Shown: in pieces, positions 1 to 64,000 of the stretch
How positions within the stretch are numbered: the stretch's first letter is position 1
Layout of the letters: the number at the start of each line of letters is the position of its first letter
Source of the DNA: a virus
DNA: 64,000 nucleotides
IMG/VR virus record: IMGVR_UViG_3300007504_000003
Coordinates: 32,001-96,000 of that record
Strand: one strand, 5' to 3'
Notes under the pieces: model-generated
What the model was told of the DNA's origin: nothing
Seen by the model: only the letters and a program-made list of their open reading frames with translations
Databases searched by the model: none
Translations under genes and position numbers: made by a program

Positions 1-161
1 TCGGGCGATCGGGCTCATGACTTCTTCGGATCTGGTCGCTGCGATGGAGCAGGCGGAGCAGACAGAGAAGACGGCTGCGGTCGAGTTCCTCACGAAGGTC
101 GGTAGAGTGCTAGGCCCCATCCTAGCGGGGCTTATCAGCACCCTTATCTGACCGAGTCCAC

Positions 162-1118
162 ATGCCCCCGAAGAAGGAATTCACTCTCTATTGGAGCAGT
201 TTGCTCAAGTATGAAGAGTGTCCCCGGAAGTTTCTCTGGTACCGGGGTTGGGGCGATATCGACCTGGGCAGGGGTCCCGGTCGGGGGAAGGAAATCCCGG
301 AGAAGAAGAGCGAACACCACGCCGTGATGGGCATCGTCCTGGCGGACATGTGCGAGTATTTCTACAACGATGAGGAGTACAAGAACCCGGAGGGGCTCCT
401 CCGCCGCCTGGAGACGAAGTGCCGGGCGAGCTTCAACCGGAATCTACGGCGGAAGTATATCGACTGGCGATCGGCTCCGACCCGGGATGAGATGTGGGAG
501 GTGATCTGGTCTGGGGTGGAAGGCTTCATCCGGACGGTGAAGCAGAATCGTCTCCTGGGTGTGTACTCCAGATCGGAGGTTGACCTCCTGGGGTACGTCA
601 ACAAATACACCCCGATTGGTGGGCGGGCCGATATCATCATTCGCCGTGAGGACACCGGGATCACGATTCTGGATGGCAAGAACAGCAAGAGCAAGGGGAA
701 GTACACGGACCCGGACCAGCTACGCTGGTATGCCCTCTGTCATTACCTCTTGTACAATAAGCTGCCGGATCGCCTGGGCTTTGTGTACTTCCGTTACCCC
801 GCAGGGGCCCCTGTTCTGGATAAGGACGGGAACGACACGGGCGAGGTGGAGACCGGGGTGGACTGGATCCCGTTCACTCGGGAAGACATTCAGGGGTTGG
901 CGATTCGGGCTATCGAGGCCCGGAAGGGGATGGACAAGAAGAAGTTCCCGGCGACGCCGAAGCCGAAGGTCTGCCGGTGGTGCGAGTTTGAGCCCGTATG
1001 TACTCCCCGGTTGGAGCAGCGGGCCGCAAATTCGGCTAAGCGTCGTAAGAATTCTCTGAAGTCGTCGGAGGAGTTTTTCGGGACCCTGGATGGGGTTGTG
1101 GACCTCTCCTTCAAATGA
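162..1118 (+). CDS. PD-(D/E)XK exonuclease, Cas4/AddB-like, with probable Fe-S cluster
   Basis: GRADIII...ILDGKNSK catalytic pattern; N-terminal YEECPRKF and C-terminal CRWCEFEPVC give the 1+3 Cys arrangement. Confidence 0.85.
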   Translation: MPPKKEFTLYWSSLLKYEECPRKFLWYRGWGDIDLGRGPGRGKEIPEKKSEHHAVMGIVLADMCEYFYNDEEYKNPEGLLRRLETKCRASFNRNLRRKYIDWRSAPTRDEMWEVIWSGVEGFIRTVKQNRLLGVYSRSEVDLLGYVNKYTPIGGRADIIIRREDTGITILDGKNSKSKGKYTDPDQLRWYALCHYLLYNKLPDRLGFVYFRYPAGAPVLDKDGNDTGEVETGVDWIPFTREDIQGLAIRAIEARKGMDKKKFPATPKPKVCRWCEFEPVCTPRLEQRAANSAKRRKNSLKSSEEFFGTLDGVVDLSFK

Positions 1119-1128
1119 GAGGTGCCTT

Positions 1129-1593
1129 GTGGCGAAAAAGTCCCCCAGGAAAATGACTGAGGCGGAAATTCGCAAGCTTTCGGATCATGGGCTCCTCCGG
1201 TTCCGGGCGGCGGTGTTGGACGCTAAGCAACGCCTGGAGGAGCGATTCCTGGCTCAAGAGCCCTACCAAGCGGCTCGTATGCCTGACGGGACCGATAGGC
1301 GACGGGGCTTGAATCAGCGGTATGACCCCAGCGGCAATCGCCTGATGAGAGATATCACGGGTGAGGCTGATCTTTCCGAGCACAAGCGTCTTACCTTCCT
1401 GGCTTACGCGACGGATCGTGAGGCTCGTCGTCGGCGGATTGGGAAATGGCAGCGTTGGGAACCCAACCTTCAGGTAGACGACCCTTCTTCCGTGACTCCT
1501 TCTGACACACCGGGGGCTCACTGTCCTCTGCGGAGTCAGAGGGAGGGGTCCAGGTCCGGCCGCAGGGGCTATAAGAACCGCCACAGCAGATAG
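1129..1593 (+). CDS. hypothetical protein
   Basis: ORF in operon; GTG at 1129 follows GAGAGG. Confidence 0.5.
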   Translation: MAKKSPRKMTEAEIRKLSDHGLLRFRAAVLDAKQRLEERFLAQEPYQAARMPDGTDRRRGLNQRYDPSGNRLMRDITGEADLSEHKRLTFLAYATDREARRRRIGKWQRWEPNLQVDDPSSVTPSDTPGAHCPLRSQREGSRSGRRGYKNRHSR

Positions 1594-1644
1594 ACCGAAA
1601 GGTCAGCGGCGGTCGTATAGGGGGGAGCAGGAGGTGTTTACACC

Positions 1645-1914
1645 ATGTCCGGTCTTGACACTCGGATTCAGGAAGCTGTCCAGAAACGAGAACAGCTCGC
1701 GAAAGAAGTTCAACGCCTCTCTGGGCGGAGAGAAGAGGCTGAGGCTCGTCTCCGCCAGATAGACGATAGGTGTCGGGAGCAAGGTCTCGATCCTGCCCAT
1801 CTGGACGCCACGATTCTGGAGTTGGAGACGCGGTGCTCCGAGCTGGTACTGGCTTTGGAGCGAGACCTCCAGACCGCCGCCCACACCCTCGCCCCGTATT
1901 TGGAGAATGGATGA
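1645..1914 (+). CDS. small coiled-coil protein
   Basis: AGGAGG RBS; heptad-like helical sequence; overlaps next start. Confidence 0.65.
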   Translation: MSGLDTRIQEAVQKREQLAKEVQRLSGRREEAEARLRQIDDRCREQGLDPAHLDATILELETRCSELVLALERDLQTAAHTLAPYLENG

Positions 1915-3035
1915 AGATTCGAGCTGCCCAGAAAGATCTTGAGCAGGCCCTCAAGACCGCGTCTGTTGCACTCGCCAAGAAGGGCGGGTTGGAGTCTCAC
2001 TTTGTGGTCCGTCTGAAGGACGACAAGGTGGCGGTCCTGACGCACAACCAGCAGGTGCTCGCCTCCGCTCCTCTGGTCTGCGAAGTGACCGGTAAGGAAG
2101 GGGCTTTCACGGTGGAGGGCTGGCGTCTCCTCCGGTGGGTCTCCGGTGTGGGGGACGTTGCTCTCACCCTGGAGAGCAAGGGTTCGATCGTGACGGGGAC
2201 GTCCCCCTCCGGGAGTGTCCGCTGGCCCAGCCTGGATCCGGTCACTTTTCCTTATTGGGATAAAGGCTTCGCGAAGTCTTCCACCCAGGTGACGGTGAAG
2301 GCTGTGCGTCTCCGCGCTGCCCTCGACCACACCCGGGATTTCATCTTCCCTCATGAGTCTCAGGCTCCTCACCTCGCCCTTACGGAGGTTCAGGAGGGGG
2401 TCTTGAAGTCGATGGATCTTCGGGCCTTTGCGATGGTGGAGTCCGACGTCCTGAAGGGGTCCACTCTGAAGATTCACCTGGATCAGGTGGGTCCGGTCAT
2501 GTCCTACCTCGCCAGCCTGGGAGATGGTGACGTCGATCTGCGGCTGGCTGGGGGGACTCTCTTTTTCTCGGGATCAGATGGGTCCGTGTTCGGTCTCGCG
2601 TTGCCGCTGGCGGAGTTCCCTGAGATCGACGTGGACAAGGAGGATGAGCCCGATTGCGTGGTCTCCTTCCGGACGGAAGATCTTCGCCGTGTCCTGGTCA
2701 TCCTCTCGACGTCGGCGGATAAGGACAACCAGAAGGTTCGATTCCTCTGGGATCCGGAGGAGGAGAGGGCTTCCCTCTCTATGGAGAGCTTGGCAGGCAG
2801 CAGCGACTCGGTCCCGGTCCCGGCGGTCTCTGTAGAGAAGATCGAGGCGTTCCCTGATGGAGGCTTTCAGTTCTCTGTCCCGCACCTGAAGAAGATGCTG
2901 GACAAGAACCCGGAGGAGGTCATTCGGTTTGACCTCATCAAGAAGGTCAACAAGAAGGGCCAGCAGACGGGGCTCGTGCGCTTTTGCTGGGAAGCCCACG
3001 GGGACACCTACTTGACGGCTATTCAGTGGCTCTGA
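1911..3035 (+). CDS. dnaN: DNA polymerase III beta-type sliding clamp
   Basis: MKIRAAQKDLEQALKTA start, about 374 aa, three repeated clamp-like domains; near dnaX; ATG 1911 overlaps the upstream stop. Confidence 0.75.
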   Translation: MKIRAAQKDLEQALKTASVALAKKGGLESHFVVRLKDDKVAVLTHNQQVLASAPLVCEVTGKEGAFTVEGWRLLRWVSGVGDVALTLESKGSIVTGTSPSGSVRWPSLDPVTFPYWDKGFAKSSTQVTVKAVRLRAALDHTRDFIFPHESQAPHLALTEVQEGVLKSMDLRAFAMVESDVLKGSTLKIHLDQVGPVMSYLASLGDGDVDLRLAGGTLFFSGSDGSVFGLALPLAEFPEIDVDKEDEPDCVVSFRTEDLRRVLVILSTSADKDNQKVRFLWDPEEERASLSMESLAGSSDSVPVPAVSVEKIEAFPDGGFQFSVPHLKKMLDKNPEEVIRFDLIKKVNKKGQQTGLVRFCWEAHGDTYLTAIQWL

Positions 3036-3658
3036 CGGCTTCTGAGCTGCTCCAGGGTTACTCTCAGGCTGTGGGCCTGAGAGAGAGCCTTCGGCGCACT
3101 GAAGCTGCCTATCTTGGAGAGATTCAAGGTCTCGCGGCGGAGACAGAAATTCTGGATCTGGTCGCTCGTCTCTTCCAGAAGTTGATCGATCGCGAGGTCA
3201 CCGCTAGCGTCACGGCGGTGGAGCGACTCCAGGTGGAGGGGCTCCAGCGGATCTTCACGGATCAAGACATTGAGGTCAAGTCCACCGTAGAGGTCCAGCG
3301 AGGGAAGGTGTCGGTGTCGCTGACGACCATCCAGCACCTTGATAAGGACAACAGCATTGAAGGAGCCTCAGACGCCGCGTTTGGGGGGTCCGTGACCACG
3401 GTGCAGTCGGTGATTCTGAGGATCACCGTCTTGTTTCGTCGAGGGATGCGTCCGGTCCTGTTTCTGGATGAGGCTCTGCCTGCGGTGGACACCACCTATG
3501 TGGTGAACACGGGTTATTTCCTCCGGGGGCTGTGTGCTCGCCTGGGCATGGACCTGCTGATGGTGACTCACCTGACTGCCCTGGAGGAGTCCGCGGATCG
3601 CAGCTACCGGATTACTAACCGAGGCGGGGTGGCCTCAGTTAGGGAGCAGCCCCGGTAG
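3026..3658 (+). CDS. C-terminal half of a Rad50/SbcC(gp46)-like ABC ATPase
   Basis: Degenerate signature AFGGS, Walker B LFLDEA, D-loop PAVD, H-loop LMVTH; no Walker A; GTG 3026 overlaps the dnaN stop. Confidence 0.7.
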   Translation: MALTASELLQGYSQAVGLRESLRRTEAAYLGEIQGLAAETEILDLVARLFQKLIDREVTASVTAVERLQVEGLQRIFTDQDIEVKSTVEVQRGKVSVSLTTIQHLDKDNSIEGASDAAFGGSVTTVQSVILRITVLFRRGMRPVLFLDEALPAVDTTYVVNTGYFLRGLCARLGMDLLMVTHLTALEESADRSYRITNRGGVASVREQPR

Positions 3659-3677
3659 GGTGGGGACCGAGGAGACT

Positions 3678-4175
3678 ATGCAGTCAGAAGGATCGATCAA
3701 GCAGAAGTTGAAGCAGGTGCGCTTTCGCCACCTGAAGCGGCTGATCGAGCTGAATCTTGCTCCTCGCCCGTGTAACTGCGAGTTCAACGAGTCCGTGGGT
3801 TCCCCATCCGGGGAACCTCTCGGGATCTGCATGAACCCTGTTGGGAAGTTCGCGGATCTCTACCAGATCTGCGATGAGAACCTCAAGCTGGACCTGTCAG
3901 GGTCCTGCGGCATGTTCTCACCGCGGAAATCCAAGGAGGAGATCAAGAAGGACTTCGTGAACTTCTTGGAGGCTGCGACGATGGATGAGATCGGCGCCTC
4001 TTACCCGGTCCTGGCTGCTCTCATGTGGGTCCTCAGTGACCCCCAGGCGGGATCAGCTCCGCCTGTTGCTGAGAGCGAGCAGAGAGCACCCGTGAGTCTC
4101 CCGGTCCCTCCCCCCCGTCCGGAAGCGCGGAAGCGTTCCTGGTGGCAACGTCTCTGGGGCGGCTGGGGTGGCTGA
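3678..4175 (+). CDS. hypothetical Cys-containing protein
   Basis: GGAG RBS; PCNCEFN...C...C...C; amphipathic C-terminal SWWQRLW. Confidence 0.6.
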   Translation: MQSEGSIKQKLKQVRFRHLKRLIELNLAPRPCNCEFNESVGSPSGEPLGICMNPVGKFADLYQICDENLKLDLSGSCGMFSPRKSKEEIKKDFVNFLEAATMDEIGASYPVLAALMWVLSDPQAGSAPPVAESEQRAPVSLPVPPPRPEARKRSWWQRLWGGWGG

Positions 4176-4683
4176 TCTACTGCTAGTGAGGCCTTACCGG
4201 ATTCAGAGACGGAATGCTCTCTTCGCGGAGTTTGTGGTTGAGCCTGATCTGGCTCCTTTCCTGGTATCCTCAACTAGGGGCTTCCTTTGGGTGGATCGGG
4301 TCTCAACCAACCGGAGGATCCGAGCTGCTTTCCGACGCGATGTAGCTCGCGAGAATTACTACCGAGGCGTGGTCGCTGCGGTAATCACGGAGGGGGACCG
4401 GCGAGGATGGGGGAACGTCCATCCTCTCACATCAAAGGGACTTCAGGCCGCTATGGATCACCTGTCGTACTATGACCTCCTCCCGGTCGATGTGCTGGTG
4501 GGGGAGACTGTGGATCCTCGGGTCTGCGAGAACCAGGAACACACCAAGGTCTCCTGGTTGGGAGATGAGGTGGTGGTGGTACCTCGGGATCGAGCTTTTC
4601 TGGGGTTTCTTGGGGAAGACCCCAGCGGAATCAGCATCGTGGTGGTTCATAACGCTAGCCGTGGTATGGCGGTCCTACGGTGA
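4168..4683 (+). CDS. hypothetical protein
   Basis: ORF overlapping both neighbours in operon. Confidence 0.6.
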   Translation: MADLLLVRPYRIQRRNALFAEFVVEPDLAPFLVSSTRGFLWVDRVSTNRRIRAAFRRDVARENYYRGVVAAVITEGDRRGWGNVHPLTSKGLQAAMDHLSYYDLLPVDVLVGETVDPRVCENQEHTKVSWLGDEVVVVPRDRAFLGFLGEDPSGISIVVVHNASRGMAVLR

Positions 4684-5408
4684 AGGAGTGGCTTCAGGAG
4701 CGAGTGTCTTCGGCTCAGGATCTCTTCTACGTGGGTGAAGACTACGTCTTGGGTCGCGGCGTCCCGGAACCTCTGGCCCTTCGCCTGGGGATGGGCGTGT
4801 GGTCGGACATTCCACCCCCGACCCCGCACCCGGACCCGCTCTTTCGGGAGCGTCATGGCTCATATGGGGAGAAGCTGGAGGGAATGCTGGTGACGCCCCT
4901 GTACTCGCCCCGAGGCGAGTTGATCGGGGCGGAGTGTCGTGGGATGGAGCAGAAGCAACTCGTCCGGCTTCTGCTCCCAGAAGCCAAGTGGAATCCGGTG
5001 TTCCTGGGTCTTGATTTTGAAGCGGCTACCCAGATTCACACGGGCGGCGACGTCTGGGTTTGCGAGGGTCTCTTTGACCTGGGAGCCTTGAGTCATGTAG
5101 TCCCTCAGGAGGACACGGTGCTGGCGTCTATGTGGGCCCGTCTGTCGAAAAAGCACGTTACCTTCCTCCGGAGGTTTCTCCGGGGTTCGGTCTACGTCGT
5201 GTACGACGAGGACCCTACAGGGCGGAAGGGCGTGCTGGGTTGGGTGGACGAGAAAACCAAGCGGACATATTGGGGAGCCCTCCGTTCCCTGAGGGCTGCT
5301 GGTATTACGTGCCAGGATGTACGCTACAGAGGTGGCGGAGATCCTGGTGAGATTTGGGAAAAAACCGGTTCGGAGGGTCTGCGACAGGCCCTCGCGACTT
5401 ACCTGTGA
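4680..5408 (+). CDS. TOPRIM-domain DNA primase (DnaG-like, no zinc-binding domain)
   Basis: VWVCEGLFD, VVYDEDPTGRKG and GDPGE motifs. Confidence 0.8.
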   Translation: MKEWLQERVSSAQDLFYVGEDYVLGRGVPEPLALRLGMGVWSDIPPPTPHPDPLFRERHGSYGEKLEGMLVTPLYSPRGELIGAECRGMEQKQLVRLLLPEAKWNPVFLGLDFEAATQIHTGGDVWVCEGLFDLGALSHVVPQEDTVLASMWARLSKKHVTFLRRFLRGSVYVVYDEDPTGRKGVLGWVDEKTKRTYWGALRSLRAAGITCQDVRYRGGGDPGEIWEKTGSEGLRQALATYL

Positions 5409-5410
5409 GG

Positions 5411-5995
5411 ATGAAGATGGCTGTGAAGTTCTATCCTGCTAACGACACTATCTGGAAGTCGATGAAGGACCGGGTCTTTCAGGACCACCATGATCTCGTC
5501 GCGGTGATTGACGGGATCGCGGTGATGTTTCGGGACACGGCTCCGAAGGAGAACGGGATCGCTATCCCCTTCCAGGTGAAGAGGGCCCCGGGCGTGCTGG
5601 GGGGCCTCAGCGAGGTCCGGATCGAGTACGCCTTCTTCATCATCTTGTCGGCGGATCTCTGGGATCGGGCTTCGTCCAGGGAGAAGGACGCCTGGATGGA
5701 CTCGGCTCTCTGTGCCTGCTCTGCGGAGGAGGACACGGAGTCTGGAGAGACGAAGACCAAGCTCCGGAAGCCCGACGCCTGGGGCTTCCGGGATGCTATC
5801 CGTAGGCACGGCATCAAGGCCCTCTTCCCGCCCGTGGACAGCCAGGATGAAGTAGCGGACGGCAACAACATCCTGAACCTCTTGCAGGCTCCCAAGCCTG
5901 CGACGAAGAGGGTCCCGGGTGACGGTCCGGAGGTTGAGGCCGATTCCGCTCCGGAGCCCGAGGAAGCTAGCCTGGAAGTGGCGGCAGAGGCGTAG
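5411..5995 (+). CDS. putative phage metallopeptidase-like protein, HExxH not retained
   Basis: YAFFIILSADLWDRASSREKDAWMDSALC and KLRKPDAWGF resemble that family from memory; acidic tail. Confidence 0.4.
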   Translation: MKMAVKFYPANDTIWKSMKDRVFQDHHDLVAVIDGIAVMFRDTAPKENGIAIPFQVKRAPGVLGGLSEVRIEYAFFIILSADLWDRASSREKDAWMDSALCACSAEEDTESGETKTKLRKPDAWGFRDAIRRHGIKALFPPVDSQDEVADGNNILNLLQAPKPATKRVPGDGPEVEADSAPEPEEASLEVAAEA

Positions 5996-6015
5996 TCTCT
6001 TAGAGGAGGTGCCTC

Positions 6016-7374
6016 GTGGCGTGGGATACTCAGTATCGGCCGGCGGGCTATGAAGCCGTCGTGGGTCAAGAATCCCACGCGGCGATTCTGCGGGAGATCG
6101 TCTCGGCAGGGGCCGGGTTTGAGCAGAGCTACGTGTTTTCTGGGCCTTTTGGGTCGGGCAAGACGACGATGGGCCGGATCCTCGCCCGAGCTTTGCTCTG
6201 CGATGATCCGCAGAGGGGTAATCCCTGCGACGCCTGCCTCTCCTGTCGAAACATCCTCCGGTCGGGGTCTTCTGAGTCTTTCGTGGAAGTGGACGCCGCT
6301 ACGAACAGCGGCAAGGAGGATATCCGAGGGATCGTGGAGAGCCTCCAGTATGCGACGTTCTCAGGGACCCGTCGTATCTACCTCTTTGATGAGGCTCACC
6401 AGCTCTCCAAGGGAGCCCTGGACGCCCTCCTCAAGGTCATGGAGGATTGCATCCCCGGGACGGAGGACAAGTGGCTGATCTGCATCTTCTGTACGACGGC
6501 TCCGGAGAGCATGAGCGCGACGATCTTCGATCGTTGTGCCCCCTCGTTCACCATCAAAAAATGTACGCCAGAGCAGGTCGCGGACCGCCTCGCCTACATC
6601 TGCGATGAGGAGTCGGTGGTCTATGACAGAGCGACCCTGGAGCTGATCGCGGCCGTTAAGAAGTGCCACTTCCGGGGAGCCATCAAAGCGATGGAGACCG
6701 TCGCGAAGTTTGGCAGCGTGGACCGGACCAATACGGCTCGCGTCTTGAATCTGGGGGCCTTCGACGCTTATTTAGCGATTCTTGAGCAGATCGGTCAAGA
6801 TGAAGCGGCTTGTCAGGTCGCGGTGGACGGTCTCCTGCGCTCGACGAGCCCGGCGAGCGTTTACCACGCCCTGACTGATCTCTTCATGGTGGCTTACCGG
6901 GCGGTTCTGGGTGCCGGCTCCATCCCCTTGTACCTGGATAAAACCCGTGTGAAATCAGCAGGGAAGCTGCATGGTAGCTTTCTCGTGGCCTTCGCGACTC
7001 ACATGTCTTCCAGACTGGCCCGCCCCTCAGAGGCCACGCTTCGATGTGATCTCTCGTTGCTTCATCAGATAAGAGTGGGTACTCCTGTTAGGACCCCCGC
7101 GGCTGCGGTTGTTGTTCCACAACCCGCCGTGAAGTCTCAGCCGGAGAAAGCTGAGGCTCCCTCGGGAGATGATCCCGGTAAGGTGTCCCTACAAGTCCGA
7201 AACATCGGAGGAGTACACGTTGATGAGAGAGCAGTCAACCGGGAGACTCGAAAGCGGCTGGAGGATCAGCCAACCCCGATGGGGTTGCGGGGGATGTTGT
7301 CCCCGGAGCAGTTTCGGGTTGAACTTGGCACTCTCTTGGACCGTCTAAGTCACGATGACAGGCGACCTGCGTGA
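6016..7374 (+). CDS. dnaX: DNA polymerase III gamma/tau clamp-loader subunit
   Basis: YRP, Walker A GPFGSGKTT, Zn module C..C..C.SC, EVDAAT, DEAH, DRC arginine finger. Confidence 0.93.
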   Translation: MAWDTQYRPAGYEAVVGQESHAAILREIVSAGAGFEQSYVFSGPFGSGKTTMGRILARALLCDDPQRGNPCDACLSCRNILRSGSSESFVEVDAATNSGKEDIRGIVESLQYATFSGTRRIYLFDEAHQLSKGALDALLKVMEDCIPGTEDKWLICIFCTTAPESMSATIFDRCAPSFTIKKCTPEQVADRLAYICDEESVVYDRATLELIAAVKKCHFRGAIKAMETVAKFGSVDRTNTARVLNLGAFDAYLAILEQIGQDEAACQVAVDGLLRSTSPASVYHALTDLFMVAYRAVLGAGSIPLYLDKTRVKSAGKLHGSFLVAFATHMSSRLARPSEATLRCDLSLLHQIRVGTPVRTPAAAVVVPQPAVKSQPEKAEAPSGDDPGKVSLQVRNIGGVHVDERAVNRETRKRLEDQPTPMGLRGMLSPEQFRVELGTLLDRLSHDDRRPA

Positions 7375-7894
7375 TGCACCGACCTGGGTGGTTCTTGAAC
7401 TGACAAGTGCCGGGGAGGCCCTTGCCCGAGAGGGCGGTTTGGAAAAAGCCCTCCGAGATCATCTCGGGGTGGATTCAAGCCACCCTGTCTTTGTCCCCTG
7501 CGTCCGATTTACTCAGCAAGAGAGGACTGTCTCCATTTGTCTCATGGAGGGCTACGCTTTCGTTGCTTCGGGTCTGGGGGATTCGGATTATGTCGCCCTG
7601 GAGCGCGATTGCCCTTATGTCCGGTCGGTGCTCTCTCAGCCCGGAAGGGTCCGGACCCTCAAGGTCGTCCAGCAGCGTTCTATTGACGACATGAGGAAGC
7701 AGCTCGCGGAGCAAATCGCCTCCGATATCGAGGAAGGAATGACCGTCGTTGTCAACGACGGTCTTTACTCGTCTCTGGAGGGCGAGGTTTTGCTTCTTGA
7801 CGGAGATCATGCAAAGGTGATGTTCACCATGAGATCACTGAAGAGTGTCCAAACCATCCCGCGGGCTTTTCTTTCCCCGTTGGAAGATCAATAG
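7355..7894 (+). CDS. NusG/RfaH-family transcription elongation factor (NGN+KOW)
   Basis: VFVP...MEGYAFV NGN pattern; KOW EEGMTVVVNDGLYSSLEGEV. Confidence 0.75.
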   Translation: MTGDLRDAPTWVVLELTSAGEALAREGGLEKALRDHLGVDSSHPVFVPCVRFTQQERTVSICLMEGYAFVASGLGDSDYVALERDCPYVRSVLSQPGRVRTLKVVQQRSIDDMRKQLAEQIASDIEEGMTVVVNDGLYSSLEGEVLLLDGDHAKVMFTMRSLKSVQTIPRAFLSPLEDQ

Positions 7895-7903
7895 GAGAGA
7901 GGT

Positions 7904-8515
7904 ATGCGAGGTTGGTGGGGCGGTCACAAGGTTTTGGATCCCGCGGAGTTGGAGGCACGGTTTTCCAACGAGGACGGGTTGGGTGCCCTGGGGATCTCTC
8001 ATCGGGATCATCTGGATGATGTGCAGGAAGCCCAGATGGAGCGAGTCCGGGAGGCTCTTCGGAGCATCCCTCACCGCGAGGCGGATTTCATTGAGCTGTA
8101 CGTGTTCAAGCGTCGTAAGCAGACGGATATCGCAGCGATTTTCGGAGTAAGTCAACCGACGGTCAGCTACCGGCTGAAGCGGGCGTCGGCCCGGATTCGG
8201 TACCTGATTGAGCTGCCCCCTCTGAAGCAGGGGGAGCTGGAGGTCGTCCTCAAACGGACACTGGATGACCCTCTGGATGTTCAGATTATGCTGCTGATGT
8301 TTGAGACCACCTGCCAGAGCGAGGTGGCGAAGAGGCTGGGGGTCTCTCAGGGGTTGGTCAGGCACCGGTTCTTGCGGTCGATCAAACGCCTGGATGAAGC
8401 CGGCGGGTGCCAGAAGTATGCGGATTTGTTCCGGTATGTGTATAAGAATCTAAATATGTTGCGTGAAGTTCAGCGTCCCCAATGCCAGTCCACGATGACC
8501 TACCTGCTGGACTAG
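7904..8515 (+). CDS. sigma70-like factor with two region-4 HTH units (candidate late sigma)
   Basis: KQTDIAAIFGVSQPTVSYRL and CQSEVAKRLGVSQGLVRHR HTHs; last gene before the late block. Confidence 0.65.
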   Translation: MRGWWGGHKVLDPAELEARFSNEDGLGALGISHRDHLDDVQEAQMERVREALRSIPHREADFIELYVFKRRKQTDIAAIFGVSQPTVSYRLKRASARIRYLIELPPLKQGELEVVLKRTLDDPLDVQIMLLMFETTCQSEVAKRLGVSQGLVRHRFLRSIKRLDEAGGCQKYADLFRYVYKNLNMLREVQRPQCQSTMTYLLD

Positions 8516-8518
8516 TCG

Positions 8519-8531
8519 ATATTCGGTCTAT
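8519..8531 (+). promoter_or_regulatory. putative late promoter motif TA-N6-YTAT
   Basis: ATATTCGGTCTAT, intergenic, upstream of 8563. Confidence 0.5.
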
Positions 8532-8562
8532 TCAGGGCCAGGAGTAGAAACCCTGGATAGAC

Positions 8563-8877
8563 GTGAGCACGATCCTCTCAGTTCATCGAGTTGTCCTCGC
8601 CCGCACCGTGGCTCGACGGTGGCTGGAGGCTCAGGCTCGCCCTGAGTACCGGGTGAAGGTCTTCTTCAATGGTGAGCGAGACGGGCGGGGTGTGGGGAAG
8701 CTCCTGCATCTTTACCGGGATGGGAAGACCAAGGTCGGCGGCGTTGAGCCCATCTTGGACCTCGGGATCCGAGAAGAGTTCGATCATCTCGTACTTTGGT
8801 CCGAGGACCAGGAAGCGATGGTTCGTCTCAGCGAGTGGTTTGAGAAGAAGGGCTACGAGACCACCGGAGTCTGGTAA
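8563..8877 (+). CDS. hypothetical protein with N-terminal tag TVARRWL
   Basis: ORF; tag at 8605-8625. Confidence 0.65.
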   Translation: MSTILSVHRVVLARTVARRWLEAQARPEYRVKVFFNGERDGRGVGKLLHLYRDGKTKVGGVEPILDLGIREEFDHLVLWSEDQEAMVRLSEWFEKKGYETTGVW

Positions 8878-9308
8878 TGGCCGGAACGCTCATTCTCAGC
8901 GAGTTCACGTTCCGCTCCGGGGCGAGTAGTGCCAGCTACTACTATTTCACCATCGTCTCAGACTCCTCGGGGAACCTCTCGGTCAGGAACCTGACTGCAC
9001 CCACAGGTCTGCTTCAGGATTCTCTGACTGAGCTACCGCAGTCGGTCACGGACGATATCAGCTCTGCCTACACCACGGTGGAGGATTTCTTGGCTTCAAC
9101 TAGTGCGATCAGTGGTGAGGTGACCTTCACCGCGGAGACTTCCAAGAGCGTGACCTTCACGACGGCTCTCAACTCCGCTACCTACTCGGTGTTCTTCGAC
9201 TCTGACGCTTTCGTTCCTTTCAAGGCTACTTCTAAGGCGACGACGGGCTTCACGATCGAGGCAGGCACGACGTTTACCGGCACCGTCCGTTACAACGTCT
9301 TCCTCTAA
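8877..9308 (+). CDS. virion structural-like beta protein
   Basis: Ser/Thr-rich; C-terminal domain paralogous to that of 9318..10511. Confidence 0.6.
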   Translation: MAGTLILSEFTFRSGASSASYYYFTIVSDSSGNLSVRNLTAPTGLLQDSLTELPQSVTDDISSAYTTVEDFLASTSAISGEVTFTAETSKSVTFTTALNSATYSVFFDSDAFVPFKATSKATTGFTIEAGTTFTGTVRYNVFL

Positions 9309-9317
9309 GGACCGAAG

Positions 9318-10511
9318 ATGCCCGACAACTTCCAGGTGGACCAGCTTCAGATTGAGCCCGGCAGCGGAGATACTCTGACGGTGAGTCGGGACGCGACCGC
9401 GGGGGCGATGAAGTTTATCGACGCGGTGGAGACTTCAGGGCTCTTGCTCTCTCAGCTCGCGGGTCTCCAAACGATCACTGGCATTCTGATGGTCGGCCGG
9501 GCAGGCTCGGGGGCTCAGTACACCACCATCCAGTCAGCGATCGACGCTGTCTCGGGAGCCACCGCGGCCTCCCCGACGTTGATCCTGATCGGTCCCGGCA
9601 CCTACACCGAGAACCTGACCATTGATGAGGACGGGGTTTGTCTGGTGGGTCTGGGTCGGGTTGTTCTCCAGCCCAGCACCGCAACCAGTCCGACGATCAC
9701 GATTCAGGCGGGGTCCGGAATCCCTCTCTTCACCCTCCTGCGGAACCTTCGGGTGGAGCACACGGGGGACGGGGAGGACTGCGTTTACATCGTGGGTGGG
9801 GCCAGTTCGACCGTCGCCAGCACGGGAGTCTACCTCCACGATTGCGATCTGATTGCCTCCGGGGTCGGGACCTACAACATCCGAGCCTCCGCGGTTAATC
9901 ACATTCGGGTGGTCGGCGGGTCCTGGGAAGGGTCCAGCTCGACAGCGGTCTGCTCGGTTGCTAACTGCGCTTCGTTTCACCTGGAGCGGGTGGCTCGGGT
10001 CATAGACCTCCAGCTCTCCTATGACACCGCGAATTCTCGACCCTCGGTCACGACTTCAGAGTACAAGGTGGTGGGTTGCTCTCAGATAGGAGCCTCGACC
10101 AATGACTTGGACGGGGCAGGGAGCCTCCTTTATGCCGGCTGCCCTTCCGTTGGTGCCATTACGATCGGCGGAGATCGGACCCTGACCCTGGTGGGGTCTC
10201 GGGTGGGGAATCTGGTTCTCAATGAGACGATTGCTTGTACTCGTATCGGAGGAGCCCGGGGGACGCTGACAGGGGATGGAACGATGACGGAGTCCGGGGT
10301 GATGGCTGTGGTGGCTTTTTCTTCGGAGACCTCCAAGGCGGTTCTCTTCGACGCTGACATGCCTGATACCAGCTACGCGGTCCATCTCGATTGGGAGGAT
10401 ACCAGCCTCACAGCAGCGGTGACCTCCCGGGCAACGACGGGGTTCACGATCTCGACAAGTGCTAGCTACACGGGCAACGTGTCCTACACAGTCACAAGGC
10501 AGATGACATGA
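9318..10511 (+). CDS. tail spike/fibre-like protein with parallel beta-helix
   Basis: YTTIQSAIDA...ILIGPGTYTENLTI pectin-lyase-like entry motif. Confidence 0.65.
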   Translation: MPDNFQVDQLQIEPGSGDTLTVSRDATAGAMKFIDAVETSGLLLSQLAGLQTITGILMVGRAGSGAQYTTIQSAIDAVSGATAASPTLILIGPGTYTENLTIDEDGVCLVGLGRVVLQPSTATSPTITIQAGSGIPLFTLLRNLRVEHTGDGEDCVYIVGGASSTVASTGVYLHDCDLIASGVGTYNIRASAVNHIRVVGGSWEGSSSTAVCSVANCASFHLERVARVIDLQLSYDTANSRPSVTTSEYKVVGCSQIGASTNDLDGAGSLLYAGCPSVGAITIGGDRTLTLVGSRVGNLVLNETIACTRIGGARGTLTGDGTMTESGVMAVVAFSSETSKAVLFDADMPDTSYAVHLDWEDTSLTAAVTSRATTGFTISTSASYTGNVSYTVTRQMT

Positions 10512-10636
10512 TGAGAGAGGCCCGGGTCGCGTCCCGTTGGCTTACAGCTTCCCTGACCTTTCAGGAGTTGGCGGCGGGGGTCATCGAGTTGACCCAACGG
10601 GGCCGTAAAATGAGACTACTCCAGCCCCGTCGTTGA
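10508..10636 (+). CDS. 42-aa micro-ORF carrying RVASRWL (absent from supplied track)
   Basis: MMREARVASRWLTASLTFQELAAGVIELTQRGRKMRLLQPRR; ATGA overlap with the upstream stop; fills the gap before thioredoxin. Confidence 0.55.
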   Translation: MMREARVASRWLTASLTFQELAAGVIELTQRGRKMRLLQPRR

Positions 10637-10649
10637 GTAGGGTCAAGGC

Positions 10650-11036
10650 ATGGCCGAGGTTCCCTACACTAGTTTCGATGAGTTCACGGGGGACGTGTTG
10701 GACTCTGATGTACCTGTCATGGTCCAGTTCACGGCTTCCTGGTGCGGTCCCTGCAAGGCGATGGAGCCTTCACTGATCCAGATCCATGATGTTCTGGTGG
10801 CCTCAAAGACGGGTCGGGTGGTGAAGGTAGATGTTGAACAGGACATGGAGCTGGCTGAGCAGTTTGAGGTCCGGACGGTGCCTACATTCATCCTCTTCTG
10901 GGATGGCGATCCCGTTGATCGTTCTATCGGTGCCGTGGGGATGCAGGGCATCGTAAATCTCTTCACCCGGAATTCTTCCCATGCAGAAGCCCCTGAGTCC
11001 TCTTCAGAGACAGGTGATTCGTCTGGGGCAGGTTGA
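10650..11036 (+). CDS. thioredoxin
   Basis: WCGPC active site, KVDVE, VRTVPTFI. Confidence 0.92.
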   Translation: MAEVPYTSFDEFTGDVLDSDVPVMVQFTASWCGPCKAMEPSLIQIHDVLVASKTGRVVKVDVEQDMELAEQFEVRTVPTFILFWDGDPVDRSIGAVGMQGIVNLFTRNSSHAEAPESSSETGDSSGAG

Positions 11037-11259
11037 GCCTGAGCTGAGATCTGGACTTCTTCAGCTATTGAAAGAGGCTGGGTACAAGGGCAACCCGGAT
11101 GGGAAAGATATCTACCCGAATGAGATAGACCATGGTTACGACCAGCCCCTCGCTGGGGGGACGGACGTAATGAAGCGGCTTCAGGACCGCCTGCTCCACG
11201 AGCAGGGTCGTCCTCCTCGGGACAAGAACCCGGTGCTCAAGGGAGCCTCGAATGAATGA
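10981..11259 (+). CDS. small protein with IRL..PELR..LL tag
   Basis: LQRQVIRLGQVEPELRSGLLQLLKEAG. Confidence 0.6.
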   Translation: MQKPLSPLQRQVIRLGQVEPELRSGLLQLLKEAGYKGNPDGKDIYPNEIDHGYDQPLAGGTDVMKRLQDRLLHEQGRPPRDKNPVLKGASNE

Positions 11260-11887
11260 CGATTTCTGGAAGAGCCTCATGGGCAGCGAGTTCGGTGAGC
11301 GGGATGCTTTCGGCGGTTTCCTTGAGGACGAACCTGTGCCTGAAGCGGGTCTGGAGGCCCTATTCCCTCAGGGAACCCAAGGCGGCCCCCCTGAGGTCAA
11401 CTACTTCAGCGATCACGAGGTAGGTGGGGATTACTTCAGCCAAGTGGTCAACCTGACCGACAAGCTGAAGGAGGCCAACGCGGTCCCGGAGCACCCCCCA
11501 GCGGGGACCCGGGTGCGGTTCAAGGTCAACCTGGGCTCCGTGCTCACCTACGACGATGTGCCCGAAGGAGAGTCCATCGGTGAGGTGGTCACGGTTCGGA
11601 CGGCGGCGGGTGATTTGACGGAGTACAACGGTCTCGTCTTCACCCTCTGGCCTGATGGCAAGGTTCGTCCAATCGCCGCGAATCACTTGTGGTTGGAAGA
11701 GGTCCCTTCGCCCCCGGCTGCGACCAAGCGAGTCGCCAACCTGGGTGATCTCAACGGGTTCCTTCGGGTCGCCGCGGACACCCTGATCAACAAAGCGACG
11801 CGGGATCTCTGGTCTGTCCGGAAGGACGGGAAGGACTTCGTGATCGAGCGTCTCTTCCGCGATGATGGAAACCCCCTGAAGGCTTAG
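11252..11887 (+). CDS. hypothetical protein (SH3-like central region)
   Basis: GTRVRFKVN...IGEVVTV...VFTLWPDG; operon overlap. Confidence 0.6.
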   Translation: MNDDFWKSLMGSEFGERDAFGGFLEDEPVPEAGLEALFPQGTQGGPPEVNYFSDHEVGGDYFSQVVNLTDKLKEANAVPEHPPAGTRVRFKVNLGSVLTYDDVPEGESIGEVVTVRTAAGDLTEYNGLVFTLWPDGKVRPIAANHLWLEEVPSPPAATKRVANLGDLNGFLRVAADTLINKATRDLWSVRKDGKDFVIERLFRDDGNPLKA

Positions 11888-11896
11888 GATTTAGAC

Positions 11897-12115
11897 ATGT
11901 CCTCTCGACCTGACACGACCCTCTGGGATGTAGCCCAGCTCAACGCTGGGAAATCCGCAGACGCCCGGCCTTTCAGTGGTTCTCACAGCAACCGAAGGGT
12001 TGCTTCCGAGGTGGCTCTTCGTCGGAAGGCGATTCGGCTTGCTTCCGTGACGGAGAACCCGGAGCTGAAGACGGCTCTCCTGGGGGAGCTGAGGAAGGAT
12101 ATTCGTCGAGCATGA
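11897..12115 (+). CDS. small protein with IRLA..PEL..LL tag
   Basis: LRRKAIRLASVTENPELKTALLGELRK. Confidence 0.6.
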   Translation: MSSRPDTTLWDVAQLNAGKSADARPFSGSHSNRRVASEVALRRKAIRLASVTENPELKTALLGELRKDIRRA

Positions 12116-12357
12116 GTCTACGAGACCTCATCAATCAAGATACCTCCCTGGCTCCATTTACGGGGTCCAGTGCTCCTCCTGGTTTGACGGAGGAGGAGTT
12201 TCTTGCTCGTCAAGCTTCGGATTCCCAGCACATGACGATGAGTGAGTTGAAGGAGAGCCTGGGCCACCCGGGTCGGGTTGAAAAGGTGGCGGATACGGAG
12301 CGGGGACCCTTTACGGGAGCCTTGGTATATCGGGGGCCTCCTCTCACGACTCGGTGA
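12112..12357 (+). CDS. hypothetical protein
   Basis: ATGA overlap with the previous gene. Confidence 0.55.
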   Translation: MSLRDLINQDTSLAPFTGSSAPPGLTEEEFLARQASDSQHMTMSELKESLGHPGRVEKVADTERGPFTGALVYRGPPLTTR

Positions 12358-12401
12358 GGAGCCTATACCTCTGGTGGAGTTGAGACCTCAGGAGACTCCC
12401 C

Positions 12402-13022
12402 TTGACCCCCTCAGCTTCCCGAGTAGCTGACCGTTACTTGAAAGCGAAGGCCCGTTCCCGCACCGCGGGCGAGGTCATTTTCAAGAAGGACCGGAGCGGC
12501 GACCGCAACGAGTGGGCCTGGAATGATCACGCTCCCTCTGCTCGGGAGATGGACGAGGGGTTTGTGTTCGACCCCCGCCAGCTCAAGCCCCTCGCCCAGG
12601 TGCTTCGGTCTACCCTGGCTGGTTTGGGCCATGTCTCCAGTGCTCACCAGAATTTTCTCAAGGTCAAGAGCGCGAGGGTGAGCCCAGATGGGAACCTCGG
12701 AGGACGGGGTTACATCCAGAAGATCGCGGACATGCGGCGGGGGTTCATGAACGTCTGCGAGGCCCTGTCTGCGTTATCCGATACCCTCTATGATGAGATC
12801 AACGCCCCTCATTGGAACCCTGAGGCAGCCGTGGACAAGCGGGAGCGGGAAGAGGTTCAGGATATCGTGGACGACGCTGAAGAGATTCGTCGGGACCCGG
12901 AAGGTTGGGCGAAAGAGGAAGAGGCGGAGATGGACGCCGAGCATGACAAGATGGCTTCTTCTGAGCGGGTACAGATGAGGAATCGGGTCGCTCACCGTTC
13001 CTTGTCCCGGAGGATTGGCTGA
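12402..13022 (+). CDS. hypothetical protein with N-terminal RVADRYL tag
   Basis: GGAG RBS, TTG start; tag at 12420-12440. Confidence 0.65.
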   Translation: MTPSASRVADRYLKAKARSRTAGEVIFKKDRSGDRNEWAWNDHAPSAREMDEGFVFDPRQLKPLAQVLRSTLAGLGHVSSAHQNFLKVKSARVSPDGNLGGRGYIQKIADMRRGFMNVCEALSALSDTLYDEINAPHWNPEAAVDKREREEVQDIVDDAEEIRRDPEGWAKEEEAEMDAEHDKMASSERVQMRNRVAHRSLSRRIG

Positions 13023-15211
13023 TGAGTGTTGATAAGCATTTCCCGGATGACGTCCTCCTTGGCTCTGAGGATCCCATTCTTGACCTGGACGTAGATCCGG
13101 GTCAGATGAGCAACCTCTCCGCCGCCCTCTGGGGCGAGGACCCGGAGACGCCCCTGGAGGCGTCGCCTGGGATGTTCCAAGATGACAGCGGGGTCGCGGA
13201 TCTCGGGCGTCTGATGGAGAGTTCTGTTCAGGATTTGTCCTGGTTGAAAATCTCCGAGCAGGACGCTGAGCGTCTCCCTGAGAACACGGAGACCGGGACG
13301 GTCATCCCTGAGCTGGAAGAAGCGTGGGGCCAGCATGTGCAGGCTGACGCTCGTTATCCTGCCCTGGACCGGGAGAAGATTGCTTACGAGCGGAGTCAGG
13401 ACCGGCCCGTTCCCGAGAAGCACAAGTCGGCCTCGGACCTCCGGTGGGTGGTTCAGAGGGCGATGCGGCGATCGGCTCGGGGAGAGCCCCTCCAGGCTCT
13501 CCTTCAGGAGGCCCGTCAGGCGGCTGGTCGCAGTGCTCCTCGGGTCGCGAAAGCTCTCGCATGGGTCAAGGAAGATCATGGGCTCGCCGGTCGGGTCTTC
13601 CTTCGGGCTGAAGCGTACCCGGGTTGTGCCAAGGGCAAGTGGAAGTCCGAGCTACCGAAGATTGGACGGGGTGCCCGCTATCTGGTGAGCAAGCAGGGTT
13701 GCGGTGGTTGTGTCCACAACCGCGGTGGGTCTTGTTCCGTCTTTGCTCGGAAGCTTGTGGCGACGGTTCCCTGGGAAGAGGCTCAGGAAATCTATCAGCC
13801 ATTGCTTGAGGCCACGGGTCGGCAGGTAGCTGCCGACGCTACGCCTCGGCTCGCTCTGAAGATGGCATTTACGGCTCCCCAGGCCGACGTGAGAGCCGCG
13901 GGGGACCATCTCCCGACCCATACGGCACCTAGCCAGCGAGTCACGGCTGAGGAGGCTGTCAGGGCCTTCCAAGAGACTCCTCGGGAGCCTGCCCGAGCGT
14001 TGGACAACCGGGAAGCGGAGCTGTCCGTTGTCCGCCGGAAGGCCCAGCTCAAGATCGCAGGGTGGGTCAAGTCCGGGCTGTTGACTCGGGAGGCGGGATC
14101 TCAGATTGTCCGATCGGACCTCTCTCCCGGAGAGATGCTCCGTCGGGCAGCGACGCAGATTACCCGCCCCCTCCCTCCTGAGGCGTACTCCGGAGTCTCG
14201 AATGATGTGCGGCCTACACCGGCTAGCCCTGAACATGCCCGGGAAGCGATGGCGGAGGCCGCCAAGACCCCGGGCCCGGCTCCCGTGGATATCTCTCACC
14301 GAGAGCCAGCGGCTCGTCGGAAGCAGGCCCACCGTCAGCTCCTCGCGTGGCATCGGAAGGAGTGGTTGACCCGGGAAGACTGCCGGCGTCTGGTTCAATC
14401 CCAGGCGGATCCCCGCCTTGTCTTGAAGGCAGCGGCGACCTTGATCACTCGTCAGACCGGGTCGAACCCCTACACAGGTCAGCCCAACGAGAGGACGATC
14501 AAGCTGGCGACTCCGGAGCAGGTCTGGGCCTCGCTCAAGAAGGCGGCGGAAGGTCGTAAGGAGGTCCAGTCTCAGGTGGATGCTACCGTAGCCGTCCGGG
14601 AGCATCAGGCGACTCGGGAGTATCGCCTGAGTCAGGATCTCCAGCGACGAGCTGATCTGGTTCGTAACGCCATGCGACGGGGTCTGAAGGGCAAGGCCCT
14701 TCGGAACCATATCGCTCGGGTTGTTCCGAGGGAGCACGCCAAGGAAATCCTCGGCAGCCTGGGGCCAGATCTGCAAGCTGCTCTACAGTCGGCCCCGCCG
14801 AAGCGCCGGTCGTATGACGGAGTCCGCTATGAGGCGGCTCCCGGGGCGGGTAAGAAGGCCAAGGTAGCGAGTGCTCGGGAGGTCCGCGATTGCGTTCAGT
14901 GGACCCGCCGGCAGCTTCACTATGGGCTCTACGGGACTCGCCTCAAGCAAGGTCTACGGTCTCGGTTCGCCGCTCATGTCATCGGGGCGGCGATGCCTGC
15001 CCTCCGTGATCTGATTCAGGCTGAAGGTATCAAGGCTCGACAGAAGGCAGCGAAGAAGAAGGCTGAGCTGGAAGTGGTCCTTTCAGGGCCGGGATATGAC
15101 CCTGATGAATTCAAGTTGGGTCGCGAGGCAGAGTTGGAGCACATCAACTTCAACCAGTCTGAAGACCACGATCCCATTCAGGACATTCAGTTCGGTGGGA
15201 TGCTCTGGTGA
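13022..15211 (+). CDS. large basic protein with Cys cluster and about 94-aa internal duplication
   Basis: CAKG...CGGCVHNRGGSC; repeated units start near 14033 and 14315. Confidence 0.65.
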   Translation: MSVDKHFPDDVLLGSEDPILDLDVDPGQMSNLSAALWGEDPETPLEASPGMFQDDSGVADLGRLMESSVQDLSWLKISEQDAERLPENTETGTVIPELEEAWGQHVQADARYPALDREKIAYERSQDRPVPEKHKSASDLRWVVQRAMRRSARGEPLQALLQEARQAAGRSAPRVAKALAWVKEDHGLAGRVFLRAEAYPGCAKGKWKSELPKIGRGARYLVSKQGCGGCVHNRGGSCSVFARKLVATVPWEEAQEIYQPLLEATGRQVAADATPRLALKMAFTAPQADVRAAGDHLPTHTAPSQRVTAEEAVRAFQETPREPARALDNREAELSVVRRKAQLKIAGWVKSGLLTREAGSQIVRSDLSPGEMLRRAATQITRPLPPEAYSGVSNDVRPTPASPEHAREAMAEAAKTPGPAPVDISHREPAARRKQAHRQLLAWHRKEWLTREDCRRLVQSQADPRLVLKAAATLITRQTGSNPYTGQPNERTIKLATPEQVWASLKKAAEGRKEVQSQVDATVAVREHQATREYRLSQDLQRRADLVRNAMRRGLKGKALRNHIARVVPREHAKEILGSLGPDLQAALQSAPPKRRSYDGVRYEAAPGAGKKAKVASAREVRDCVQWTRRQLHYGLYGTRLKQGLRSRFAAHVIGAAMPALRDLIQAEGIKARQKAAKKKAELEVVLSGPGYDPDEFKLGREAELEHINFNQSEDHDPIQDIQFGGMLW

Positions 15212-15230
15212 AGTAACGGAGCAAACTCCA

Positions 15231-15243
15231 ATAGATTCCCTAT
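15231..15243 (+). promoter_or_regulatory. putative late promoter motif TA-N6-YTAT
   Basis: ATAGATTCCCTAT upstream of 15273. Confidence 0.5.
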
Positions 15244-15272
15244 GGAAAACGGGGGATCAGGAGTGCTCGCTC

Positions 15273-15842
15273 ATGAAGCTCGTCACTGGTCAGAAGCCCT
15301 TTACCATCCTGGTCGCCAATCTCAGGCAGGGGTCGGACCCGAGCCGCGGGTCCGTTGGGAACCCGGAGAAGGTGCGGACAGGGTTCACGATTCAGCATCT
15401 ACCCCAGGTCAGCCGTGGAGGGGATGGTCTCGCGAGGTCCAATCGCGGGACCACACCGGGGGTCACCACACAGCAGGGCCTCCTGTCTGGTGACCCTGCT
15501 GGAGCTACCGCGACGATTACCGTGGACGACAATGATTTCACGGACAAGGCGTTCTTGTTCATCGGCCCTTATGTCCTCACCTCGGGTGAGGATTTCACGG
15601 TTGGGGGGAGCACGGGAGCGACGGCGACGGCAATCGCTACTGCGATCGGAGCCCTCCCAGGAATCACGGCGAGCCCCTCAGGTTCAGATGTGAACATCAC
15701 AGTTCGGGGAGGTCCCGCGGGGGACCGGGTACGGTTTGATGTTCTCTTCGCCGGGTCAGTGACCAACTACACCCTGGCTCCTGCGAATGGCTACTGCTCG
15801 GGAGGCTCGCCGTCTCTCGGGGCCCCAACCCTTCTGCCCTGA
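15273..15842 (+). CDS. virion structural-like protein
   Basis: Gly/Thr-rich; DFTVGGSTGATATAIATAI pattern; ATG 15273 follows AGGAG. Confidence 0.55.
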   Translation: MKLVTGQKPFTILVANLRQGSDPSRGSVGNPEKVRTGFTIQHLPQVSRGGDGLARSNRGTTPGVTTQQGLLSGDPAGATATITVDDNDFTDKAFLFIGPYVLTSGEDFTVGGSTGATATAIATAIGALPGITASPSGSDVNITVRGGPAGDRVRFDVLFAGSVTNYTLAPANGYCSGGSPSLGAPTLLP

Positions 15843-15851
15843 AGGTAATTG

Positions 15852-16502
15852 ATGCCGAACCCTTCCCTGAACCAGATTCTTGCTAACCTGCCCGCAGGGA
15901 CTCAACGGGTGCAGGTGGTAGACGCCTCTGGGAAGACGAAGTGGAGGGCTCCAGATCAGGTCCGGAAGTCGGACGTGATTGCGATGAAAGGAGGAGCCCC
16001 CGTAGTCATGCGCGGTGCTCCTGGCCGCCCCGCTCGGGTGGAGTTGCCCCCCGCCTCGGACGAGGTCGGAGAGGTATGTCGGCAGAAGAAGGAGGCGATT
16101 CGGGATGACGATCTGCGGGGCAAATTGGCCCGGGACCCCAACCAGGATGTGCTCCCGGTAATCATGCAGGGGATCGCGGAAGAGGCCGCGAGTCTGAAGT
16201 TTGAGCGAGAGGAAGCAGAGCGGCAGGGGGAGCAGACCGCGATGATCTCTTCCCGGCGAGTCCGAGCCCTTACAGCTCTCGGGGATGCCTGGGTCAAGAG
16301 GATGGAGAGGACGGCGACAATCGATCTGGAGGGGGACCAGTTCAAGCTCCTCTTCCGATTCGTTTTGGAGACTTTCCGCGCGGTTTTGGAGGACTCCGGG
16401 GTTCGCCCCGAGCTGGTGGAGACCATCTTCACGAGGATGGGTGAGAAGCTCGACGACGCTTGGAAGGCCGAAGCCCGAGCTAAGATGCGAGGGAAGTCGT
16501 GA
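15852..16502 (+). CDS. probable terminase small subunit
   Basis: Directly upstream of and overlapping TerL; about 216 aa, helical. Confidence 0.45.
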   Translation: MPNPSLNQILANLPAGTQRVQVVDASGKTKWRAPDQVRKSDVIAMKGGAPVVMRGAPGRPARVELPPASDEVGEVCRQKKEAIRDDDLRGKLARDPNQDVLPVIMQGIAEEAASLKFEREEAERQGEQTAMISSRRVRALTALGDAWVKRMERTATIDLEGDQFKLLFRFVLETFRAVLEDSGVRPELVETIFTRMGEKLDDAWKAEARAKMRGKS

Positions 16503-19500
16503 GCCTCGCAGATCTCGCGAGGAATGTCGGGAGGACCACGACCACTCAGGGTCGTGAGGTCGCTGATATCATCACGTTCATCGAGGCTCCCTGGGGCCTC
16601 GACTTCAAGCTGTTCCCCGTTCAGCGGGTCATCCTCAAGGTCCACTACGGACTCGCTCTGGACGATAACGAGTTCGACTATCCGCTAGACGCCCCGGTCC
16701 CGGAAGACCACCCCCATTATGACCCGGAGGTGTTGGACCACGACGGGTACTACAAGCATCGACTCGTCATCTCGGACTGGCAGAGGAAGAACTACCAATA
16801 TCTGACGGAGGCGGGATATCTCCGCTACCTCCACGATGACGGTAGGTGCAATGTCCGAGAGGTCGTCCCCGGGCATGAACGTAGGGAGATGATCCTAAGT
16901 GTCGGAAGACGCTCAGGAAAGTGCTTGAAAGCCGGGTCTCTGGTCCTGACCTCAAAGGGAGTTCTTCCAATCGAGTCTTTGGGAGATCCCGAAGGCCCTG
17001 AACACCAACCCTGTCGGATTACAGTAGCTCAAGAGGGCAGGCAGACCACGGCAGAGTCAGCGTACTTCTATAACGGTGGTGTTCGTGAAATCCGAGACCT
17101 GAAGACCTACTGTGGATTCAGGCTTGGAGGCACACCCAACCATCGCATCAAAGTAATGAGCCCGGAAGGCTTTGTCGTCTGGAAGTACCTGGGGGATGTT
17201 GAAGAGGGCGATTTCGTTGCGATTCATCGAGGGACAAACCTGTGGCCGCAGGAGTATCTCGATGTTTCCCCCTACTGGTCTGACCTGGGTAGGAAAGACC
17301 TGTCTCTCCCGACACATCTGACTGAGGAATGGGGGCTTTTGCTTGGGGCTCTTGTGGGGGATGGCTCTTGGACTCGGGACCGGGTGGTTGAGCTGACAGT
17401 GGCTTGCCCAGAGTTTCGGGTCGAGATGAAGGCCCTGTGGACAAGGCTGTTCGGGGGGTTCAAGGAACAGGGTGTTGGGCACTCCCCGAAGACGACCAGA
17501 ATTCAGTTTCATAGCTTGGGGGCTCGACAGTTCCTCCACGACCTCGGGTGGGTCTACGACGCAGATCGTCGCTCCAAGATGGTCCCCTGGTCTGTCATGC
17601 AGTCTACGGCTCCTGTCGTTCGGGCTTTCCTCCGAGGTCTATTTGAGACTGATGGCGGGATGGAGTCCAACGGGAAGGTGGTCTCTTTCTGCTCCGCCAG
17701 CGAGCGTCTTGCCCATGAGGTTCAGACCCTCTTGCTGAACCTGGGGATCGTGAGTCGAATCCGGGCCAAGTGGAATAAGACCTATGAGCGGAACTATTAC
17801 ATCCTCATTGTCCGAGGGCTCCGGCATAGGCAGATGTTTGCGGAGCGAGTGGGATTCGTATCCCGACGCAAGATGGAGCCTCTCTGGGCGGGTCTGAAGT
17901 CTTCCAGTCGAGAGGGTGGGAATTCGGAGTCCATTCCATACCTCCGTGAATGGGGCTCAAAGCTGTTAGCCTCAGTCCCGACCAGTAAGCCGGGACAAGG
18001 GTGGTCGCGGTCTGACCTGCGGGGGGTGATGGGGAACACCATCAAGCCCAGCTCGACAGAGCAGATGACCTATCCGCGTCTGGAGAAGACGTTGGCAGAA
18101 GCTCGGCGGCTGGGGGCTGACCAGGAAATCGTCCAACACCTCCAGGAGATTTACGACCTCGACTATTTTTTCGACCCTGTGGTCTCGGTTGAGCAGGGTG
18201 AGGAAGCGGTCTACGACCTAAATGTCCCTCAGGGGTCCATGTTCGTTGCCAATGGGATGACGAACCACAACACGACAATATCTGCCTGCATCGCAGCTTA
18301 TGAGACCTACAAGCTGCTTTTGAAGGGGGACCCTCACCGGTACTACGGGCTGCCTCACTCCAACGTCATCCAGCTTATCAGCGTCGCGACGGATAAGGAT
18401 CAGGCGGGGCTCTTGTACCGTGAGGTCGCCGGGCACTTCAAGTCCTGTGACTTTTTCTCGCCGTACATGGCGAACAACACCATGTCATACGCGAACTTCC
18501 AGACGCCGTATGATATCGACCAGTATGGGAGCTACGCGGACGATCCCAAGGCCCGCTCCAGCATCAAGATCACGTTCCGCTCTTGCGTGGCGAAGGGGCT
18601 GCGAGGAGCAGGTAATATCCTGGTCATTCTGGATGAGGTGGCTCACTTCACGGACGCGGGCCAGTCCGGCGCGGACGAAGTCTATCAGGCGGTGACCCCC
18701 TCTACTTCTGCTTACTCCCCGAAGGACCCGGCGGATAAGCGGCTCCCGATTGGAGAGGTGGAAGGTCGGATTATTCTGATCAGCTCTCCTCTCGGTAAGA
18801 CCGGGCTGTTCTATGATCAGTACACCCTGGGGTTCCAGCCTGGACCCTCGGAGAACATGATCTGCGTTCAGGCTCCCACCTGGGAGGTGAACCCGACAAT
18901 CCCGGCTCATGAGTTTGAGAAGCACTACCTGAAGGACGTCCGGGTCTTCTTCACGGAGTACGGGGCGGTCTTCAGTGACCGGACACGAGGCTGGATTGAG
19001 AACGAGGACGACCTTCTTGCCTGCATAGACCCCGCCCGCAGGCCCAGGTTCCGAGGTCGGAGCCGGTTCCCGCATTACCTGGGCTTCGACTTCGCGATGG
19101 TGGGCGACGCCTCCGCTGTCGCTATCGGCCATGTCGAAGATCGAAACGTCGTCGTGGATTTTGTGGACTCGATCCAGGCAGGAGAGGGTCAATACGCGGA
19201 CGTGGATCGTCTTCGGATGGAGTGGGTCGCGGATTGGTTGAAGGATCTGAGTCAGCGGTTCTACCTCGTCAACGGGATGTTTGACCAGTGGGCTGGGCTC
19301 CCGTTGGAGCAAGCTCTGGAAGACCGGGGCCTGACTCAAATCAGGGCGGAGCACTTCACGGCTCCGTTGTCCTCTCGGATCTACCGCAACTTCTACAACA
19401 TGATGCAGGAGCGGAGGGTTGTCCTCTATGACTGGCCTCGCCCCGTAGATGAGCATGGGATTGAGCAGCACTGCCCTTATATCGCGGAGATGCTGACTCT

Positions 19501-19828
19501 CCAGGCGGAGCATAAGAGCAAGTATGTCACGGTGGTAGAGGCTCCTCCTGGGCGGGACAACCACGATGACCTCTCGGATGCTGTGGTTCGGATGGTGTGG
19601 CTGGCCTCTCAGTCCATCGGAGAAGGTCGGCATCTCGCGACGGGGGGTGGCCCACGTCCAGGTTCGTTGAACAGGCACCCGAATCCCGGATCCCTGTCCC
19701 GAGCACGCCGTAAGGCTCTCCTGGGTGGGAGTTCCCTGAAGCGTATGGATCCCCGTAAGGCGAGGGCGGGGGGGATGAGTCCATATCGGGGGCTGGTGAT
19801 GGTCTCCCACAAGAAAAAGAAGAGGTGA
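16499..19828 (+). CDS. terL: terminase large subunit containing an intein
   Basis: Spliced Walker A GRRSGK/T, Walker B VILDEVAHF, ISSP coupling motif, nuclease GFDFA...D; about 659 aa after splicing. Confidence 0.92.
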   Translation: MSLADLARNVGRTTTTQGREVADIITFIEAPWGLDFKLFPVQRVILKVHYGLALDDNEFDYPLDAPVPEDHPHYDPEVLDHDGYYKHRLVISDWQRKNYQYLTEAGYLRYLHDDGRCNVREVVPGHERREMILSVGRRSGKCLKAGSLVLTSKGVLPIESLGDPEGPEHQPCRITVAQEGRQTTAESAYFYNGGVREIRDLKTYCGFRLGGTPNHRIKVMSPEGFVVWKYLGDVEEGDFVAIHRGTNLWPQEYLDVSPYWSDLGRKDLSLPTHLTEEWGLLLGALVGDGSWTRDRVVELTVACPEFRVEMKALWTRLFGGFKEQGVGHSPKTTRIQFHSLGARQFLHDLGWVYDADRRSKMVPWSVMQSTAPVVRAFLRGLFETDGGMESNGKVVSFCSASERLAHEVQTLLLNLGIVSRIRAKWNKTYERNYYILIVRGLRHRQMFAERVGFVSRRKMEPLWAGLKSSSREGGNSESIPYLREWGSKLLASVPTSKPGQGWSRSDLRGVMGNTIKPSSTEQMTYPRLEKTLAEARRLGADQEIVQHLQEIYDLDYFFDPVVSVEQGEEAVYDLNVPQGSMFVANGMTNHNTTISACIAAYETYKLLLKGDPHRYYGLPHSNVIQLISVATDKDQAGLLYREVAGHFKSCDFFSPYMANNTMSYANFQTPYDIDQYGSYADDPKARSSIKITFRSCVAKGLRGAGNILVILDEVAHFTDAGQSGADEVYQAVTPSTSAYSPKDPADKRLPIGEVEGRIILISSPLGKTGLFYDQYTLGFQPGPSENMICVQAPTWEVNPTIPAHEFEKHYLKDVRVFFTEYGAVFSDRTRGWIENEDDLLACIDPARRPRFRGRSRFPHYLGFDFAMVGDASAVAIGHVEDRNVVVDFVDSIQAGEGQYADVDRLRMEWVADWLKDLSQRFYLVNGMFDQWAGLPLEQALEDRGLTQIRAEHFTAPLSSRIYRNFYNMMQERRVVLYDWPRPVDEHGIEQHCPYIAEMLTLQAEHKSKYVTVVEAPPGRDNHDDLSDAVVRMVWLASQSIGEGRHLATGGGPRPGSLNRHPNPGSLSRARRKALLGGSSLKRMDPRKARAGGMSPYRGLVMVSHKKKKR
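16922..18271 (+). mobile_element. intein with LAGLIDADG homing endonuclease (450 aa) in TerL
   Basis: Starts CLKAGS, ends THN-type NHN/T; LLGALVGDG and FLRGLFETDG motifs. Confidence 0.92.
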
Positions 19829-19833
19829 GGTAG

Positions 19834-20091
19834 ATGCCTGTCCGAACCCCTACCTCGCCCCTGTCTGCTCACCATCGTTTGATGGTGACGATGGTGAAGA
19901 CCAGTCACCGGAAGGCGAAGGTCAGCCCCACGCCGGAAGCCTTGGATAGGGTCTCTCGTGTCTTTCAACGAGCAGGGGGCTCCTGGGAGAGGCTGTACCT
20001 TGGAAGTTCAGAGGACATGACTCTCCTGAAGCGAACACTGAAAGTGGCGGTAAAGTCAGGCGTCTTTACGAAATCACCCTCTTGGTCCTGA
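19834..20091 (+). CDS. hypothetical protein
   Basis: GAGG RBS; between terL and portal. Confidence 0.5.
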   Translation: MPVRTPTSPLSAHHRLMVTMVKTSHRKAKVSPTPEALDRVSRVFQRAGGSWERLYLGSSEDMTLLKRTLKVAVKSGVFTKSPSWS

Positions 20092-20102
20092 ATTGGTGGT
20101 CG

Positions 20103-20426
20103 ATGCCAACACGAAGCCACGCCCGCAATGCCCCGAATGAGCGAGAGAAGCGTCTTCTTGTTCATCTGGTGCGTGCTCAGAGAGAGCTGGACTCCGCTCT
20201 GAGGCTTTGTCGGGAGGCTGCTCGTCGCGATGAAAATCCCGAGCGGAAGAAGGCTTATCGGAGAATGTCCGTGAACCTGATGCGTCTACACAGGCAGGTC
20301 AGTGAGATTCAAGGGACTCATCGGATTCAGGATCCGGTGTCCCCGGCGACCCCTCCCCTGAGTCGGGATGCGTTTTCGAGTCTGGTCCGTGGGGTTCAGG
20401 CAGACCTTGGGGTGACTGATGGCTGA
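20103..20426 (+). CDS. hypothetical helical protein
   Basis: ORF overlapping the portal start. Confidence 0.5.
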   Translation: MPTRSHARNAPNEREKRLLVHLVRAQRELDSALRLCREAARRDENPERKKAYRRMSVNLMRLHRQVSEIQGTHRIQDPVSPATPPLSRDAFSSLVRGVQADLGVTDG

Positions 20427-23400
20427 TGAACCTACGACAGGCTCGGGGTCTCCCCCGGGTAAGCCGCCACGTCGTCTCGCGTCGATGGGTCCGGATCTGT
20501 CTGAGCAGGAGGGAGTCCCGGTGAGTCGAGTGAAAGATCGGAGCAAGGTCCGAGTCGGCAAGCCGAAGAGGCTCGTCCGGGCTTCCTCGATGCGAATGGG
20601 CTACAGCAGCTCAGGGCTCGGGTCGGCCAGCACTGTGGATGCGGCTCACGGGAACTACTACCACCCGGAGCTGAGCACCGATTTTCTGGAGCTGCCCCAG
20701 AGTCAGCAGGAGCAGTGGAACTTTTATCGGCACTTCTACCGGTCTCATCCCTTCGTGGGGCAGGCGCTTGATCTCCATACGGAGTTGCCTCTGTCGAAGG
20801 TCCGGATCTCGCCTCCTAAGGCGAGGAACCGGGATTTGGCGATGGCGGCTTCGCGGTTCTGTACTCGCTGGGCACAACGAATCAAGCTGCTCTCTCGTCT
20901 CAGGGAAATCGTCCACGAGTATCACCTGTTGGGCGTGGTGAACATCTACGCAGAGGATACCTCTCCGGATATGCCGGATGAGGTGCGGTTCCGTTCGGAC
21001 ACGTACCTGGAAGAGACTCCAGATGGAGAACCGCTCCTCAGGACAGAGCGACGGCTCCGGGAGGACGCCAACGAGCGTGCCGTTGCGTGGTTGAAAAAGA
21101 ACTACAAGGGGTGGACAGCCCTGCGGGTTCTTCCACCTGAGCAGGTGGATGTAGAGAGCTTCCCTTTCACTGATGAGAAGCTGTTTAGTCTCCGCCCAGA
21201 CAAGCGGACTTTGACCCTGGTTGACCGGGCTCGTGGGGGGGATCGTCGAGCACGTCGGGTGTTGGAGTCCATGCCTGTGGAGGTGGTCAAGGCTCTACAG
21301 GATGGGGAGGCTATCCCTCTCAACACGGATCCGGACGCCGGCTCCTTCATCTACCACATGGAGCGAAAGCGGTCGCAGTACGAGAACCGCCCCCACAGCA
21401 TGTTGGAGCGGTGCATCCTCCCAGGCACCCCCATCACGGTTCTTCGGAACAACACCATACTTGAAGTACCTGTCGAGCTGGTCAACGTCGAGACCGATCT
21501 CCTGCTCACGCATACCGGAGCCTTTCATAAGGCTGAAGCAGGCTCCCGCCCTGTAGCGGAGGACATTACTGTTCTTTGGCTCGATGGCGAAGACCGTCCC
21601 CTATGCCTCACCTCAGACCACCCGCTCCTCCGTCTTGACGACGACAGTTCTGAGAAGTGGGTTTACGCCGGGAATCTCAAGGAAGGTGACACCCTCCGAG
21701 AAGCCCACCCGGTCCCTACTTCAGGACACCCTGAAGTCATCGATCTCGCTGCTTGGTGGGAGAATAAGGGCTCGCTTCAGGTTGAGCGTCGAGTTCGGGA
21801 CAACCAGCAAGGTCTGGTTGTTGACACCACCCGTGAAGTTCGGGTAGCCGAAGTCATGGCGGATGAGGAGGGCCTTACGGTCCACTTTGAGCATGACCAG
21901 GACGATGTAGGACGTGTCAGAACCGTCGAGAACGACCGGCGACTTACTCGTTGGCTCAAGTCCCTCAAAGAATCAAAGACGGCGTCCTCGACGGCTGTGG
22001 CCGCCGTTACGGGGCTCACCAAGTCCGAGGTCCAGAACGCTGTCCGTCGTTTCGAGAGAGATGTGCCTGCCTTCCATCGGACAGTCGAGGGGCGAAAGGT
22101 CACTTGGTACCCTCTCCCGGAGACTGCCACCTCCCCAGGCTCAGTCGTCACCAGAACAGAAACCAGCTCTATTCACCAGATCCCGCTCACCCCCGATTTC
22201 ATGTACCTCCTGGGTACATGGTTCGGAGATGGTTGGGCTTGGAAGGCAAAGGGCAAGTTCCTCAACACAGTTTGCCTTGCTTGGTCTATCGATAAGAACG
22301 CCGACAAGCTCCGGTCTCGAATCCGAGACCACCTGGAGACCTTCTTCGGGGCAGATTCCGTGGTCGAGGGCAACCTGTTCTCTGGTTCCGGCTCCTCTAC
22401 AGAGAATCTCCGGGTTGAAGATTCCTTGTTGGCTCGGTGGTTTTACGAGGAGTTCGGAGGATCGGCTCAGACCAAGACAGCCCCCAAGTGGGTGTTCGAC
22501 CTTCCTGAGCAGCACATCTTGTCCTTCCTCCAGGGTCTTCTGGACACCGATGGTTTCTGTCGAGCAGGCCGGGTCTCGACTGCTCTGGTTCAACTGGACA
22601 ACGAGACTCTCATCCGTCAGGTCCATCTGCTATGCAGCCGAGTCGGGATCAAAACACAAGTGAGACCTGTTCGCCGGGAAGCCCGCAGTTGGACACGCAC
22701 CTGGGTGACGACGGAAGGGGTTCAGGAGAAGACTTACGACTACGAGCCTAAGACCTTCTGGCAGGTGTCCTGCACCCGACATGAGGATGTTCTCAAGTGG
22801 GTCTCCGGGACCATCAAGGGTGCCGAGGTCAACTGGCCGGAGAGGAACCACTCCTGGGGGAGCCCGTTCCAAGACGGGTGGCTGACCCGGAAGGTCAGGA
22901 AGGTCGAGACCGTCTGGTACGAAGGGCTTGTCCACTCTTTTGACGTTGAAGTAGATTCGAGCCTTGTTGCTCTAAGTGTCTGTATTCACAACTGTATTCG
23001 GACGCTCGTCCACCAGGATAAGTTGCGACAGGCAAATGCTTCTATCGCCTCTCGGCATATGACTCCGGTGAGGATCGTCTGGGCGGAGGATATGGACGCC
23101 GCGGACACGGAGGCTCTTCGCGATCAGGTCGATATGGCTCTCGCGGATCCAGATTTCTCCATCGTGGCGAACTTTGAAATTCGCTGGGAGGAGATGGGGG
23201 GAGGACAGGGGAACCGACTCCTTGAGACCTCCCAAGAGTATGACCGGGCGGATCGGGAGCTGTACGCCGGCCTCAGTGTCACCGAGTCTCTTCTGACAGG
23301 AGAGTCAACCTACTCCGCCGACAGGACGAGCCTGGAGGTTATCAACACCCGATACATGTTCCTTCGGGAGTTCCTTCAGGACTTCGTTCAGGACTGCCTA

Positions 23401-23787
23401 TTTGAGCCCATGTGCCGTCGAATGGGTTTTATCGAAGAGGATGAAGATGGGGAAGAGGTGGTCCTGACTCCGCTTCTGAGCTTCACCCGGTTGGGCATCC
23501 GGGACACTCAGGACACCTTCGACGCCTTCATGAATCTCTACCAGAAGGGTTCACTCCCGGTGGAGACCATCTATGAGTTGCTCAACATCGATCCGGTGAC
23601 CGCGACTGAGAAGCTCAAGGAGGACTCCATGACGCTTCGGGACGCGACCTTCAACGAAGTCTTCCGAGGTCTCTATAGCGAGGTAGCTCGACAGTTGGTT
23701 GAGGGCTCTGACGCCGTGGATAAGATCGCGAAGATTCTGGGGCTGGAGTACGAGAAGCCGAAGGAGGACTCTGGAGGGAGGTTCTAA
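20419..23787 (+). CDS. portal protein containing an intein
   Basis: Follows terL; FYRSHPFVGQALDLHTELPLS helix, acidic C-region; about 595 aa after splicing. Confidence 0.78.
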   Translation: MADEPTTGSGSPPGKPPRRLASMGPDLSEQEGVPVSRVKDRSKVRVGKPKRLVRASSMRMGYSSSGLGSASTVDAAHGNYYHPELSTDFLELPQSQQEQWNFYRHFYRSHPFVGQALDLHTELPLSKVRISPPKARNRDLAMAASRFCTRWAQRIKLLSRLREIVHEYHLLGVVNIYAEDTSPDMPDEVRFRSDTYLEETPDGEPLLRTERRLREDANERAVAWLKKNYKGWTALRVLPPEQVDVESFPFTDEKLFSLRPDKRTLTLVDRARGGDRRARRVLESMPVEVVKALQDGEAIPLNTDPDAGSFIYHMERKRSQYENRPHSMLERCILPGTPITVLRNNTILEVPVELVNVETDLLLTHTGAFHKAEAGSRPVAEDITVLWLDGEDRPLCLTSDHPLLRLDDDSSEKWVYAGNLKEGDTLREAHPVPTSGHPEVIDLAAWWENKGSLQVERRVRDNQQGLVVDTTREVRVAEVMADEEGLTVHFEHDQDDVGRVRTVENDRRLTRWLKSLKESKTASSTAVAAVTGLTKSEVQNAVRRFERDVPAFHRTVEGRKVTWYPLPETATSPGSVVTRTETSSIHQIPLTPDFMYLLGTWFGDGWAWKAKGKFLNTVCLAWSIDKNADKLRSRIRDHLETFFGADSVVEGNLFSGSGSSTENLRVEDSLLARWFYEEFGGSAQTKTAPKWVFDLPEQHILSFLQGLLDTDGFCRAGRVSTALVQLDNETLIRQVHLLCSRVGIKTQVRPVRREARSWTRTWVTTEGVQEKTYDYEPKTFWQVSCTRHEDVLKWVSGTIKGAEVNWPERNHSWGSPFQDGWLTRKVRKVETVWYEGLVHSFDVEVDSSLVALSVCIHNCIRTLVHQDKLRQANASIASRHMTPVRIVWAEDMDAADTEALRDQVDMALADPDFSIVANFEIRWEEMGGGQGNRLLETSQEYDRADRELYAGLSVTESLLTGESTYSADRTSLEVINTRYMFLREFLQDFVQDCLFEPMCRRMGFIEEDEDGEEVVLTPLLSFTRLGIRDTQDTFDAFMNLYQKGSLPVETIYELLNIDPVTATEKLKEDSMTLRDATFNEVFRGLYSEVARQLVEGSDAVDKIAKILGLEYEKPKEDSGGRF
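21412..22992 (+). mobile_element. intein with LAGLIDADG homing endonuclease (527 aa) in portal
   Basis: CILPGT...CIHN/C; YLLGTWFGDG and FLQGLLDTDG. Confidence 0.9.
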
Positions 23788-24080
23788 TCTCCCAGGAAAG
23801 AGAAGACCTCGGAGATCGCTGCCGTCATCTTCTTCCGGCAGCGAAGACAGTCGATTGCGTCGCTGCCGGGGGCTCCCGCGATGAAGTCCTCCAGAATCAC
23901 GTAGGCAGGAGCGGCGTCCGTAAACACGCGGACGTTCCACCTGGAACGGAAGATGAGGCCCGGGTCGGCGGCTACAGCGAGCCAGAAGCTCGCCTCTGAG
24001 ATGAGCTTCTGCCCACAAAGAGCCACGGAGACGCCGCCCTGGGGGTCTTCTTTCATGCAGTGGACGCGCAGCTTAGCCAC
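23784..24080 (-). CDS. hypothetical protein (CxxC)
   Basis: VHC...LCG...CLRC; in minus-strand island. Confidence 0.5.
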   Translation of the reverse strand: MAKLRVHCMKEDPQGGVSVALCGQKLISEASFWLAVAADPGLIFRSRWNVRVFTDAAPAYVILEDFIAGAPGSDAIDCLRCRKKMTAAISEVFSFLGD

Positions 24081-24768
24081 CTTTGCCCCTCCTCAGTAGG
24101 CTCGCCTTGCGGTTGCGTTTCTTTTCGTCCCGGGGAGACAGGACCCGAGGGTAGCCTCTCTTTGAGCAGCCGAGGCGATGGGTCTCTTTGAGGTGGTTCC
24201 ACTTGTCAGTCAAGTACCACTCGTCATCCACAGCGTCCTGGGGAGAGAGCATATCCCAGCCTTCCAGCCGACTGGCGATCTCGATCATCCTCGTGTTTGG
24301 GGATGCGAAGCCGTACCTCTGGTGCCTTGCTTGGCAGCGGTAGACGTACTCCGCTGCCTCTCGGGCTCGGGATTCACCCCACTGGCTCGCGTGGATGATA
24401 TACGCAGCCGCGGTGCTTCGGCTGATGCCGACGTAGCAATGGATCAGCAAGTCCCCTTCTGCGTCCAGGTCCAGACCCTTTCCGAAGTCGAGGAGGGCTC
24501 GGATGTGGTCTTCGGTGGGGCCGAAGAAGGCGGGGACGGGGCCCCCCCAGCCTCCGGAGGCTGAGCGATATTCTACCTCTTGTTCGATATCGTCGAATTC
24601 CAGGCGGAGACGTGGGCCTCCGAAAGACTGGAAGCCGAAGGGGGGGTGTCTGTTGGTTCTCTCCCGGCGGCTGGAGCCGATTGAGACGACGGCACGCAGA
24701 GCAGCCCGGCGACTCTTGGAGTTGAGCCGTCGGGCTGCTTGTGTCCGTCCGCAGATGATCAGGTTCAT
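24073..24768 (-). CDS. CX5R protein-tyrosine/dual-specificity phosphatase-like protein
   Basis: LLIHCYVGISRSTAAA, FDD acid loop, SPNTRM; ATG 24768 overlaps the upstream stop. Confidence 0.85.
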   Translation of the reverse strand: MNLIICGRTQAARRLNSKSRRAALRAVVSIGSSRRERTNRHPPFGFQSFGGPRLRLEFDDIEQEVEYRSASGGWGGPVPAFFGPTEDHIRALLDFGKGLDLDAEGDLLIHCYVGISRSTAAAYIIHASQWGESRAREAAEYVYRCQARHQRYGFASPNTRMIEIASRLEGWDMLSPQDAVDDEWYLTDKWNHLKETHRLGCSKRGYPRVLSPRDEKKRNRKASLLRRGKGG

Positions 24769-24995
24769 GATTCTTTTTGGATCGGGAGTCCTTGGACTCG
24801 GAAGGCGAGCGGGCTTCGTTTTCGGCACTCGGGTCCGATAGCGAAACCCCCGTGGCTGTCCTCACCGTCGTAGTCTTTCGGTACGATGACTTCGTCCAGG
24901 GTGATGTGGACAACCCAATAGGGGCGATCGATCCGAACCGGTTTCTCGCAGAAGAAACACGGCTCGTATCGGTTTGGGTCCCGCGTCCGAGTCAT
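24765..24995 (-). CDS. small zinc-finger-like protein
   Basis: CFFCEK...IGPECRK. Confidence 0.55.
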   Translation of the reverse strand: MTRTRDPNRYEPCFFCEKPVRIDRPYWVVHITLDEVIVPKDYDGEDSHGGFAIGPECRKRSPLAFRVQGLPIQKES

Positions 24996-25495
24996 CAGAA
25001 CAGGTCGTCCAGGTTGGAGGCGGCGGGGTCCACCCGGGGACCGTCCGCCGGGACGGTCACGGTCATGGTGAAGGGCTGGTCGGTGGGGCGACCCTCCATG
25101 TCCCTCATCGCCTTGGCGATGCGAGCCGCGTCGGCGTCCAGGGCGGCCCGGAGGGTCTCCCTCTCCTCCACCGCGGTGATGCGGTTCAGACCCTCGGTCG
25201 CCACCGCGAGGGTGTGCTTGCAGGGGCCCACGTCTGCGCCCCGGATGGCGTCGCGGCAGGTGCAGGTCCAGCGGTAGGCCCCGCGGCCCGTGTGGCGGAC
25301 GGTCTGGTTGTAGGTCCGCTCGCCGTCCTGCGAAGCGGTGGTCGCGGTGACCTCGTAGACCTCGCCCCGACGGTTGCGGCGAGAGTTGAGAGTGTTGACG
25401 GAGAGGGACTCGGCGCGGTCCTTTCGCTTGTCTTCGCCGCTGGCGAAGATGTGGGAGAGGATGCCCTTCAGGGTGTTGCGGGTGATGACGGCCAT
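24995..25495 (-). CDS. SWIM zinc-finger protein
   Basis: WTCTCRD...PCKH; AAGGAG RBS before ATG 25495. Confidence 0.8.
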   Translation of the reverse strand: MAVITRNTLKGILSHIFASGEDKRKDRAESLSVNTLNSRRNRRGEVYEVTATTASQDGERTYNQTVRHTGRGAYRWTCTCRDAIRGADVGPCKHTLAVATEGLNRITAVEERETLRAALDADAARIAKAMRDMEGRPTDQPFTMTVTVPADGPRVDPAASNLDDLF

Positions 25496-25565
25496 GATGC
25501 TCTCCGCTCCTTGAGTTCTGTTGATGTATACGCCCACCCCCGAAAAAGTTACCGCTTTTTTCCGG

Positions 25566-25578
25566 TATAATTTTTATG
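25566..25578 (+). promoter_or_regulatory. putative late promoter motif TA-N6-YTAT
   Basis: GTATAATTTTTAT upstream of 25603. Confidence 0.5.
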
Positions 25579-25602
25579 GTTGGGGCGGGGTGAGGAACCT
25601 CG

Positions 25603-28600
25603 ATGAATCAGCATGTTCAGGTCGCTGCGGAGCTTCGCCGTCGCATGGGGAGTCTGGTGTATACCAGCTCGGGTGTGTTGTATGTCCTGACACCCGAGAC
25701 GCTGGCTCAGTTGTCTGAGGGTGACCAATGGGTCGGGCTGGTGTCTTCGGACGATCTGGAGGGGGCTCACCGGCTTGTAGAGCACTGCGGCGGGGGTGTA
25801 CTCCGGGAGCCTTCGTCGGGGACCTATGCGGTAGAGACCGTTGCCAAGTGGGGTCGTGTAGGGGCTCAGGTCGGGACTGATACCGCCGCGGTCTGGGCGA
25901 TTGCTCCGGAGCAGCTCCATCATTTTATCGAAGATGAGGGGCTCGCTGGCCTGGATTGGCAGGTGTGGGCGAATCGCTGGGAGGATCTGGAGTCGTCCTG
26001 GCGTGCTCATGGCGGCGCCGTCTTTCATACGGGTGGGGACGGGGGGTTTGAGGTTGAGGTTGAGGGAGCGGTGCGTAGTCTGGGTTTGACTCGCCCCTAC
26101 GGTACCCCGCAGTACCGGGAGGCTGGCTGGTGGGCGATCACTCCAGAGGACCCTGGAATCAACCCGCCGCCCGTGGATAAGGGCGGCCTCATGAACGCGG
26201 TCCCTGGCGTCGATCCTGATGAAGGGGCGTTGTATAACGGGGACGGCCCAGCGGACATGATGGAGGCAGTCCTCGATGAGATCGACATGATCTATCGAGA
26301 GGCGTGGGGTCGTGGGGCCACCGTGGCGGAGATGGATGCCGTCTGGGAGTTTATCTTTCGCGGGTACCGGAAGGGAGCGAAGGCGTCGGGCTGGAATGTC
26401 TGGGTAGACAAGGCGGTCGAGTTGACCGGCGTTCCAATGAAGGTTCTCCTCCTTTGTCTGGACGAGTCGAGGACTCGGGACGCTGTTCGCCTTTGGCGTG
26501 AGGGGTCTGAGCGCGGGGACTTTACGGGGTTCGGGGAACATATCAAGGCGTGTGTCAGTCTCGCCTGGGATGATTCTTCTTTCATGATGGAGCAGCTTCC
26601 AGCGAAGCCGGATTCGGTCAAGTTACTCCTGGCTCGCCAGTACCGGCAGGCGTTTGATGAGGAGCGTTTGACGGAAGCTGGTAAGGCGATCGAAGGGTTC
26701 TCTCTCGGGATGGCTCTGGCAATCACGCAGGGGTTTGTGAGCACCCACCCGTTCTTCGACCTGGGGGAGATCCGACGATTCATCCAGATCCGGAAGAAGT
26801 ACCACGGGGTGTTTACGGCAGCCGCCGCTGTGCTGGCGGAGTATTTCGGGGACGCCCCTCGATTCCAAGCCGCTATCCCGGGTCTCAGGCGGATCTCTAT
26901 CATGCCCCCGGCTCAGGTTCGGGGAGCCTTGTCCGCGGGCGTTCAGGCATTCCGGTCGCTAGGTCGTGTTCGGGTGTCGGACCTCCCCGGGTACGAGTAC
27001 CAGTCTCCTCCGCGATTGGTAGTTCAGTCCTTCGTCGCGATTCACCGAGCCTTGCGGCTCTCGGGTCTTGAGGAGCGGGGGGACTACTACCGGGCATTCT
27101 CGGACCTGGAGACCCTTCTGGACGTCTTCCTCCGGAGTCGTTCGACTCCCGCCCCCGTGAAGACTCTCTTCCGTAAGCTGAAGCTGCTGGGCATCCCCAG
27201 GGACAGCGCAGACGTGCTCCACTTCGACGCAGACCCCGGGGCTTGGTTTGACCTGACTTCGGACCAGAGAGCGGGAATCCGTAGAGAGGTTCTCGGCCTC
27301 CAAGATGAGCTGTCCTCGTTGTTCACTCGGGACATGGACGTGGAAGAGCGTTCTGCGGAAGCAAAGCGGCTGATGGGGGCGTTGTCGCAGATTCAGGCCC
27401 GAGCCGGCATCCACCTTGCTCATCTCATGGAAGAGGACCAACCTCCTCTGGACAAGGTGCTTCGATCCGAGGCTCAGGTGAACCGGGACGGGCCGACAGA
27501 ATACGTCTTGGATTCGTTCAAGAAAGACCTCCTTTCCTCCTGGGAGGAGAGCCCCTCTTTCCGGCCGAAGCTCCTCAGTAAGCGAGAGTTGGGGAAGCTG
27601 TTCACGACGCTGGACAAGGTGAAGACGTTCTCGACGATGGAGCGGGTGATCAAGACTGCGGTTCGTCGTGGTCTGCTCCATAAGACCGCTCTGGAGACGC
27701 TGACGAGCAAGCTGGATAAGGCTCGTCGAAACAAGGCTCTTCGGGACAATCCTGTCCTGGCCCCTCTCCAGTGGGAGCCGATGACGGAGCAAGAGTTTGT
27801 CGCGGCTCATGATGCGGGAGGCGTTGATTTCCGAGGAGATGCTTGGACTGAGGAGCAGAAGGCAGAGGTGCTGGGCCGGGCGAGCCGGGCGATTGTGGAC
27901 TTGGAGGGCGTCTTCGGGAAGGGGTTCTGCGGCAGGCACGCCAGGAAGTTGATGTTCCGGTTCCACGAGGGCTCCGGGACGGGGTCGGGAGCCCTCGCTC
28001 ATTACTTCGGGTGGGAGGATCGGAATCGCTGGCAGCCTCGGGTGAGCTTCGGGGAGGATTTCGACGGGCTATTAGCCCACGAGCTGTCTCATTACTTTGA
28101 AGACCTCCTGGCCTTCCGGATTGAGAAGGCGACCAACCCGGACATGCCAGAGTACCAGTATGGGGACGTAGCCCATGGCTGGGGAGACCTCTTCGGGAGG
28201 ACGGGGACCTCTCTCCGTCAGTTTGTGGAGAGGTCGGGCAATAGCACGATGGGGAAGGCTCTTCAGGAGCACTTCCCGGAGTTCTTGGAGCTGATGGCGA
28301 CGGTGGTGTCCACGCCCGATTATGCTCGGTGGGAGGACAAGATCGGCGGTGCCCTCAGTGACGCTCTCTATGAGGCGATCACTGAGGTGACGGGTCAGAG
28401 CCCCTATGCCGAGGGCAACGAGCAAGCTCGTGGTTGGATGGATGCTCAGTACCAGTCAGACCTCCCTCCGGAGGTACTGGAGGCAGCCAAGCGGAGGGCG
28501 ATTCGGCTACGGGATGGGGATCCGCGGAAGCTTACCTACTACCACTCCTCCCCAGAGTGCTGGGCTCGGCTCTGCGAGCAGTATGTCTACACGAAATTGG

Positions 28601-29346
28601 CCCGCCAGGGGATCGCGAATCCCTGGCTGACGCAGTTGACCTATGACGTGGATGTGTTGGACCAGTTCGTAGAGGAGGCCACCTTTGAAGAGCGGATCGA
28701 ACCTCTCATGGACGCCGTGTTCAACAAACTCCGGGACCGCTCGATCATCGCCCGGGTCGTTCGTCGAGAGCAGGAGCTATCTCGGATAGTTGATAGAAAG
28801 TTGATCCTGTTAAAAACAGGTACTTACGAGCGTCTCCTCCGCTGTGGGGCGGCTGAAGGAGATGGTTCTCGGGTTGGTGTCTTCATCCCCTTGCCCGCGA
28901 ATCTGGCTCAGCAGTTCCCCTCTCTCAAGGAGGATTCGAGCCCTGTTCATGTGACCTTCCTGTACGCCGGGAAGGTCTGGGAGGAGGGGTTGTTCATGGA
29001 GATTCTGAGGCGTCGGCTAGGGGAGCTGGAGGCTCCTGTCCAAGCGAGGCTGGACGGTCAGGACTTCTTCCGCAACGCAGACGGCTACATCCCTCATGTC
29101 CGGGTTCGGTTCGATCAGGATCTTGCTCGGGTTCGGAAGCTAGTGATCGACGATCTTCGGGAGGCGGGCTGGACTCTGGCGGATAGGAGTCAGATGGTGT
29201 GGCGGCCTCATGTCACTCTCGGCTACCAGAAGCCCCACTCGGAGCATTATCAGGGTGAGGTCCCGACAGGCGGTTGGGAATTTGATCGCTTGGAAGTCTG
29301 GGGCCTGGAGCGTAAGAAGGTTTTGCTCCTGGGCAAAAAAGCCTAG
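25603..29346 (+). CDS. polyvalent protein: unknown N-region + LPD1-like zincin + 2H phosphoesterase
   Basis: LAHELSHYF and YYHSSPECWARLCEQYVYTKL (LPD1-like); two HVT motifs at 28948 and 29209. Confidence 0.75.
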   Translation: MNQHVQVAAELRRRMGSLVYTSSGVLYVLTPETLAQLSEGDQWVGLVSSDDLEGAHRLVEHCGGGVLREPSSGTYAVETVAKWGRVGAQVGTDTAAVWAIAPEQLHHFIEDEGLAGLDWQVWANRWEDLESSWRAHGGAVFHTGGDGGFEVEVEGAVRSLGLTRPYGTPQYREAGWWAITPEDPGINPPPVDKGGLMNAVPGVDPDEGALYNGDGPADMMEAVLDEIDMIYREAWGRGATVAEMDAVWEFIFRGYRKGAKASGWNVWVDKAVELTGVPMKVLLLCLDESRTRDAVRLWREGSERGDFTGFGEHIKACVSLAWDDSSFMMEQLPAKPDSVKLLLARQYRQAFDEERLTEAGKAIEGFSLGMALAITQGFVSTHPFFDLGEIRRFIQIRKKYHGVFTAAAAVLAEYFGDAPRFQAAIPGLRRISIMPPAQVRGALSAGVQAFRSLGRVRVSDLPGYEYQSPPRLVVQSFVAIHRALRLSGLEERGDYYRAFSDLETLLDVFLRSRSTPAPVKTLFRKLKLLGIPRDSADVLHFDADPGAWFDLTSDQRAGIRREVLGLQDELSSLFTRDMDVEERSAEAKRLMGALSQIQARAGIHLAHLMEEDQPPLDKVLRSEAQVNRDGPTEYVLDSFKKDLLSSWEESPSFRPKLLSKRELGKLFTTLDKVKTFSTMERVIKTAVRRGLLHKTALETLTSKLDKARRNKALRDNPVLAPLQWEPMTEQEFVAAHDAGGVDFRGDAWTEEQKAEVLGRASRAIVDLEGVFGKGFCGRHARKLMFRFHEGSGTGSGALAHYFGWEDRNRWQPRVSFGEDFDGLLAHELSHYFEDLLAFRIEKATNPDMPEYQYGDVAHGWGDLFGRTGTSLRQFVERSGNSTMGKALQEHFPEFLELMATVVSTPDYARWEDKIGGALSDALYEAITEVTGQSPYAEGNEQARGWMDAQYQSDLPPEVLEAAKRRAIRLRDGDPRKLTYYHSSPECWARLCEQYVYTKLARQGIANPWLTQLTYDVDVLDQFVEEATFEERIEPLMDAVFNKLRDRSIIARVVRREQELSRIVDRKLILLKTGTYERLLRCGAAEGDGSRVGVFIPLPANLAQQFPSLKEDSSPVHVTFLYAGKVWEEGLFMEILRRRLGELEAPVQARLDGQDFFRNADGYIPHVRVRFDQDLARVRKLVIDDLREAGWTLADRSQMVWRPHVTLGYQKPHSEHYQGEVPTGGWEFDRLEVWGLERKKVLLLGKKA

Positions 29347-29365
29347 TTGGTTCGTATAGAGGGAC

Positions 29366-30634
29366 ATGTCGCCTTACGCTCCAAGAATCGCGGACCTTTG
29401 GCTGTCCCGCTCTGCGGATTCGGCTGCCCACGTTCGTTCAATCGCGTTGATGCGGTTTCTCTCCCGGCTGGCTCTCCGGCTGGGGAGAGCCGTGGCTGAG
29501 AACGTCTACGTGGTGGGCGGGGCGGTTCGGGATTTCGTCTTGGACCGTCCGATCAAGGATATCGACGTGGTGATCGACTCCGTCTCTCTCGGGAGAGACA
29601 GCGAGTGGTTCGCCCGTCAGATTTCCGCAGCCGTCCCGGCTCGGACGTCGCTGGTGACCAACAACTATGGGGTCGCCATTCTCACCATTTCGGAGTCCTG
29701 GGTTCTGGAAGGTGTGGAGATGCAGGGCGAAGTGATCGAGATCGCCAATGCCCGGACGGAGTCCTATGGGGGTGCTTCAGGGAAGGGCTACAAGCCCTCG
29801 GAGGTCGCTCCGGCGAGGATTGAGGATGACGTGGCACGCAGGGAGTTGTCCTACAACACCTTGATGATCCGGCTCCTCCATCTGGCGGACGGGCCGGATA
29901 AGGCAGACATTCTGGACCTGACGGGCTGCGGCCTCAGTGACCTGGAAGCTGGGATTATGCGTTGCCCGGCGGATCCCAACATTGTGTTCTCCGACGACCC
30001 GAGCCGGATGATCAGGGTGATTAAGTTCGCTCTTCGTTACGGGCACCGTCTCACTGAGGACACTCGGGCGGCGATCCTCAACAACGCGGAGAAGATCAAG
30101 AACATCCCGGGCGGGCATCTCATCAACCTCCTGACGGGGATCATCCTCCGTGAGGCGACCTGGAAAGAAGCCCTTCAGTGGATGCAGGATCTGAACCTCC
30201 TGGCACCGATCAGGGAGATGGTGCTGTCGGACGAGCAGCTCAAGACCTCTCTCATCAACCACATCCGGGGTTACCGGTTGGAGATGCTGTTCAGCTTGAT
30301 GGATCTGGGATTGCCGGTGGGCTACCGCGTGCGTTTCCTCCCTCGGGCGGATCAGAGTCATCTACGCGACTCTATCGGTCACTGGCCGGCTGAGGAAGCG
30401 TGGGGGTTCGTGGAAGCCTTGCGGAACCCTGGCGTCATCATCCAGGACAAGAAGTTTTTCCCTGAACTGGCTCGGGAGCATGGGTTCCTCGGCCCTCAAA
30501 TCGCGGGGTTCAACCGCGAGGTGTACCTGCCCATAGCTCGGAGGATCCTGATGGGGGATCCCCACATTCGGTTGAGCCCGGCCCGCTTTCGACGAGAGAT
30601 CGCTGACCGAGTCAGGGCACGTCTTCGGCGGTAG
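29366..30634 (+). CDS. CCA-adding/poly(A) polymerase-family (class II) nucleotidyltransferase
   Basis: VGGAVRD, DIDVV, ARTESY, RRELSYN (D to E), DDPSRMIR; no HD domain seen. Confidence 0.9.
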   Translation: MSPYAPRIADLWLSRSADSAAHVRSIALMRFLSRLALRLGRAVAENVYVVGGAVRDFVLDRPIKDIDVVIDSVSLGRDSEWFARQISAAVPARTSLVTNNYGVAILTISESWVLEGVEMQGEVIEIANARTESYGGASGKGYKPSEVAPARIEDDVARRELSYNTLMIRLLHLADGPDKADILDLTGCGLSDLEAGIMRCPADPNIVFSDDPSRMIRVIKFALRYGHRLTEDTRAAILNNAEKIKNIPGGHLINLLTGIILREATWKEALQWMQDLNLLAPIREMVLSDEQLKTSLINHIRGYRLEMLFSLMDLGLPVGYRVRFLPRADQSHLRDSIGHWPAEEAWGFVEALRNPGVIIQDKKFFPELAREHGFLGPQIAGFNREVYLPIARRILMGDPHIRLSPARFRREIADRVRARLRR

Positions 30635-30643
30635 GTTCTCTAT
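30631..30643 (+). promoter_or_regulatory. putative late promoter motif TA-N6-YTAT
   Basis: GTAGGTTCTCTAT upstream of 30658. Confidence 0.5.
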
Positions 30644-30657
30644 CTCAGTGGGGTGAT

Positions 30658-31782
30658 ATGAAGGATTACCCGCCCTCTCGTCTTGTAGCCTCTCGTTGGT
30701 TGGTTGCATCCAAGTCGAAGTACCGATCCGTTTTGCGGCGGGGTCGCTCTCGCGTGGAAGCCGCCTACCGGCAGGATGATTGGACTGCGGCTGCGGCTGC
30801 CTATGAGCAGGCGGCTTCGGCTCTCCGTCCCCTCGGGGGACTTCTGGATGGGGTTACCGTCGAGCGGCAGAGTGAGCGGAGGAAGCTGAAGAACGTCCGC
30901 CGGAACCTGTCTCTGATCAAGCGGTATACGGCTCCTGGCTTCCTCCGAGATACCGAGTATCAGACCGCCTATTGGGCTTGGAGTAGCTGGGAGACGCTAG
31001 AAGATGCCGTGAAGGCTGTTCTGAGAGTCTGGGAGCGAGTGACCGGGTACCAGAGCTTGACTCGCTCCTTCCAGCACGGCCCTTTCACGGTTGAGAATCA
31101 CTACGGCTACCGTGAGGAGGAATTGGCGGCACCCTTATCGCTCCTCTCAGGAGCGATGGATCAGATCCGCTCCCGGGGGTTTGAGGAGGTCTTGTACGGG
31201 GTCGTTCAAATAGTGAGCCCGAAGAGCGGGGGGTTCTGTGGGAGGTACTTCAAGAATGGGGACTTCCTTCAGATCAACGCGGATTGCCAGTACCGCTTAG
31301 GGGCTGTTCATACGGTGGTCCACGAGCTAGGTCACCGGTTCTGGTTCCAGAAGATGACGTCCGCACAGCAGAAGGCATATGACGACGCCTATTCGGGTAC
31401 AGCAGGCGTTGTGTTCTCTCTGGGGGACCGGGAGGACATGTGGCAGGCGTTCAAGGAAGCCGGGTACACCCTCCGAGGTGCTCATCGGCGGTTGAGGAAC
31501 CCCGCCTTGCGGGAGCATCTCTCGGATTATGTCCGGGAGAGGAGGAAGGGGTTGTTGATCGTCCCGGACCCGCGGACGGGGTTCATGGAGGCCCATGCTC
31601 AGAGAGCTTTCGTGGTCCCTTCTGTGAGAAACTTCTTCCTGGGCCGCCCCGTCTCCGTGAGTGATTACGCTGAAACAGGCGGGGTGACGGAGGATTTCGC
31701 TGAGGTCTTCGCGTTCTTCTGCACCGGGAAGAGGGTTGACGCAAGGGCTCTGGAACGCTTCCGGGACGCGACCGGCCGCTAG
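30658..31782 (+). CDS. zincin-like metallopeptidase-domain protein with tag
   Basis: VVHELGHRF ... SDYAETGGVTEDFAEVF; LVASRWL at 30682. Confidence 0.75.
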   Translation: MKDYPPSRLVASRWLVASKSKYRSVLRRGRSRVEAAYRQDDWTAAAAAYEQAASALRPLGGLLDGVTVERQSERRKLKNVRRNLSLIKRYTAPGFLRDTEYQTAYWAWSSWETLEDAVKAVLRVWERVTGYQSLTRSFQHGPFTVENHYGYREEELAAPLSLLSGAMDQIRSRGFEEVLYGVVQIVSPKSGGFCGRYFKNGDFLQINADCQYRLGAVHTVVHELGHRFWFQKMTSAQQKAYDDAYSGTAGVVFSLGDREDMWQAFKEAGYTLRGAHRRLRNPALREHLSDYVRERRKGLLIVPDPRTGFMEAHAQRAFVVPSVRNFFLGRPVSVSDYAETGGVTEDFAEVFAFFCTGKRVDARALERFRDATGR

Positions 31783-31791
31783 TTCCTCTAT
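31779..31791 (+). promoter_or_regulatory. putative late promoter motif TA-N6-YTAT
   Basis: CTAGTTCCTCTAT upstream of 31806. Confidence 0.5.
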
Positions 31792-31805
31792 GTGGGGAGG
31801 CTAGC

Positions 31806-33305
31806 ATGGAAACCCTCGCCCACGCTGAAGCCTCTGACGGCTCGCTCCCTATCATGGAGCCCCTCCACAATGTGCGGGAGGTGGCTAAGCAACTCATCCT
31901 GTTGGAAGACCACCTCTTTCATCCTGAGCGGCACTGCGAGGATTGCATCACCAAGCATCTCCTGACCGCTGAGGCGTTCGCAGAGGAGGCCCGTTCTCTC
32001 GACGTGGCGGGAGAGTTTTCCGAGCTGCTGAACCCTCTCCCAGGGGTCTTGAGGCGGCTGTTCCGAATGTTTCAGGAGGAGAAGCCGGTGCAGGAAATCG
32101 CTCAAGCAGCTCGCAAGTTGAGGAAGCGATTGATGCCGGAGACCCTCAAGGTGCGGGTGGCCTCCCGTTGGTTGTCGGCGGAGCGAGGTCGTCAGGTTTC
32201 GGACCTGCCTAGGTTTTTGATGGTGGGTAACCGCATTCTGAACAACTTGAACGCTTTGAAGCGGGCTGAGGCTGAGGGCCGCCATGACCGGTCAGTAGTC
32301 TGGGCTCTCAACACGGATTGGTCTAGCATTGTCTCAGCGGGTCGGCGGTGGTCAGAGGAGGTGATTGAGACTCGGGCTACTCCCAGGGGTAAGGCGAAGA
32401 AAATTGAGCTGGCGGTTCGGGCTTTCCAGGTCAGCCGTACTCGCGACTCAACGAAGTGGCTCAAGAAGAACCGTCGCCACATTGAGTTGCTGATTGAAGC
32501 GGAGAGGTGGCCCCTTCGCTCTGAAGCTTCCGACGATTTGGCGAGGCAGTTCCAGCAGGGTTCGTTTACCGTTCACAACACCATCCACGCTGAAGGAAAC
32601 AAGCTTCAGGCTGTCCGGGATATGATCTCTGCTGCGTCGAGGGCCCTCCCCAGGACGGGGCTCGCAGGTGCTCAGAGCATGGCTTACGGCGATCTGTTGA
32701 TTGTGGGTCAGATTGGCCGGGCGTCCTGGGCTGCGTGGTACACCCCGTCGAAGGACAATATCGCGATTCGCCCCTTCATTCGGGGGATTTCTGCGGCTGA
32801 TGCTGCTCGGCATCTTGTCCATGAGATTGGACACCGGTATTGGCATAAAGTCATCGCCCGAGATCGGGATCTGGTCCGGGCGTGGCACGCTTACCACCGG
32901 AGGCTGGGGAGCCAGCCGGTAGACCCTGTGGCTTTTCCGGGGGTTGGGGAACAGCTCCCTCACCCGATCCACATGAAGATTCTTCCTCCAGGGAGAAAGC
33001 GTAGGAAGAGGGTGCTTATTCAACCCACGGTCAAGGCTCGGGGCTCTGAGTGGGTTGAGTTTGAGGAGGCTCCCGGGGTTCGCTATAGCGTGATTTCAGT
33101 TCAGCGGATTCTGGAGAACACTGGTCGGACAGGTCGTTTCCCCTCTCCGTATGCGGCCACGGATCCGCAGGAGCATTTCTGCGAGGCGTTTTCCTTCAAG
33201 GCGTTTGGAGAACTTTCCCCTGAAGGGGTGGAAGCGTTTGACAGGATCTTTTTGGGCCGCACGGCGGCGGATCGGGTAGCCGATCGCTGGAGTGAGCAAA
33301 GCTAG
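31806..33305 (+). CDS. Cys/His N-domain + zincin-like metallopeptidase, two tags
   Basis: LEDHL..PERHCEDCITKH; LVHEIGHRY...SPYAATDPQEHFCEAF; RVASRWL at 32154, RVADRW at 33273. Confidence 0.75.
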   Translation: METLAHAEASDGSLPIMEPLHNVREVAKQLILLEDHLFHPERHCEDCITKHLLTAEAFAEEARSLDVAGEFSELLNPLPGVLRRLFRMFQEEKPVQEIAQAARKLRKRLMPETLKVRVASRWLSAERGRQVSDLPRFLMVGNRILNNLNALKRAEAEGRHDRSVVWALNTDWSSIVSAGRRWSEEVIETRATPRGKAKKIELAVRAFQVSRTRDSTKWLKKNRRHIELLIEAERWPLRSEASDDLARQFQQGSFTVHNTIHAEGNKLQAVRDMISAASRALPRTGLAGAQSMAYGDLLIVGQIGRASWAAWYTPSKDNIAIRPFIRGISAADAARHLVHEIGHRYWHKVIARDRDLVRAWHAYHRRLGSQPVDPVAFPGVGEQLPHPIHMKILPPGRKRRKRVLIQPTVKARGSEWVEFEEAPGVRYSVISVQRILENTGRTGRFPSPYAATDPQEHFCEAFSFKAFGELSPEGVEAFDRIFLGRTAADRVADRWSEQS

Positions 33306-33308
33306 CTG

Positions 33309-33321
33309 GTATCCCTTCTAT
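33309..33321 (+). promoter_or_regulatory. putative late promoter motif TA-N6-YTAT
   Basis: GTATCCCTTCTAT upstream of 33357. Confidence 0.5.
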
Positions 33322-33356
33322 GGACTCCGGGGGTCGAGTCCTCTCGGAGTTGTAGG

Positions 33357-34019
33357 ATGCCCAAGGTCAAAGACCCGCTTGTCCGTCAGGCGGCGGATCG
33401 TCTTCGGGAAAGCACAAAGAAGGTGATCCGGGCTTTCGTGGAGCAAAAGCCTGGAGATAGTCGTGCTCTGAGGTCAGATGGACGGTCGTTGTGGAAGCGA
33501 TCTTTTGGGGAGAGCAAGTTCGCAGTCTGGAGAGCGGGTCGAATCCTCATCCTGAACGACGAGTCCTCTAAATTTGACGACCGGGTGATCCGGTACATCA
33601 TCCGGCTTGCAGGAAAGCCAACCGTAGCTTTCGAGTACGACCGCGGGGGTGCCCACCCCAATATGAAGCTGACGTTTGAGATAGTTTGGGATGACGTAAT
33701 CGGCCGAGAGGAGTACAAGGCTCGTCTCGGTGCCGTCATGACCGATGGGGGTGAGCGAGGGCTCGTGGGTTGGGTGGACTACTCCAAATATCAGGGGGAG
33801 TACACGATCGACCACGTTCATGTGGTGCCTGAGTATCGCCGTAGCGGGGTCGCCACTGCCTTGTATAAGGAGCTGTTCCGTCGGGAAGGGATCACTGTCC
33901 GGGACCTGGGCCCGAGCGCGAGGACCGACCTGGGGCAGAAGTTTCGGGAGAATGCCCGGCTCGCAGCAGCACGCCGGGTCGCTGCCCGTTACCTAGGGGG
34001 CAGTCGTGAGTCGGGATAA
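33357..34019 (+). CDS. GNAT acetyltransferase-domain protein with C-terminal tag
   Basis: IDHVHVVPEYRRSGVATALY motif A; RVAARYL at 33975. Confidence 0.8.
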   Translation: MPKVKDPLVRQAADRLRESTKKVIRAFVEQKPGDSRALRSDGRSLWKRSFGESKFAVWRAGRILILNDESSKFDDRVIRYIIRLAGKPTVAFEYDRGGAHPNMKLTFEIVWDDVIGREEYKARLGAVMTDGGERGLVGWVDYSKYQGEYTIDHVHVVPEYRRSGVATALYKELFRREGITVRDLGPSARTDLGQKFRENARLAAARRVAARYLGGSRESG

Positions 34020-36717
34020 AGCGGCCATTCCTTCCGTTGAGAAGGTGGTGCGTTGTTATCGTGAGACTCAGGCGAAGACGTTCAAGATTGAGGTGGGTGA
34101 CCCGATCTGGTACGGGAAGTACAAGAATAAGAAGGGGATCGTCAAGGGCTTCAAGGGGAACGACAAGGGAGATACGATCGTTGTGATCGAGCCTGACCCG
34201 AAGGGGCGGAAGCAGAACAAGGAGCTGAAGCTCTTCAAGATTCGGCCTCGGAAGGCCCATGTCTCCCCTGAGGTTTACGTTGAGGGGGACCCCGAGGATT
34301 ACCTCCGGTTCTTCCTCCGTGATGGGAGGATGGGAGAGAATTTGGCCCGGGTCTGGATTGTCCAGATGGATCCGGAGGGCTACTGGTACCTGGATAGCGC
34401 GAAGGCGTATATCCGGGGTCAGGGCTTCGGGGTTGAAGCCTACATGGCCGCGATCAAGTATGCGACGGAGCATGGGGCCGGGCTCGTCTCGGACGATGAG
34501 GCGTCAGCCGCCGCGAAGCGGGCTCGGCAGGATCTCCGGAAGCGAGGGGTTCAGTTTACTCCGGGCTACGTTTTCAAGACGCACCGGTCCTCCCATATGT
34601 TCGGGACCGCTCTTCCGGTGGACGCCTGGGATGTTCGGTCGGCGGTTCTGATGAAGTCTCGGCGTGGTCCTGCGTACCCGATCCGCCAAGCTGGCTCCGC
34701 CCCGGCTTGGGGTGCCGACAGTGTGGACGCTTTCCAGTACCTCATTCGGGGGGAGTACGACGAGGGGTTGGAGTGGGTCGAGAAGTGGGGTCTGAAGTCC
34801 TCTCAGTGGGAGGAAATCGAGGGTGGGGATGGACCCCAGGTGGCTTTGGTGAATGACGCCTTCAACGACCTGGATGACTTCATCAGTCGTCACAACGACA
34901 GGCTCCACTACCGTCACAAGGACCAGGAAGCTCGGGATTGGGCTCCGCTTGGGCGACATTTCAAGGAAGCAGGTTCGGGTCTACCTGTGGGCTGGACTCT
35001 TCGCCACAAGTGGTATGGCCGGACGCTCATGGTGGAAATCTGGGATGACCAGAAGGATGAGCAGGTTGTCCTGATGGCGACCCGAGAGTCTGTTTCTTCC
35101 ATGTCGTCAGGATGCCAGGAGGATATCCGTGCTCTCGCGGCTCAGACAGGAGCCTCGGAGGCTGACGTGCTCGTTGTACGGTCGGCCCATGCCGGGGACC
35201 ACCAGGGTCGGGGGTTTGGCCGGATGGTGTATGAGCGGGCTCTGGGAGAGGCTGCGGCAGCTAATTTGATCCTGGTCCCTGATGACTGCGAGGAAGCCCG
35301 GCGGACGAGCCCCTCAGCGGCTCGGGTCTGGGATTCTCTTCGTCGCAGGTATCCGAATGACGGGGACGCTTTCTGGGGCCGGAAGGCCAGTGAGGACGTG
35401 ATGGGTCGCACAGCGTCGTATGGGGAGCAGTTGTTTATGTTGCGGCCTGGGCAGGCGTGGTCACCCAGGTTGATGAACAACGTCACCGTGTCCACCTCCC
35501 GGTCGGATATGAACAAGCCCCGCGGCGGGTTCTGGACGTCCACGTATGCGGGGGGTCGGTCGGACTGGCTGGACTGGTGTGATCGAGAGGGCTTCCGTGG
35601 CGGCAACCAGGGGGTTCTATTTGTCCCTGGGGGCAGCGTCTTCCATATCCGCGATCTGAAGAGCTATCTCCAGCTCGCTGCGGCTCATGGTCGGGTTCAT
35701 CGCGACGCCATGTTCGGGGACACGGAGAACCTGATCGATTGGAATTCTGTCGCTCTCTACTACGACGGGGTTCACTTCACTCGGGAAGCCCTACGGGACC
35801 GTGCCTTATCCGAGTACCTCTATGGGATAGATGCGGAGTCAACGATCTGGTTCAACCCTCGGGTTCTCCAGTACAAGGGGCTCGTAGATATCCAGTCGCG
35901 GTGTCGGGTGAGAGCCGCCCGGGTTGCTCAGCGGTGGCTGGAGGGGGCTCGTCCAATTCCCTTGAACCCGGCGATGGTGGATAAGGTCGTTGCTCGGGTG
36001 GTGCGGAAGATCATTTCGGGGCTCTCCGTGTTCCGGCGAGATCGAGACGATTCTCTCTATTACGTCCGGGGCTTTGACCCGAGGAAGTGGGGCGGTGAGG
36101 TCGCGGTCTACGAGACGACCGATGTTCGGGGTCAGCGGATTAATGTCCCTGTCCGATTGAAGACAGAGCAAGAGCTATCGAATCACGTTCGGCGGTACAT
36201 CGTCGGTGGAGCGGTCAGCGCCCGGTATTCCCACGGGGAAAAGTTTGGTCGTAAGTGGCAGATGGTGATCAAGCTGAATTCAGCGAGGACTCCGAATGAG
36301 ATTATGGGGGACTTGAATCGGGTTACCCAGGAGGTCCGCTCCGTGGTCATCCACGAGGCGACTCATTTGCGAGACCTCCTCCGTCTTCAGTCCCCGGAAG
36401 ATCGGGAGACGAGTCAGCGTGACCCCGACGCCTATTACAACCTCCCCCATGAAGTTCGGGCGTTCATGCAGCAGGTCGTCGCGGAGGTGCGGGAGGGTTT
36501 GGAGGACGCCGCCAAGTCAGGGGCTCGCTGGTACTGGCGAGCCCGGAAGATCGACAAGAGGGTCTCCAGCGGCTTTGTTATGCGGGCCTTGGAGCAGGCT
36601 CCGACATGGAACCGGGTGAGGCCGTTCATGACTGAGGAAAACCGCCGGCTGATCCTCAAGGCGGTCGCGACGTCTCTGACGGATTGGGATCCTTTCTCCA
36701 TCGGGGTCCAGGTATGA
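34006..36717 (+). CDS. polyvalent protein: SH3-like + GNAT + GNAT + ART-like + HExxH domain
   Basis: IRGQGFGVEAY, HQGRGFGRMVY, PRGGFWTS...DAESTIWFNP, VIHEATH...YYNLPHEVRA. Confidence 0.72.
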   Translation: MSRDKAAIPSVEKVVRCYRETQAKTFKIEVGDPIWYGKYKNKKGIVKGFKGNDKGDTIVVIEPDPKGRKQNKELKLFKIRPRKAHVSPEVYVEGDPEDYLRFFLRDGRMGENLARVWIVQMDPEGYWYLDSAKAYIRGQGFGVEAYMAAIKYATEHGAGLVSDDEASAAAKRARQDLRKRGVQFTPGYVFKTHRSSHMFGTALPVDAWDVRSAVLMKSRRGPAYPIRQAGSAPAWGADSVDAFQYLIRGEYDEGLEWVEKWGLKSSQWEEIEGGDGPQVALVNDAFNDLDDFISRHNDRLHYRHKDQEARDWAPLGRHFKEAGSGLPVGWTLRHKWYGRTLMVEIWDDQKDEQVVLMATRESVSSMSSGCQEDIRALAAQTGASEADVLVVRSAHAGDHQGRGFGRMVYERALGEAAAANLILVPDDCEEARRTSPSAARVWDSLRRRYPNDGDAFWGRKASEDVMGRTASYGEQLFMLRPGQAWSPRLMNNVTVSTSRSDMNKPRGGFWTSTYAGGRSDWLDWCDREGFRGGNQGVLFVPGGSVFHIRDLKSYLQLAAAHGRVHRDAMFGDTENLIDWNSVALYYDGVHFTREALRDRALSEYLYGIDAESTIWFNPRVLQYKGLVDIQSRCRVRAARVAQRWLEGARPIPLNPAMVDKVVARVVRKIISGLSVFRRDRDDSLYYVRGFDPRKWGGEVAVYETTDVRGQRINVPVRLKTEQELSNHVRRYIVGGAVSARYSHGEKFGRKWQMVIKLNSARTPNEIMGDLNRVTQEVRSVVIHEATHLRDLLRLQSPEDRETSQRDPDAYYNLPHEVRAFMQQVVAEVREGLEDAAKSGARWYWRARKIDKRVSSGFVMRALEQAPTWNRVRPFMTEENRRLILKAVATSLTDWDPFSIGVQV

Positions 36718-37664
36718 GCAGTATCACCGCTGGTACCTGGGGCTACGAGCCCTGGGCGGGCGACGCTCAGGAGGACAACCTGAGCGCGGTCCTGAAGACC
36801 TTGAAGAAGGGGCCGGCATACAAGAAGCTGCGGGATCTCCGGCCAAAGGCGAAGGATCTGAAGGACGAGTCCCCGGTTCGCCAGATCCTCCTCCCCTGGG
36901 ATTGGGTGGGTGAGGTGTACCTCGTCTCAGACGCCCTCCAGGGTGTCCCTGAGAGCCTTGTGAAGCACGCCCTGGAGTTCGTAGAGGGGATCGAGGAACA
37001 CCCCGCCTACGAGGAATTCCTGGCTTCTTGGAAGGAGCCTGAGGAGTTCCCAGCTATGCGTGAGCGGGTGGAGGCGGACCTCCGTCAGGCGTTGGATTTC
37101 AGCCGTGATGGGAGGGTCAGGCTGACTATCCCTCCTATGGGTCGGCTGGCGAAATACCGGCAACCACCGCTAGGCCCCCGCCAGGATCTTGTGGACAAGA
37201 TTCGTTACCGAGTGCGGTCCAACAGTGATGGGATTGTCATCGCTCTCTATTCTGGGAGGCGTTCAGCGGGAGCGATGGTCGCGCACTGGAAGAGGTTCCC
37301 CGGGGACCTTTGCGTCTCGGATATCGGGATGCTCTCGATCACGGTGACTCCCACGCCCCAGCGGATCTTGCAGGTGTATACGTCAGGCTTGGAAGAGGGG
37401 TTCCGAGGGCTGGGATATGGTCGGGCGATGTATCAAGCGTTGATGGCGGAGGGCTGGAAGCAGGAGGGCCGCCCGTTTTTCCTGACGCCGATGTGGTGTA
37501 GCTATGGATCAGGCACGTCGGCTATGGCGATGCGAGTCTGGGATTCGCTGGCTCGACAGTATCCTTCCAGCGGCAAGGTGATTGCGGTGACGGGTCCCGT
37601 GAAGCCGGGTGTCCGGACTTCTGCGGGCGTCGTAGCGAATCGCTGGTTGGGGCTTCATGAGTGA
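36714..37664 (+). CDS. unknown N-domain + GNAT domain, C-terminal tag
   Basis: FRGLGYGRAMYQ; VVANRWL at 37629; ATGA overlap at the start. Confidence 0.72.
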   Translation: MSSITAGTWGYEPWAGDAQEDNLSAVLKTLKKGPAYKKLRDLRPKAKDLKDESPVRQILLPWDWVGEVYLVSDALQGVPESLVKHALEFVEGIEEHPAYEEFLASWKEPEEFPAMRERVEADLRQALDFSRDGRVRLTIPPMGRLAKYRQPPLGPRQDLVDKIRYRVRSNSDGIVIALYSGRRSAGAMVAHWKRFPGDLCVSDIGMLSITVTPTPQRILQVYTSGLEEGFRGLGYGRAMYQALMAEGWKQEGRPFFLTPMWCSYGSGTSAMAMRVWDSLARQYPSSGKVIAVTGPVKPGVRTSAGVVANRWLGLHE

Positions 37665-40600
37665 GACCTGTCGGTCTGCGGGTGGCAGCAAGGTGCTCTT
37701 CTACATAGGGCATCGGCCTGCTCGACCTGTCCCGAAGCGGACCTCCTGGGTAGACCGGGGACAAGAGGGGCCTGATTGGGTCCGACCCTGGTTGGATTCC
37801 CCGGTTCAGGCTGGCGTCTTTCTTACGACCAACCCGTTTAATGTAGCGACAGAGCACGGCATCATGGGCCACGTCTATGCCTATCAGGTCCCTCGGTGGG
37901 TCCTGAAGGAAGCCGGTGGTCTCCAGCGGTATGACCACGCGACCGAGGTGCTGATTCCGGAGCCCTTGTGGGAGCACGTCAAGTTTCTGGGGAAGTCTCT
38001 GGACAAGGGGGCTTTCAGGCAGCGGGTTTTAGAAGGCCAGAATGAGCGAGCCTTCGCGCCTCATAATCTGGCTGTAGGGCTCGGTGAGGCAAGAGAGGTT
38101 TACATGAGGCCGAAACCCCAGAGGGTTGCTTTCCGGTACCTTCAGTCTTCTGATATCGCGGAGCGGGTCGCCGCTCGTTACCAGAAGAAGAAGGAAGTTC
38201 CGAAGGCGAAGGGCGAGGGGACCACCACGGTGTACGAGTACAGCGAGGGTCAGGTTCAGCACCGGAATCGGGAGAAGGCGAAGCGGATTGAGAAGCTCCG
38301 CACGGGAATCGGGAAGCTGCGAGCCAAGGTCAAGGGAGACCTCACCTCGTCAGACGATAAGACCCGTTTGACAGCCCTGGCTGTGGCTTTGATGGACGAG
38401 ACCTATGAGCGGGTTGGGAATGACCAATCGGCTAAGGAGGGCCATTTCGGGGTCACTGGCTGGCAAGCCAAGCATGTGAAGTTCAGCGGGGGGAAGGCGA
38501 CCATTTCCTACGTTGGAAAATCCGGTGTCCGTCAGAAGAAAGAGGTCACCACTGCGAAGGTGGTCTCGGCACTCAAGCGGGCGATGAAAGGCAAGTCCGG
38601 GACCACGCAGGTGCTCTGCGAGGGGGATGACTGTCGGGTTCTGGCTCAGGACGTCAACGGCTACTTGAAGCCTTTCAACATCACGGCGAAGGATATCCGT
38701 GGGCTCCACGCCAATGAGGAAGTCAAGACCCGACTGAAGGAAGTCCGCAGGAAGGGCGGCAAGCTCCCGACCGATCCGAAGAAGAAGGCTGAGAAGCTCA
38801 AGGCGGAGTTCAAGGAAGCCTTGGAAGCCGCCGCTTCGGCTGTCGGTCACCAGCCCGGCACCCTCAAGAGTCAGTACCTCGTACCTGGAGTAGAGCAGAC
38901 CTTCCTGAAGGATGGCTCTGTTTCCGTGAAGCACGCCTCCAGCCGGGTCGCGATTATCAATCTCAACCACGCCACGGATGGGGAGAAGGGAGACCACTCC
39001 CTACGTGGAGTGGCTGGGTTGATCTCCAGTCTCACCTACTATGAGCGGGCTCTGGTTCAGGATATGCTGGTTCACGATCAGCCAATCCGGAAGGGGAAGG
39101 AGGGGTATTCTCTTCGCGGCCACCCCGTCATGTCTGATGCTGTAGGTGAGCTGGTCGCCGCGGGCTATCTGGAGGGGGAGGGGGAGGTCCGGCTCTCGGG
39201 GTTGTTCCTGGCGAAAAAGAAGCTCTACAAGAAAGAAGCTTCCCTGGACCGGGCGGCGGAGGCTTTTCTGTCTTCTGCCCCGGAGAAGTGGGGTCGGGCA
39301 GATCTCCTGGCTTTCACTCGGGTCGATCCCTGGTTCCAGGCGATGACTCTCCCCTCACGAGTCGCAGCGGCGGGTGAGTTGTTTGGTCGGGTTCTCCGAG
39401 CGGGTGTCATGGATCGCTCACATCCCCAGGCGGTAGCCTGGGTGGAGTCGTTTTTTCAGCGGCATCCAGCTCTGCGTCGCTACCAGGGGATTCCGGTTCT
39501 CCACGTCTCCTCGCCGGGGTCGGGTTCGCATCCCGAGGCTCGTCAGACCTATCGGGGGATTGAGCTGTATCCGAAGTTCTGGGGTCACTCCACGGAAATC
39601 CAGGACTTCATCTTCGCGCATGAGATCGGTCACGCGGTTCGATCGGAGTGGGGCTTGGCTTTTGGCGTGGCTGCTGCTGCTCTTGGGATTGACCCGTGGG
39701 ATACACCGAATCTCCCCTTCGGTCAGTTCAATCAGGACGAGGCCTTCGCGGATTCCTTCGCCAGTTATTTCACGGATGGGGATGTAGGTCGGAGGTATCC
39801 GGCGTGGAGTCGGCTCGTAGAGGAGGGGCTCCGGATTCGGGTAGGGAAGAAATCCCCCGCGGACAAAGAGGATGCCGAGGTAGAGCGGCTGGTGAGGCCC
39901 TCGCCTAAGAAGAAGCCGCCGCGGAAGGACAAGAGACGAGAGCAAATTCGTGAGGAGGATCGGGACACGGACGGAGACCGGGACACCAAGCGAGACAAGG
40001 ATATGAGCCTCAACTACAAGGATAGCGTCAGCCGGGTGGCGGCTCGTTATCTGGAGGCCCTCCGCGTCAAGACGGTTCGGGTCTTGAATACGGATACCGG
40101 GAAGATGGAGAACATCTCTCCGGAGCGGTTCCAGAGGAACCCGGGGAAGTACAAGCTGTGGCGGGACATGTCCCCCGAGGAAAAGGACAAGAATAGGCTC
40201 CGTAAGAAGCCTCCGGTTGAGGAGACTCCCCAGGAGGAAGAGGCGGAAGAAGCTCCTCAGGAAGAGGAGGGAGGAGAGGAGGGGGAAGAGGAGGAAGAAG
40301 AGGCCCCCCAGGAAGAAGAGGCCCCCCAGGAGGAAGAGGTTTCCCAGGAGGAAGAGGTTTCCCAGGAAGAAGAATCTACGAGTGACCCGGACACGGAGGA
40401 CTACGAGGATGTGTCTTCCCTGCTGGAGGAGATCCCGGAGTCTCTGACTCCGGAGCAGAAGGCAATTCGCCGGAGCGAGTTGGTTGAGGCTGCCTTGTCC
40501 GTGATGACGAACAAGTTGGCGGCTGCTGAGAAGGAAGTGGCTGAACTGGAGGAGTCCCTGGATTCCCTTTTGGCTGACCCTGCCACGACCAGTAAGCAAA

Positions 40601-41694
40601 AGGCGTCTGCGAAGCAGAAGCTCCAGGCAGCGGTGAAGGGCCGCAACGAGATGAAGAAGGAGGTGTCCCGCCTCCAGAGCCGTCGGGACACCCTGGAGTC
40701 CGAGCGGCAGCAGAGAGAAGACGCTGCGGCTGCAAAGAAGATGAAGTCTGAGCGAGCCAAGGCTCTACAGGACTTGGTCGGTCAGGTCGGCGGCATGGTG
40801 GATCGTCTGGATGATCCTGGCGGGGATTTCACTGACCCGCTGGAGGTCGGTCAGATGTTCTACAAGGAAATCTCTGGTCTGACCCCAGCAGAATCTCAGA
40901 GCCTCGTCGATCAGATCCAGGACCGAGTCCGGGAGCTTCCGGGAGAGGAGTCCGTTCTCCGGGCAGGGTATGTGGCTGCCCTCGACGCGGTGGAGGTTGC
41001 GTCTATCGTTCGTGGTCAAGAAGTCGCCATTGAGGGGCGTTCCCCGCTGATGCAGATGGCTCACCGTCTTCTGAAGACGGTCGCGAAAATCCCTGGAAAG
41101 GAGGTTGACCTTCTTGGAGTGGGTCGCGGGGTCGGGTCAGGCTCCTGGGTTGGGATTTCGGACCAGATTAAGAACCTCTCCCATGAGGATCTGGTCCGGG
41201 TGGTAGGGGCTGACTCGGACCAACACCCCTTTTCCGGCATGGCGAAGTTCTTGCTGGACTCTGAGGCTCCTGATGAGCGGAAGGCGATGGCTCGCCAATG
41301 GATGCAAGATGCCGCCTTGGACGCTTTTGGTTTGCTCTCCCCGGTGGCAGAGGAGATCGTTCAGGACAGTCGGGATCTGGGTTCCGGAGCGGGTGAGGAA
41401 TTGGTGATAGAGGTGCAGGAGGCATACGCCGGCACCTGGGCTGCCGTGGAGGGTGGGGGCGACAGCGACGACCAAGAAGAGGCCGATCTTTACTCTTTTG
41501 AGGACCCTCTTCAGGAAACCCTGGGGAGCCCGGAGAAGCAGGAGGTCTCGCGCTTGGATAGCCTTCAACGTGTTCTGGACATGCTCCAGAAGCGGTTTGA
41601 GGGGGTTCGTACACGGACTATGAAAGTAATCGAGGCCCTCCTCATTAAGGGGGATCCGGACGTGGGTCCGGTCTCGTTCAACCGAGCAACCTAA
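37657..41694 (+). CDS. polyvalent protein: ART-like + topoisomerase IB + HExxH domain + acidic linker + coiled coil
   Basis: TopIB residues RVGN, GKSG, KDIR, GH...QY; FAHEIGH...DEAFADSF; three RVAxRY tags. Confidence 0.82.
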   Translation: MSETCRSAGGSKVLFYIGHRPARPVPKRTSWVDRGQEGPDWVRPWLDSPVQAGVFLTTNPFNVATEHGIMGHVYAYQVPRWVLKEAGGLQRYDHATEVLIPEPLWEHVKFLGKSLDKGAFRQRVLEGQNERAFAPHNLAVGLGEAREVYMRPKPQRVAFRYLQSSDIAERVAARYQKKKEVPKAKGEGTTTVYEYSEGQVQHRNREKAKRIEKLRTGIGKLRAKVKGDLTSSDDKTRLTALAVALMDETYERVGNDQSAKEGHFGVTGWQAKHVKFSGGKATISYVGKSGVRQKKEVTTAKVVSALKRAMKGKSGTTQVLCEGDDCRVLAQDVNGYLKPFNITAKDIRGLHANEEVKTRLKEVRRKGGKLPTDPKKKAEKLKAEFKEALEAAASAVGHQPGTLKSQYLVPGVEQTFLKDGSVSVKHASSRVAIINLNHATDGEKGDHSLRGVAGLISSLTYYERALVQDMLVHDQPIRKGKEGYSLRGHPVMSDAVGELVAAGYLEGEGEVRLSGLFLAKKKLYKKEASLDRAAEAFLSSAPEKWGRADLLAFTRVDPWFQAMTLPSRVAAAGELFGRVLRAGVMDRSHPQAVAWVESFFQRHPALRRYQGIPVLHVSSPGSGSHPEARQTYRGIELYPKFWGHSTEIQDFIFAHEIGHAVRSEWGLAFGVAAAALGIDPWDTPNLPFGQFNQDEAFADSFASYFTDGDVGRRYPAWSRLVEEGLRIRVGKKSPADKEDAEVERLVRPSPKKKPPRKDKRREQIREEDRDTDGDRDTKRDKDMSLNYKDSVSRVAARYLEALRVKTVRVLNTDTGKMENISPERFQRNPGKYKLWRDMSPEEKDKNRLRKKPPVEETPQEEEAEEAPQEEEGGEEGEEEEEEAPQEEEAPQEEEVSQEEEVSQEEESTSDPDTEDYEDVSSLLEEIPESLTPEQKAIRRSELVEAALSVMTNKLAAAEKEVAELEESLDSLLADPATTSKQKASAKQKLQAAVKGRNEMKKEVSRLQSRRDTLESERQQREDAAAAKKMKSERAKALQDLVGQVGGMVDRLDDPGGDFTDPLEVGQMFYKEISGLTPAESQSLVDQIQDRVRELPGEESVLRAGYVAALDAVEVASIVRGQEVAIEGRSPLMQMAHRLLKTVAKIPGKEVDLLGVGRGVGSGSWVGISDQIKNLSHEDLVRVVGADSDQHPFSGMAKFLLDSEAPDERKAMARQWMQDAALDAFGLLSPVAEEIVQDSRDLGSGAGEELVIEVQEAYAGTWAAVEGGGDSDDQEEADLYSFEDPLQETLGSPEKQEVSRLDSLQRVLDMLQKRFEGVRTRTMKVIEALLIKGDPDVGPVSFNRAT
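40303..40374 (+). repeat. four in-frame 18-nt tandem repeats (A/V-P/S-QEEE)
   Basis: gccccccaggaagaagag / gccccccaggaggaagag / gtttcccaggaggaagag / gtttcccaggaagaagaa. Confidence 0.9.
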
Positions 41695-41771
41695 TCTTCT
41701 AAAGGGGCTCGGGAGTTAGGTCTGCGGGTACTCAGACCGCCCTCCGTAAATAACTGCGGGTAACTTTGGCG

Positions 41772-41784
41772 GTATTCTCCTTAT
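41772..41784 (+). promoter_or_regulatory. putative late promoter motif TA-N6-YTAT
   Basis: GTATTCTCCTTAT upstream of 41854; a second CTATAG follows at 41793. Confidence 0.5.
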
Positions 41785-41853
41785 AGCCCTCTCTATAGGT
41801 CAGACAGCAGTAAACCCCTGCTTGCGTATGAGCATGACCTGTGGAGATAGCAA

Positions 41854-42363
41854 ATGGCGAAGCTGACCCTTGCGGGTGCTAAGCGAGTCACGGCTGATAT
41901 GGAGCGGATCGCTGAGGTTGTTCAGCGTGAGTTTGCTGTTCTCGGGATTCCCGAGAAGGTGGCGATGGATTACGCCTATCGGACAGACCTCCTTTCGGAT
42001 CGGATTGAGAAGGTCGCAGCGGACAACGCAGCGTCTATCGCTCCGGATGAGATCGGGGAGATCAAGCCCGGTCCTGAGGAGATGGAGTCGGACGAGTCCT
42101 ATATGAAGGGGCAGTTCACTCAGGTGGACAACGAGGAGCTGAGCCGCAAGCAAGAGTCGGGTCGGCTTGCTCGCCTCAAGGAGCTACAGGCGTCCCTGGC
42201 GACACTCCAGGGGGAGATTCAAGTTCTCCAGGCCGGTTCAGAGGATTCTGAGAAGAAGGAAGCTGCGGCGGAGCCTGTTGAGGAGAAGGAAGCTTCCACT
42301 CCTCCCACGGAGAAGGAGGCTTCCGAAGCCCCTTTTAGCCACGGCTACAACCTCTTCGCCTGA
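41854..42363 (+). CDS. acidic head-assembly/internal scaffolding-like protein
   Basis: First gene of the head operon; coiled coil; KVAA, KEAA and KEAS sites. Confidence 0.5.
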   Translation: MAKLTLAGAKRVTADMERIAEVVQREFAVLGIPEKVAMDYAYRTDLLSDRIEKVAADNAASIAPDEIGEIKPGPEEMESDESYMKGQFTQVDNEELSRKQESGRLARLKELQASLATLQGEIQVLQAGSEDSEKKEAAAEPVEEKEASTPPTEKEASEAPFSHGYNLFA

Positions 42364-42372
42364 GTTCTACGG

Positions 42373-42888
42373 ATGGTCCGTTCCGCCCTCGATTACCAGT
42401 CTCTTGCTCGCGATTTCAGCGAGGGAGACATGGTGTCCGTGGTCCGGACCCCAAACTCTCGGGGTCGGGTGACCGAGGTCTACCAGGGGATCGGGATGGT
42501 TGACGTGAAGTTCCCCACGGGGACTATCCGTTACCCGGTGGAAGACCTCATGCGGCTGGACCAGAGCAACGCGGAGGTGGCTCCTCCGAAGGACCGGGAA
42601 GCGTCCCGTGCCCCCAACCCGGAGAGGGTTGCTAAGGCGTTTGCTCGTAAGGCGATCTATTGGGCTTCCCGAGATCGCCAGTACCGGGCAACCAGGGGCG
42701 AGCAAGACTCTCGCAGCTACGCCTGTCCTCGGTGCGGTTCGTCCCTGAAAGCCATGATCTACAAGCGGGAAGAGGGCCGGAGCCAGCGGCTCTATGGCTG
42801 CTCTGGGCACGAGTGCTCGTTCTTGATCAAGCCCACAGCCATCCATGGGTGTCACCTCAATGGTTGTGATGAGGAGGCTGGGCTCTGA
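42373..42888 (+). CDS. SH3-like + zinc-ribbon protein
   Basis: EGDMVSVV...GRVTEV...VDVKFP; CPRCG...CSGHEC. Confidence 0.65.
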   Translation: MVRSALDYQSLARDFSEGDMVSVVRTPNSRGRVTEVYQGIGMVDVKFPTGTIRYPVEDLMRLDQSNAEVAPPKDREASRAPNPERVAKAFARKAIYWASRDRQYRATRGEQDSRSYACPRCGSSLKAMIYKREEGRSQRLYGCSGHECSFLIKPTAIHGCHLNGCDEEAGL

Positions 42889-45800
42889 TGGCTTTCCGTA
42901 AGTTCGCCAACGCCAGGGTCACACACCCGCGAATCTCTTCCCGGGGCTGGGGTCGGGTGCGGACTGCGGCTCGGAAGAAGGGCGGCGCGTCCCCGATTGC
43001 CTCTCATGATCTCGCCTCTCGGGCGTCAGAGATTCTCGGGGAGCGGTTCGACCCTGATCGGTATCTCCTCTCCCACGCTACGATCGTGGCTTCGGTGGAT
43101 GTGGAGGAGGTCCAGGGCGCCAAGCTGGGCAAGGTGCGGGTGGGCAGCAAGACCATCGATCGTCGATGGGGTGCTTACTACATCAATCCGGCGTGCTCTG
43201 ATCTGGTCAACAACAACGGGGATGCGTGGTCGAGGAAGGTGCTCCTGGCGAGCTACCCCACGTTCATTGGTTCCCACAACTTCTGCTTCGCGGCTGGTAC
43301 CGGCATTCTCCTGTCGGATGGCACTTACAAGGCTATCGAGGAAGTCCAGGTGGGGGACCGTGTGGTAACCCATACGGGTGCTTGTCAGGCAGTAACTCAT
43401 AAGTTCGAGCGGGATTACGAAGGGGACATTCACGCTATCGGATTCGACCGATTTAAGGATCCGGTGTTGGTGACGGGCAACCATCCCTTCCGAGGGATTC
43501 AAGTCTCTTCGGCACCCGTCAAACCACGGTCAGGTTCCAAGGCGTCCAGCACTACCCGTTATTACAAAGATCAGGTGGCTAAGGCTCTACGGGGCGACAA
43601 GCACTCTCTCAAGGATTTCAAGGCTGAATCCACTTGGGTTCGTGCTGATCAGATGCGGGTAGGGGACCGGGTTCTGGGTCCCGTCCGAGAGGCTGGCACT
43701 CATTCGGATCCGGGCCTAGCTGAGTTGCTAGGGTACTACTTGGCTGAGGGATGCCCTTTGTCTCCGAGTTCGGATCAGGGCTTCGTGCTCGCCTTCGGGC
43801 ACCACGAAGTTGATCTGGCTCGCCGTGCTGAGTCTCTGGCTTACGCAGTGCTGAACCCAAGCTCCGTGACGGTGGCTACGGTTCAGACCGGCATTCAAGT
43901 GCGGGTATACTCCGCGGAGGCATCCCGTCGAATGGTGTCCCTGGGCGGGCACCGGGCTGCGGATAAGCGGCTGTCGGAAGAGGTTTTCTCCTGGGATGAG
44001 GAGTCCTTGCTCCGTCTCCTGGCCGCTTGGTTGGCTGGGGACGGGAACCTCCATAAGGCCACCCTTCGTCTGCGTGGAACCACCACCTCTGAAGCTCTCG
44101 CTCAGCAAATGCAGCGGGTGGCTGAGCTGGCTGGTGTCAAGTCTTTTGTTATGTTTGAGCCCCAGAAGATTGGGGAAGTCCAGAGTCGTGTTGTGATGAC
44201 CATCGGGGGCGAAGATAGGTCCTTTGATGTAGTTCCTCGTCACCACGTCTGGACGCTGGTTGTCTCCAAGGGCTCTACTTCGCAAGTGGCTTCGGCAACC
44301 CCAAGGTGGGGCACCCCGTTGTTTGATGCGACGGCGAAGCGGAAGCGGTCGGAGTTGGCTTGGTGGGGTGGCTGCCGCACTCATCGAGTGGCTTCTAATG
44401 AGACTCTTCCTTTCCGTGGAAAGGTCTACAATATTGAGGTCGAGGGCGATCACAGCTACGTTATCGATTACGGAATCGCAGTACATAACTGCGAGCATGT
44501 CCAGGTAGAGGAGCTGTCCAAGGGCAGGATTATCGACGCCGCCGCGAGGGATATCGGTCGGTCGGTCTACGTGGATATTCTGGTCGCGACTGACCGGAAG
44601 CACACCCAGCTTGTCACGGATATTGAATCCGGGAAGATGGGCACGCTCTCGATGGGCTGCACAACCCAGACGACTCAGTGTACGAAGTGCGGCAACGTCG
44701 CCGTGGATGACACGGATACCTGCGACTGCATCCGGTACCACAAACTCGATACCTTCTACGACAGTCAAGGTCAGCGTCGAGTCATCGCGGAGCTGTGTTT
44801 CCCTCCTGGCATCCGAGTCTCAATCGGAGATGGGAGTCGGGTAGCCATTGAGGATCTCCAAGTTGGGGATGTGGTTCTCTCCCACACGGGGCACCGACGT
44901 GAGGTCGTTGAGATTTTCGAGCGGGACTTTGATGGTGATCTGGTAGCCTTGGACTTGGTGGGTCTCCCGCAAACGCTACGGAGCACCCCCAACCACCCCT
45001 TCTGGGTTATCAGCCAGAATGATGTGTGTGCCTGTGGTTGCGGCATCAAGCTTAAGAGCGTCCGCAAGACCTTTGCACGGGGGGAATATACTCGTAAGTA
45101 TGCCCCAGGGCACAACCCTACGAATGTCGTGTCCTTGGATGCGCCCTCTTTTGACTTTGTCGAAGCCGGGAACGTGAGGGTTGGGGACATGGTGGCGATG
45201 CCGGCCCCGCAGGGTGTGGTGGTTCCGGAGGATGTGGATGAGGACAGGGCACGGCTCCTGGGATGGTTCTTGGCTGAGGGCTGCTACATCAAGAAGGATG
45301 GGCAGCGGGTGGGCATTCAACTCACCCTTAATGCAGAGGATGAGGTGGGTGTTGCGGAAGCCCTGGCTTCCCTCCTGAGCAAGTGCTTTACTCCCGAGTT
45401 CAACCTCCAGAAGGCCACGAAGGTCCGGCTGTTGGAAGCTCTGGCGATCCCCGCAACGACTCGACAGGTTTCTCGTAGATTGGGGTTGCGAGAGAAGACA
45501 ATTCAACTGGCTTTGTCGGGGCTCAGGTCAGAGGGACTCGTTTCGAGTCGGAGGCTTCGTGCTTCGGAGAAGACGCAATTCGGGGCCTCCGGGACCAACG
45601 CTCTCGTGTGGGAGCGGCTGAGTGGTGCTCCGGCTGATTGGTTTAATCTAGCCCGGGTTCATTGCTTTGACCGGGTTGCGGAGCCCGGCAAGAAGTTGGT
45701 CGTCTGCTATACGAACCGAAGTGCTGCCGACTGGTTCTATAAGCACGCCGGGGAGTATTCCGGTTCCAAGAGGCTCTCGGAGGATGCAATTCTCTGGCCC

Positions 45801-46949
45801 AAAACCCTGCAAGCATCGATGCTTCGATCTTACCTCTGGGGGGACGGCACCGTTGACACCCGAGGTCGCCATTCTGTGTCGTCCGTGTCGGAGACCCTGA
45901 TCAGCCAGATGCAAGTGGTGGCTGCTCGGTGTGGTTTCTGGACCCGACGGCAAGTGATTTTCGAGGGTCAATGTGTAGAGCTTCAGCAAGTCGTCAACGG
46001 GACAGCGGTGCCTGTTGGGTCTGACGGATTCCGTGCTCGTCATGAACTGCACATCCAGCCTTCTGATGAGGCCACGGCGTTTTTCGGATTGACTGAGGTT
46101 GGTAGTCGAGGTTTGACCCCGGCATGGCGTACCCATGAGGGGTACATGCTGTACCGGGTCCGGGATGTGTGGACGGAGTCCTATAAGGGGAAGGTTCACA
46201 ACATCGCAGTGGACACCGATCATTCGTATCTGGCGGAAGGGATTGCCGTACATAATTGCGGGCATCATTCCCTGGATGACACTGGCGGAGTGGTGTTCAT
46301 TGAGGCTTCCTGGGTGGGGAATCCTGCGTTCAAGGGAGCCGTTCTCCGGAACGTTCTTTCTCCTACTCAGGCGATTCCCCACAACAAGACTCTCCAAGAT
46401 GTGCTCTCCTCTCCTCCCCCGACCTGGACTGAGGGGGGGATGCCGCGAGCGGCGGCTCTAGCCTTCGACTTCGGTGATCCGGAGGATGGCGAGGAAGAGC
46501 AGGATTCTCCGAAGTCCCCTGCGCGTCCCTTGGACAAGACCAAGGAGAAGCTCAAGGAGAAGCTCATCAAGGATGTTCGTGAGGACATTGAGAAGGATTT
46601 GGAGGACGAGAAGCCTCCATCCTCGGATGAAGTCCACACCAACGACAATCTTCACAAGCAAGCTCAGGAGCGGGTAGAGAGGGTTCTCCTCCGTACCGCG
46701 AGTTCCGAGACCGATCTCATCAACAAGGTCGCTCTTCTGGATGCTGAGTTTGGCTGTGTTCAGCCTCGGGACACCTACCTGACTGCCCTCCGGGTTGGAG
46801 GGCAGGCATACCGCGACAACCCGGCTCGCTTCCTCTTGGCGTGTCAGGATCACACGGGACGCCGCTTTGGTATCCCAGAAGTCAAGGTGTTCCGACGCCT
46901 TGGAAGTCTCCTCTCCCTGCTGGAGAGCCCCCCCAACAAGACCCCCTAG
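42888..46949 (+). CDS. prohead (capsid maturation) protease with two inteins
   Basis: Spliced exteins HNF/CEH...KGRIIDA...TLSMGC...C-rich...EL/C...FIEASWVGNPAF fit an HK97/herpes-fold protease; sits just upstream of scaffold and MCP; about 464 aa spliced. Confidence 0.72.
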   Translation: MAFRKFANARVTHPRISSRGWGRVRTAARKKGGASPIASHDLASRASEILGERFDPDRYLLSHATIVASVDVEEVQGAKLGKVRVGSKTIDRRWGAYYINPACSDLVNNNGDAWSRKVLLASYPTFIGSHNFCFAAGTGILLSDGTYKAIEEVQVGDRVVTHTGACQAVTHKFERDYEGDIHAIGFDRFKDPVLVTGNHPFRGIQVSSAPVKPRSGSKASSTTRYYKDQVAKALRGDKHSLKDFKAESTWVRADQMRVGDRVLGPVREAGTHSDPGLAELLGYYLAEGCPLSPSSDQGFVLAFGHHEVDLARRAESLAYAVLNPSSVTVATVQTGIQVRVYSAEASRRMVSLGGHRAADKRLSEEVFSWDEESLLRLLAAWLAGDGNLHKATLRLRGTTTSEALAQQMQRVAELAGVKSFVMFEPQKIGEVQSRVVMTIGGEDRSFDVVPRHHVWTLVVSKGSTSQVASATPRWGTPLFDATAKRKRSELAWWGGCRTHRVASNETLPFRGKVYNIEVEGDHSYVIDYGIAVHNCEHVQVEELSKGRIIDAAARDIGRSVYVDILVATDRKHTQLVTDIESGKMGTLSMGCTTQTTQCTKCGNVAVDDTDTCDCIRYHKLDTFYDSQGQRRVIAELCFPPGIRVSIGDGSRVAIEDLQVGDVVLSHTGHRREVVEIFERDFDGDLVALDLVGLPQTLRSTPNHPFWVISQNDVCACGCGIKLKSVRKTFARGEYTRKYAPGHNPTNVVSLDAPSFDFVEAGNVRVGDMVAMPAPQGVVVPEDVDEDRARLLGWFLAEGCYIKKDGQRVGIQLTLNAEDEVGVAEALASLLSKCFTPEFNLQKATKVRLLEALAIPATTRQVSRRLGLREKTIQLALSGLRSEGLVSSRRLRASEKTQFGASGTNALVWERLSGAPADWFNLARVHCFDRVAEPGKKLVVCYTNRSAADWFYKHAGEYSGSKRLSEDAILWPKTLQASMLRSYLWGDGTVDTRGRHSVSSVSETLISQMQVVAARCGFWTRRQVIFEGQCVELQQVVNGTAVPVGSDGFRARHELHIQPSDEATAFFGLTEVGSRGLTPAWRTHEGYMLYRVRDVWTESYKGKVHNIAVDTDHSYLAEGIAVHNCGHHSLDDTGGVVFIEASWVGNPAFKGAVLRNVLSPTQAIPHNKTLQDVLSSPPPTWTEGGMPRAAALAFDFGDPEDGEEEQDSPKSPARPLDKTKEKLKEKLIKDVREDIEKDLEDEKPPSSDEVHTNDNLHKQAQERVERVLLRTASSETDLINKVALLDAEFGCVQPRDTYLTALRVGGQAYRDNPARFLLACQDHTGRRFGIPEVKVFRRLGSLLSLLESPPNKTP
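43284..44489 (+). mobile_element. intein 1 with LAGLIDADG endonuclease (402 aa)
   Basis: CFAAGT...VHN/C; LLGYYLAEG and LAAWLAGDG. Confidence 0.9.
44796..46256 (+). mobile_element. intein 2 with LAGLIDADG endonuclease (487 aa)
   Basis: CFPPG...VHN/C; LLGWFLAEG and LRSYLWGDG. Confidence 0.9.
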
Positions 46950-46959
46950 GAGTCTACTC

Positions 46960-48276
46960 ATGTCCAAGCGACAGCGCATGACCCAGAAGCAGGGCGAGGA
47001 CAAGGCCGCCGCTCTGCCTCCTGCACAGCCCACTGAGAGCGGTTGGCACCCCGCCCACCAGTCCGAGGATCCGGGCCTCCACGACTACGAGAACGGCGAC
47101 ACTTCCAAGTGGAAGGAAGACGTAGCTCAGCCCCCCTACCCCGAGGGTAAGCCCCCCGCCCAGCCCTCCGAGAGTGGCTGGCACCCCGCGGAGAAAGCCG
47201 CCGCGGATCAGATCCGCGTCGCCGCTACGGAGAAGGCTGCCAAGTGCATCCGGTTGGCTGAAGCCATGCTCCCCCCCGGCACCGACACCGCCGCGATCGA
47301 GGATCAGGCCCTCACCTTCATGGACATGGCCGACACGGCGATCGATCAGAGCCTCAGCCGCCTCGCGGCCGATGAGGAAGAGGAGGAAGAGGTGGATGAG
47401 GGCAAGAAGGCGGAGACCCAGGTCACCGCGTCGGACCAGAAGATCGCGGAGCTGACCTCCCTGGTCCAGAGCCTCGCGGCTTCCGTCCAGGGTCTCATGA
47501 CTGCGAAGAAGGCCGAGGTCGCTCCCGCGGCGGTCGAGACCCCCGTCGAGAAGAAGGCCGAGGAGGTCGATTCCGACGAGGCTCTCCTCAAGAAGATGCT
47601 GGCGGAAGAGGCGGCTCGCCCCGATCCCGATGAGGCCCTCCTTCAGCAGATGCTCGCTGAAGAGAAGGCCGCTTCGGATCCCGATGAGGTTCTGCTTCAG
47701 CAGATGCTCGCGGAGGAGACCGCTGGGAAGAAGGCCGAGATCGATCCCGATGAGGCCCTCCTTCAGCAGATGCTCGCGGAAGAGGAGGATGACTCCGACG
47801 ACGACAGCGAGGATGACTCCGACGATGACAGCGGGGAGTCCGACGACGACGCCGGGAAGAAGGCCGAGGAGGTCGCTGAGACCGGCAAGGCTGCCGAGGA
47901 GGCTGACAAGGCTGCCTGCGGTGAGATGGCGGACATGGGCCTGGACGATCTGCTCGCGGAGCCCGAGGAAGAGGACATGCTCGACATGGGCATGGCCGAG
48001 GACCCGATGGGCCTCATGAGCGACGAGGTCCCCTACCCTGAGGATGACTCGGTGCTCTCCGCCATCTTCGCGGAGGAGGCCCGCTCCTCGATGGGCCTGG
48101 AGTCCGACTCCACCGCCGCGGACACCATCAACAAGGCCGCCGCTCAGACCCCCCGCCCCCGCAAGGCGTCCAAGGGTCCGAAGACCGTGGGTGCTCAGGT
48201 CCGCACCGCGTCCGCGGACGTGGACCTGGAAGGTCTCTGGGAGACCAAGCCCGATATCAGTCAGGTGTTCTCCTGA
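46960..48276 (+). CDS. capsid scaffolding protein
   Basis: Very acidic, repetitive, between protease and MCP; ATG 46960 follows GGAG; strongly C/G-ending codons. Confidence 0.72.
   Translation: MSKRQRMTQKQGEDKAAALPPAQPTESGWHPAHQSEDPGLHDYENGDTSKWKEDVAQPPYPEGKPPAQPSESGWHPAEKAAADQIRVAATEKAAKCIRLAEAMLPPGTDTAAIEDQALTFMDMADTAIDQSLSRLAADEEEEEEVDEGKKAETQVTASDQKIAELTSLVQSLAASVQGLMTAKKAEVAPAAVETPVEKKAEEVDSDEALLKKMLAEEAARPDPDEALLQQMLAEEKAASDPDEVLLQQMLAEETAGKKAEIDPDEALLQQMLAEEEDDSDDDSEDDSDDDSGESDDDAGKKAEEVAETGKAAEEADKAACGEMADMGLDDLLAEPEEEDMLDMGMAEDPMGLMSDEVPYPEDDSVLSAIFAEEARSSMGLESDSTAADTINKAAAQTPRPRKASKGPKTVGAQVRTASADVDLEGLWETKPDISQVFS
47569..47790 (+). repeat. four in-frame D[SP]DE[AV]LL[QK][QK]MLAEE repeats
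   Basis: Visible in translation and DNA (gatcccgatgaggccctccttcagcagatgctcgc). Confidence 0.85.
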
Positions 48277-48464
48277 TTTGATTGCGTCCCCCTGGGGCGG
48301 CGAGTTTCGCCTCAGGGGAGCGTGAGCCCCCTCGGGATGGGCTGAAAGTCTCGATAACATGTAAATACGACAAACATGTATAGGTGAACCCGGTCGGTCT
48401 GAGCGGGTGAATCAAACTCAACCCCCTCTCCCCTGTAAACAGGGAGCACGAGCCCGGAGAAATC

Positions 48465-49127
48465 ATGGCTTTGCTTGGACAGGCGAGCGGTGCGTGGACT
48501 GAGTCGAGCAGCGCCCTGAGGATCCTCTACAAGGGGATCAACAACTCGGTGGGCATCCTGACCGATGATAGCTTCACGCAGACCAACCCGCCGATCGTCA
48601 CCGCAACCTCTACCATCGCTTCCAACGTGGACACCAGCCTCCTGGGCGTCCTCAGCGGCTCGGTGGCCTTCACCCGCCCCGATGAGGGCAGCAACTACAT
48701 CGGCGGCAACGCCGAGGGTCTCGCGACCGCCAGCCACGAGCTGATCGTCCGTCCCCTGGGGCTGTTCATCAACAACGCGGCGGGCAACTCTTTCGAGAAC
48801 CAGCCGGCGTCCGCCAGCGGCAAGGGGCCCTACGTCTCCGGCCAGGGCACCTACGCCAGCCAGCTCTTTGAGACCCAGCTCCTCAGCGGCACCGGCCTCA
48901 CCGGATCCGCTGGCGACGATATCAGCTACCTGACGGGCCTCTCCCTGGTGGCGAGCCGCAACGGCTACCTCCAGCCGTCCTACGATCTCACCAACACTGA
49001 GACGATGGACGTGGCTTCTGTGGCTGCCGAGGTCGAGCACGGCCAGTCGGCGTCCACCGTCATCGGAATCCTCAAGATGCCCTCGGATGCCACGCAGGCC
49101 GAGATCGTCTTCGACCAGCGCATCTGA
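48465..49127 (+). CDS. probable head decoration/minor capsid protein
   Basis: Between scaffold and MCP; G/S/T-rich; high-expression codon bias. Confidence 0.6.
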   Translation: MALLGQASGAWTESSSALRILYKGINNSVGILTDDSFTQTNPPIVTATSTIASNVDTSLLGVLSGSVAFTRPDEGSNYIGGNAEGLATASHELIVRPLGLFINNAAGNSFENQPASASGKGPYVSGQGTYASQLFETQLLSGTGLTGSAGDDISYLTGLSLVASRNGYLQPSYDLTNTETMDVASVAAEVEHGQSASTVIGILKMPSDATQAEIVFDQRI

Positions 49128-49140
49128 GGAGGGAGACACA

Positions 49141-50016
49141 ATGGCAAAGGTAAGCAACGCTGTCAAGCAGCGGATCATCAGCGAGTACATCAAGACCCCC
49201 CGCGGTCGTGCTCGCCTCGCAGCCTCCATGACGCAGCCCCTCCGGATGCGTCGGGACTACTCGGCGGTCGGTCGCAAGACCTTCCTCGTCGAGGATCTCC
49301 CCGATGGAGCCCTCCCGATCTACGACAAGGATCCGGAAGTCACCGCCTACGTGGTGGGCGAGGAAGGTGAGAACATCCTCGCCATCCAGAAGCCGCGTCG
49401 GGTGCTCTTCCCCCTGTTCGAGATCGCGTCGAACCCCGAGATCCCGCTCACGCAGATCAAGGAACGCCGGTTCGACATGATCGACCGGGCCCAGGTGCTC
49501 GCGAAGTCGCAGGTCCAGGCCGCCGAGGACGAGCGTGTCTTCGCCGTGCTGGACGCCATCGCGACCAACGGCTTCGACTCCGTGGCGGGCGGCACCAACG
49601 CCGATATCCCCGTCATCGCGCCGCTGTCCGCCGCGGTCATCGCTGACGCGATGGGTCTCGTCGAGCGGCACGACCTCCACGCCGCTCGGATCTACATGAA
49701 CCAGCGGGACTTCACGGATATCCGGAAGTTCGGCCGCGACGTGTTCGACCCCGAGAGCCAGCGGGAGCTGGTCCGCACCGGCCTCGTCGGCACCATCTAC
49801 GGCTGCCAGATCGTGACCTCCCGCCTCGTCCCGGTGGGCACGGTGTACGTGTGTTGCGATCCCGAGATGTTCGGCCGCATCCCCGTCCGCACCGAGCTGA
49901 CGGTGCTCTCGGCCGACGACCCGAAGGCCCGGACCATCGGCTTCAGTATTTTCGAGAACCTCGGTCTGGGTGCCTACAACCCCCGGGGCCTCGCTCGGAT
50001 GACGATCACTCGCTGA
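49141..50016 (+). CDS. major capsid protein (HK97 fold)
   Basis: 291 aa; GAGGAGGG RBS; position; GTIYGCQIVTSRLVPVG C-terminal pattern; followed by a strong hairpin. Confidence 0.82.
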   Translation: MAKVSNAVKQRIISEYIKTPRGRARLAASMTQPLRMRRDYSAVGRKTFLVEDLPDGALPIYDKDPEVTAYVVGEEGENILAIQKPRRVLFPLFEIASNPEIPLTQIKERRFDMIDRAQVLAKSQVQAAEDERVFAVLDAIATNGFDSVAGGTNADIPVIAPLSAAVIADAMGLVERHDLHAARIYMNQRDFTDIRKFGRDVFDPESQRELVRTGLVGTIYGCQIVTSRLVPVGTVYVCCDPEMFGRIPVRTELTVLSADDPKARTIGFSIFENLGLGAYNPRGLARMTITR

Positions 50017-50037
50017 TTGGCCTGCTGAGCGAGTCTA

Positions 50038-50073
50038 CGAGGCCCGGCCTTCCCACCAGGAGGCCGGGCCTCG
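50038..50073 (+). terminator. 13-bp hairpin, probable terminator of the capsid operon
   Basis: cgaggcccggcct / aggccgggcctcg; the T-rich tract starts about 12 nt later. Confidence 0.6.
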
Positions 50074-50181
50074 CCGCGTCTGGTCTTTACTTAATGTTCC
50101 TTTCTGTTTTTGTTCTCGGACAAAGTATACACATGTCGCAAGGGGTGTATACTTCTGCTCGAATGAGCGGGATATGGTACA

Positions 50182-52083
50182 TTGATTACCGAAGAAGAAT
50201 TACGGCGTCTCTACTGCGACGATTTGAAGTCCGAACAAGAGATTGCGGAAGCCTTTGGCACCTATCAGGTGAAGGTGGGTCGGCTTCGCCGCAAATTTGG
50301 TATCCCGACCATCAGTAAGGCCCAACGACTTGAACGTCAGTTGCCACCTTTGACGACATTCCAGGTGGAACTCCTGGTGGGTTCGCTCTTGGGTGACGGG
50401 CACATGAAAGAGTCGAGTAGGGCTTCAGCTCGGTTTATCGAACGTCATGGAGAGTCTCAGGCTCCCTACCTCATGTGGAAAGCGGGCTTGCTGGGTGACT
50501 ACATCTCCAGCACCTACCCCACCGTGAAGCGGCTACCTGACGGTCGCGAGTTTCATGGCATGGAACTGAACACTAAAAGTTGCCCCCAGCTCCGAGGGCT
50601 GTTCGACTTGTTTTACCAGAGCGGGAAGAAGGTGTTTCCCGCCAGTCTCCCAGATCTGATGACACCAATGGTTTTGGCGGTCTGGTACCTGGACGATGGT
50701 TCCTTAGCCTCTAACTATCACCCCAGGATTCACTTCGGTCTCGGCTCCAGAAGCCTCAAACGGGCTGTGAAAGCCCTGAGGCGGTTGGGTCTGAAACCAG
50801 ATCATCGTGGTGAGAATGGGGACCAGATGATTTCGTTCCCAGGACAGGGCAGGAAGTTCTTTGACTTGGTCCGGCCACACATCCCAGATTGTATGAGCTA
50901 CAAGGTCCCCAGGACGGATTCACCTCGTCGTGTTCAGGACCGGAATGCGTCTCAGGTGACCCCTGAGATGGTGGGCCGGCTTTACTCTGATGGGATGTCT
51001 TTGGGTGCCATCGCCCGACGATACGGGGTGGGCCGCTCCACAGTCCATCGTCGTTTGAAAGCCGTGGGTGCTACACCACGTCGGATGGGGAGGCCCAGAG
51101 CCGGATACACGGTGGAGTCCGCTACTGTCCTCCTCGGAAATCTCGATCCGATTCTGGGTACTGACCAGTTGCTTGAGGAAGCCTTGCGGATCCTCAAAAA
51201 GACTCCGTTTCCTTTCCCGGCTCCGATGGACGAGACGGAGGCTCACAAGGAGCTGGCTCGGGTTCAGAAGTCCAAATCCGGGATCACTTCCTGGACCCCT
51301 GTTGGGGTGCGGGTGTGTAACAGCCTCTTCCCCAACAGGTACAAGGCTACCTACAAGAGCAACGTCTCTGCGTGGGAGGGCTGGCATGACGAGAAGCACC
51401 TTCGTAGGGCGATCAGGTTCCAGGTTCGGGTGGGAGATCCGGTCATCCCGAAGAGAGTTTTGAGAGCCTTGACCGCCAACTGTCGGACGCCCTCGGTCTT
51501 CCGTCCCGTGGTAGCCAGATACCTGTACGAGACCTACTGCCCCTCTGGTGGGGTGGTCTGGGATCCCTGCTCAGGGTACGGTGGGCGGCTCCTGGGGGCT
51601 CTCGCGGCGGGTGTTGGGAAGTATATCGGGACGGACGTGGAGCCTGAGACAGTGGGGGGGAACCGTCGTTTGGCTGCTCTCCTGGGCATGGAAGACCGGG
51701 CTGAGATTCATCTGAACCCCGCTGAGACGTTTGATCCCGGTCCTGTGGACTTGGTCTTTACGTCCCCTCCCTACTTCAACCTGGAGCTGTACGGGAGATC
51801 GCGGGATCAATCGTCGGTGACGAATTCTGGTTTTGAGGAGTGGGTCTCTGGGTTTCTGGTTCCGGTCCTCGTCACGGCGTACAGGAGGCTCCCAGATGGC
51901 GGTGTGTTGGTCCTGAACGTCACCGATGTTCGCCAGGGTAGGAAGACCTTCCCCCTGGTCGAAGCAGCCATCAGGGAGGCTGTGACGGCGGGTTTCAAGC
52001 ATGAGGACACCCTCCGGATGCCTTTGGCGAGCTTAAACCGGAAGAACGCCTCGGAGCCTTTGCTGGTGTTCCGACGACGATGA
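50182..52083 (+). CDS. HTH + LAGLIDADG endonuclease + HTH fused to amino-DNA methyltransferase
   Basis: LVGSLLGDG and LAVWYLDDG; MTase motif I WDPCSGYGG, motif IV FTSPPY; one continuous ORF. Confidence 0.85.
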   Translation: MITEEELRRLYCDDLKSEQEIAEAFGTYQVKVGRLRRKFGIPTISKAQRLERQLPPLTTFQVELLVGSLLGDGHMKESSRASARFIERHGESQAPYLMWKAGLLGDYISSTYPTVKRLPDGREFHGMELNTKSCPQLRGLFDLFYQSGKKVFPASLPDLMTPMVLAVWYLDDGSLASNYHPRIHFGLGSRSLKRAVKALRRLGLKPDHRGENGDQMISFPGQGRKFFDLVRPHIPDCMSYKVPRTDSPRRVQDRNASQVTPEMVGRLYSDGMSLGAIARRYGVGRSTVHRRLKAVGATPRRMGRPRAGYTVESATVLLGNLDPILGTDQLLEEALRILKKTPFPFPAPMDETEAHKELARVQKSKSGITSWTPVGVRVCNSLFPNRYKATYKSNVSAWEGWHDEKHLRRAIRFQVRVGDPVIPKRVLRALTANCRTPSVFRPVVARYLYETYCPSGGVVWDPCSGYGGRLLGALAAGVGKYIGTDVEPETVGGNRRLAALLGMEDRAEIHLNPAETFDPGPVDLVFTSPPYFNLELYGRSRDQSSVTNSGFEEWVSGFLVPVLVTAYRRLPDGGVLVLNVTDVRQGRKTFPLVEAAIREAVTAGFKHEDTLRMPLASLNRKNASEPLLVFRRR

Positions 52084-52084
52084 G

Positions 52085-52909
52085 ATGGTTCGGTATGCTC
52101 CCTATGGGAGACCTCCAGTAAACGCTGAGGTCTCCCTATGTCTGACTCCACCCTCCCCTCTCGCTTGTTCAGGTAGAGCCCACAAGTTCGACGCCTGGGG
52201 TCGTATGGGGAGACAGGAGAAGCCTGTGACCCCAGGAGAACTATCCAGTCCGCCTCAGCCCCGTCGATCCGTGAATGCCGGCATTCCTGGCATGATGCCC
52301 TTGTTGCCCGGCGGTAATTTCTTGTCGGGTCAGATCACGCAGGTCATGGGTTCCTTTGATCTGCTCAGGTGGTTCCGCGAGATGGTGTGGCGGCACCATG
52401 CCGAGCAGGAGGGTTCCCCGGTGGTTCACGTCACTTCCCGAGGGTCTCTCGTTTCGACTCGGGTGGCCGGTTCAGAGGATTGGGTCAAAGGAGCCCGGGT
52501 TGATGTGGTGGAGAACTTCTGGAGGGCAACCGATCTCGCGGTAGCGGCGGGCTCTCCGCTGGTACTCGCGGACGTGGAATTTCTCCCGAAAATCACTCAC
52601 CCGGCGGCACCCGGGCCTGTTTATAGGGCCAAGATGACCTCGGTGTTTGTCCAGAATATTGGCCCTCGCTTGGAATCTACCGGGGCAGCCTTACTCGTCT
52701 TGACGGAAGCGAAGGATCACCGAAACGTGGCGGGGTCAAGGGTGTGGGGCTTCGCATCCTCGGAACGTTTCTTCTTGTCGCGAGAAGACGGTGGGATCAA
52801 GATCGAGTGCCTGAAGCCCCGGAGCGGGCTTTCTTTTGGGGCTTCCGTGGTGGTCTGCCCGGAGACCGGCTTGCTGCGCTCTTCCTCTTTGCCGGAGGCA
52901 GGAGCGTAG
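52085..52909 (+). CDS. degenerate RecA-like protein lacking Walker A (true start probably 52271-52292)
   Basis: LPGGNFLSGQITQVMG, LVLAD, AGSRVWGFASSERF parallel RecA motifs. Confidence 0.45.
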   Translation: MVRYAPYGRPPVNAEVSLCLTPPSPLACSGRAHKFDAWGRMGRQEKPVTPGELSSPPQPRRSVNAGIPGMMPLLPGGNFLSGQITQVMGSFDLLRWFREMVWRHHAEQEGSPVVHVTSRGSLVSTRVAGSEDWVKGARVDVVENFWRATDLAVAAGSPLVLADVEFLPKITHPAAPGPVYRAKMTSVFVQNIGPRLESTGAALLVLTEAKDHRNVAGSRVWGFASSERFFLSREDGGIKIECLKPRSGLSFGASVVVCPETGLLRSSSLPEAGA

Positions 52910-52910
52910 C

Positions 52911-53366
52911 GTGGATAAGCTCACGGAGACTCTTCCTCACCCGATCCCGGCTGACAGCTTTCTCCGGTGTCAAGCGTGTGGGATCACCTACGACGATATC
53001 TGCTACCTGAACCTCTGGTGGGAGGCTGACGAGGACGATGAGTGGGAGGATACCTCCCCTGCCGTCTTGGTCTGCAAAGCGGACCCGTGCAAGCAGGTGA
53101 TTCTGGACCACGAGCGGCTGTATGCAGAGATGCCCTGGTCTCGCGGGGGCCCCGGTCGGTTTATGCTCGTCTGCGGGACTTGTCCCCACCGGGAGGGGAC
53201 TACATGTACCCACCCCAAGCTGACTGCGAATGGCGGGGAAGGGCTGCTGGTTACCGCGAGCCAGATTCTTCCTTCGGTCCATATCAACCGAGGTCCCGGT
53301 CGTTCCGGGTGGTTGCCCTTTACTCCAGCGACGAAGTGTGAGGGCAACCCGGACGGAGGGGCTTGA
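52911..53366 (+). CDS. Cys-rich hypothetical protein
   Basis: CQAC, C..DPC, CGTC...CTH. Confidence 0.55.
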   Translation: MDKLTETLPHPIPADSFLRCQACGITYDDICYLNLWWEADEDDEWEDTSPAVLVCKADPCKQVILDHERLYAEMPWSRGGPGRFMLVCGTCPHREGTTCTHPKLTANGGEGLLVTASQILPSVHINRGPGRSGWLPFTPATKCEGNPDGGA

Positions 53367-53441
53367 ACTTTTGGTGTAATCTGTCTTACATCAATGAACC
53401 GTCGGCTTCCGGTTTGGGATCAGTTGTGGTCTCATGCGTCC

Positions 53442-54062
53442 ATGAGAATGATCACCCTCTTGGCAGCCTTCCTCTTCACCTTTATCCCCGTTGCGGGGGC
53501 CAGCGGGAGCTATTCCGGGGTCTCCTTTCAGGACGATGAAGTCTCGTTCTCGGTCAGCGAGATCAACGGGCTTCTGGTTCTGAGTATCGGTGAAGCCTTT
53601 GAGCAGATCTGGGAGTCCTACGACGCTGACCACAGCGAGATGACCACCCCGCTCCAGGTGCCTTCCACCGGGACTTTGGTGAGTCTGGATCCTGAGGCGG
53701 TTTACTACCGCTATGAGGCGGGGGAGGATCCGGAAGAGGTCTCCGTTGATGAGATGCTGGGCTTCCTGGGCAGCGAGGTGGTTTGGGTGTCCAAGGTGCT
53801 TCCGGACGGCACCTATGCCAATCTCTTCGTTTGCTCTTCCGGGATGGCGTTTCCGAAGGAGTACGACTCCTCGGGCGGGCCTGGGTCGGGCATCTGGGTA
53901 GGCAAGTGCGGTGGGGTGTTGTACTCTGCGACCAAGCCTTCCCAGGCAGGGGGTACGGGCTCCTCGATGGGCTCCCTTCTGTACAGCCCGATCGTGACGG
54001 TGAGCAATCCCTGTTGGTTTGAGCTATGGCCGGGAGTCCATGAGCCTCCCTGGTGTGGCTAG
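53442..54062 (+). CDS. putative exported protein
   Basis: MRMITLLAAFLFTFIPVAGA signal-peptide-like start; acidic body. Confidence 0.55.
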   Translation: MRMITLLAAFLFTFIPVAGASGSYSGVSFQDDEVSFSVSEINGLLVLSIGEAFEQIWESYDADHSEMTTPLQVPSTGTLVSLDPEAVYYRYEAGEDPEEVSVDEMLGFLGSEVVWVSKVLPDGTYANLFVCSSGMAFPKEYDSSGGPGSGIWVGKCGGVLYSATKPSQAGGTGSSMGSLLYSPIVTVSNPCWFELWPGVHEPPWCG

Positions 54063-54063
54063 C

Positions 54064-55056
54064 TTACAGGAATTCCGGCCCCCGTTGGTGGAATCGGACT
54101 CGGGTGCTCCCCCAGGGATTCCAGATCCGAATCCACTCTCGCAGCGTCTTGGAATAGACGTCCACGAATTTGATTGAAGCCTCGTTCAAGTTCGCTTTCA
54201 TGTCGGGCACGGCAGCGGTGGCTGATACACAAGCGATCAGGGCGAAACTCCTCTGTCTCAAGTTGGATAGGTTGGTCCCGGCTTCATACTCCGCCCGAGC
54301 GATCGACACCCCCCAGCGGTCACAGCCTCTAAGGGAGCAGATTTTGCTGAAGAGGGCTCGGCCCAGGGCTTCCTCTGGCATGTAGTCCCCGACCCCGATC
54401 TTCAGAGATCGAAGGTTCGGGCCAGGGTCGGACCGGGTTCTGTCGGCTTCTTCTTCCACGAGTCGGAGTTGAAGGGCTCGGGTGACTGCGTTCGCGGAAT
54501 CCTTGTAGAAGGTCCCCTTGTAGAAGACGATCTCTCGCTCTCGCAGCCCCACTTGACCTAACTGACCCTGGAGTTCAAGCAGCGGTGTAGGTTCAGCCCC
54601 ACCACCGCGGACGGTGTACCACTGGAGGACGTCGGAGGTCTCGACTTTAAGGGAGCATCCCAGCCCGGAGGAGCAGAAGGCGGGGTCCAGGTCAATGGTC
54701 CCTGCTTTGGGATCCATCTTGCCCCCCGCACCTTCCAGGTGAGCGAAACTTCGCCCCTTGCCCTGAATCTCAGCCATGAACAGCTCGTGGCCCAGACGCT
54801 TCCCTCTTTGGGCCTCGCCCCATTGAGCTATCTCGGTTCGGTTGCTCCCCCATTGAGAACCGTAGGCTCTCTCTCCTGCGATGGAGTAGGAGCCTCCTTC
54901 GATTTTCCCTGTGGAGAGAATTCGACGTAGCTCTTCCCCGTCGAAGACACGGAAGAGCTGGATGGGGGAGAGAAACTTTCCGATAGCAATGGCCCCGCCG
55001 AATTGCTTCCGGGCTTTGTTTGTCCCTCTGGGGGACACTTGGACTTTGACCGCCAT
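54064..55056 (-). CDS. hypothetical protein (possible ART-like N-region)
   Basis: ATG 55056; LFRVFDGEELRRILSTG pattern only weakly suggestive. Confidence 0.5.
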   Translation of the reverse strand: MAVKVQVSPRGTNKARKQFGGAIAIGKFLSPIQLFRVFDGEELRRILSTGKIEGGSYSIAGERAYGSQWGSNRTEIAQWGEAQRGKRLGHELFMAEIQGKGRSFAHLEGAGGKMDPKAGTIDLDPAFCSSGLGCSLKVETSDVLQWYTVRGGGAEPTPLLELQGQLGQVGLREREIVFYKGTFYKDSANAVTRALQLRLVEEEADRTRSDPGPNLRSLKIGVGDYMPEEALGRALFSKICSLRGCDRWGVSIARAEYEAGTNLSNLRQRSFALIACVSATAAVPDMKANLNEASIKFVDVYSKTLREWIRIWNPWGSTRVRFHQRGPEFL

Positions 55057-55082
55057 ATTCGGGCCCTCATATAGGAGCCCGA

Positions 55083-55095
55083 ATAATTGGTTTAT
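55083..55095 (+). promoter_or_regulatory. putative late promoter motif TA-N6-YTAT
   Basis: ATAATTGGTTTAT upstream of 55123. Confidence 0.45.
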
Positions 55096-55122
55096 TGTCC
55101 TTGAGAGGTGTCTGGAGAAGTA

Positions 55123-55947
55123 ATGAGATCTCTGCGTTCTAGCGTCATCCGGCTGGCTGCTTCCTTGGAAGCAGGAGACCCGCTTCGGGGTCATCTTGTA
55201 GAGGCAGCAGCGGGCTTTGAGGAGTTGACGAGATTCAATTTCTCTTCCGTCTTGCAGTCCTTAGTGGCTCAGATGCTCCGAGAGAACACGGGTACGCTCT
55301 ATGTAGTGGACGATGACGGCGTCACCTCGGAGCGGGCTTTGAAGGACAAGTTGGACGAGGCACTCTCAGGTGCCTCGGTTCGGCCTACTTCCGGTATGTG
55401 GACCGGCCGGGGGCCTAAGCCCCGGAAGCCGACTCTTCCTCGGGTAGAGGGGTTCAAGGCTCGCTATGAGCAGCTCTTGGATGCGGAACGTATGGACTGG
55501 AGGAACAAGACGGTAGAGGTGCAGGCTATCCGGTCACCCAGGACTCGGAGGCCCGGGTACAGGGTCACCTGGGAATTCAAGCGTCCGGCTGCCCAGCCGA
55601 TGCAGTCTCTTGATTTCCGTCGCCTTGTGACGATCCACTATGGTTCAGGTCGAGAAGCTTTTCAGCAGGTTCTCCCTGAGATTTTGAGGTACCTGAGCAG
55701 TCAGCGGGGCGTACAGGTTGTTCGGGAGTCGGCTCCCGTGGCATTCACTTATGAGGGAGAGGAGTTCGGGCTTCACTTTTCTGTCAACGCTTACGGGAGC
55801 AACAACGTGCTCTCGATCGTTCGTCCCGACCCTCATGAGGTGATTTCTCTTTCCGTGCTGGGTCACTGGTCGGTGCCCACCCTCGGGGACCTCCCGAGGG
55901 TGGTCTGGGAGGAGTTCGTCAAGAACCTCGCGGCTAAGAACCGCTAG
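55123..55947 (+). CDS. hypothetical protein with N-terminal IRLA tag
   Basis: LRSSVIRLAASLEAGDPLRGHLV. Confidence 0.65.
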   Translation: MRSLRSSVIRLAASLEAGDPLRGHLVEAAAGFEELTRFNFSSVLQSLVAQMLRENTGTLYVVDDDGVTSERALKDKLDEALSGASVRPTSGMWTGRGPKPRKPTLPRVEGFKARYEQLLDAERMDWRNKTVEVQAIRSPRTRRPGYRVTWEFKRPAAQPMQSLDFRRLVTIHYGSGREAFQQVLPEILRYLSSQRGVQVVRESAPVAFTYEGEEFGLHFSVNAYGSNNVLSIVRPDPHEVISLSVLGHWSVPTLGDLPRVVWEEFVKNLAAKNR

Positions 55948-56549
55948 GCGGCCTCGACCTGGAAGGTGCCGCCCGCCTGACCCTTGAGCCGGAGCACCTC
56001 TCCGTCCTCGGTCTCGAAAGTGTGGGTCTCTTCCCACGTCTTCGGACAGAAGGTGCTGTCGGTACGTCGCCCGGCCTTCAGACGCTCCCAGAGCGTCGAT
56101 CGCCCTCGCGGGGGTCCCGGGAGGCTCCGGAACTGAATCGAGGTGCCTGGGAGGCACTGGACCGTCCGAGGTCGCCGTGCGGGGATCTTCGCCGGGACCT
56201 GCTCCGGCTCCGCCTTGACGGGTTCCGGCTTCGGCGGGCTCGGAGCTTCGGGCTTGGGTGTGGCCTTCTTCGGGCCGAAGTGCTTCCGGCAGAAATCCCG
56301 CTGCTGGAGCCCCAGGCGGAGGTAGGTGACGATTACATGGTCGTAGATGTGCTCGCAGATGATCCCGAGAAAGTCGTGGGTCAGCCAGTACCGGGTGTTC
56401 TGGCTCCGGTTCCCTCGTCGGCCCAGGAGGACCATGACGAGGTCCGGGCTCAGCTCAGTGGCGACGTGGCGGGCCGCGAGCAGGGCTAGCGGTGTGGCTT
56501 CCGGGTGATGTATCTGGAATCGCTGGATCGCGTGTCGTCCGACTCGCAT
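55944..56549 (-). CDS. hypothetical protein
   Basis: AGGAGG RBS; Pro-rich linker. Confidence 0.6.
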   Translation of the reverse strand: MRVGRHAIQRFQIHHPEATPLALLAARHVATELSPDLVMVLLGRRGNRSQNTRYWLTHDFLGIICEHIYDHVIVTYLRLGLQQRDFCRKHFGPKKATPKPEAPSPPKPEPVKAEPEQVPAKIPARRPRTVQCLPGTSIQFRSLPGPPRGRSTLWERLKAGRRTDSTFCPKTWEETHTFETEDGEVLRLKGQAGGTFQVEAA

Positions 56550-56661
56550 GGGATACCTCCTATTTTCGTATACGACTGGCCCGGAGATATTTCCCTAAAA
56601 ATGTCCGGGGTTGCGGCCGGTAGATCCCTGATAGGTTCCACCAGTGTAGAGGAGCCCGCTG

Positions 56662-57549
56662 ATGGGATTCAGCAATCAAGAGCGGATCAACCTGCTTACC
56701 AAGGCGCTGGCCGCCGGGGTGTTGGACGCTAATTCGGTTTCTTCCTGGTATGAGACCTTCTTCCCGTTTCGGTTCATCAACGAGGCGGGGACGGTGTGGA
56801 TGGAGCTGGGGACGCTCAGGGGCTTCCCAGCCGCGAATCTGTCAGCCGCCCAGACGAACGCGGCAGACCCGGCTCTCTCCACAATTTTGGAGGATCGTTC
56901 CGCAGCCGCGAACGCGGTTCGTTTAACCGCGGTGACGGGGACCAACGGTAGCACTTGGGTTGCTCACAGCACCTACAACGACGCCTCTTCAGCCGTCCTG
57001 ACCAACTGGCTCCTCCCGCAGCTTGTTCCGCAGTCTTCTGGGGTGCCTTCCAACGGGTACGCGATTCGCTTGTATGAGGGCGACCCGGCGAGCGGCGGCA
57101 CGGAGATCTCTACGACCTCAGGGACGACCGGGACGGGTGACGAGAAGACTGTCGGCTGGGTCTGGAACTACGCGAACGGGATGCTGCTGCTCTCTGACGA
57201 CTTCAAGGGGAGCGTCTCGGACCCTTACGTGGTCGGGTTCCGGTATGTCGGACGAACGGCTCAGGATACGGAGGATGACCTCCAGACTCTTGAGGCGAGC
57301 GTAGCGACGACCCAAGGAGAAGTCAGCACTCTCCAGTCGGAAATGGCGACGGCTCAGTCAAATATCACGACTCTTCAGTCAGAGATGACCGCTGCGGAGG
57401 CGGATATCGACTCCCTGGAGTCTGATATGACGACAGCGCAATCAGATATTACGACGCTTCAAAGCGACGTAACAACGCTTCGGGACGACGTGGATGCCCT
57501 TCAGCAATCGGCTAATGGGATGGTGGTTCGTTTCGTAAAGGGCGGGTGA
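56662..57549 (+). CDS. virion structural protein with C-terminal trimeric coiled-coil repeats
   Basis: 14-aa periodic TLQSEMATAQSNI-type repeats at about 57290-57500. Confidence 0.7.
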   Translation: MGFSNQERINLLTKALAAGVLDANSVSSWYETFFPFRFINEAGTVWMELGTLRGFPAANLSAAQTNAADPALSTILEDRSAAANAVRLTAVTGTNGSTWVAHSTYNDASSAVLTNWLLPQLVPQSSGVPSNGYAIRLYEGDPASGGTEISTTSGTTGTGDEKTVGWVWNYANGMLLLSDDFKGSVSDPYVVGFRYVGRTAQDTEDDLQTLEASVATTQGEVSTLQSEMATAQSNITTLQSEMTAAEADIDSLESDMTTAQSDITTLQSDVTTLRDDVDALQQSANGMVVRFVKGG

Positions 57550-57552
57550 TCT

Positions 57553-59571
57553 ATGCCGCTTGGACAAGCTGGAGATCCCTTCACCTTCCACGTCCTCTGG
57601 TTGGACGCGGAAGGGAGCCCGATGACGGTGACCTCTCCTGCGATCGATATCTTCTACTTCGATAACGCTGGGGATAGGCAGAATCTTGTCACCAGCGGGG
57701 TGATGACTGCCGTGACCGGGGACACGGGGCGGTATGCCTACGTCTACACCGTCAGCTCTTCCTACGACGAGCCCTCACCTGTCTACGGGTTGATGACGGC
57801 GACGGAGACGGCGACGGGGTTGGAGCTGGTGGAAGAGATGGTGGTCGATGTGATCGACCCCAACGCGAGCACCCTGACGGTGAAGAACGAAGGGGTGGTG
57901 CTCAACACCAGCGTGACTAGCATCGATTTCATCGGGGTCGATGTGGAGTCCGACAACCCTTCTGGAGACGCGATCCGGGTCTTTATCCCGCCTCCCAGCT
58001 ATCAGTCTCACTGGAATACTTCGGACGGGGACAACGGGAACCAGTCGGTCACGGAGTCGATCTCCAGAACGACGACTCGGATCCCCGACCCCAGCGGGGG
58101 TGAGGGCTCCCCATTCAAGACAGGCGGGTGGGCTGACTCCAATCAGGACACCACGCTGAGCACCTCAGCGACCTTCACGACTCCGGATGTGACCACGGGG
58201 TTCGGTGGGGACTCCACCATGACAGTGAATGTCTACGACGCAGACGGCTCTACTGTCTTGGAGACCTTCACTACGGCAGCCCTGGACGGGGATGGCTCGT
58301 ATGACGCCCCTAGCGGGAACATCAGCGTCACCTTGTCCAGCTACGGGTCGGATACTCTTCAGTGGAAGGCGAAGGCGTCTGTCGTCGTGGACTTCGACGG
58401 GGTTTTGTCTGACGCTGGCCTCACGGGGGGACGCTGCCACGCTGAAGTGATTCACACCACGGACAGCGGAACCGACGGTACCGGTCCCTACACGTATACT
58501 CAAGACCCGTTCTTTCTGGACAGCAACCCCAGCACCCCAGCGATTAACGGCACCGTTTCGGTGTCCGAGACCGCTGGGCAGGTGTTAACCAAGCATCTCT
58601 CTGGGGTGGAATACTACATCCTCAGCTCGCAGTTCACAGCGTCGGTGACGGATATCGACGGCTTGAACGCCAACAGCATCAGAACGAGCGCGAACCTCGT
58701 CCTGACCGGGTCGGAGTACGGTCTCTCTTCCCTCTCCCACAGCCCCTTCGGGACAGGTAGTGCGAATTTCTCGGGTTGGTCATCTGCGGAGAACCAGGAT
58801 GACGTGTCCTACAGCAACACTGCCTGGGCGATCACCCAGGGGAGCTATCGCTATTTCGGCTCGACCGCGAATATCTCCAGCTATCCCCGGGACCCTTGGG
58901 CTAACGGCTCTACTCAGAACTCGTCCAATGCCTCGATTCTGATCGACACCTACACGTCCAGCTCAAGTGCCCTGGTCGAGAACTTTGACGACGAAGATCT
59001 CCGCCAGGACAGCGGGTTCAACAGCGGGGCCGCAGCGGGCAACTGGACCAGTACGACAGCTCTGGTTTCCGGGGAGGGCTTTGTCCACAACGGGAAGCTC
59101 ATGTCTCCGGAGGCAGCCTCCTACCAGGACTGGTCCAGCTTTCAGCCTTCAGCCGGCGGCGCCAACCCAGACTACTCCGCCTTGTCGGTTCCCGTGAGCT
59201 ATTACCGGACTTTTGAGGACACGTCAGGGGATTCTCGCTCCAGCTTTTCGGTGGTGTTCAGCGGGGCCTTTGTGTCCGACGCGACGACGGATCTCGCCAA
59301 TAGCGACCTGGAGATCTTTGTCAGGCGGGTGTCTTCGCCGCTTGGCGATTCCGGCCCGAGTGCGAATCCGCTCAACCTCCACGGGTCGCTGTACAACTTT
59401 TCCTCATTCGACGACGGGGTCACCAACGGTGATATCCGAGAGGGGTCGTCGTCTGGGAACACCGTGAATGGCACCTTCGGGGGGCTCCCTTGTGAAGATG
59501 GGATCCATGTCCACGTCCGCATCAACGACGCGACGATTCAGATCGACAGCATGACGGTGACCTTCTTCTGA
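57553..59571 (+). CDS. large Ser/Thr/Gly/Asp-rich virion (tail/baseplate-like) protein
   Basis: Beta-rich composition; N-domain paralogous to 60322..60639. Confidence 0.65.
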   Translation: MPLGQAGDPFTFHVLWLDAEGSPMTVTSPAIDIFYFDNAGDRQNLVTSGVMTAVTGDTGRYAYVYTVSSSYDEPSPVYGLMTATETATGLELVEEMVVDVIDPNASTLTVKNEGVVLNTSVTSIDFIGVDVESDNPSGDAIRVFIPPPSYQSHWNTSDGDNGNQSVTESISRTTTRIPDPSGGEGSPFKTGGWADSNQDTTLSTSATFTTPDVTTGFGGDSTMTVNVYDADGSTVLETFTTAALDGDGSYDAPSGNISVTLSSYGSDTLQWKAKASVVVDFDGVLSDAGLTGGRCHAEVIHTTDSGTDGTGPYTYTQDPFFLDSNPSTPAINGTVSVSETAGQVLTKHLSGVEYYILSSQFTASVTDIDGLNANSIRTSANLVLTGSEYGLSSLSHSPFGTGSANFSGWSSAENQDDVSYSNTAWAITQGSYRYFGSTANISSYPRDPWANGSTQNSSNASILIDTYTSSSSALVENFDDEDLRQDSGFNSGAAAGNWTSTTALVSGEGFVHNGKLMSPEAASYQDWSSFQPSAGGANPDYSALSVPVSYYRTFEDTSGDSRSSFSVVFSGAFVSDATTDLANSDLEIFVRRVSSPLGDSGPSANPLNLHGSLYNFSSFDDGVTNGDIREGSSSGNTVNGTFGGLPCEDGIHVHVRINDATIQIDSMTVTFF

Positions 59572-59581
59572 AGTCGCCGGG

Positions 59582-59594
59582 GTATTCGGCCTAT
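59582..59594 (+). promoter_or_regulatory. putative late promoter motif TA-N6-YTAT
   Basis: GTATTCGGCCTAT upstream of 59610; near-identical to the 8519 site. Confidence 0.5.
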
Positions 59595-59609
59595 ACATCC
59601 GGGAGGGCA

Positions 59610-59915
59610 ATGAGTCGTTTTTCTGACCCGTTTCGCCTCAGGGTGCTGGAAGACCAGATCCGAATCTCTGTCCGGGTGACGGAGAGGAAGGTGGACGAGT
59701 ACACGTTCTCCATTTCTGAAATCCGGGGGATCACTCTGTCGTTCCCGCCCGGCCCGGAGTGGGTGGAGGCCGGGTCCCTGAAGGTTCGTATCCGCGACGG
59801 GAAGGCGATGATCGGGTTCCAGGTCTCCGCTTACAAGTGGGAGATTTATTCGATGGTCCCCGGCAATCTCGTTCGTTTCCTAGCCCAGCTCCGGGCAGCG
59901 TTGGGGGAGGGCTGA
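59610..59915 (+). CDS. hypothetical protein
   Basis: GGAGGG RBS. Confidence 0.55.
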   Translation: MSRFSDPFRLRVLEDQIRISVRVTERKVDEYTFSISEIRGITLSFPPGPEWVEAGSLKVRIRDGKAMIGFQVSAYKWEIYSMVPGNLVRFLAQLRAALGEG

Positions 59916-60322
59916 TGCCTATCGGAAGATCGCCTCGGATTCGGGCCGCCCAGATCAGGTCTTACCTGACCATCGAGGCTTATGGCGTGACTCAGGGGGA
60001 GGTTGTCTCCGTGGTAGACGATGGAGGCACGATGAAGCTGCTTCCTTGCTCGTCAAATCTCTATGCGGACACCTTCTATGGATTCGCGGACGCGACGACG
60101 GCTCAAGGGACCATCCCTACCATCACGGGCAGGGGGTCTCGGGTAACCCCGCTCGTTAAAAACGACGACCCTCTGGTGATCGGTGTCGGCGTGTGGCTGA
60201 GCGACACCGCGGGTCGGGTGGTACAGACACCCCCCTCGTCGGGCACGATTCTCCGGGTGGGGACCGCGGTGACTACGACTGAGATGGTCCTGGCGACAGA
60301 TGCCAAGGTGAGCATCGGTTGA
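59915..60322 (+). CDS. small structural-like protein
   Basis: TGATG coupling; GEVVSV...GFA...GTVLRVG-type beta pattern. Confidence 0.6.
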   Translation: MPIGRSPRIRAAQIRSYLTIEAYGVTQGEVVSVVDDGGTMKLLPCSSNLYADTFYGFADATTAQGTIPTITGRGSRVTPLVKNDDPLVIGVGVWLSDTAGRVVQTPPSSGTILRVGTAVTTTEMVLATDAKVSIG

Positions 60323-60639
60323 TGGCATACACCACCCTGGGTGAGGCGGTGACCTTCACCGCGGTCTTTGTGGACGGGGTCAATGACCCGCTCACGGTGA
60401 CCTCTCCACTGATCGATATCTTCTACTTCGACAGCGGAGGCGACAAGCAAGCCCTGGTGACTGAGCAAGCCATGACGAGCCTGGGATCAGGGCACTACGT
60501 GTATTTCTACACCCCGGTGGGGCTCTCCACAGGCGTGGTTCTCGTGGGGTTCATGCGGGGAACTTCTGATGGGGTCCAGGTTTCTACGGAGCAGAGTTTC
60601 TCTATCCGGTCAAGCGTCCCCCTTAAACTCTCCAGGTAG
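60322..60639 (+). CDS. small Ig-like structural protein
   Basis: Paralog of the 57553 N-domain (TVTSP.IDIFYFD..GD.Q.LVT). Confidence 0.65.
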   Translation: MAYTTLGEAVTFTAVFVDGVNDPLTVTSPLIDIFYFDSGGDKQALVTEQAMTSLGSGHYVYFYTPVGLSTGVVLVGFMRGTSDGVQVSTEQSFSIRSSVPLKLSR

Positions 60640-60654
60640 ATCGTATACAAGACC

Positions 60655-61026
60655 ATGCTCTCTCTTTCCGAAATTGATCGCCGGCTGGTCCGGGCTCACC
60701 AGACGAGCCGAGTCGTCGTTTCCCTGGGTGAAACCATCCGGGAGATGATTTCGGAGGATCCCGAGGTGACTCTGCTCCGGGTTGAGAAGAGGCTCCGGGA
60801 GCTTGGTAGCTCAGTACATCTCCTCGCGGCTCCCCTGGAGCAGATGCGGCCTGGGCTTGAGGCCCGGAACGTTGATGGTTCCCTGGCTTCCTATTGGCTC
60901 TGGATATGCCTCTATCCTCGGGAGCTGGAATCAACCCGGGAGCGATTCGGAATCCAGAGCCCGCAGGAAAATCTCCTCCGGCTCCGGGAGACTGGTTTCC
61001 TCATGCTTCAGGATTCTCATGGTTGA
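60655..61026 (+). CDS. hypothetical protein
   Basis: ORF in operon. Confidence 0.55.
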   Translation: MLSLSEIDRRLVRAHQTSRVVVSLGETIREMISEDPEVTLLRVEKRLRELGSSVHLLAAPLEQMRPGLEARNVDGSLASYWLWICLYPRELESTRERFGIQSPQENLLRLRETGFLMLQDSHG

Positions 61027-61429
61027 TCTCACTCAGCGGTATCTTCAGGAGCCCCTCCTTCACGCCGTCGTGACCGCTCTGGTCAACATCTCGCTGGATG
61101 GGGTGGAAGACCAGCCCGGTCGAACGAAGGACTTCCTCGGGCGAGTCGCCCGAGAGTTTCTGGTCCGCGGAGAAGCGATCCTGGTTCGGGTTGGTGACGA
61201 GGCTGCTTTGATCGCCCCTGGCGCGATCACCGAGCTGGGGTCAGTGCCCATTCTGGAGGGGGTCACCCTGGAGCCCGAGTCCGTCTTGAGGATCTCTCGG
61301 CCTACGGGTCTGGACCCGAGCCGTATCCGGAAGGACACTGATCTCCAGGGAGTCGATATTCCGGTGCTCCGGAACTTCATTCCTCGCACTCTCACGTTCC
61401 TTGGGGACAGGAGGTTGATCGGTGTCTGA
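61019..61429 (+). CDS. hypothetical protein
   Basis: Overlapping start and stop with neighbours. Confidence 0.55.
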   Translation: MVDLTQRYLQEPLLHAVVTALVNISLDGVEDQPGRTKDFLGRVAREFLVRGEAILVRVGDEAALIAPGAITELGSVPILEGVTLEPESVLRISRPTGLDPSRIRKDTDLQGVDIPVLRNFIPRTLTFLGDRRLIGV

Positions 61430-61805
61430 TTACGAAATCAGCGGTGGGCTCATGTCTCCAGACGGGATGGGCTCCCTGTTTCTGGATGGCTATGCGATTC
61501 CCGAGCCCGTAGATCCCAGGATCGTGGGGGCCCATGTCGGATCGAGTGTGCCCGGCTCCTGCTGCATTCGGGGTGAGAAGGAAGGGCTCCCCGTGGAGTG
61601 GGTGGTGGAGTTCGACTGGCTCTTCGCCTCGTTTACCCCGGACAAGGTGAACCACCATGTCGCAGTTATCTGCGGAACCTTCCCGGTGCATGTGGAGGCT
61701 GTCCACGAGCCGGTCACCGTGACCCTGAGGTGGAAGGACGCAGAGGGGCTCCATGAGGAGGAGCGTCGCTTGGATTCCGGAGTCGCGGAATTCCGCTCCC
61801 GATAG
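61422..61805 (+). CDS. hypothetical protein
   Basis: ORF in operon. Confidence 0.5.
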   Translation: MSDYEISGGLMSPDGMGSLFLDGYAIPEPVDPRIVGAHVGSSVPGSCCIRGEKEGLPVEWVVEFDWLFASFTPDKVNHHVAVICGTFPVHVEAVHEPVTVTLRWKDAEGLHEEERRLDSGVAEFRSR

Positions 61806-61814
61806 ATTCTCTAT
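61802..61814 (+). promoter_or_regulatory. putative late promoter motif TA-N6-YTAT
   Basis: ATAGATTCTCTAT, one mismatch to the 15231 site. Confidence 0.5.
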
Positions 61815-61847
61815 AGGGCTTCGTGGTTGAAGCCTTGGAGAATCCGC

Positions 61848-62501
61848 ATGAGTGGCCTGCGTCGAGCTATCATCCGTTTGGCCGCTTCTACGGCGGAGGC
61901 TGACCTCAAGAGCGACTTGCTCCGGTTGGTCGCAGCTCCCGCAAAGGGAGGGCTGTACCTCCGTCCCCAGAACCCGCGTGTTACCGAGAGGTGGAGTGCC
62001 CTTCTGGGTCGAATCCTGTACGATAAGTATGGGTCTGGGGTTGTGAATATCCCAGATGTGTCCCTAGTGGACACGGATCACGGGGAAGAAGTCTTCGTGG
62101 ACATGTACGGGGTCGGGATTTCGGTCAAGAGCCACACCACTGTCCTGGCTTTGCTCGGGGTTAGCTTCTACGATGAGAAGTCTGGGATCGAGGCGGTCAA
62201 GACACTCCAGAAGGATCCGCGTCACCCCCCGCTAGGCTTGTTTCGCGCAACCAAGTATCGCAGCACCCGCGTCTATCCTCCGATGAAGGAGGTCCCCCAG
62301 GGGGGTTCGTCCTACAGAATTCGGGGGGACAAAGTGCAGGTTTCTATAAATCCTGACCGGATTTACGTCAGCGGATCGACGTACCCGATCAAGGATGACC
62401 TCCGGAGTATGGGGTTTCGCTGGGATCGAGACCGCAAGGCGTGGTGGCTGGATGCCCGCCGGTATGACCGAGGCGTTGAGCAGCGCCTCAAGGCAATGTA
62501 G
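61848..62501 (+). CDS. protein with N-terminal IRLA tag and C-terminal GxTYP.KD.L...GFRWD...W domain
   Basis: LRRAIIRLAASTAEADLKSDLL. Confidence 0.65.
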   Translation: MSGLRRAIIRLAASTAEADLKSDLLRLVAAPAKGGLYLRPQNPRVTERWSALLGRILYDKYGSGVVNIPDVSLVDTDHGEEVFVDMYGVGISVKSHTTVLALLGVSFYDEKSGIEAVKTLQKDPRHPPLGLFRATKYRSTRVYPPMKEVPQGGSSYRIRGDKVQVSINPDRIYVSGSTYPIKDDLRSMGFRWDRDRKAWWLDARRYDRGVEQRLKAM

Positions 62502-62510
62502 GGGAGAGCG

Positions 62511-63200
62511 ATGCCCGGTGGAGCAGTCAAGACTCCCGCAGATGAGAAGCGGTGGAGCCGAGCCAAGGAGATCTTCAAGGAGCAGAAGGGCCGAGACCCG
62601 GAGGGGGATGACTATGCCCTGGTCATGCACATCTTCCAGGGGATGAAGCGGACCAAGCATGTCCCCGGTCAGAAGAAGAAGGCTCTCACGGATCTTCGTC
62701 GGGCGGTGATCCGGCTCGCGGCTTCTGAGCCGCAGGAGAGCCCCCTCCGGAAAGCTCTCCTCGCCTCCATGTATGGTCCTGCTCCGACAGAGCGAGTCTC
62801 CCGGCCGAAGGAGGTGAGGAATCCTCGGCCCCTTCGGTACCACAGGTCCAATCGTGATTTTGTGGAGATCAAGAAGGCGGTGGAGGGTTCCATCGTTTTC
62901 TACCAGGAGGAAGACCCGCGGTTCTCCAGCAGCCGACCTGACCCGGAGTTTGACTATCTCATGGTTCTGGCTCACTACCAGAACCCACGACACGGGGTTC
63001 ACTACGTGTGGGAGATGTTCGACCTGGATTCGGACAGCGGGGAGCCTATCTGGGAGGAAGAGGAGGAGGAAGATCCTCGTCGGTGGTGGAGTGTCCAACA
63101 GGCGTGGAAGCACGCTACGGATTCCGCTATCGACACCAGGAACGACCCAGGCGACCCACCGGACTCCTATTTCGAGCAGGGGTCTTACTACAGCTTCTAG
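62511..63200 (+). CDS. ChaB-like N-helices + IRLA tag + acidic domain
   Basis: DEKRWSRAKE...YALVMHIF; LRRAVIRLAASEPQESPLRKALL. Confidence 0.6.
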   Translation: MPGGAVKTPADEKRWSRAKEIFKEQKGRDPEGDDYALVMHIFQGMKRTKHVPGQKKKALTDLRRAVIRLAASEPQESPLRKALLASMYGPAPTERVSRPKEVRNPRPLRYHRSNRDFVEIKKAVEGSIVFYQEEDPRFSSSRPDPEFDYLMVLAHYQNPRHGVHYVWEMFDLDSDSGEPIWEEEEEEDPRRWWSVQQAWKHATDSAIDTRNDPGDPPDSYFEQGSYYSF

Positions 63201-63213
63201 CTGAGGTGTTGAG

Positions 63214-63657
63214 ATGGCGAAGGAAACTCTCCGTAGGAGAGCGATTCGGGTCGTGAAGGCTCAGCCGGTGGGGTCACCCTTGCGGCGACACTTGCTCGCA
63301 GCCCTGAAGCAGAGCTACGAGCCCTACCGGGAGTATGAGGATCATTATGAGGATGTGGAGCAACCATTCCCGAGCCGGCTAGCCCCCACTCGGGTGTCTC
63401 CGACCTCCTATCATCGTCGTCAGCGGGAGTTTCAATCCGTCGCTCGGGCGTGGAAGGGTTCCATCAGCTACGGGAGAAAGCGGGACGACTACTTCCTTTT
63501 TCTGGTGGTCTATGAGGACGGGGTCTTCTGGGAAGCCTTTCAAGATGGCGTCTGGGATGGGCCCGTGTTCGATGACAGCTACGACAACGACAGGCCGGAG
63601 TCGGTCTGGAGGCGGGTGGTGACGTCGGTGCTGGAAGACGACGGCTACGACTTCTGA
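63214..63657 (+). CDS. protein with N-terminal IRLA-like tag
   Basis: LRRRAIRVVKAQPVGSPLRRHLLAALKQS. Confidence 0.6.
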   Translation: MAKETLRRRAIRVVKAQPVGSPLRRHLLAALKQSYEPYREYEDHYEDVEQPFPSRLAPTRVSPTSYHRRQREFQSVARAWKGSISYGRKRDDYFLFLVVYEDGVFWEAFQDGVWDGPVFDDSYDNDRPESVWRRVVTSVLEDDGYDF

Positions 63658-63998
63658 ACGTGCAACAAGAGATCACGGGCTGAGCCATAGGGCTTGTCGA
63701 ATCCCAGGAGCGCGTTCCCATCCCTGTCCGCCTTTTTCACCCATTCCAGCATCTCGGGATCAAAGACCCCGATAGGGTCGGAGAAACAGGAGCCTGGGCG
63801 GTGCTGAGCGGCGTTCTGGGGCGGGTAAATGTCAGGGCTTACCCTGACCCCTAAGAGGGCTTCAAGAGCCTTGTAGAGGCGGCTGGAGTCCAGCAAGAGG
63901 TCAATCTGGAGGGGAGACCCGAAGGCCCATTCGGTCGTCCAGGTGAACAGCCCGGCTCTTCGATTGAGGAGACTCGGTCGGAAGTCCGGGTCCCCCTT
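63645..63998 (-). CDS. hypothetical protein, 5' end beyond the window
   Basis: Frame stays open to the right edge. Confidence 0.45.
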   Translation of the reverse strand, partial: KGDPDFRPSLLNRRAGLFTWTTEWAFGSPLQIDLLLDSSRLYKALEALLGVRVSPDIYPPQNAAQHRPGSCFSDPIGVFDPEMLEWVKKADRDGNALLGFDKPYGSARDLLLHVQKS

Positions 63999-64000
63999 GG

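Follow-up and report, generated by a model that had tools for sequence, protein, structure and literature searches.

A LigT-like 2H phosphoesterase domain beside a CCA-type nucleotidyltransferase in the head locus of an uncultured huge phage: a candidate tRNA 3'-end repair pair

Two adjacent genes in the head locus of an uncultured huge phage encode a polyvalent-type protein that ends in a 2H phosphoesterase domain (P0001) and a class II, CCA-type nucleotidyltransferase (NTase; P0002). We propose that the two may work in succession, one healing RNA 3' ends and the other rebuilding them, with tRNAs as the most likely substrate, a reading that sequences and structural models suggest and that we hold with middling confidence. 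Both domains are real and, judged by their sequences, their catalytic motifs look intact, and in relatives they recur side by side or within one polypeptide.

Results

Genomic context of the pair

The window, by which we mean the whole stretch of DNA analysed, is 64,000 nt long and represents positions 32,001 to 96,000 of IMG/VR record IMGVR_UViG_3300007504_000003, a 126-kb fragment estimated to comprise 28% of its phage's genome. The features relevant to the pair are as follows, in window coordinates.

20419..23787, + strand: portal gene carrying a LAGLIDADG insert, located upstream of the pair (phrog_16240, E 6e-25; Pfam LAGLIDADG_3)
25603..29346, + strand: P0001, polyvalent-type multi-domain protein of 1247 aa (ORF and translation; Pfam)
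28078..28092, + strand: HELSH (HExxH) zincin-like motif, P0001 aa 826-830 (regular expression on the translation)
28531..28737, + strand: LPD1-like segment, P0001 aa 977-1045 (Pfam PF18796, E 4.3e-5)
28852..29343, + strand: 2H phosphoesterase domain at the P0001 C-terminus, aa 1084-1247 (PF13563)
28948..28956, + strand: first catalytic HxT motif, HVT (CAT GTG ACC), P0001 aa 1116-1118 (sequence)
29209..29217, + strand: second catalytic HxT motif, HVT (CAT GTC ACT), P0001 aa 1203-1205 (sequence)
29366..30634, + strand: P0002, class II (CCA-type) NTase of 422 aa, RRE clade (Pfam, PHROG, AF2)
29384..29404, + strand: RIADLWL, one occurrence of the RVAxR[WY]L peptide tag found throughout the genome, P0002 aa 7-13
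29516..29566, + strand: motif A, GGAVRD (from aa 51) to DID (aa 65-67), with carboxylates D65 and D67
29837..29845, + strand: motif B, RRE (aa 158-160) for the canonical RRD (sequence, alignments)
29993..30007, + strand: motif D, DDPSR (aa 210-214), the nucleotide-templating [ED]DxxR (sequence, alignments)
49087..50016, + strand: gene of the major head protein, lying downstream of the array of enzymes (phrog_2522, E 1.4e-52)

The P0001 gene starts 1.8 kb downstream of the stop of the portal gene, and both genes of the pair are members of an enzyme array flanked by the portal and capsid genes. A read-through P0001-P0002 fusion was considered and rejected, since the P0002 ORF lies in a different frame, begins 19 nt past the TAG stop of P0001 and is preceded by a GAGGGA ribosome-binding site. 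The neighbouring genes at 30658-31782 and 31806-33305 were rejected as RNA enzymes: both encode HExxH zincins and therefore contribute nothing to a repair pathway.

Because of their position in the portal-capsid array and the presence of the array's RVAxR[WY]L tag on the NTase, P0001 and P0002 are probably head-module cargo that is available early in infection; gene position and the tag are what points to delivery of the pair by injection. The tag copy lies in a low-confidence helix (aa 7-16) N-terminal to the well-modelled P0002 fold, and 22 of 91 P0002 homologues have a tag-like heptad at that offset, against 0.006 expected per 45 aa.

A blastn search of the region against 50,697 GenBank phages returned zero matches, and a close cultured relative is therefore absent among them. 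The 126-kb record contains zero tRNA genes detectable by aragorn, which is uninformative because the record is so incomplete. The same fragment had no match to RNA ligase (PF09414) or Tpt1/KptA (PF01885), and no phosphatase was found within it.

P0001 and its 2H domain

The two HVT motifs noted in the initial annotation were confirmed at the codon level, and Pfam 2_5_RNA_ligase2 (PF13563) covers aa 1113-1234 of P0001 (E 2.6e-8, 34.5 bits against a cut-off of 27; 38.6 bits in the genome search). Both histidines and both threonines of these motifs are invariant in an alignment (A3) of 32 relatives, and the domain has 475 representative relatives at E<=1e-3. Its subfamily carries a signature of its own, consisting of an N-terminal strand TGDG..VG.F.PLP and a C-terminal EVWG motif, both conserved. 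The description of P0001 as an LPD1 protein held only in part: a segment matching PF18796 is present, but its 23.9 bits fall under the Pfam cut-off of 27, and we therefore term it LPD1-like. The HELSH segment, for which no Pfam family match was found, may be a processing peptidase, and the N-terminal modules of P0001 (aa 85-170 and 172-313) reappear in giant ORFs of other huge phages.

The AF2 model of the 2H domain (pLDDT 94.5) has the duplicated alpha-beta 2H fold; VIA matched it to 66 chains at Z>=8, and the chains listed are of 2H fold. The top match was the D. radiodurans CPDase (5h7e, Z 15.1), followed by YjcG (2d4g, Z 14.7) and E. coli LigT (Z about 12-13, best 13.2), with LigT/ThpR-type RNA cyclic phosphodiesterases as a group aligning at Z 12-15 over 142-157 residues. 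Usb1 (Z 11.9) and rotavirus VP3 (Z 11.8) came lower, and the phage BCSR5 phosphodiesterase (Z 8.5), the penguinpox cGAMP phosphodiesterase (Z 8.4) and Acb1 (7t26, Z 8.4, rmsd 4.2, 128 residues) lower again. The modelled fold is thus nearest to the LigT/ThpR-type RNA 2',3'-cyclic phosphodiesterases, with Acb1 more remote, and the Acb1-like reading of the initial annotation is not favoured by this comparison.

Sequence searches with the domain gave a weak match to 1iuh (E 0.0075) and found no similarity to Acb1. The domain scored 21.6 bits against the ThpR/LigT equivalog TIGR02258, whose cut-off is 65.7, and is therefore no ThpR/LigT orthologue. It shares the two HxT motifs and the fold with LigT/ThpR proteins (TIGR02258; PDB 4qak, 5ldm, 5h7e, 1iuh, 2d4g), but is set apart as a distinct phage subfamily by its own signature motifs. 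With Acb1 (PDB 7t26, 7t27) it has in common a phage-encoded 2H fold and a plausible role in early counter-defence; it differs in the weaker structural match and in having RNA-end enzymes as partners, whereas Acb1 is a small stand-alone protein.

P0002, a class II nucleotidyltransferase

The second gene had been annotated as a class II NTase with an RIADLWL tag, RRE in place of RRD and no HD domain, and motifs, Pfam and fold all agree with that description. P0002 matches the PolyA_pol head domain (PF01743, E 3.3e-16) and phrog_2244, a tRNA nucleotidyltransferase, and has no HD domain match in Pfam. In motif A, residues G51, G52, A53, R55, D65 and D67 are invariant (alignment A2). The RRE of motif B aligns with the RRD of the Aquifex A-adding enzyme (4wby), and since R158, R159 and E160 are invariant across both clade alignments (54 and 58 proteins), we regard it as a mark of the clade and no defect; the change is a conservative one. 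In motif D, DDPSR aligns with EDPVR of 4wby; neither clade alignment shows variation at D211 or R214, and D210 is invariant in one of them and almost invariant in the second.

Residues 15 to 422 of the P0002 AF2 model (pLDDT 93.7) could be aligned with CCA-adding enzymes at Z 18-21, so that head, neck, body and tail are complete, the C-terminal half forming neck, body and tail as in class II enzymes (Foldseek, VIA). CCA-adding enzymes were the best matches in both searches (3h38, Z 21.1), and the tRNA complex 5hc9 matched at Z 18.2. The ranges were Z 21-19 for CCA-adding enzymes, 19-18 for A-adding enzymes and 18-17 for PAP I (E. coli PAP I 17.7), the CCA-adding, A-adding, CC-adding and PAP I chains spanning only ~4 Z units. 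The NCBIfam scores were 82.6 bits for TIGR02692 (the best CCA score; cut-off 438.8), 66.6 for NF009814 (cut-off 290), 48.9 for NF008137 (E. coli Cca; cut-off 451) and, near the best CCA score, 76.6 for the pcnB subfamily. Neither these scores nor the fold ranking separate CCA, A and poly(A) specificity. All equivalog cut-offs were missed, and P0002 belongs to a clade separate from the curated CCA-adding equivalogs. It has 477 homologues at E<=1e-5, the best 120 of which are 43-65% identical over most of their length, apart from one that is 99% identical.

Linkage of the two enzymes in relatives

The initial annotation had called for a check of co-occurrence across phages, and the two domains were found to be linked. 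Among 149 representative proteins with the P0001-type 2H subfamily, 34 carry the NTase clade on the same polypeptide, as do 32 of the 75 that are at least 560 aa long. Of the 34 fusions, 21 have the two domains directly next to each other (no more than 40 aa apart), 18 with the 2H domain before the NTase, which is also the gene order in the window, and 3 in reverse. At 33 of 80 NTase loci in IMG/VR (23 of ~59 distinct loci) a 2H domain lies no more than 10 kb away, in every case on the strand of the NTase and in most cases in its ORF; about half of the distinct loci have neither 2H nor HAD within 10 kb. The copy in the window is of the split, two-gene form, and the fusion form seen in relatives is the more striking of the two.

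Short NTase fusions (~560-620 aa) consist, by Pfam, of NTase with either 2H or HAD_SAK_1 only, and one relative (L001) combines NTase, HAD_SAK_1 and 2H in a single 927-aa ORF. Fusions of the NTase with InPase, RNA ligase, PAP2 and HD were also found, HD in one of 34 relatives. The minimal fusion partners of the NTase are RNA-end phosphoesterases, namely 2H, HAD_SAK_1, PAP2 and, in that one relative, HD. The NTase is further fused to TopIB, GNAT, ferritin-like and Ntn-hydrolase (AAT) modules, and the TopIB-like DNA-enzyme module occurs in 24 of the 75 long 2H proteins. Because TopIB accompanies the 2H domain almost as often as the NTase does, fusion alone is weak evidence, and the linkage is partly accounted for by common descent from a single giant architecture.

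In GenBank phages the P0001-type 2H subfamily was found in one record, Virus Rctr197k, as part of a 2039-aa protein, with no NTase within 7 kb of the 2H gene. Complex prediction for the NTase with the 2H domain gave scores of 0.00, 0.40 and 0.00, which we count neither for nor against binding.

Near-complete relatives and their tRNA genes

Five relatives of 402-536 kb, estimated to be 76-100% complete, each have 30-70 tRNA genes and, by Pfam, a single PolyA_pol-family NTase. Four of them have one 2H domain apiece by Pfam, and that of the fifth was detected with our own 2H profile, inside the ORF of the NTase. The two share one ORF in three of the five, while the NTase stands alone in G004 and G005, ~30 kb and ~19 kb, respectively, from the 2H gene. 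Many tRNA genes across the sampled clusters lack an encoded CCA, including 12 of 14 in the cluster sampled from G004. In G002, 41 of the 44 tRNA genes of the sampled cluster encode CCA and the NTase is still fused to 2H; the retention of this arrangement despite encoded CCA indicates that de novo CCA addition alone is an insufficient explanation.

Discussion

Proposed function

The initial annotation had offered a tRNA repair pair or an Acb1-like defence blocker as explanations of the locus, and it is the repair half that has gained ground, through the recurrent fusion or adjacency, the phosphoesterase partners and the LigT-like fold. As the family suggests, the 2H domain would open 2',3'-cyclic phosphates, which metal-independent RNases belonging to host defence or toxin systems leave behind, to give an end with a 3'-OH and a 2'-phosphate. 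P0002 would then restore the missing C, C and A residues, and probably also finishes such tRNAs of the phage itself as have no CCA encoded. The further suggestion that 2H replaces the missing HD phosphatase can be retained for the opening of the cyclic phosphate, expected of a 2H of LigT type, but not for its removal: 2H enzymes open the phosphate and leave it on the 2' position, the 3'-OH thus being free (PMC9503650). The leftover monophosphate might be removed by the HAD_SAK_1, PAP2 or HD phosphatase that has been added in relatives.

A parallel exists in E. coli Cca, in which a class II NTase is likewise coupled to an end-clearing phosphoesterase, an arrangement for healing and then extending. 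The HD domain of Cca has 2',3'-cyclic phosphodiesterase, 2'-nucleotidase and phosphatase activities. In the window, by contrast, HD is absent, the putative healing domain is on a separate giant polypeptide and motif B is RRE; moreover, the 2H domain would leave a 2'-phosphate whereas the HD domain of Cca also removes the phosphate. The fused relatives of the NTase share a domain vocabulary (HAD_SAK_1, 2H, RNA ligase) with the Swiss-Army-Knife RNA repair proteins with HAD_SAK_1 (Pfam PF10307) that were reportedly described by Burroughs and Aravind in 2016. The 126-kb fragment differs from these in having no match to HAD_SAK_1; the control genomes gave none either.

P0001 has the features of the phage polyvalent proteins with 2H domains (PMC5512222), being large and portal-adjacent with a HExxH motif (HELSH), an LPD1-like segment (below the cut-off) and a 2H domain. 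Iyer et al. [quoted passage not shown] Here, in contrast, the 2H domain shows a systematic association with HAD_SAK_1 and with an NTase of class II, CCA type. The jumbo- and huge-phage CCA enzymes treated in the available portions of Iyer et al. 2021 (PMC7824862) and Al-Shayeb et al. 2020 (PMC7162821) resemble P0002 in being class II tRNA nucleotidyltransferases of large, tRNA-rich phages, and a role in restoring tRNA ends is proposed for them in that portion of PMC7824862; those portions do not describe a CCA enzyme as a head-locus polyvalent module or as linked to 2H.

Alternative explanations

The two proteins might instead be independent cargo, the NTase being the phage's CCA-adding enzyme for CCA-less tRNAs and the 2H domain unrelated to it, with adjacency arising merely from the way huge phages string together and reshuffle head-module enzymes. 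The near-complete relatives, with their many tRNA genes, their CCA-less examples and only one NTase of this family, are consistent with that explanation, as are the solitary NTases of G004 and G005, the fusions of the NTase to TopIB, GNAT, ferritin-like and Ntn-hydrolase (AAT) modules, and the frequency of TopIB among long 2H proteins. However, random shuffling would be expected to yield less abutment than is seen (21 of the 34 fusions, with either domain first) and fewer short proteins made up of NTase and phosphoesterase only, the fusion in G002 is retained where most sampled tRNA genes encode CCA, and a maturation enzyme has no obvious reason to be sited in the head module with a cargo tag. 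We consider independent cargo unlikely, although it deserves some weight. Less probable in our estimation is an anti-defence role for the 2H domain, in which it would degrade signal nucleotides of host immunity (cyclic di- or trinucleotides of CBASS, cyclic oligoadenylates of type III CRISPR or molecules resembling 2'-5' oligoadenylate) on the model of Acb1, rotavirus VP3 and coronavirus ns2, with the NTase uninvolved. Such a role was proposed for polyvalent-protein 2H domains by Iyer et al. 2017 (PMC5512222), who saw no link to RNA ligase, arrival together with the DNA would fit an enzyme that counters defence early, and the model does match Acb1, the BCSR5 and penguinpox enzymes and VP3. Those matches are clearly poorer than those to LigT/ThpR-type enzymes, the searches run found no sequence similarity to Acb1, and within one polypeptide the 2H domain is most often accompanied by an NTase of tRNA type and by an RNA-end HAD phosphatase.

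Two further possibilities concern other uses of the RNA end. The pair could be injected to counteract host toxins whose effect is to block, and not to cut, the tRNA acceptor end, such as nucleotidyltransferases of MenT/AbiEii type, which add extra nucleotides, or enzymes of CapRel type, which pyrophosphorylate the CCA end. A Usb1-like 2H domain would then trim or clear the blocked end, leaving a cyclic or 2'-phosphate, and an NTase of the RRE clade, perhaps unusually tolerant of a 2'-phosphate primer, would rebuild CCA. We regard this as highly improbable; if true, it would represent a class of counter-defence so far undescribed. The chances are slimmest that the pair reshapes or destroys host RNA 3' ends early in infection, with the NTase adding poly(A) to host RNAs and so marking them for decay, and the 2H domain serving as a Usb1-like 3' exoribonuclease. 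E. coli PAP I nearly equals the CCA enzymes in fold and the pcnB score is near the best CCA score, Usb1 is among the structural matches of the 2H model, and a Usb1-like RNase role was suggested by Iyer et al. 2017 (PMC5512222). Against this, the NTase is the sole class II enzyme in relatives rich in tRNA genes, many of them CCA-less, and fusions to HAD_SAK_1, RNA ligase and inorganic pyrophosphatase suit repair better than decay. P0002 keeps the templating [ED]DxxR motif, yet this does not decide the matter, as PAP I also keeps it.

Implications

The theme of the locus, as we read it, is the recombination of known parts, and the 2H domain and P0002 are small, well-predicted and easily expressed proteins. 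If the healing and rebuilding function that we propose is correct, huge phages would carry a ready kit for restoring the acceptor ends of tRNAs, probably inside the capsid, as a counterpart, at the opposite end of the tRNA, of the anticodon-loop repair by T4 Pnkp/Rnl1. A large uncharacterised clade of class II NTases would be defined as well, with hundreds of metagenomic members, none of them cultured, and an invariant RRE. In addition, a biochemical role would be gained for the polyvalent-protein 2H domain, for which Iyer et al. 2017 did not choose between RNase and signal degrader.

Genomic setting of the 2H/nucleotidyltransferase gene pair

The source is a single viral record of 126,159 bp, of which the window represents bases 32001-96000. 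Since CheckV estimated its completeness as ~28%, the 126-kb record is a fragment of the genome of a huge phage. Its DNA has ~60% GC and nearly all of its genes are on the + strand. The end of the record (G000:C1:126100-126159) has a run of ~15 G, probably a contig-end artefact of assembly or sequencing. The gene pair under study, encoding P0001 with its C-terminal 2H domain and the nucleotidyltransferase (NTase) P0002, is located in the head module.

Features of the window
16499-19828, terminase large subunit, unusually long (1109 aa), matching PHROG families in separate stretches
20419-23787, portal, 1122 aa, with a LAGLIDADG-type insert
25603 to about 41694, array of large enzyme-bearing genes
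25603-29346, P0001, 1247 aa
29366-30634, P0002, 422-aa class II nucleotidyltransferase
49087-50016, major head protein

The separate PHROG matches and unusual length of the terminase large subunit suggest that it, too, may contain an insert. Directly after the NTase gene are two genes (30658-31782 and 31806-33305) whose products have HExxH zincin-like motifs (HELGH at aa 222; HEIGH at aa 339). In 20 related loci, the domain found at the C-terminus of the 31806-33305 product recurs within the giant ORF that bears the NTase, and the gene array of the window therefore corresponds to a giant polyvalent protein broken up into individual genes.

The 2H domain of P0001

The 2H domain (2_5_RNA_ligase2) spans aa 1113-1234 of P0001 and scored over the Pfam cut-off, and the two HVT triplets that the initial annotation had placed at 28948 and 29209 are exactly there. 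P0001 also has a HELSH zincin-like motif at aa 826 and an LPD1 match at aa 977-1045, just under the Pfam cut-off. The 2H model was confident (pLDDT 94.5), and its nearest structures by VIA Z-score were bacterial and archaeal RNA 2',3'-cyclic phosphodiesterases. Orthology to ThpR was rejected, the TIGR02258 score being 21.6 bits versus a cut-off of 65.7.

Structural comparisons of the two models (Z-scores)
2H, D. radiodurans CPDase: 15.1
2H, YjcG: 14.7
2H, TT0787: 14.1
2H, E. coli LigT/ThpR: 12-13
2H, Usb1, rotavirus VP3 and AKAP18: about 11-12
2H, Acb1, phage BCSR5 phosphodiesterase and poxvirus cGAMP phosphodiesterase: about 8.4
P0002, CCA-adding enzymes: 21.1 to 18.8
P0002, Aquifex A-adding enzyme: 18.9 to 18.1
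P0002, E. coli poly(A) polymerase I: 17.7 to 16.6
P0002, CC-adding enzymes: 17.1 to 16.4

The phage 2H subfamily comprised 475 cluster representatives, which ranged from 188 to 3381 aa and had the domain in an N-terminal, central or C-terminal position. The 2H model also resembled, in BFVD, the 2H domains of large actinophage proteins, whose annotations include capsid morphogenesis protein (one case) and RNA ligase (several), a likeness that fits the 2H-to-MuF/portal fusions of Iyer et al. 2017 (PMC5512222).

P0002 is a complete class II nucleotidyltransferase with a recurrent tag

P0002 begins 19 nt downstream of the TAG stop of P0001 and is preceded by the ribosome-binding site GAGGGA. P0002 has the motifs GGAVRD, DID, RRE and DDPSR. 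The initial annotation had noted that RRE stands in place of RRD, that an HD domain is absent and that the N-terminus carries the peptide RIADLWL; these points, like its other observations on the ORFs and motifs, were all borne out. The RRE motif does not represent a lesion, as every member of both clade alignments (54 and 58 members) has R158, R159 and E160. The P0002 model was confident (pLDDT 93.7) and aligned with class II enzymes from residue 15 to the C-terminus, and therefore P0002 has the whole head-to-tail architecture (head, neck, body, tail). By fold and by sequence alike, its product may be CCA, A or poly(A), and P0002 missed all NCBIfam equivalog cut-offs by a wide margin. The clade is large and metagenomic, with 477 matches at E<=1e-5; the 120 matches listed had 43-65% identity over most of their length, besides one 99% copy, and the best matches among GenBank phages had <37% identity.

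RIADLWL is one copy of a heptad, RVAxR[WY]L, with >12 occurrences in the proteins of this genome, including those at window positions 29384 (P0002), 12420, 8605, 32154, 33975, 35920, 38122 and 40033, and at genome positions 6136, 13466 and 113823 outside the window. Copies are found at either end of unrelated proteins and where their domains meet, and the heptad also flanks stand-alone 2H homologues of other phages. Of 91 NTase homologues, 22 had it where P0002 does, versus a chance expectation of ~0.006.

Linkage of 2H domains and RRE-clade nucleotidyltransferases

Linkage was counted from both sides. Among the best 149 of the 475 2H representatives, 34 had a P0002-type NTase (37-61% identity over the aligned stretch), as did 32 of the 75 2H proteins long enough for both domains (at least 560 aa). 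The two domains were <=40 residues apart in 21 of the 34; the 2H domain came first in 18 of these, as it does in the window, and the NTase in three. On the NTase side, 80 IMG/VR loci on contigs of up to 536 kb were examined, and this type of 2H domain was within 10 kb of the NTase in 33 of them (23 of ~59 distinct loci). The two were never on opposite strands, mostly shared an open frame and were often 4-13 nt apart. Five relatives (G001-G005) of 402-536 kb, estimated to be 76-100% complete, were compared as well. Pfam identified one PolyA_pol NTase in each and one 2H domain in four, and our own 2H profile found that of the fifth at the start of the NTase ORF. Three relatives had both domains in one ORF, and in the remaining two the distance between them was ~19 and 30 kb.

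The most telling evidence on pairing is the shortest fusions, proteins of ~560-620 aa in which the only Pfam domain besides the NTase was either 2H or HAD_SAK_1, the latter a putative RNA-end phosphatase domain known from RNA repair proteins (Pfam PF10307). All three domains were in a single 927-aa ORF in one locus (L001). Eleven distinct loci had a HAD_SAK_1-like domain within or beside their NTase ORF, and 24 of the 149 2H proteins contained one; further partners were inorganic pyrophosphatase, RNA ligase, PAP2 and one HD domain. In P0058 and P0116, two metagenomic homologues of P0002, a different module with two HxT motifs (HHCTIKF ... AHVTVA) lies between NTase and HAD_SAK_1, and these proteins likely combine an NTase, a second type of 2H domain and a HAD domain in one chain.

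Polyvalent proteins mix unrelated enzymes, and as a control, this set of 75 long 2H proteins was searched for other modules of the window. Of the 75, 24 had a TopIB-like module, 18 the small module of gene 34006 and 19 HAD, compared with the 32 having the NTase. Much of the co-occurrence is thus attributable to a giant architecture that recurs (2H, NTase, small domain, zincin, TopIB) and that the window has in a form divided among individual genes. The evidence for a functional link between 2H and NTase, which we rate as moderate, is that the domains directly abut in either order and that minimal proteins with just these two domains exist.

Inserts and splits in related nucleotidyltransferases

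In three related NTases (L074:8669-12562, L075:8267-16690 and L079:6509-14947), an in-frame insert of ~450 aa falls precisely on motif B (RRE; profile positions 157-161), and of 34 ORFs with an NTase, three had Pfam matches to Intein_splicing and LAGLIDADG_3. Intein homing into motif B suggests that the RRE motif is under strong constraint. Elsewhere the NTase gene is split near profile position 255 (L044:9989-13580, L052:9941-12525, L057:9767-13908 and L060:7970-12007). The C-terminal half then continues in a new ORF 0.8-1 kb further on, and just 4 nt further on in L039. Such splits could represent a mobile intron, a homing-endonuclease insertion or a true split gene.

Discussion

We favor a role of the pair in healing and rebuilding tRNA 3' ends. 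Metal-independent RNases of toxin and defence systems leave RNA ends with a 2',3'-cyclic phosphate. 2H enzymes open such a phosphate to a 2'-phosphate (PMC9503650). Opening would give a free 3'-OH, to which the class II NTase would then be able to add back C, C and A, and the HAD, PAP2 or HD phosphatase of the relatives would remove the leftover phosphate. E. coli Cca with its HD domain follows the same healing-then-extension logic, although the phage pair would do so with different parts.

It is possible, with a distinctly lower probability, that the two enzymes are independent cargo and the NTase a plain maturation enzyme. The control counts fit such a reading, as does the finding that related phages G001-G005 (loci L082-L086) have 30-70 tRNA genes and a P0002-type enzyme as their sole class II NTase. 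The minimal two-domain proteins point to the functional link instead. In addition, the proportion of genes encoding CCA in sampled tRNA clusters ranged from 2 of 14 to 41 of 44 depending on the phage; many genes lack CCA but their share varies, so maturation of phage tRNAs is probably part, not the whole, of the NTase role. Degradation of signal nucleotides by the 2H domain, a role put forward by Iyer et al. 2017 and, as the Acb1 idea, in the initial annotation, appears unlikely: Acb1 and the poxvirus cGAMP phosphodiesterase do resemble the 2H model, at lower Z-scores than the RNA phosphodiesterases. Least probable, and by our estimate improbable indeed, is a takeover of host RNA by a poly(A) polymerase and a Usb1-like RNase; both proteins are among the structural matches, with CCA-adding enzymes scoring above poly(A) polymerase I and CPDase above Usb1.

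The individual parts of the proposed tRNA-healing pair are known. 2H domains have been described in phage polyvalent proteins, for which Iyer et al. saw no RNA-repair partner (PMC5512222), and CCA enzymes in jumbo and huge phages (PMC7824862, PMC7162821). The literature searched provided no systematic linkage of this 2H subfamily with the RRE-clade NTase in head-locus polyvalent proteins, part of which Burroughs and Aravind 2016 may cover. The window has this linkage in its split, two-gene form. The portal-to-capsid position, polyvalent architecture and tag suggest that the pair may be packaged in the virion.

Follow-up and report, generated by a model that had tools for sequence, protein, structure and literature searches.

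What is a type IB topoisomerase (TopIB) doing inside a large multi-domain protein encoded among the head genes of a phage? The question is raised by a 64,000-nt stretch of viral DNA (the window), part of the ~450-kb genome of a marine huge phage, in which one gene specifies a 1345-aa protein, P0001. An earlier note had described an apparently intact TopIB embedded here in a tagged polyprotein, and had proposed its injection by a tailed phage. The reading frame is uninterrupted in the contigs of three DNA runs (X1, X3, and X5). From the N-terminus, the protein comprises an ART-like fold, TopIB, a module of unknown function, an HExxH...E zincin, a charged linker, acidic repeats, and a coiled coil (Table 1); its C-terminal part recurs in just two family proteins. 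P0001 has no meaningful match in PHROGs or NCBIfam. The metatranscriptome run X6 yielded merely two 151-nt contigs, over 40341-40705, for which DNA carry-over is possible, and it thus provides no evidence of transcription.

Table 1. Coordinates of the P0001 gene, its modules, and the neighbouring head genes in the window.
Feature	Position (nt)	Strand	Basis
Intein-containing portal protein gene	20419..23787	+	phrog_16240 E 6e-25, LAGLIDADG domain
Rest of cargo block: LPD1+2H protein, CCA/polyA polymerase-like protein, GNAT proteins, others	25603..37664	+	
P0001 gene (polyvalent protein, 1345 aa)	37657..41694	+	ORF; its first 8 nt are shared with the end of the upstream ORF 36684-37664
Module A, ART-superfamily-like fold, aa 1-150	37657..38106	+	AF2 model, VIA-align
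Neighbouring copies of the tag: RVAFRYL (aa 156), RVAARYQ (aa 170)	38122..38184	+	Motif
TopIB module, aa 170-425: tag helix, beta-hairpin (KKKEVPKA.G..TTVYEYS), catalytic domain	38164..38931	+	PF01028, AF2, Foldseek
Module C, function unknown, aa 426-575	38932..39381	+	Also in 16 family proteins
Zincin-like metallopeptidase module, aa 576-727	39382..39837	+	Motif conservation
Module E, conserved charged linker, aa 716-810	39802..40086	+	Family alignment
Acidic low-complexity repeats (PQEEE/VSQEEE)	40180..40380	+	Sequence
Coiled-coil-like stretch and poorly conserved C-terminal region, aa ~910-1345	40380..41694	+	Weak coiled-coil Pfam matches
Head maturation protease gene, two inteins	42888..46949	+	Hint/intein/LAGLIDADG Pfam matches
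Major head protein gene	49087..50016	+	phrog_2522 E 1.4e-52

The identification of the topoisomerase relies on several searches. P0001 matches the Pfam family PF01028 over aa 201-405 with 85.8 bits (cut-off 23.7, E 3.7e-24), which answers the profile check that the earlier note had proposed, and a six-frame search of the genome gives the same match. Both phmmer and profile searches of the PDB return TopIB matches only, the best profile E-value being 3.8e-21. Alignment to the Deinococcus radiodurans enzyme places R252 (ERVGN, 38410-38412), K288 (GKSG, 38518-38520), R348 (KDIR, 38698-38700), H398 (GHQP, 38848-38850), and Y407 (SQYLVP, 38875-38877) in the catalytic columns; these are the nucleotides of the ORF at which the five catalytic positions had originally been assigned, and the flanking junctions RVAARY (38164) and KHAS (38929) are likewise present. 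The pentad is invariant across 180 family modules, save one H-to-N change, and the three differences found inside the module, in contigs of one of the three DNA runs, are all synonymous. The module is under purifying selection, and its sequence is that of an apparently catalytically competent enzyme, because the pentad is invariant in so many modules and the variants of an independent run are silent. The description of an intact TopIB is, therefore, well founded. The Asn of the single H-to-N variant is also the residue aligned at this position in the D. radiodurans enzyme.

Tyrosine recombinases and TopIB share a common ancestral fold and chemistry, but the reading of the module as a tyrosine recombinase, integrase, or telomere resolvase is barely credible. 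The AlphaFold2 (AF2) model of the module (pLDDT 88, pTM 0.81) retrieves only TopIBs at Foldseek ranks 1-22 (E 1e-11 to 1e-5), variola TopIB being structurally the closest (E 1.2e-11, TM 0.72). Recombinases do occur in the list, but only from rank 23 downwards, at E 1.4e-3 or worse, the best being XerH (TM 0.42). The tyrosine recombinase/phage integrase family PF00589 has no match in P0001 at E<=1, and no recombinase appears at E<=0.01 in the PDB profile search with the module. The conservation of K288 on a beta-hairpin and the H-x8-Y spacing are both TopIB-like.

The N-terminal part of the canonical enzyme is largely missing. Alignments obtained with phmmer begin at residue 69 of the variola enzyme and residue 76 of the D. 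radiodurans enzyme, and in the AF2 model just one helix and one hairpin precede the catalytic domain. Many proteins of the family have at most 10 residues ahead of the module, so the missing part is not supplied upstream. As the N-terminal DNA-binding domain is cut to one hairpin, DNA affinity or specificity may differ from that of complete enzymes.

The modules around TopIB are less easily classified. Module A displays conserved features (R20, an F55-L-T57 strand, Y74/Y76, and an invariant E97), and a triad of the R-S/T-E type could be made up of R20, T57, and E97. Among its best 50 VIA-align matches, nearly all have the ART fold (RES, ParT, diphtheria toxin, cholix, and PARPs), with Z-scores of only 5.9-3.4; the AF2 model has a mean pLDDT of 63 (about 80-90 in the core) and retrieves nothing in Foldseek at E<=0.001. 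The ART-like assignment of the earlier note thus holds at the level of fold and no further, with low Z-scores and a model of low confidence. Module A is found at differing positions in 11 other proteins. The region aa 576-727 is, by motif, a zincin-like metallopeptidase, in agreement with the earlier assignment: HEIGH is encoded at 39619-39633, the likely third ligand is the Glu of DEAFAD (39736-39753), and 35 homologues all retain H655, E656, H659, and E695. Neither module A nor the zincin module has a Pfam match, and the zincin-module profile gives only sub-threshold zincin matches in the PDB (CapP, Ste24, and Zmp1). Forty stand-alone homologues of this module, of ~150 aa, were found, many with a tag at their start. 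Look-alikes of modules A and C/D in a protein atlas (Arr-ms/PARP and ATLF) scored below 0.9 and were kept as leads only.

The tag itself, RVAxR[YW]L, is strongly enriched, with 14 occurrences in the phage genome against 2.1 expected, and 90 in the family proteins against about 2 expected from a rough residue-frequency estimate. It is placed at protein termini and domain junctions, and is concentrated in the cargo block; the term "tagged polyprotein" is thus borne out. The second of the paired copies (RVAARYQ) forms the conserved helix with which the TopIB module opens, and degenerate copies mark the edges of module C (SRVAII at 38941 and SRVAAAG at 39355). Smaller TopIB paralogues of other relatives carry no tag, except the second copy of one complete relative (G001). 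Module E, with the pattern ..KS.A.KED.E.ERLVRPSPKKKPPRKD..R...D.D.D...KD.S.NYKD, ends in a further tag (RVAARYL, 40033-40053) and is present in 119 of the 180 TopIB proteins, usually immediately downstream of TopIB. A role as TopIB-specific accessory was ruled out for module E, which is also present in cargo proteins devoid of TopIB in the portal-protease interval of relatives.

P0001 thus contains at least two unrelated, mostly enzymatic domains (the ART-like fold, TopIB, the zincin, and further modules), and its modules recur, reordered and recombined, in more than 55 proteins. With this architecture and domain shuffling, P0001 is a phage-type polyvalent protein. The fusion of TopIB to ART-like and zincin domains had been considered unexpected; nevertheless, ART and zincin-like metallopeptidase domains are standard in phage polyvalent proteins (PMC5512222), and the unusual element of P0001 is TopIB itself.

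The TopIB clade comprises 576 cluster representatives at E<=1e-30. Among the 150 representatives listed, module identity is 54-71%, and nearly all listed members are embedded in proteins of 0.8-3.4 kaa with shuffled partner domains; only 8 of 179 family proteins are shorter than 450 aa. The clade is confined to contigs of uncultured phages and a few contigs of metagenome-assembled genomes (MAGs). A search of 185,579 species representatives found it in no isolate genome and in three MAG contigs only, and tblastn against 50,697 phage records returned just one uncultured 485-kb phage and a marginal match in PaBG. Neither PHROGs nor any of the cultured-phage records searched contains it. Among the papers searched, none links TopIB to polyvalent proteins or to huge or jumbo phages, apart from the stand-alone cases in PMC7824862.

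The gene neighbourhood is that of a head module, in the order TerL, portal, cargo block, head protease, and major head protein. Intein-free homologues of the portal (L004:3045-4742) and of the protease (L004:14319-16124; phrog_18299, head maturation protease, E 2.8e-11) are found in a related locus. The neighbouring gene carries LPD1 and 2H, both known from phage polyvalent proteins (PMC5512222), and for each of the remaining genes between portal and protease there is another phage in which it is fused to TopIB. In relatives, the cargo block is a single ORF of 2233-2493 aa immediately after the portal region. The TerL-to-major-head order is kept in the related loci examined, and also in 13 of the 31 portal-anchored loci with the protease in view. 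In the portal-anchored sample, TopIB lies at most 10 kb downstream of the portal in 21 of 60 loci, and the idea that it is an obligatory portal-adjacent core gene was, with this count, not upheld. Relatives without TopIB near the portal encode a smaller one elsewhere, so TopIB need not lie in the head module in this lineage. No MuF domain was detected, and none of the 221 family proteins fuses TopIB to the portal, TerL, protease, or major head protein.

The reading given slightly better than even credence is that TopIB forms part of a capsid-loaded polyvalent protein, is delivered with the genome, and serves as a swivel on phage DNA. P0001 would be loaded into the capsid and delivered together with the genome, possibly after being cut at, or sorted by, its RVAxR[YW]L tags. 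The delivered TopIB would clamp duplex phage DNA, and Y407, as the nucleophile, would work with R252, K288, R348, and H398 to provide an energy-free swivel. This could relieve torsional stress during ejection of the ~450-kb genome and first transcription, and possibly during packaging too. Gene position and architecture are the sole pointers to packaging and injection, and phage DNA is the presumed substrate. The injection proposed in the earlier note is plausible and would fit a gene that lies between those of the portal and the head protease and a product of polyvalent architecture. A need for a swivel is suggested by two near-complete relatives (436 and 402 kb), which have no Pfam match to a type IA or IIA topoisomerase. 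As a folded TopIB clamp cannot pass the tail channel, delivery would require unfolding.

Among the other readings, that of an ordinary intracellular enzyme, a replication and transcription swivel that is produced during infection, never packaged, and whose fusion and head-module position are incidental, is rather unlikely. It is consistent with the detection of no other topoisomerase family in complete relatives, with the retention of TopIB elsewhere in relatives lacking a head-module copy, and with the position of the PaBG TopIB, gp084, amid DNA-metabolism genes (PMC7824862). However, G001 possesses, besides its polyvalent TopIB in the head module, a paralogue at another place that is 27% identical to it, and the polyvalent copy thus looks specialised. 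The conserved portal/protease synteny, and partners typical of injected effectors (ART-like, zincin, 2H, and GNAT), also argue against an incidental position. A weapon against the host is improbable: the delivered TopIB would relax or nick the host chromosome and stop supercoiling-dependent transcription and replication, beside the ART-like and peptidase modules. The partner modules do resemble host-modifying effectors, and polyvalent proteins are viewed as conflict weaponry (PMC5512222), but a TopIB that is 54-71% identical among the 150 listed representatives, with variable partners, better fits housekeeping on phage DNA.

TopIB may also act as a covalent pilot, cleaving near the genome end, staying bound through a 3'-phosphotyrosyl link, and tethering the effector modules into the cell. 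Vaccinia TopIB is trapped at cleavage sites near a DNA end, and the cleavage chemistry is strictly conserved, which suits such tethering as well as it suits relaxation. The sequence does not separate the two, but H398 and the full religation-competent site are retained, and a pilot of this kind is doubtful. The TopIB module is constant in all clade members examined while the partner domains vary, which speaks for an anchor but is partly circular, the family having been retrieved with TopIB as the query. In conjugative elements, polyvalent proteins travel with the DNA via a covalently linked relaxase (PMC5512222). TopIB, if it were mainly an anchor through Y407 and not a swivel, would hold the whole string of effectors on the phage DNA during both packaging and ejection and be the tailed-phage counterpart of that relaxase, and the tags would serve a dedicated capsid-cargo system as its signals for sorting or cleavage; this extended version is just as doubtful.

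The clade is a large and strongly conserved one, in which an intact TopIB is built into head-module cargo proteins. To our knowledge, a virion-borne TopIB has so far been a feature of poxviruses, which are large eukaryotic DNA viruses; P0001 suggests, short of proof, that tailed phages can carry a virion topoisomerase as well. If packaging is true, this would represent a convergent answer to the topology of very large genomes at entry, before viral gene expression, and DNA topology would be a further function of injected polyvalent proteins, beside those already known. With its ~260 aa, the module is small; it is also apparently self-sufficient and cofactor-free (enzymes of the TopIB family require neither ATP nor Mg), and is, therefore, directly testable in vitro. 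The tag and charged linker offer an entry point to cargo sorting into huge-phage capsids.

Vaccinia virus encapsidates its TopIB, which acts mainly in early transcription (PMC12188299, with reference to Shaffer & Traktman 1987 and Da Fonseca & Moss 2003). The poxvirus enzymes (vaccinia/variola; PDB 2h7f, 3igc, and 1a41) resemble the phage module in fold, catalytic pentad (including the His), and His-Tyr spacing of 9. However, they are stand-alone proteins of ~314 aa with a complete N-terminal beta-sheet domain, whereas the phage module, about 19% identical in sequence, keeps just the last hairpin of that domain and is embedded in a 1345-aa multi-enzyme protein. The phage protein thus does not belong to the short two-domain type of TopIB (stand-alone, ~310-350 aa, with a complete N-terminal beta-sheet domain). 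The D. radiodurans enzyme (PDB 2f4q and 3m4a) is of the same family (E 3.4e-5 with a single sequence, 2.2e-16 with the profile), with aligned catalytic columns, but it is stand-alone and cellular, and has Asn in place of the His of the phage clade. Stand-alone TopIBs are known in cultured jumbo phages, namely PaBG (gp084), phiRSL1, Lu11, Motura, and NCTB (PMC7824862). PaBG gp084, a protein of 562 aa, has a gene of its own amid those for nucleotide and DNA metabolism, is neither polyvalent nor part of a head module, and is only 27% identical to the TopIB module of P0001, over 64% of that module (E 7e-3).

A parallel in architecture is offered by the phage-type polyvalent proteins (Iyer et al. 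2017, PMC5512222), in which ART and zincin-like metallopeptidase domains are standard, and which are exemplified by P1 DdrB, the N4 virion RNAP with its MPTase, and MuF-fused effectors. As in P0001 and its neighbours, many disparate enzymatic domains (zincin-like peptidase, ART, here only ART-like in fold, 2H, and GNAT) are combined within one polypeptide, with extensive domain shuffling, a portal/terminase gene neighbourhood, and predicted packaging and injection. A word search of the survey text found TopIB not discussed among the domains, and MuF was not detected here; beyond what that survey describes, the TopIB clade has its own RVAxR[YW]L tag and the conserved charged linker of module E.

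A module of the protein is assigned to the type IB topoisomerases (TopIB) by family, profile, and structure comparisons. The topoisomerase I catalytic core family (PF01028) matches residues 201-405 with 85.8 bits (E 3.7e-24; cut-off 23.7 bits), while no tyrosine-recombinase family of Pfam matches the protein even at E<=1. A phmmer search of the PDB returns TopIBs only, as does a profile of 31 family sequences, whose matches include 6z01 (3.8e-21), the variola (1e-16) and D. radiodurans (2.2e-16) enzymes, the vaccinia catalytic fragment (1e-12), and the human enzyme (about 1e-11). With the AlphaFold2 model of residues 165-435 (pLDDT 88.1, pTM 0.81), Foldseek ranks 1-22 in the PDB are all TopIBs, headed by variola (E 1.2e-11, TM 0.72), the first tyrosine recombinase being XerH at rank 23 (E 1.4e-3, TM 0.42). 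Pfam, the PDB profile, and Foldseek therefore agree with the identity proposed in an earlier, sequence-only note, no recombinase matches better, and it is extremely improbable that the module is a recombinase or resolvase.

Alignment to the D. radiodurans enzyme places the five catalytic residues exactly where that note had read them. When the module from 179 relatives is aligned with the window's copy, the two Arg, the Lys, and the Tyr are invariant in all 180, and the His is found in all except one, which carries Asn, the residue aligned there in the D. radiodurans enzyme. According to alignment and model, the module, of about 260 aa, consists of a short helix with RVAARYQ, a beta-hairpin (KKKEVPKA.G..TTVYEYS), and the catalytic domain. 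Alignments start at variola residue 69 and D. radiodurans residue 76; compared with these enzymes, the N-terminal DNA-binding domain is reduced to its last hairpin. As the module begins no more than ten residues from the protein's start in many relatives, this reduced form is a complete unit. Its identification as an active-looking TopIB is judged nearly certain.

The window spans bases 32001-96000 of a 126-kb IMG/VR virus record, which is 28% complete as estimated by CheckV; this points to a phage of about 450 kb. Near-identical DNA is present in five marine/seawater metagenome runs of two studies, and the record itself may derive from some of these runs. The gene is uninterrupted in contigs from three DNA runs, and the three differences found within the TopIB module in one run (38511, 38514, 38532) are all synonymous. 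With the catalytic positions kept across the 180 modules and the frame open in three runs, the intactness claimed earlier is upheld: the active site is intact and under purifying selection, inside a shuffled head-module multi-enzyme protein.

Coordinates of the features (window positions unless marked as genome, residue, or locus positions)
Feature	Position	Strand	Remark
Large terminase	16499-19828		intein-bearing
Portal	20419-23787		intein-bearing
Cargo block	25603-41694		16 kb
TopIB polyvalent protein gene	37657-41694	+	1345 aa
Module A	aa 1-150		pairwise comparison
TopIB	aa 170-425		pairwise comparison
Module C	aa 426-575		pairwise comparison
Zincin	aa 576-727		pairwise comparison
Module E	aa 716-810 (39802-40086)		pairwise comparison
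R252	codon starts 38410	+	ERVGN
K288	codon starts 38518	+	GKSG
R348	codon starts 38698	+	KDIR
H398	codon starts 38848	+	GHQP
Y407	codon starts 38875	+	SQYLVP
Head-maturation protease	42888-46949		two inteins
Major head protein	49087-50016		phrog_2522, E 1.4e-52
Tag copies	12420, 32154, 33273, 33975, 35920, 37629, 38122, 38164, 40033		
Tag copies	genome 6136, 13466, 113823, 115835		
Second TopIB paralogue of G001	L009:2026-5037	-	1003 aa; N-terminal and internal tags

An exhaustive HMMER search over 1.84 billion cluster representatives yields 2595 proteins with E<=1e-3, of which 576 reach E<=1e-30. The 150 top matches, proteins of 326-3381 aa, share 54-71% identity across the module. The 179 proteins analyzed have a median length of 1233 aa, and only eight are shorter than 450 aa. 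The module can be N-terminal, internal, or close to the C-terminus, with varying Pfam partners (PolyA_pol/CCA-type nucleotidyltransferase, 2H phosphoesterase, GNAT, PAP2, RNA ligase, and others). Pairwise comparison resolves the window protein into a mosaic of modules that recur in other orders in other members. Some JGI automatic annotations already label family members as ‘DNA topoisomerase IB’. The clade is not found in PHROGs, and it occurs in a single uncultured 485-kb phage among 50,697 phage records and on three metagenome-assembled contigs among the representatives of 185,579 prokaryote species. These contigs (L011, L012, and L013; 22-205 kb), two of them labelled Actinomycetota (one Lysinibacter sp.), are phage DNA binned in error or, alternatively, give a weak clue to the host.

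The gene closes a block of cargo genes in the head module. Replication genes (clamp, clamp loader) lie upstream, followed by the large terminase and the portal; the block then encodes an LPD1+2H protein, a CCA/polyA-polymerase-like protein, GNAT proteins, others, and the TopIB protein, and is followed by two small ORFs, the head-maturation protease (an intein-free homologue matches phrog_18299 at E 2.8e-11), and the major head protein. The inteins of the terminase, portal, and protease contain LAGLIDADG homing-endonuclease domains, and relatives carry intein-free versions of all three genes. Further downstream, a LAGLIDADG endonuclease, an HTH domain, and the beginning of an N6/N4 DNA methyltransferase share a single 633-aa frame (50182-52083); this could be a methylase gene that a homing endonuclease has invaded or been fused to.

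Relatives keep the same gene order, with the block merged into a single giant ORF a short way downstream of the portal gene, for example, 2493 aa with 2H, PolyA_pol, TopIB, and GNAT domains in G001, a complete 435.8-kb genome with terminal repeats. Each other block gene, as well as the small ORF at 41854, is fused with TopIB in some other phage; among the family proteins, no such fusion was found for the terminase, portal, protease, or major head protein. This 169-aa ORF (41854-42363), just 3' of the TopIB gene, forms a module close to the C-terminus of the TopIB polyvalent protein in nine other phages, so the boundaries between the block's genes resemble points at which a single ancestral giant gene was split.

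The block also shares a short tag, RVAxR[YW]L. Family proteins, with 87,320 residues in all, contain 90 copies of the motif [RK][VIL]Ax[RK][YFW], where a rough residue-frequency estimate gives about 2, and the broader [RKV][VIL]Ax[RK][YFW] occurs 14 times in the genome's open frames (2.1 +/- 1.8 in residue shuffles), with eight copies at 32154-40033, in the portal-protease block. The copies lie a few residues past the initiator Met, 10-15 residues ahead of stop codons, or at domain junctions, and the tag heads many stand-alone zincin homologues. This enrichment and placement make ‘tagged polyprotein’ an accurate description. Module E, a conserved charged linker found in 119 of the 180 TopIB proteins, reads ..EKEDEE.ERLVRP.PKKKPPR.DLRR...D.D.D...KD.S.NYKD and ends in a tag. 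As it is also present in portal-protease-interval proteins without TopIB at five related loci (L030, L039, L041, L042, and L065), it is a feature of the cargo proteins and not of TopIB, and may be their common incorporation or anchoring element.

The zincin predicted earlier is borne out by its HEIGH motif (39619) and downstream Glu (in DEAFAD, 39736), both invariant in 35 homologues. The module has no curated family match, its profile gives zincin matches in the PDB that are all sub-threshold, and 40 stand-alone versions of about 150 aa exist. The ART-like assignment is weakly supported. The model of module A (mean pLDDT 63, core better defined) has no significant Foldseek match, but in an exhaustive VIA-align comparison nearly all of the top 50 chains are of ART fold (RES, ParT, MbcT, diphtheria and cholix toxins, PARPs), at Z scores of only 5.9-3.4. 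The conserved residues R20, T57, and E97 may make up a triad of the R-S/T-E type. The earlier interpretation is retained for TopIB, whose identity is certain, and not for the ‘unexpected’ fusion to ART-like and zincin domains, which is normal for polyvalent proteins, where MPTase and ART domains are described (PMC5512222).

With the portal as an independent anchor, clade TopIB is found within 10 kb downstream in 21 of 60 related loci having at least 9 kb of sequence there, and between portal and protease in 13 of the 31 loci with the protease in view. Of five large records without TopIB in this first 10-kb scan, four have a TopIB at another site that is smaller (437-604-aa frame) and more divergent. 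In G001, the polyvalent TopIB coexists with a second, 27% identical copy next to a GroEL-like chaperonin gene. Since neither G001 nor the 402-kb relative G002 matches the Pfam families of type IA (PF01131) and type IIA (PF00521) topoisomerases, TopIB looks like this lineage's own topoisomerase, and apparently the only one that these phages encode; the polyvalent head-module form seems to be a specialized, highly conserved branch.

TopIB clamps duplex DNA and nicks one strand through a 3'-phosphotyrosyl bond, whereupon the duplex swivels and the strand is resealed. It needs neither ATP nor Mg and could, therefore, work in the capsid or straight after ejection. The capsid would take up the protein, whose tags may serve for processing or sorting by the head protease or by the embedded zincin, and the protein would enter the cell together with the phage DNA. 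There, TopIB would relieve torsional stress while a very large genome is ejected and first transcribed. A precedent is vaccinia TopIB, which is encapsidated and has its main function in early transcription (PMC12188299).

Packaging in the virion is judged fairly probable, injection is plausible but unproven, and the whole sequence of loading, delivery, and torsional relief is, narrowly, probable. That TopIB serves outside the virion, as an ordinary intracellular swivel, is unlikely. Still less likely are a relaxase-like role as covalent DNA-end anchor or pilot and, to the same degree, an anti-host weapon that relaxes or nicks DNA.

Like the poxvirus and bacterial enzymes, the window module falls in PF01028 and would work the same way. 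Unlike standard short two-domain TopIBs, its clade has a reduced N-terminal domain and is almost never stand-alone. Stand-alone topoisomerase I of this superfamily has been reported in PaBG, phiRSL1, Lu11, and other cultured jumbo phages (PMC7824862); PaBG gp084, a 562-aa gene among DNA-metabolism genes, has marginal similarity to the module. Beyond these cases, the literature search returned no paper tying TopIB to polyvalent proteins or huge phages, and a word search of the text of PMC5512222 found no discussion of it among polyvalent domains. That paper describes phage-type polyvalent proteins as uniting several enzymes, MPTase, ART, 2H, and GNAT domains among them; their genes accompany portal-terminase genes, and packaging and injection are predicted for them. 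The window block and its TopIB protein fit this description. What is new is that, in uncultured huge phages, TopIB recurs as a highly conserved module of polyvalent proteins encoded in the head module.

Follow-up and report, generated by a model that had tools for sequence, protein, structure and literature searches.

An I-SceI-like nuclease fused to an amino-methyltransferase behind the capsid gene of a huge phage is probably a mobile homing cassette

Directly behind the capsid gene of a huge uncultured phage lies a real gene that fuses a LAGLIDADG nuclease to an amino-methyltransferase. It is probably a free-standing, horizontally exchanged homing-endonuclease cassette that carries the methyltransferase with it, borne by neither an intron nor an intein. 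The gene occupies positions 50182–52083 on the plus strand of the 64,000-nt stretch of viral DNA analysed here (the window) and encodes 633 amino acids in a single uninterrupted open reading frame without an internal stop. The protein comprises, in order, an N-terminal helix-turn-helix (HTH), a two-motif LAGLIDADG core, a second HTH and a C-terminal amino-methyltransferase, an architecture read from the sequence in the original prediction and borne out by Pfam and by PHROGs, whose matches are to LAGLIDADG homing endonuclease and DNA methyltransferase families. The TTG at 50182 is the only usable start codon, since 50164 carries an in-frame TGA and homologues conserve residues L10 and Y11. More than 120 clusters of full-length homologues share the architecture at 37–67% identity; they come from independent metagenome assemblies, many from contigs of 100–436 kb. 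Both halves of the fusion are under strong purifying selection, and an AF2 model of the 633-residue protein has a mean pLDDT of 93.1. The gene and its upstream flank contain the following features:

49087–50016, plus strand: major capsid (head) protein gene (phrog_2522, major head protein, E = 1.4 × 10−52), the conserved left flank of the slot
50038–50073, plus strand: intrinsic-terminator-like hairpin with a 15-bp G+C-rich stem and a T-rich tail that runs to about 50110, at the end of the capsid transcription unit
50126–50153, plus strand: predicted sigma-70-like promoter from a promoter scan, TATACA-16-TATACT inside a 9-bp inverted repeat
50182–50337, plus strand: N-terminal HTH module, aa 1–52 (PHROG matches at aa 3–81; three helices in the model)
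50344–50922, plus strand: monomeric two-motif LAGLIDADG nuclease core, aa 55–247 (I-SceI alignment, Foldseek, conserved residues)
50953–51069, plus strand: second HTH, aa 258–296, resolvase/HTH_7-like (HTH_7, E = 3.9 × 10−7; HTH_23)
51070–51111, plus strand: flexible linker, aa 297–310 (pLDDT below 50 at aa 303–305), the modular junction between the halves
51112–52080, plus strand: amino-methyltransferase module, aa 311–633 (helical N-subdomain and Rossmann core)
51562–51585, plus strand: methyltransferase motif I, DPCSGYGG, kept in 113/113 family members
aa 485, plus strand: methyltransferase motif II, D485 (D/E kept in 113/113)
51760–51774, plus strand: methyltransferase motif IV, TSPPY, kept in 113/113

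The motif positions first proposed proved exact, with LLGDG at aa 69–73, YLDDG at aa 169–173, DPCSGYGG starting at 51562 (aa 461) and SPPY at 51763 (aa 528). The nuclease core matches Pfam LAGLIDADG_2 (PF03161) at aa 63–199 (E = 5 × 10−25; 88.8 bits against a cut-off of 25) and aligns with I-SceI residues 22–229 (E = 2 × 10−5). Foldseek matches the model to I-SceI (5a0m, TM 0.80, E = 1 × 10−11) and to I-WcaI (6x1j), with TM scores of 0.77–0.80 for the two, normalised to the target. The two LAGLIDADG motifs end at D72 (50395–50397) and D172 (50695–50697), which align with I-SceI D44 and D145; the basic residues of the active site are K150 and K241, equivalent to K122 and K223 of I-SceI, its active-site lysines known from nickase work. 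The acidic residues are intact, as had been claimed, and the active site is conserved throughout the family (D72 in 112 of 113 members; D172, K/R150 and K241 in all 113), with all four residues also kept in 18 of 18 nuclease-only forms. Judged from its sequence, the nuclease half is apparently active. Its N-terminal HTH is of a type common to phage homing endonucleases, with PHROG matches to families annotated as HNH endonuclease or DNA-binding protein, and is 63% identical to the module kept in a relative that lacks the nuclease core (P0149). The second HTH, whose HTH_7/HTH_23 match spans aa 263–294, is common to nuclease-only and HTH–methyltransferase relatives.

An intein origin is rejected: as expected from the reported absence of splice residues, Pfam finds no Hint or Intein_splicing domain in the open reading frame, and the nuclease stands N-terminally behind an HTH. 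By contrast, a neighbouring gene (42888–46949) matches five Hint-type families. The capsid gene upstream, whose true start is likely ATG 49138, encodes a protein that is 58–82% identical in 64 related viral contigs. The predicted capsid-operon hairpin is present 22 nt past its stop codon (minimum free energy −36 kcal/mol, z = −4.5), and an analogous hairpin follows the capsid stop codon in every related locus. Because fusion-type relatives carry TTGAC-N17-TATAC[T/C] at the position equivalent to 50126–50153, we read the palindrome there (RNA-fold z of only −2.1) mainly as the cassette's own predicted promoter. It could also act as an autoregulatory operator; a repeated operator was considered and rejected, as the palindrome occurs once only within the window. 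The description of the gene as sitting alone is thus right as to its own promoter-like site but not downstream, where the next open reading frame begins 2 nt past the stop codon.

In the methyltransferase half, motif I precedes motif IV, a circular permutation relative to the beta-class N6_N4 enzymes, in which IV comes before I. Pfam N6_N4_Mtase (PF01555) scores 26.1 bits at aa 522–600, below its gathering cut-off of 26.7; the same model is matched by 66 of 78 relatives at E ≤ 0.001 (best 1 × 10−19), and PDB 2zie matches this half in permuted order. We class the enzyme, from these profiles, as a permuted relative of the N6_N4_Mtase family and not a canonical member. The model of the domain is confident (pLDDT 95.1, pTM 0.92) and matches [D/N]PPY methyltransferases at Z 18–20. 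SPPY motifs are typical of N4-cytosine enzymes, and because of this motif and the DNA-binding nature of the fused partners, the predicted substrate is most likely DNA, at N4-cytosine or N6-adenine.

The position of the gene is fixed and its presence sporadic. In related loci, fusion-family genes always lie immediately 3′ of the capsid gene, in a slot that runs from the major-capsid terminator to a conserved block further downstream. Among the 64 capsid-defined relatives this slot holds a full fusion, a nuclease-only gene (about 310 aa), tandem nucleases, a methyltransferase with another N terminus or a UDG gene; in some it is empty, so that the capsid gene is followed directly by the conserved block c1-c2-c6-c8. 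These clusters define the right border in relatives; it is not placeable in the window, because the window's downstream genes (52085–59571) have no homologue at related loci. One relative, a complete 437-kb genome that has terminal repeats, lacks the element altogether.

Exchange at the slot is discrete. DNA identity runs at 88–94% to about 65–70 nt past the capsid stop codon and resumes right after the cassette, elements only 44–59% identical are flanked by capsid proteins that are 94–97% identical, and in one pair the capsid is 93% and the element 30% identical. These comparisons indicate that the history of the element is decoupled from that of the flanking capsid gene and that the gene is sporadic and dispensable. 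The slot behind the capsid terminator is best read as a recombination hot spot in a clade of huge phages. No near-identical copy was found in a divergent background, and because the closest relative is only 67% identical, no recent homing event is documented; at 59% identity or less, the elements are too far apart for a common target or for co-conversion tracts to be expected. Cassette replacement and turnover could equally come from ordinary recombination, illegitimate or homologous, within a hypervariable region.

Each half of the protein also exists alone. The nuclease unit (HTH–LAGLIDADG–HTH, aa 1–305) recurs in nuclease-only forms that reach to about aa 305 of the query, and the methyltransferase unit, from about aa 302, recurs in a stand-alone protein that begins at aa 302 (P0133), one of a family of about 330-aa proteins. 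An HTH–methyltransferase relative (P0130) begins at aa 255, and P0149 has both HTHs and the methyltransferase with the LAGLIDADG core missing. Pfam and PHROGs recognised no other type of nuclease fused to the same methyltransferase in L026, L033 and other long relatives. Gains or losses of the junction number at least 8 on the nuclease tree and at least 31 on the methyltransferase tree, the halves have diverged equally (mean identity 0.48 and 0.49, r = 0.56), and the fusion is the commonest form. Together, the trees and the distribution point to an old and widespread family whose junction has been made and broken many times, not to a one-off local invasion.

We therefore favour, as the probable explanation, a homing cassette with a methyltransferase on board. 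The protein would be an I-SceI-type monomeric LAGLIDADG nuclease held between two HTHs and joined by a flexible linker to a DNA amino-methyltransferase. During mixed infection, the nuclease would cut a long site near the slot in cassette-free phages, and repair of the cut would copy the cassette into them. The fused methyltransferase would travel as cargo and repay the cost of keeping the element: its methylation could shield phage DNA from host restriction and, possibly, cover the site of the nuclease itself. One or other of these gains would account for the fusion being both the most frequent and the most persistent form. Of the origins first offered, a homing endonuclease that invaded a methyltransferase gene in frame comes closest in spirit, given the separable units, the flexible linker and the sporadic cassette at a fixed slot; what fails is the idea of a local, one-off event.

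The strongest competitor is an obligate single-chain element that both cuts and protects. The methyltransferase would modify a base inside the LAGLIDADG site, so that the carrier is immune and unmethylated rival or host DNA is cut, making the protein an addiction module or a restriction-modification-like one, with LAGLIDADG as the nuclease. Free-standing homing genes such as T4 seg and mob do not disrupt their own target and so need immunity, a need that such a protein would meet. Both active sites are kept in 112–113 of 113 members, the halves co-diverge at equal rates, a flexible tether links the DNA-binding half to the methyltransferase and the fusion predominates. We nevertheless consider obligate pairing unlikely, because neither half depends on the other for its occurrence. 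Relatives that have only the nuclease, its active site intact, occupy the same slot, and no copy of this methyltransferase was found elsewhere in their contigs; these include contigs that are 65–76% complete, although the records searched range from 31 to 76% and an empty result without a positive control is weak evidence. The methyltransferase, for its part, also occurs alone or with non-nuclease partners. The repeated gain and loss of the junction argues in the same direction, and LAGLIDADG nucleases have not been described in any restriction-modification system (PMC9957025). The one-chain architecture of the cut-and-protect proposal stands; an obligate pair is improbable. That the tethered enzyme modifies a base in or next to the LAGLIDADG site, so that the element is spared through methylation instead of through target polymorphism, is likewise unlikely.

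Less probable again is a site-targeted methylase, in which the LAGLIDADG core and HTHs would merely be a long-site DNA-binding module, with vestigial nuclease activity, that steers a methyltransferase lacking a recognition domain of its own. Other proteins join the same methyltransferase module to HTH arrays, Ros/MucR, CGNR zinc fingers and ParB_N; that simple DNA-binding modules make up most of the N-terminal partners in the wider family is a hint of a role in targeting rather than in mobility. P0149, with its HTHs and no nuclease core, would fit such a role, and WhiA is an earlier example of a LAGLIDADG fold that serves without cutting DNA (PMC3384342). These partners lend the targeted-methylase option some support, but so well conserved a nuclease active site speaks against DNA binding as its sole role: its two Asp and two Lys/Arg positions are essentially invariant, and a WhiA-like domesticated LAGLIDADG protein is rejected on that ground. 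The methyltransferase, moreover, also works as a stand-alone protein, and the gene's dispensability and patchy distribution are what a selfish element would show.

It is very improbable that the methyltransferase acts on RNA, for example as a tRNA or rRNA m2G enzyme, which would tie a mobile nuclease to RNA-modifying cargo. The closest solved folds to its core are indeed the tRNA m2G enzymes TrmN (Z 19.7), Trm11 (Z 18.9) and Trm14 (range Z 18.6–19.7), and there are weak matches to TIGR01177 and UPF0020. However, these folds stand just 1–2 Z units above generic methyltransferases, and aligners favour the same I-then-IV order; we rejected fold as a basis for assigning the class. Sequence profiles instead indicate DNA N6/N4 methyltransferases (Pfam in 66 of 78, PHROG families, PDB 2zie), neither THUMP nor another RNA-binding domain is present, and every fused partner is DNA-binding. 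Finally, an assembly error, a hidden stop separating the domains or a chance, functionless read-through joining two genes can be dismissed, because the frame is open, the full-length clusters are independent and selection acts on both halves.

Homing endonucleases and restriction-modification are two classic selfish nuclease strategies; the former protect themselves by disrupting or altering the target, the latter by methylation. An apparently active I-SceI-type nuclease welded to an apparently active DNA methyltransferase may bridge the two, and this can be tested directly with one recombinant protein. If immunity by methylation holds, the nuclease could attack an invariant essential sequence of rival phages, such as one in the capsid gene, and the fusion would be the first LAGLIDADG-based restriction-modification-like system. 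In practical terms, the family is a source of hundreds of naturally diverse meganuclease scaffolds of the I-SceI kind that bring additional HTH modules, and of naturally occurring cases in which a methyltransferase is tethered to a module that binds DNA at long sites. It further identifies the post-capsid region as a hot spot of nuclease and DNA-modification cargo in these phages.

Among known systems, I-SceI and I-WcaI resemble the core end to end, with catalytic Asp residues and active-site lysines matched. These enzymes, however, are encoded in mitochondrial group I introns, whereas the fusion gene is free-standing in a phage and alone has two extra HTH modules and a 320-aa methyltransferase. 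In its genomic habit the fusion is closer to the free-standing homing endonuclease genes of T4-like phages (seg, GIY-YIG; mob, HNH), whose biology is well established: these are intergenic, promoter-bearing and dispensable, lie beside a conserved core gene, and are sporadic among relatives and sometimes tandem. It differs in its LAGLIDADG family and fused methyltransferase, and its homing is a prediction.

Single-chain restriction-modification enzymes (Type IIC/IIG, MmeI- or BcgI-like) similarly join a nuclease to an amino-methyltransferase with [D/N/S]PPY in one polypeptide, as do GIY-YIG–N-MTase fusions (PMC1564403). Those proteins use PD-(D/E)XK or GIY-YIG nucleases, short sites and a shared recognition domain, unlike the present fusion, in which the nuclease is LAGLIDADG and each half also occurs alone. 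WhiA/DUF199, a domesticated LAGLIDADG and HTH regulator, likewise tethers the fold to an HTH but has lost the catalytic acids and bases (PMC3384342), all four of which the fusion family keeps.

A full-text literature search returned no description of this fusion family and a single case of LAGLIDADG within a methylase, that of cluster-F actinophages, in which Taj_79 and eight other DNA methylases contain a non-intein LAGLIDADG domain in frame (Gosselin et al. 2023, PMC9957025). No actinophage record matches the fusion protein at E ≤ 1 × 10−5. That study weighed a selfish element against a single-peptide restriction-modification system and left the choice open. As in the fusion, the domain is in frame with an orphan phage methylase and without intein splicing blocks. 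The actinophage insert, however, is 139 aa long, lies inside the methylase and is confined to nine closely related phages of one clan with no evidence of transfer (PMC9957025), whereas the fusion has a two-motif core of about 250 aa with two HTHs, N-terminal to a permuted methyltransferase, and is found in hundreds of clusters, repeatedly gained and lost at a fixed slot behind the capsid gene. Although unrelated in sequence, the actinophage insert is the closest precedent for the fusion.

The fusion gene is one open frame, as the original prediction held, and both MTase motif coordinates given there (51562 and 51763) are exact. Its start must be TTG 50182, the sole usable one because a TGA occurs in frame at 50164 and homologues already conserve residues 10–11. 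Its domains are as follows.

50182–52083 (+), fusion gene, one open frame, 633 aa
aa 63–199 of the fusion protein, LAGLIDADG_2 (profile search, E 5e-25)
aa 263–294, resolvase-type HTH (profile search)
aa 522–600, N6_N4_Mtase (26.1 bits, slightly below the 26.7 cut-off)

PHROG matches of the protein are to a LAGLIDADG homing endonuclease family and to DNA methyltransferase families, and its LAGLIDADG_2 and N6_N4 matches are the only ones to those two families in the window. The source is a 126-kb IMG/VR viral contig with an estimated completeness of 28%, hence a phage of roughly 450 kb. The gene had been predicted to hold no intein, and profile search of its ORF indeed gave no Hint/intein match. 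Several such matches occur in a neighbouring 1353-aa ORF (42888–46949, +) that precedes the scaffold and capsid genes, where Hint-type, intein-splicing and LAGLIDADG_3 matches fall at two places beside a weak head-maturation-protease PHROG match; it resembles a head-module gene into which two inteins have inserted. A 1345-aa ORF at 37657–41694 (+) carries the catalytic core of a eukaryotic-type topoisomerase IB (PF01028, E 3.7e-24), an unusual feature for a phage.

The fusion is no isolated accident but a family: 5.8 billion proteins were searched, and more than 120 clusters of full-length homologues with 37–67% identity emerged, mostly of ~630–670 aa and many on contigs of 100–436 kb. The nuclease and MTase halves have diverged equally, with mean pairwise identities of 0.48 and 0.49, respectively, and the pairwise distances of the two halves correlate (r = 0.56). 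In GenBank, a homologue with 29% identity over 99% of the protein occurs in a 485-kb uncultured phage (LR745208.1), whose 1229-aa ORF (L001:4975–8661) combines a pair of LAGLIDADG_2 domains with the MTase and a CGNR zinc finger in frame and is thereby a form of the fusion with two nucleases. Another huge phage of the clade (GCA_900089805.1, contig FLOH01000042.1, 436,626 bp; capsid 91% identical) has a 717-aa fusion gene, behind which come genes for a Dam-family MTase and an Eco29kI-like restriction endonuclease.

Directly upstream of the fusion gene lies the major capsid gene (phrog_2522, E 1e-52). The hairpin predicted between them is a terminator with a 15-bp stem (−36 kcal/mol, z −4.5), and the same interval holds a sigma-70-like promoter; fusion-type relatives have TTGAC-N17-TATAC[T/C] at the corresponding position. 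In three distant homologues (45–48% identity) the gene likewise comes straight after that for the capsid. Downstream, starting 2 nt past the fusion stop codon, genes of 274, 176, 222, 376 and 279 aa (52085–55947) have no Pfam or PHROG match and no homologue in 64 related capsid loci.

These 64 viral loci, retrieved via the capsid protein (58–82% identity) and scored for gene content after it, reveal a polymorphic slot, bounded downstream in relatives by a conserved gene block (c1-c2-c6-c8) that was not found in the 6 kb following the fusion in the window. Occupants are the complete fusion, an HTH-LAGLIDADG-HTH gene of ~310 aa that lacks the MTase, LAGLIDADG genes in tandem, the MTase fused to unrelated N termini, or a UDG-family gene; in L010 the slot is empty and the capsid gene runs directly into c1. 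The UDG-superfamily gene (221 aa; PF03167, E 1.6e-14; L021:6966–7628, L029 and other loci) and the nuclease-only gene interchange at identical breakpoints. Two nuclease-only loci (L028 and L035) and the UDG locus L029 are near-isogenic, being collinear at 88–94% DNA identity until 65–70 nt beyond the capsid stop, with collinearity resuming as soon as the cassette ends. Capsid proteins can be 94–97% identical, yet the elements are only 44–59% identical, and in one pair the values are 93% versus 30%. The element is absent throughout a 437-kb relative that is complete and has terminal repeats, and no copy was found in two relatives that are 85–86% complete. Dispensable, promoter-bearing, sporadic and at a fixed site beside a conserved core gene, the fusion thus fits a free-standing cassette.

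Further nuclease-only relatives (46–50% identical to aa 1–305) occupy the same slot, in some cases as tandem copies, with a PAPS_reduct/DUF3440 gene behind them, IbrA/DndC-like after the tandem genes at L071:5927–7144 and L072:6931–8172; what lies past the capsid gene resembles a DNA-modification island. In another empty-slot locus (L052), the sequence ~80–150 nt past the capsid stop, after the terminator (GGAGAGTACGGGAATCGAACCCGTA...), looks tRNA-like.

The two halves are modular. With the MTase half as query we retrieved 6240 representatives (E ≤ 0.001). Among the 150 matches listed, the MTase is C-terminal in nearly all, in proteins of 326 to 1560 aa, a few longer ones having extra sequence after it. 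On its N-terminal side it is joined to, among others, HTH arrays, LAGLIDADG_2/3, Ros/MucR, CGNR zinc fingers and ParB_N, and Pfam and PHROG searches recognised no nuclease other than LAGLIDADG fused to it. The MTase also stands alone, and three homologues begin at query aa 302 (P0133), begin at query aa 255 with HTH2 and the MTase (P0130), or keep both HTHs and lack the nuclease core (P0149). Architecture changes at least 31 times across an MTase-domain tree of 264 tips, and nuclease-only forms occur at at least 8 separate places among fused forms in a nuclease-half tree of 175 tips. An obligate cut-and-protect pair, the most interesting reading of the fused form, is less likely because each half occurs without the other: nuclease-only relatives with intact active sites lie in contigs 65–76% complete in which this MTase was not found, and the MTase exists without the nuclease.

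The AF2 model (mean pLDDT 93.1; low confidence in the linker, residues 303–305) superposes on I-SceI and I-WcaI with target-normalised TM of 0.77–0.80, and I-SceI residues 22–229 align with the N-terminal half. Modelled by itself (pLDDT 95.1, pTM 0.92), the MTase half is nearest, among solved folds, to [D/N]PPY amino-MTases with motif I before IV (TrmN, Z 19.7; Trm11, 18.9; Trm14, 18.6), followed by generic Rossmann MTases (Z 15–17.5); the beta-class N4/N6 DNA MTase 2zie matches by sequence in permuted order. Of the 113 full-length members of the family, 112 retain D72 and all retain D172, K/R150, K241 and MTase motifs I, II and IV. D72 and D172 correspond to I-SceI D44 and D145, and K/R150 and K241 to its active-site lysines, K122 and K223. 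Both halves therefore look catalytically competent, unlike WhiA, the classic domesticated LAGLIDADG protein, which lost the equivalent residues (PMC3384342). A purely DNA-binding LAGLIDADG core, to which the DNA-binding partners of the MTase elsewhere in the family lend some support, is disfavoured by this invariant nuclease active site. Intact nuclease chemistry, with turnover exceeding that of the flanks, thus fits a homing-endonuclease cassette, here carrying an MTase; homing itself, its target site and the MTase substrate we infer.

A literature search found no description of this family, and GIY-YIG-N-MTase fusions are known (PMC1564403). In Gosselin et al. 2023, nine cluster-F actinophage methylases contain, in frame, a LAGLIDADG domain of 139 aa that does not belong to an intein, and LAGLIDADG enzymes are, per the same paper, undescribed in RM systems (PMC9957025). 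That case is unrelated in sequence, since no actinophage record matched the fusion protein at E ≤ 1e-5, and it differs in architecture; the same two readings, selfish element versus single-peptide RM, were discussed for it (PMC9957025).
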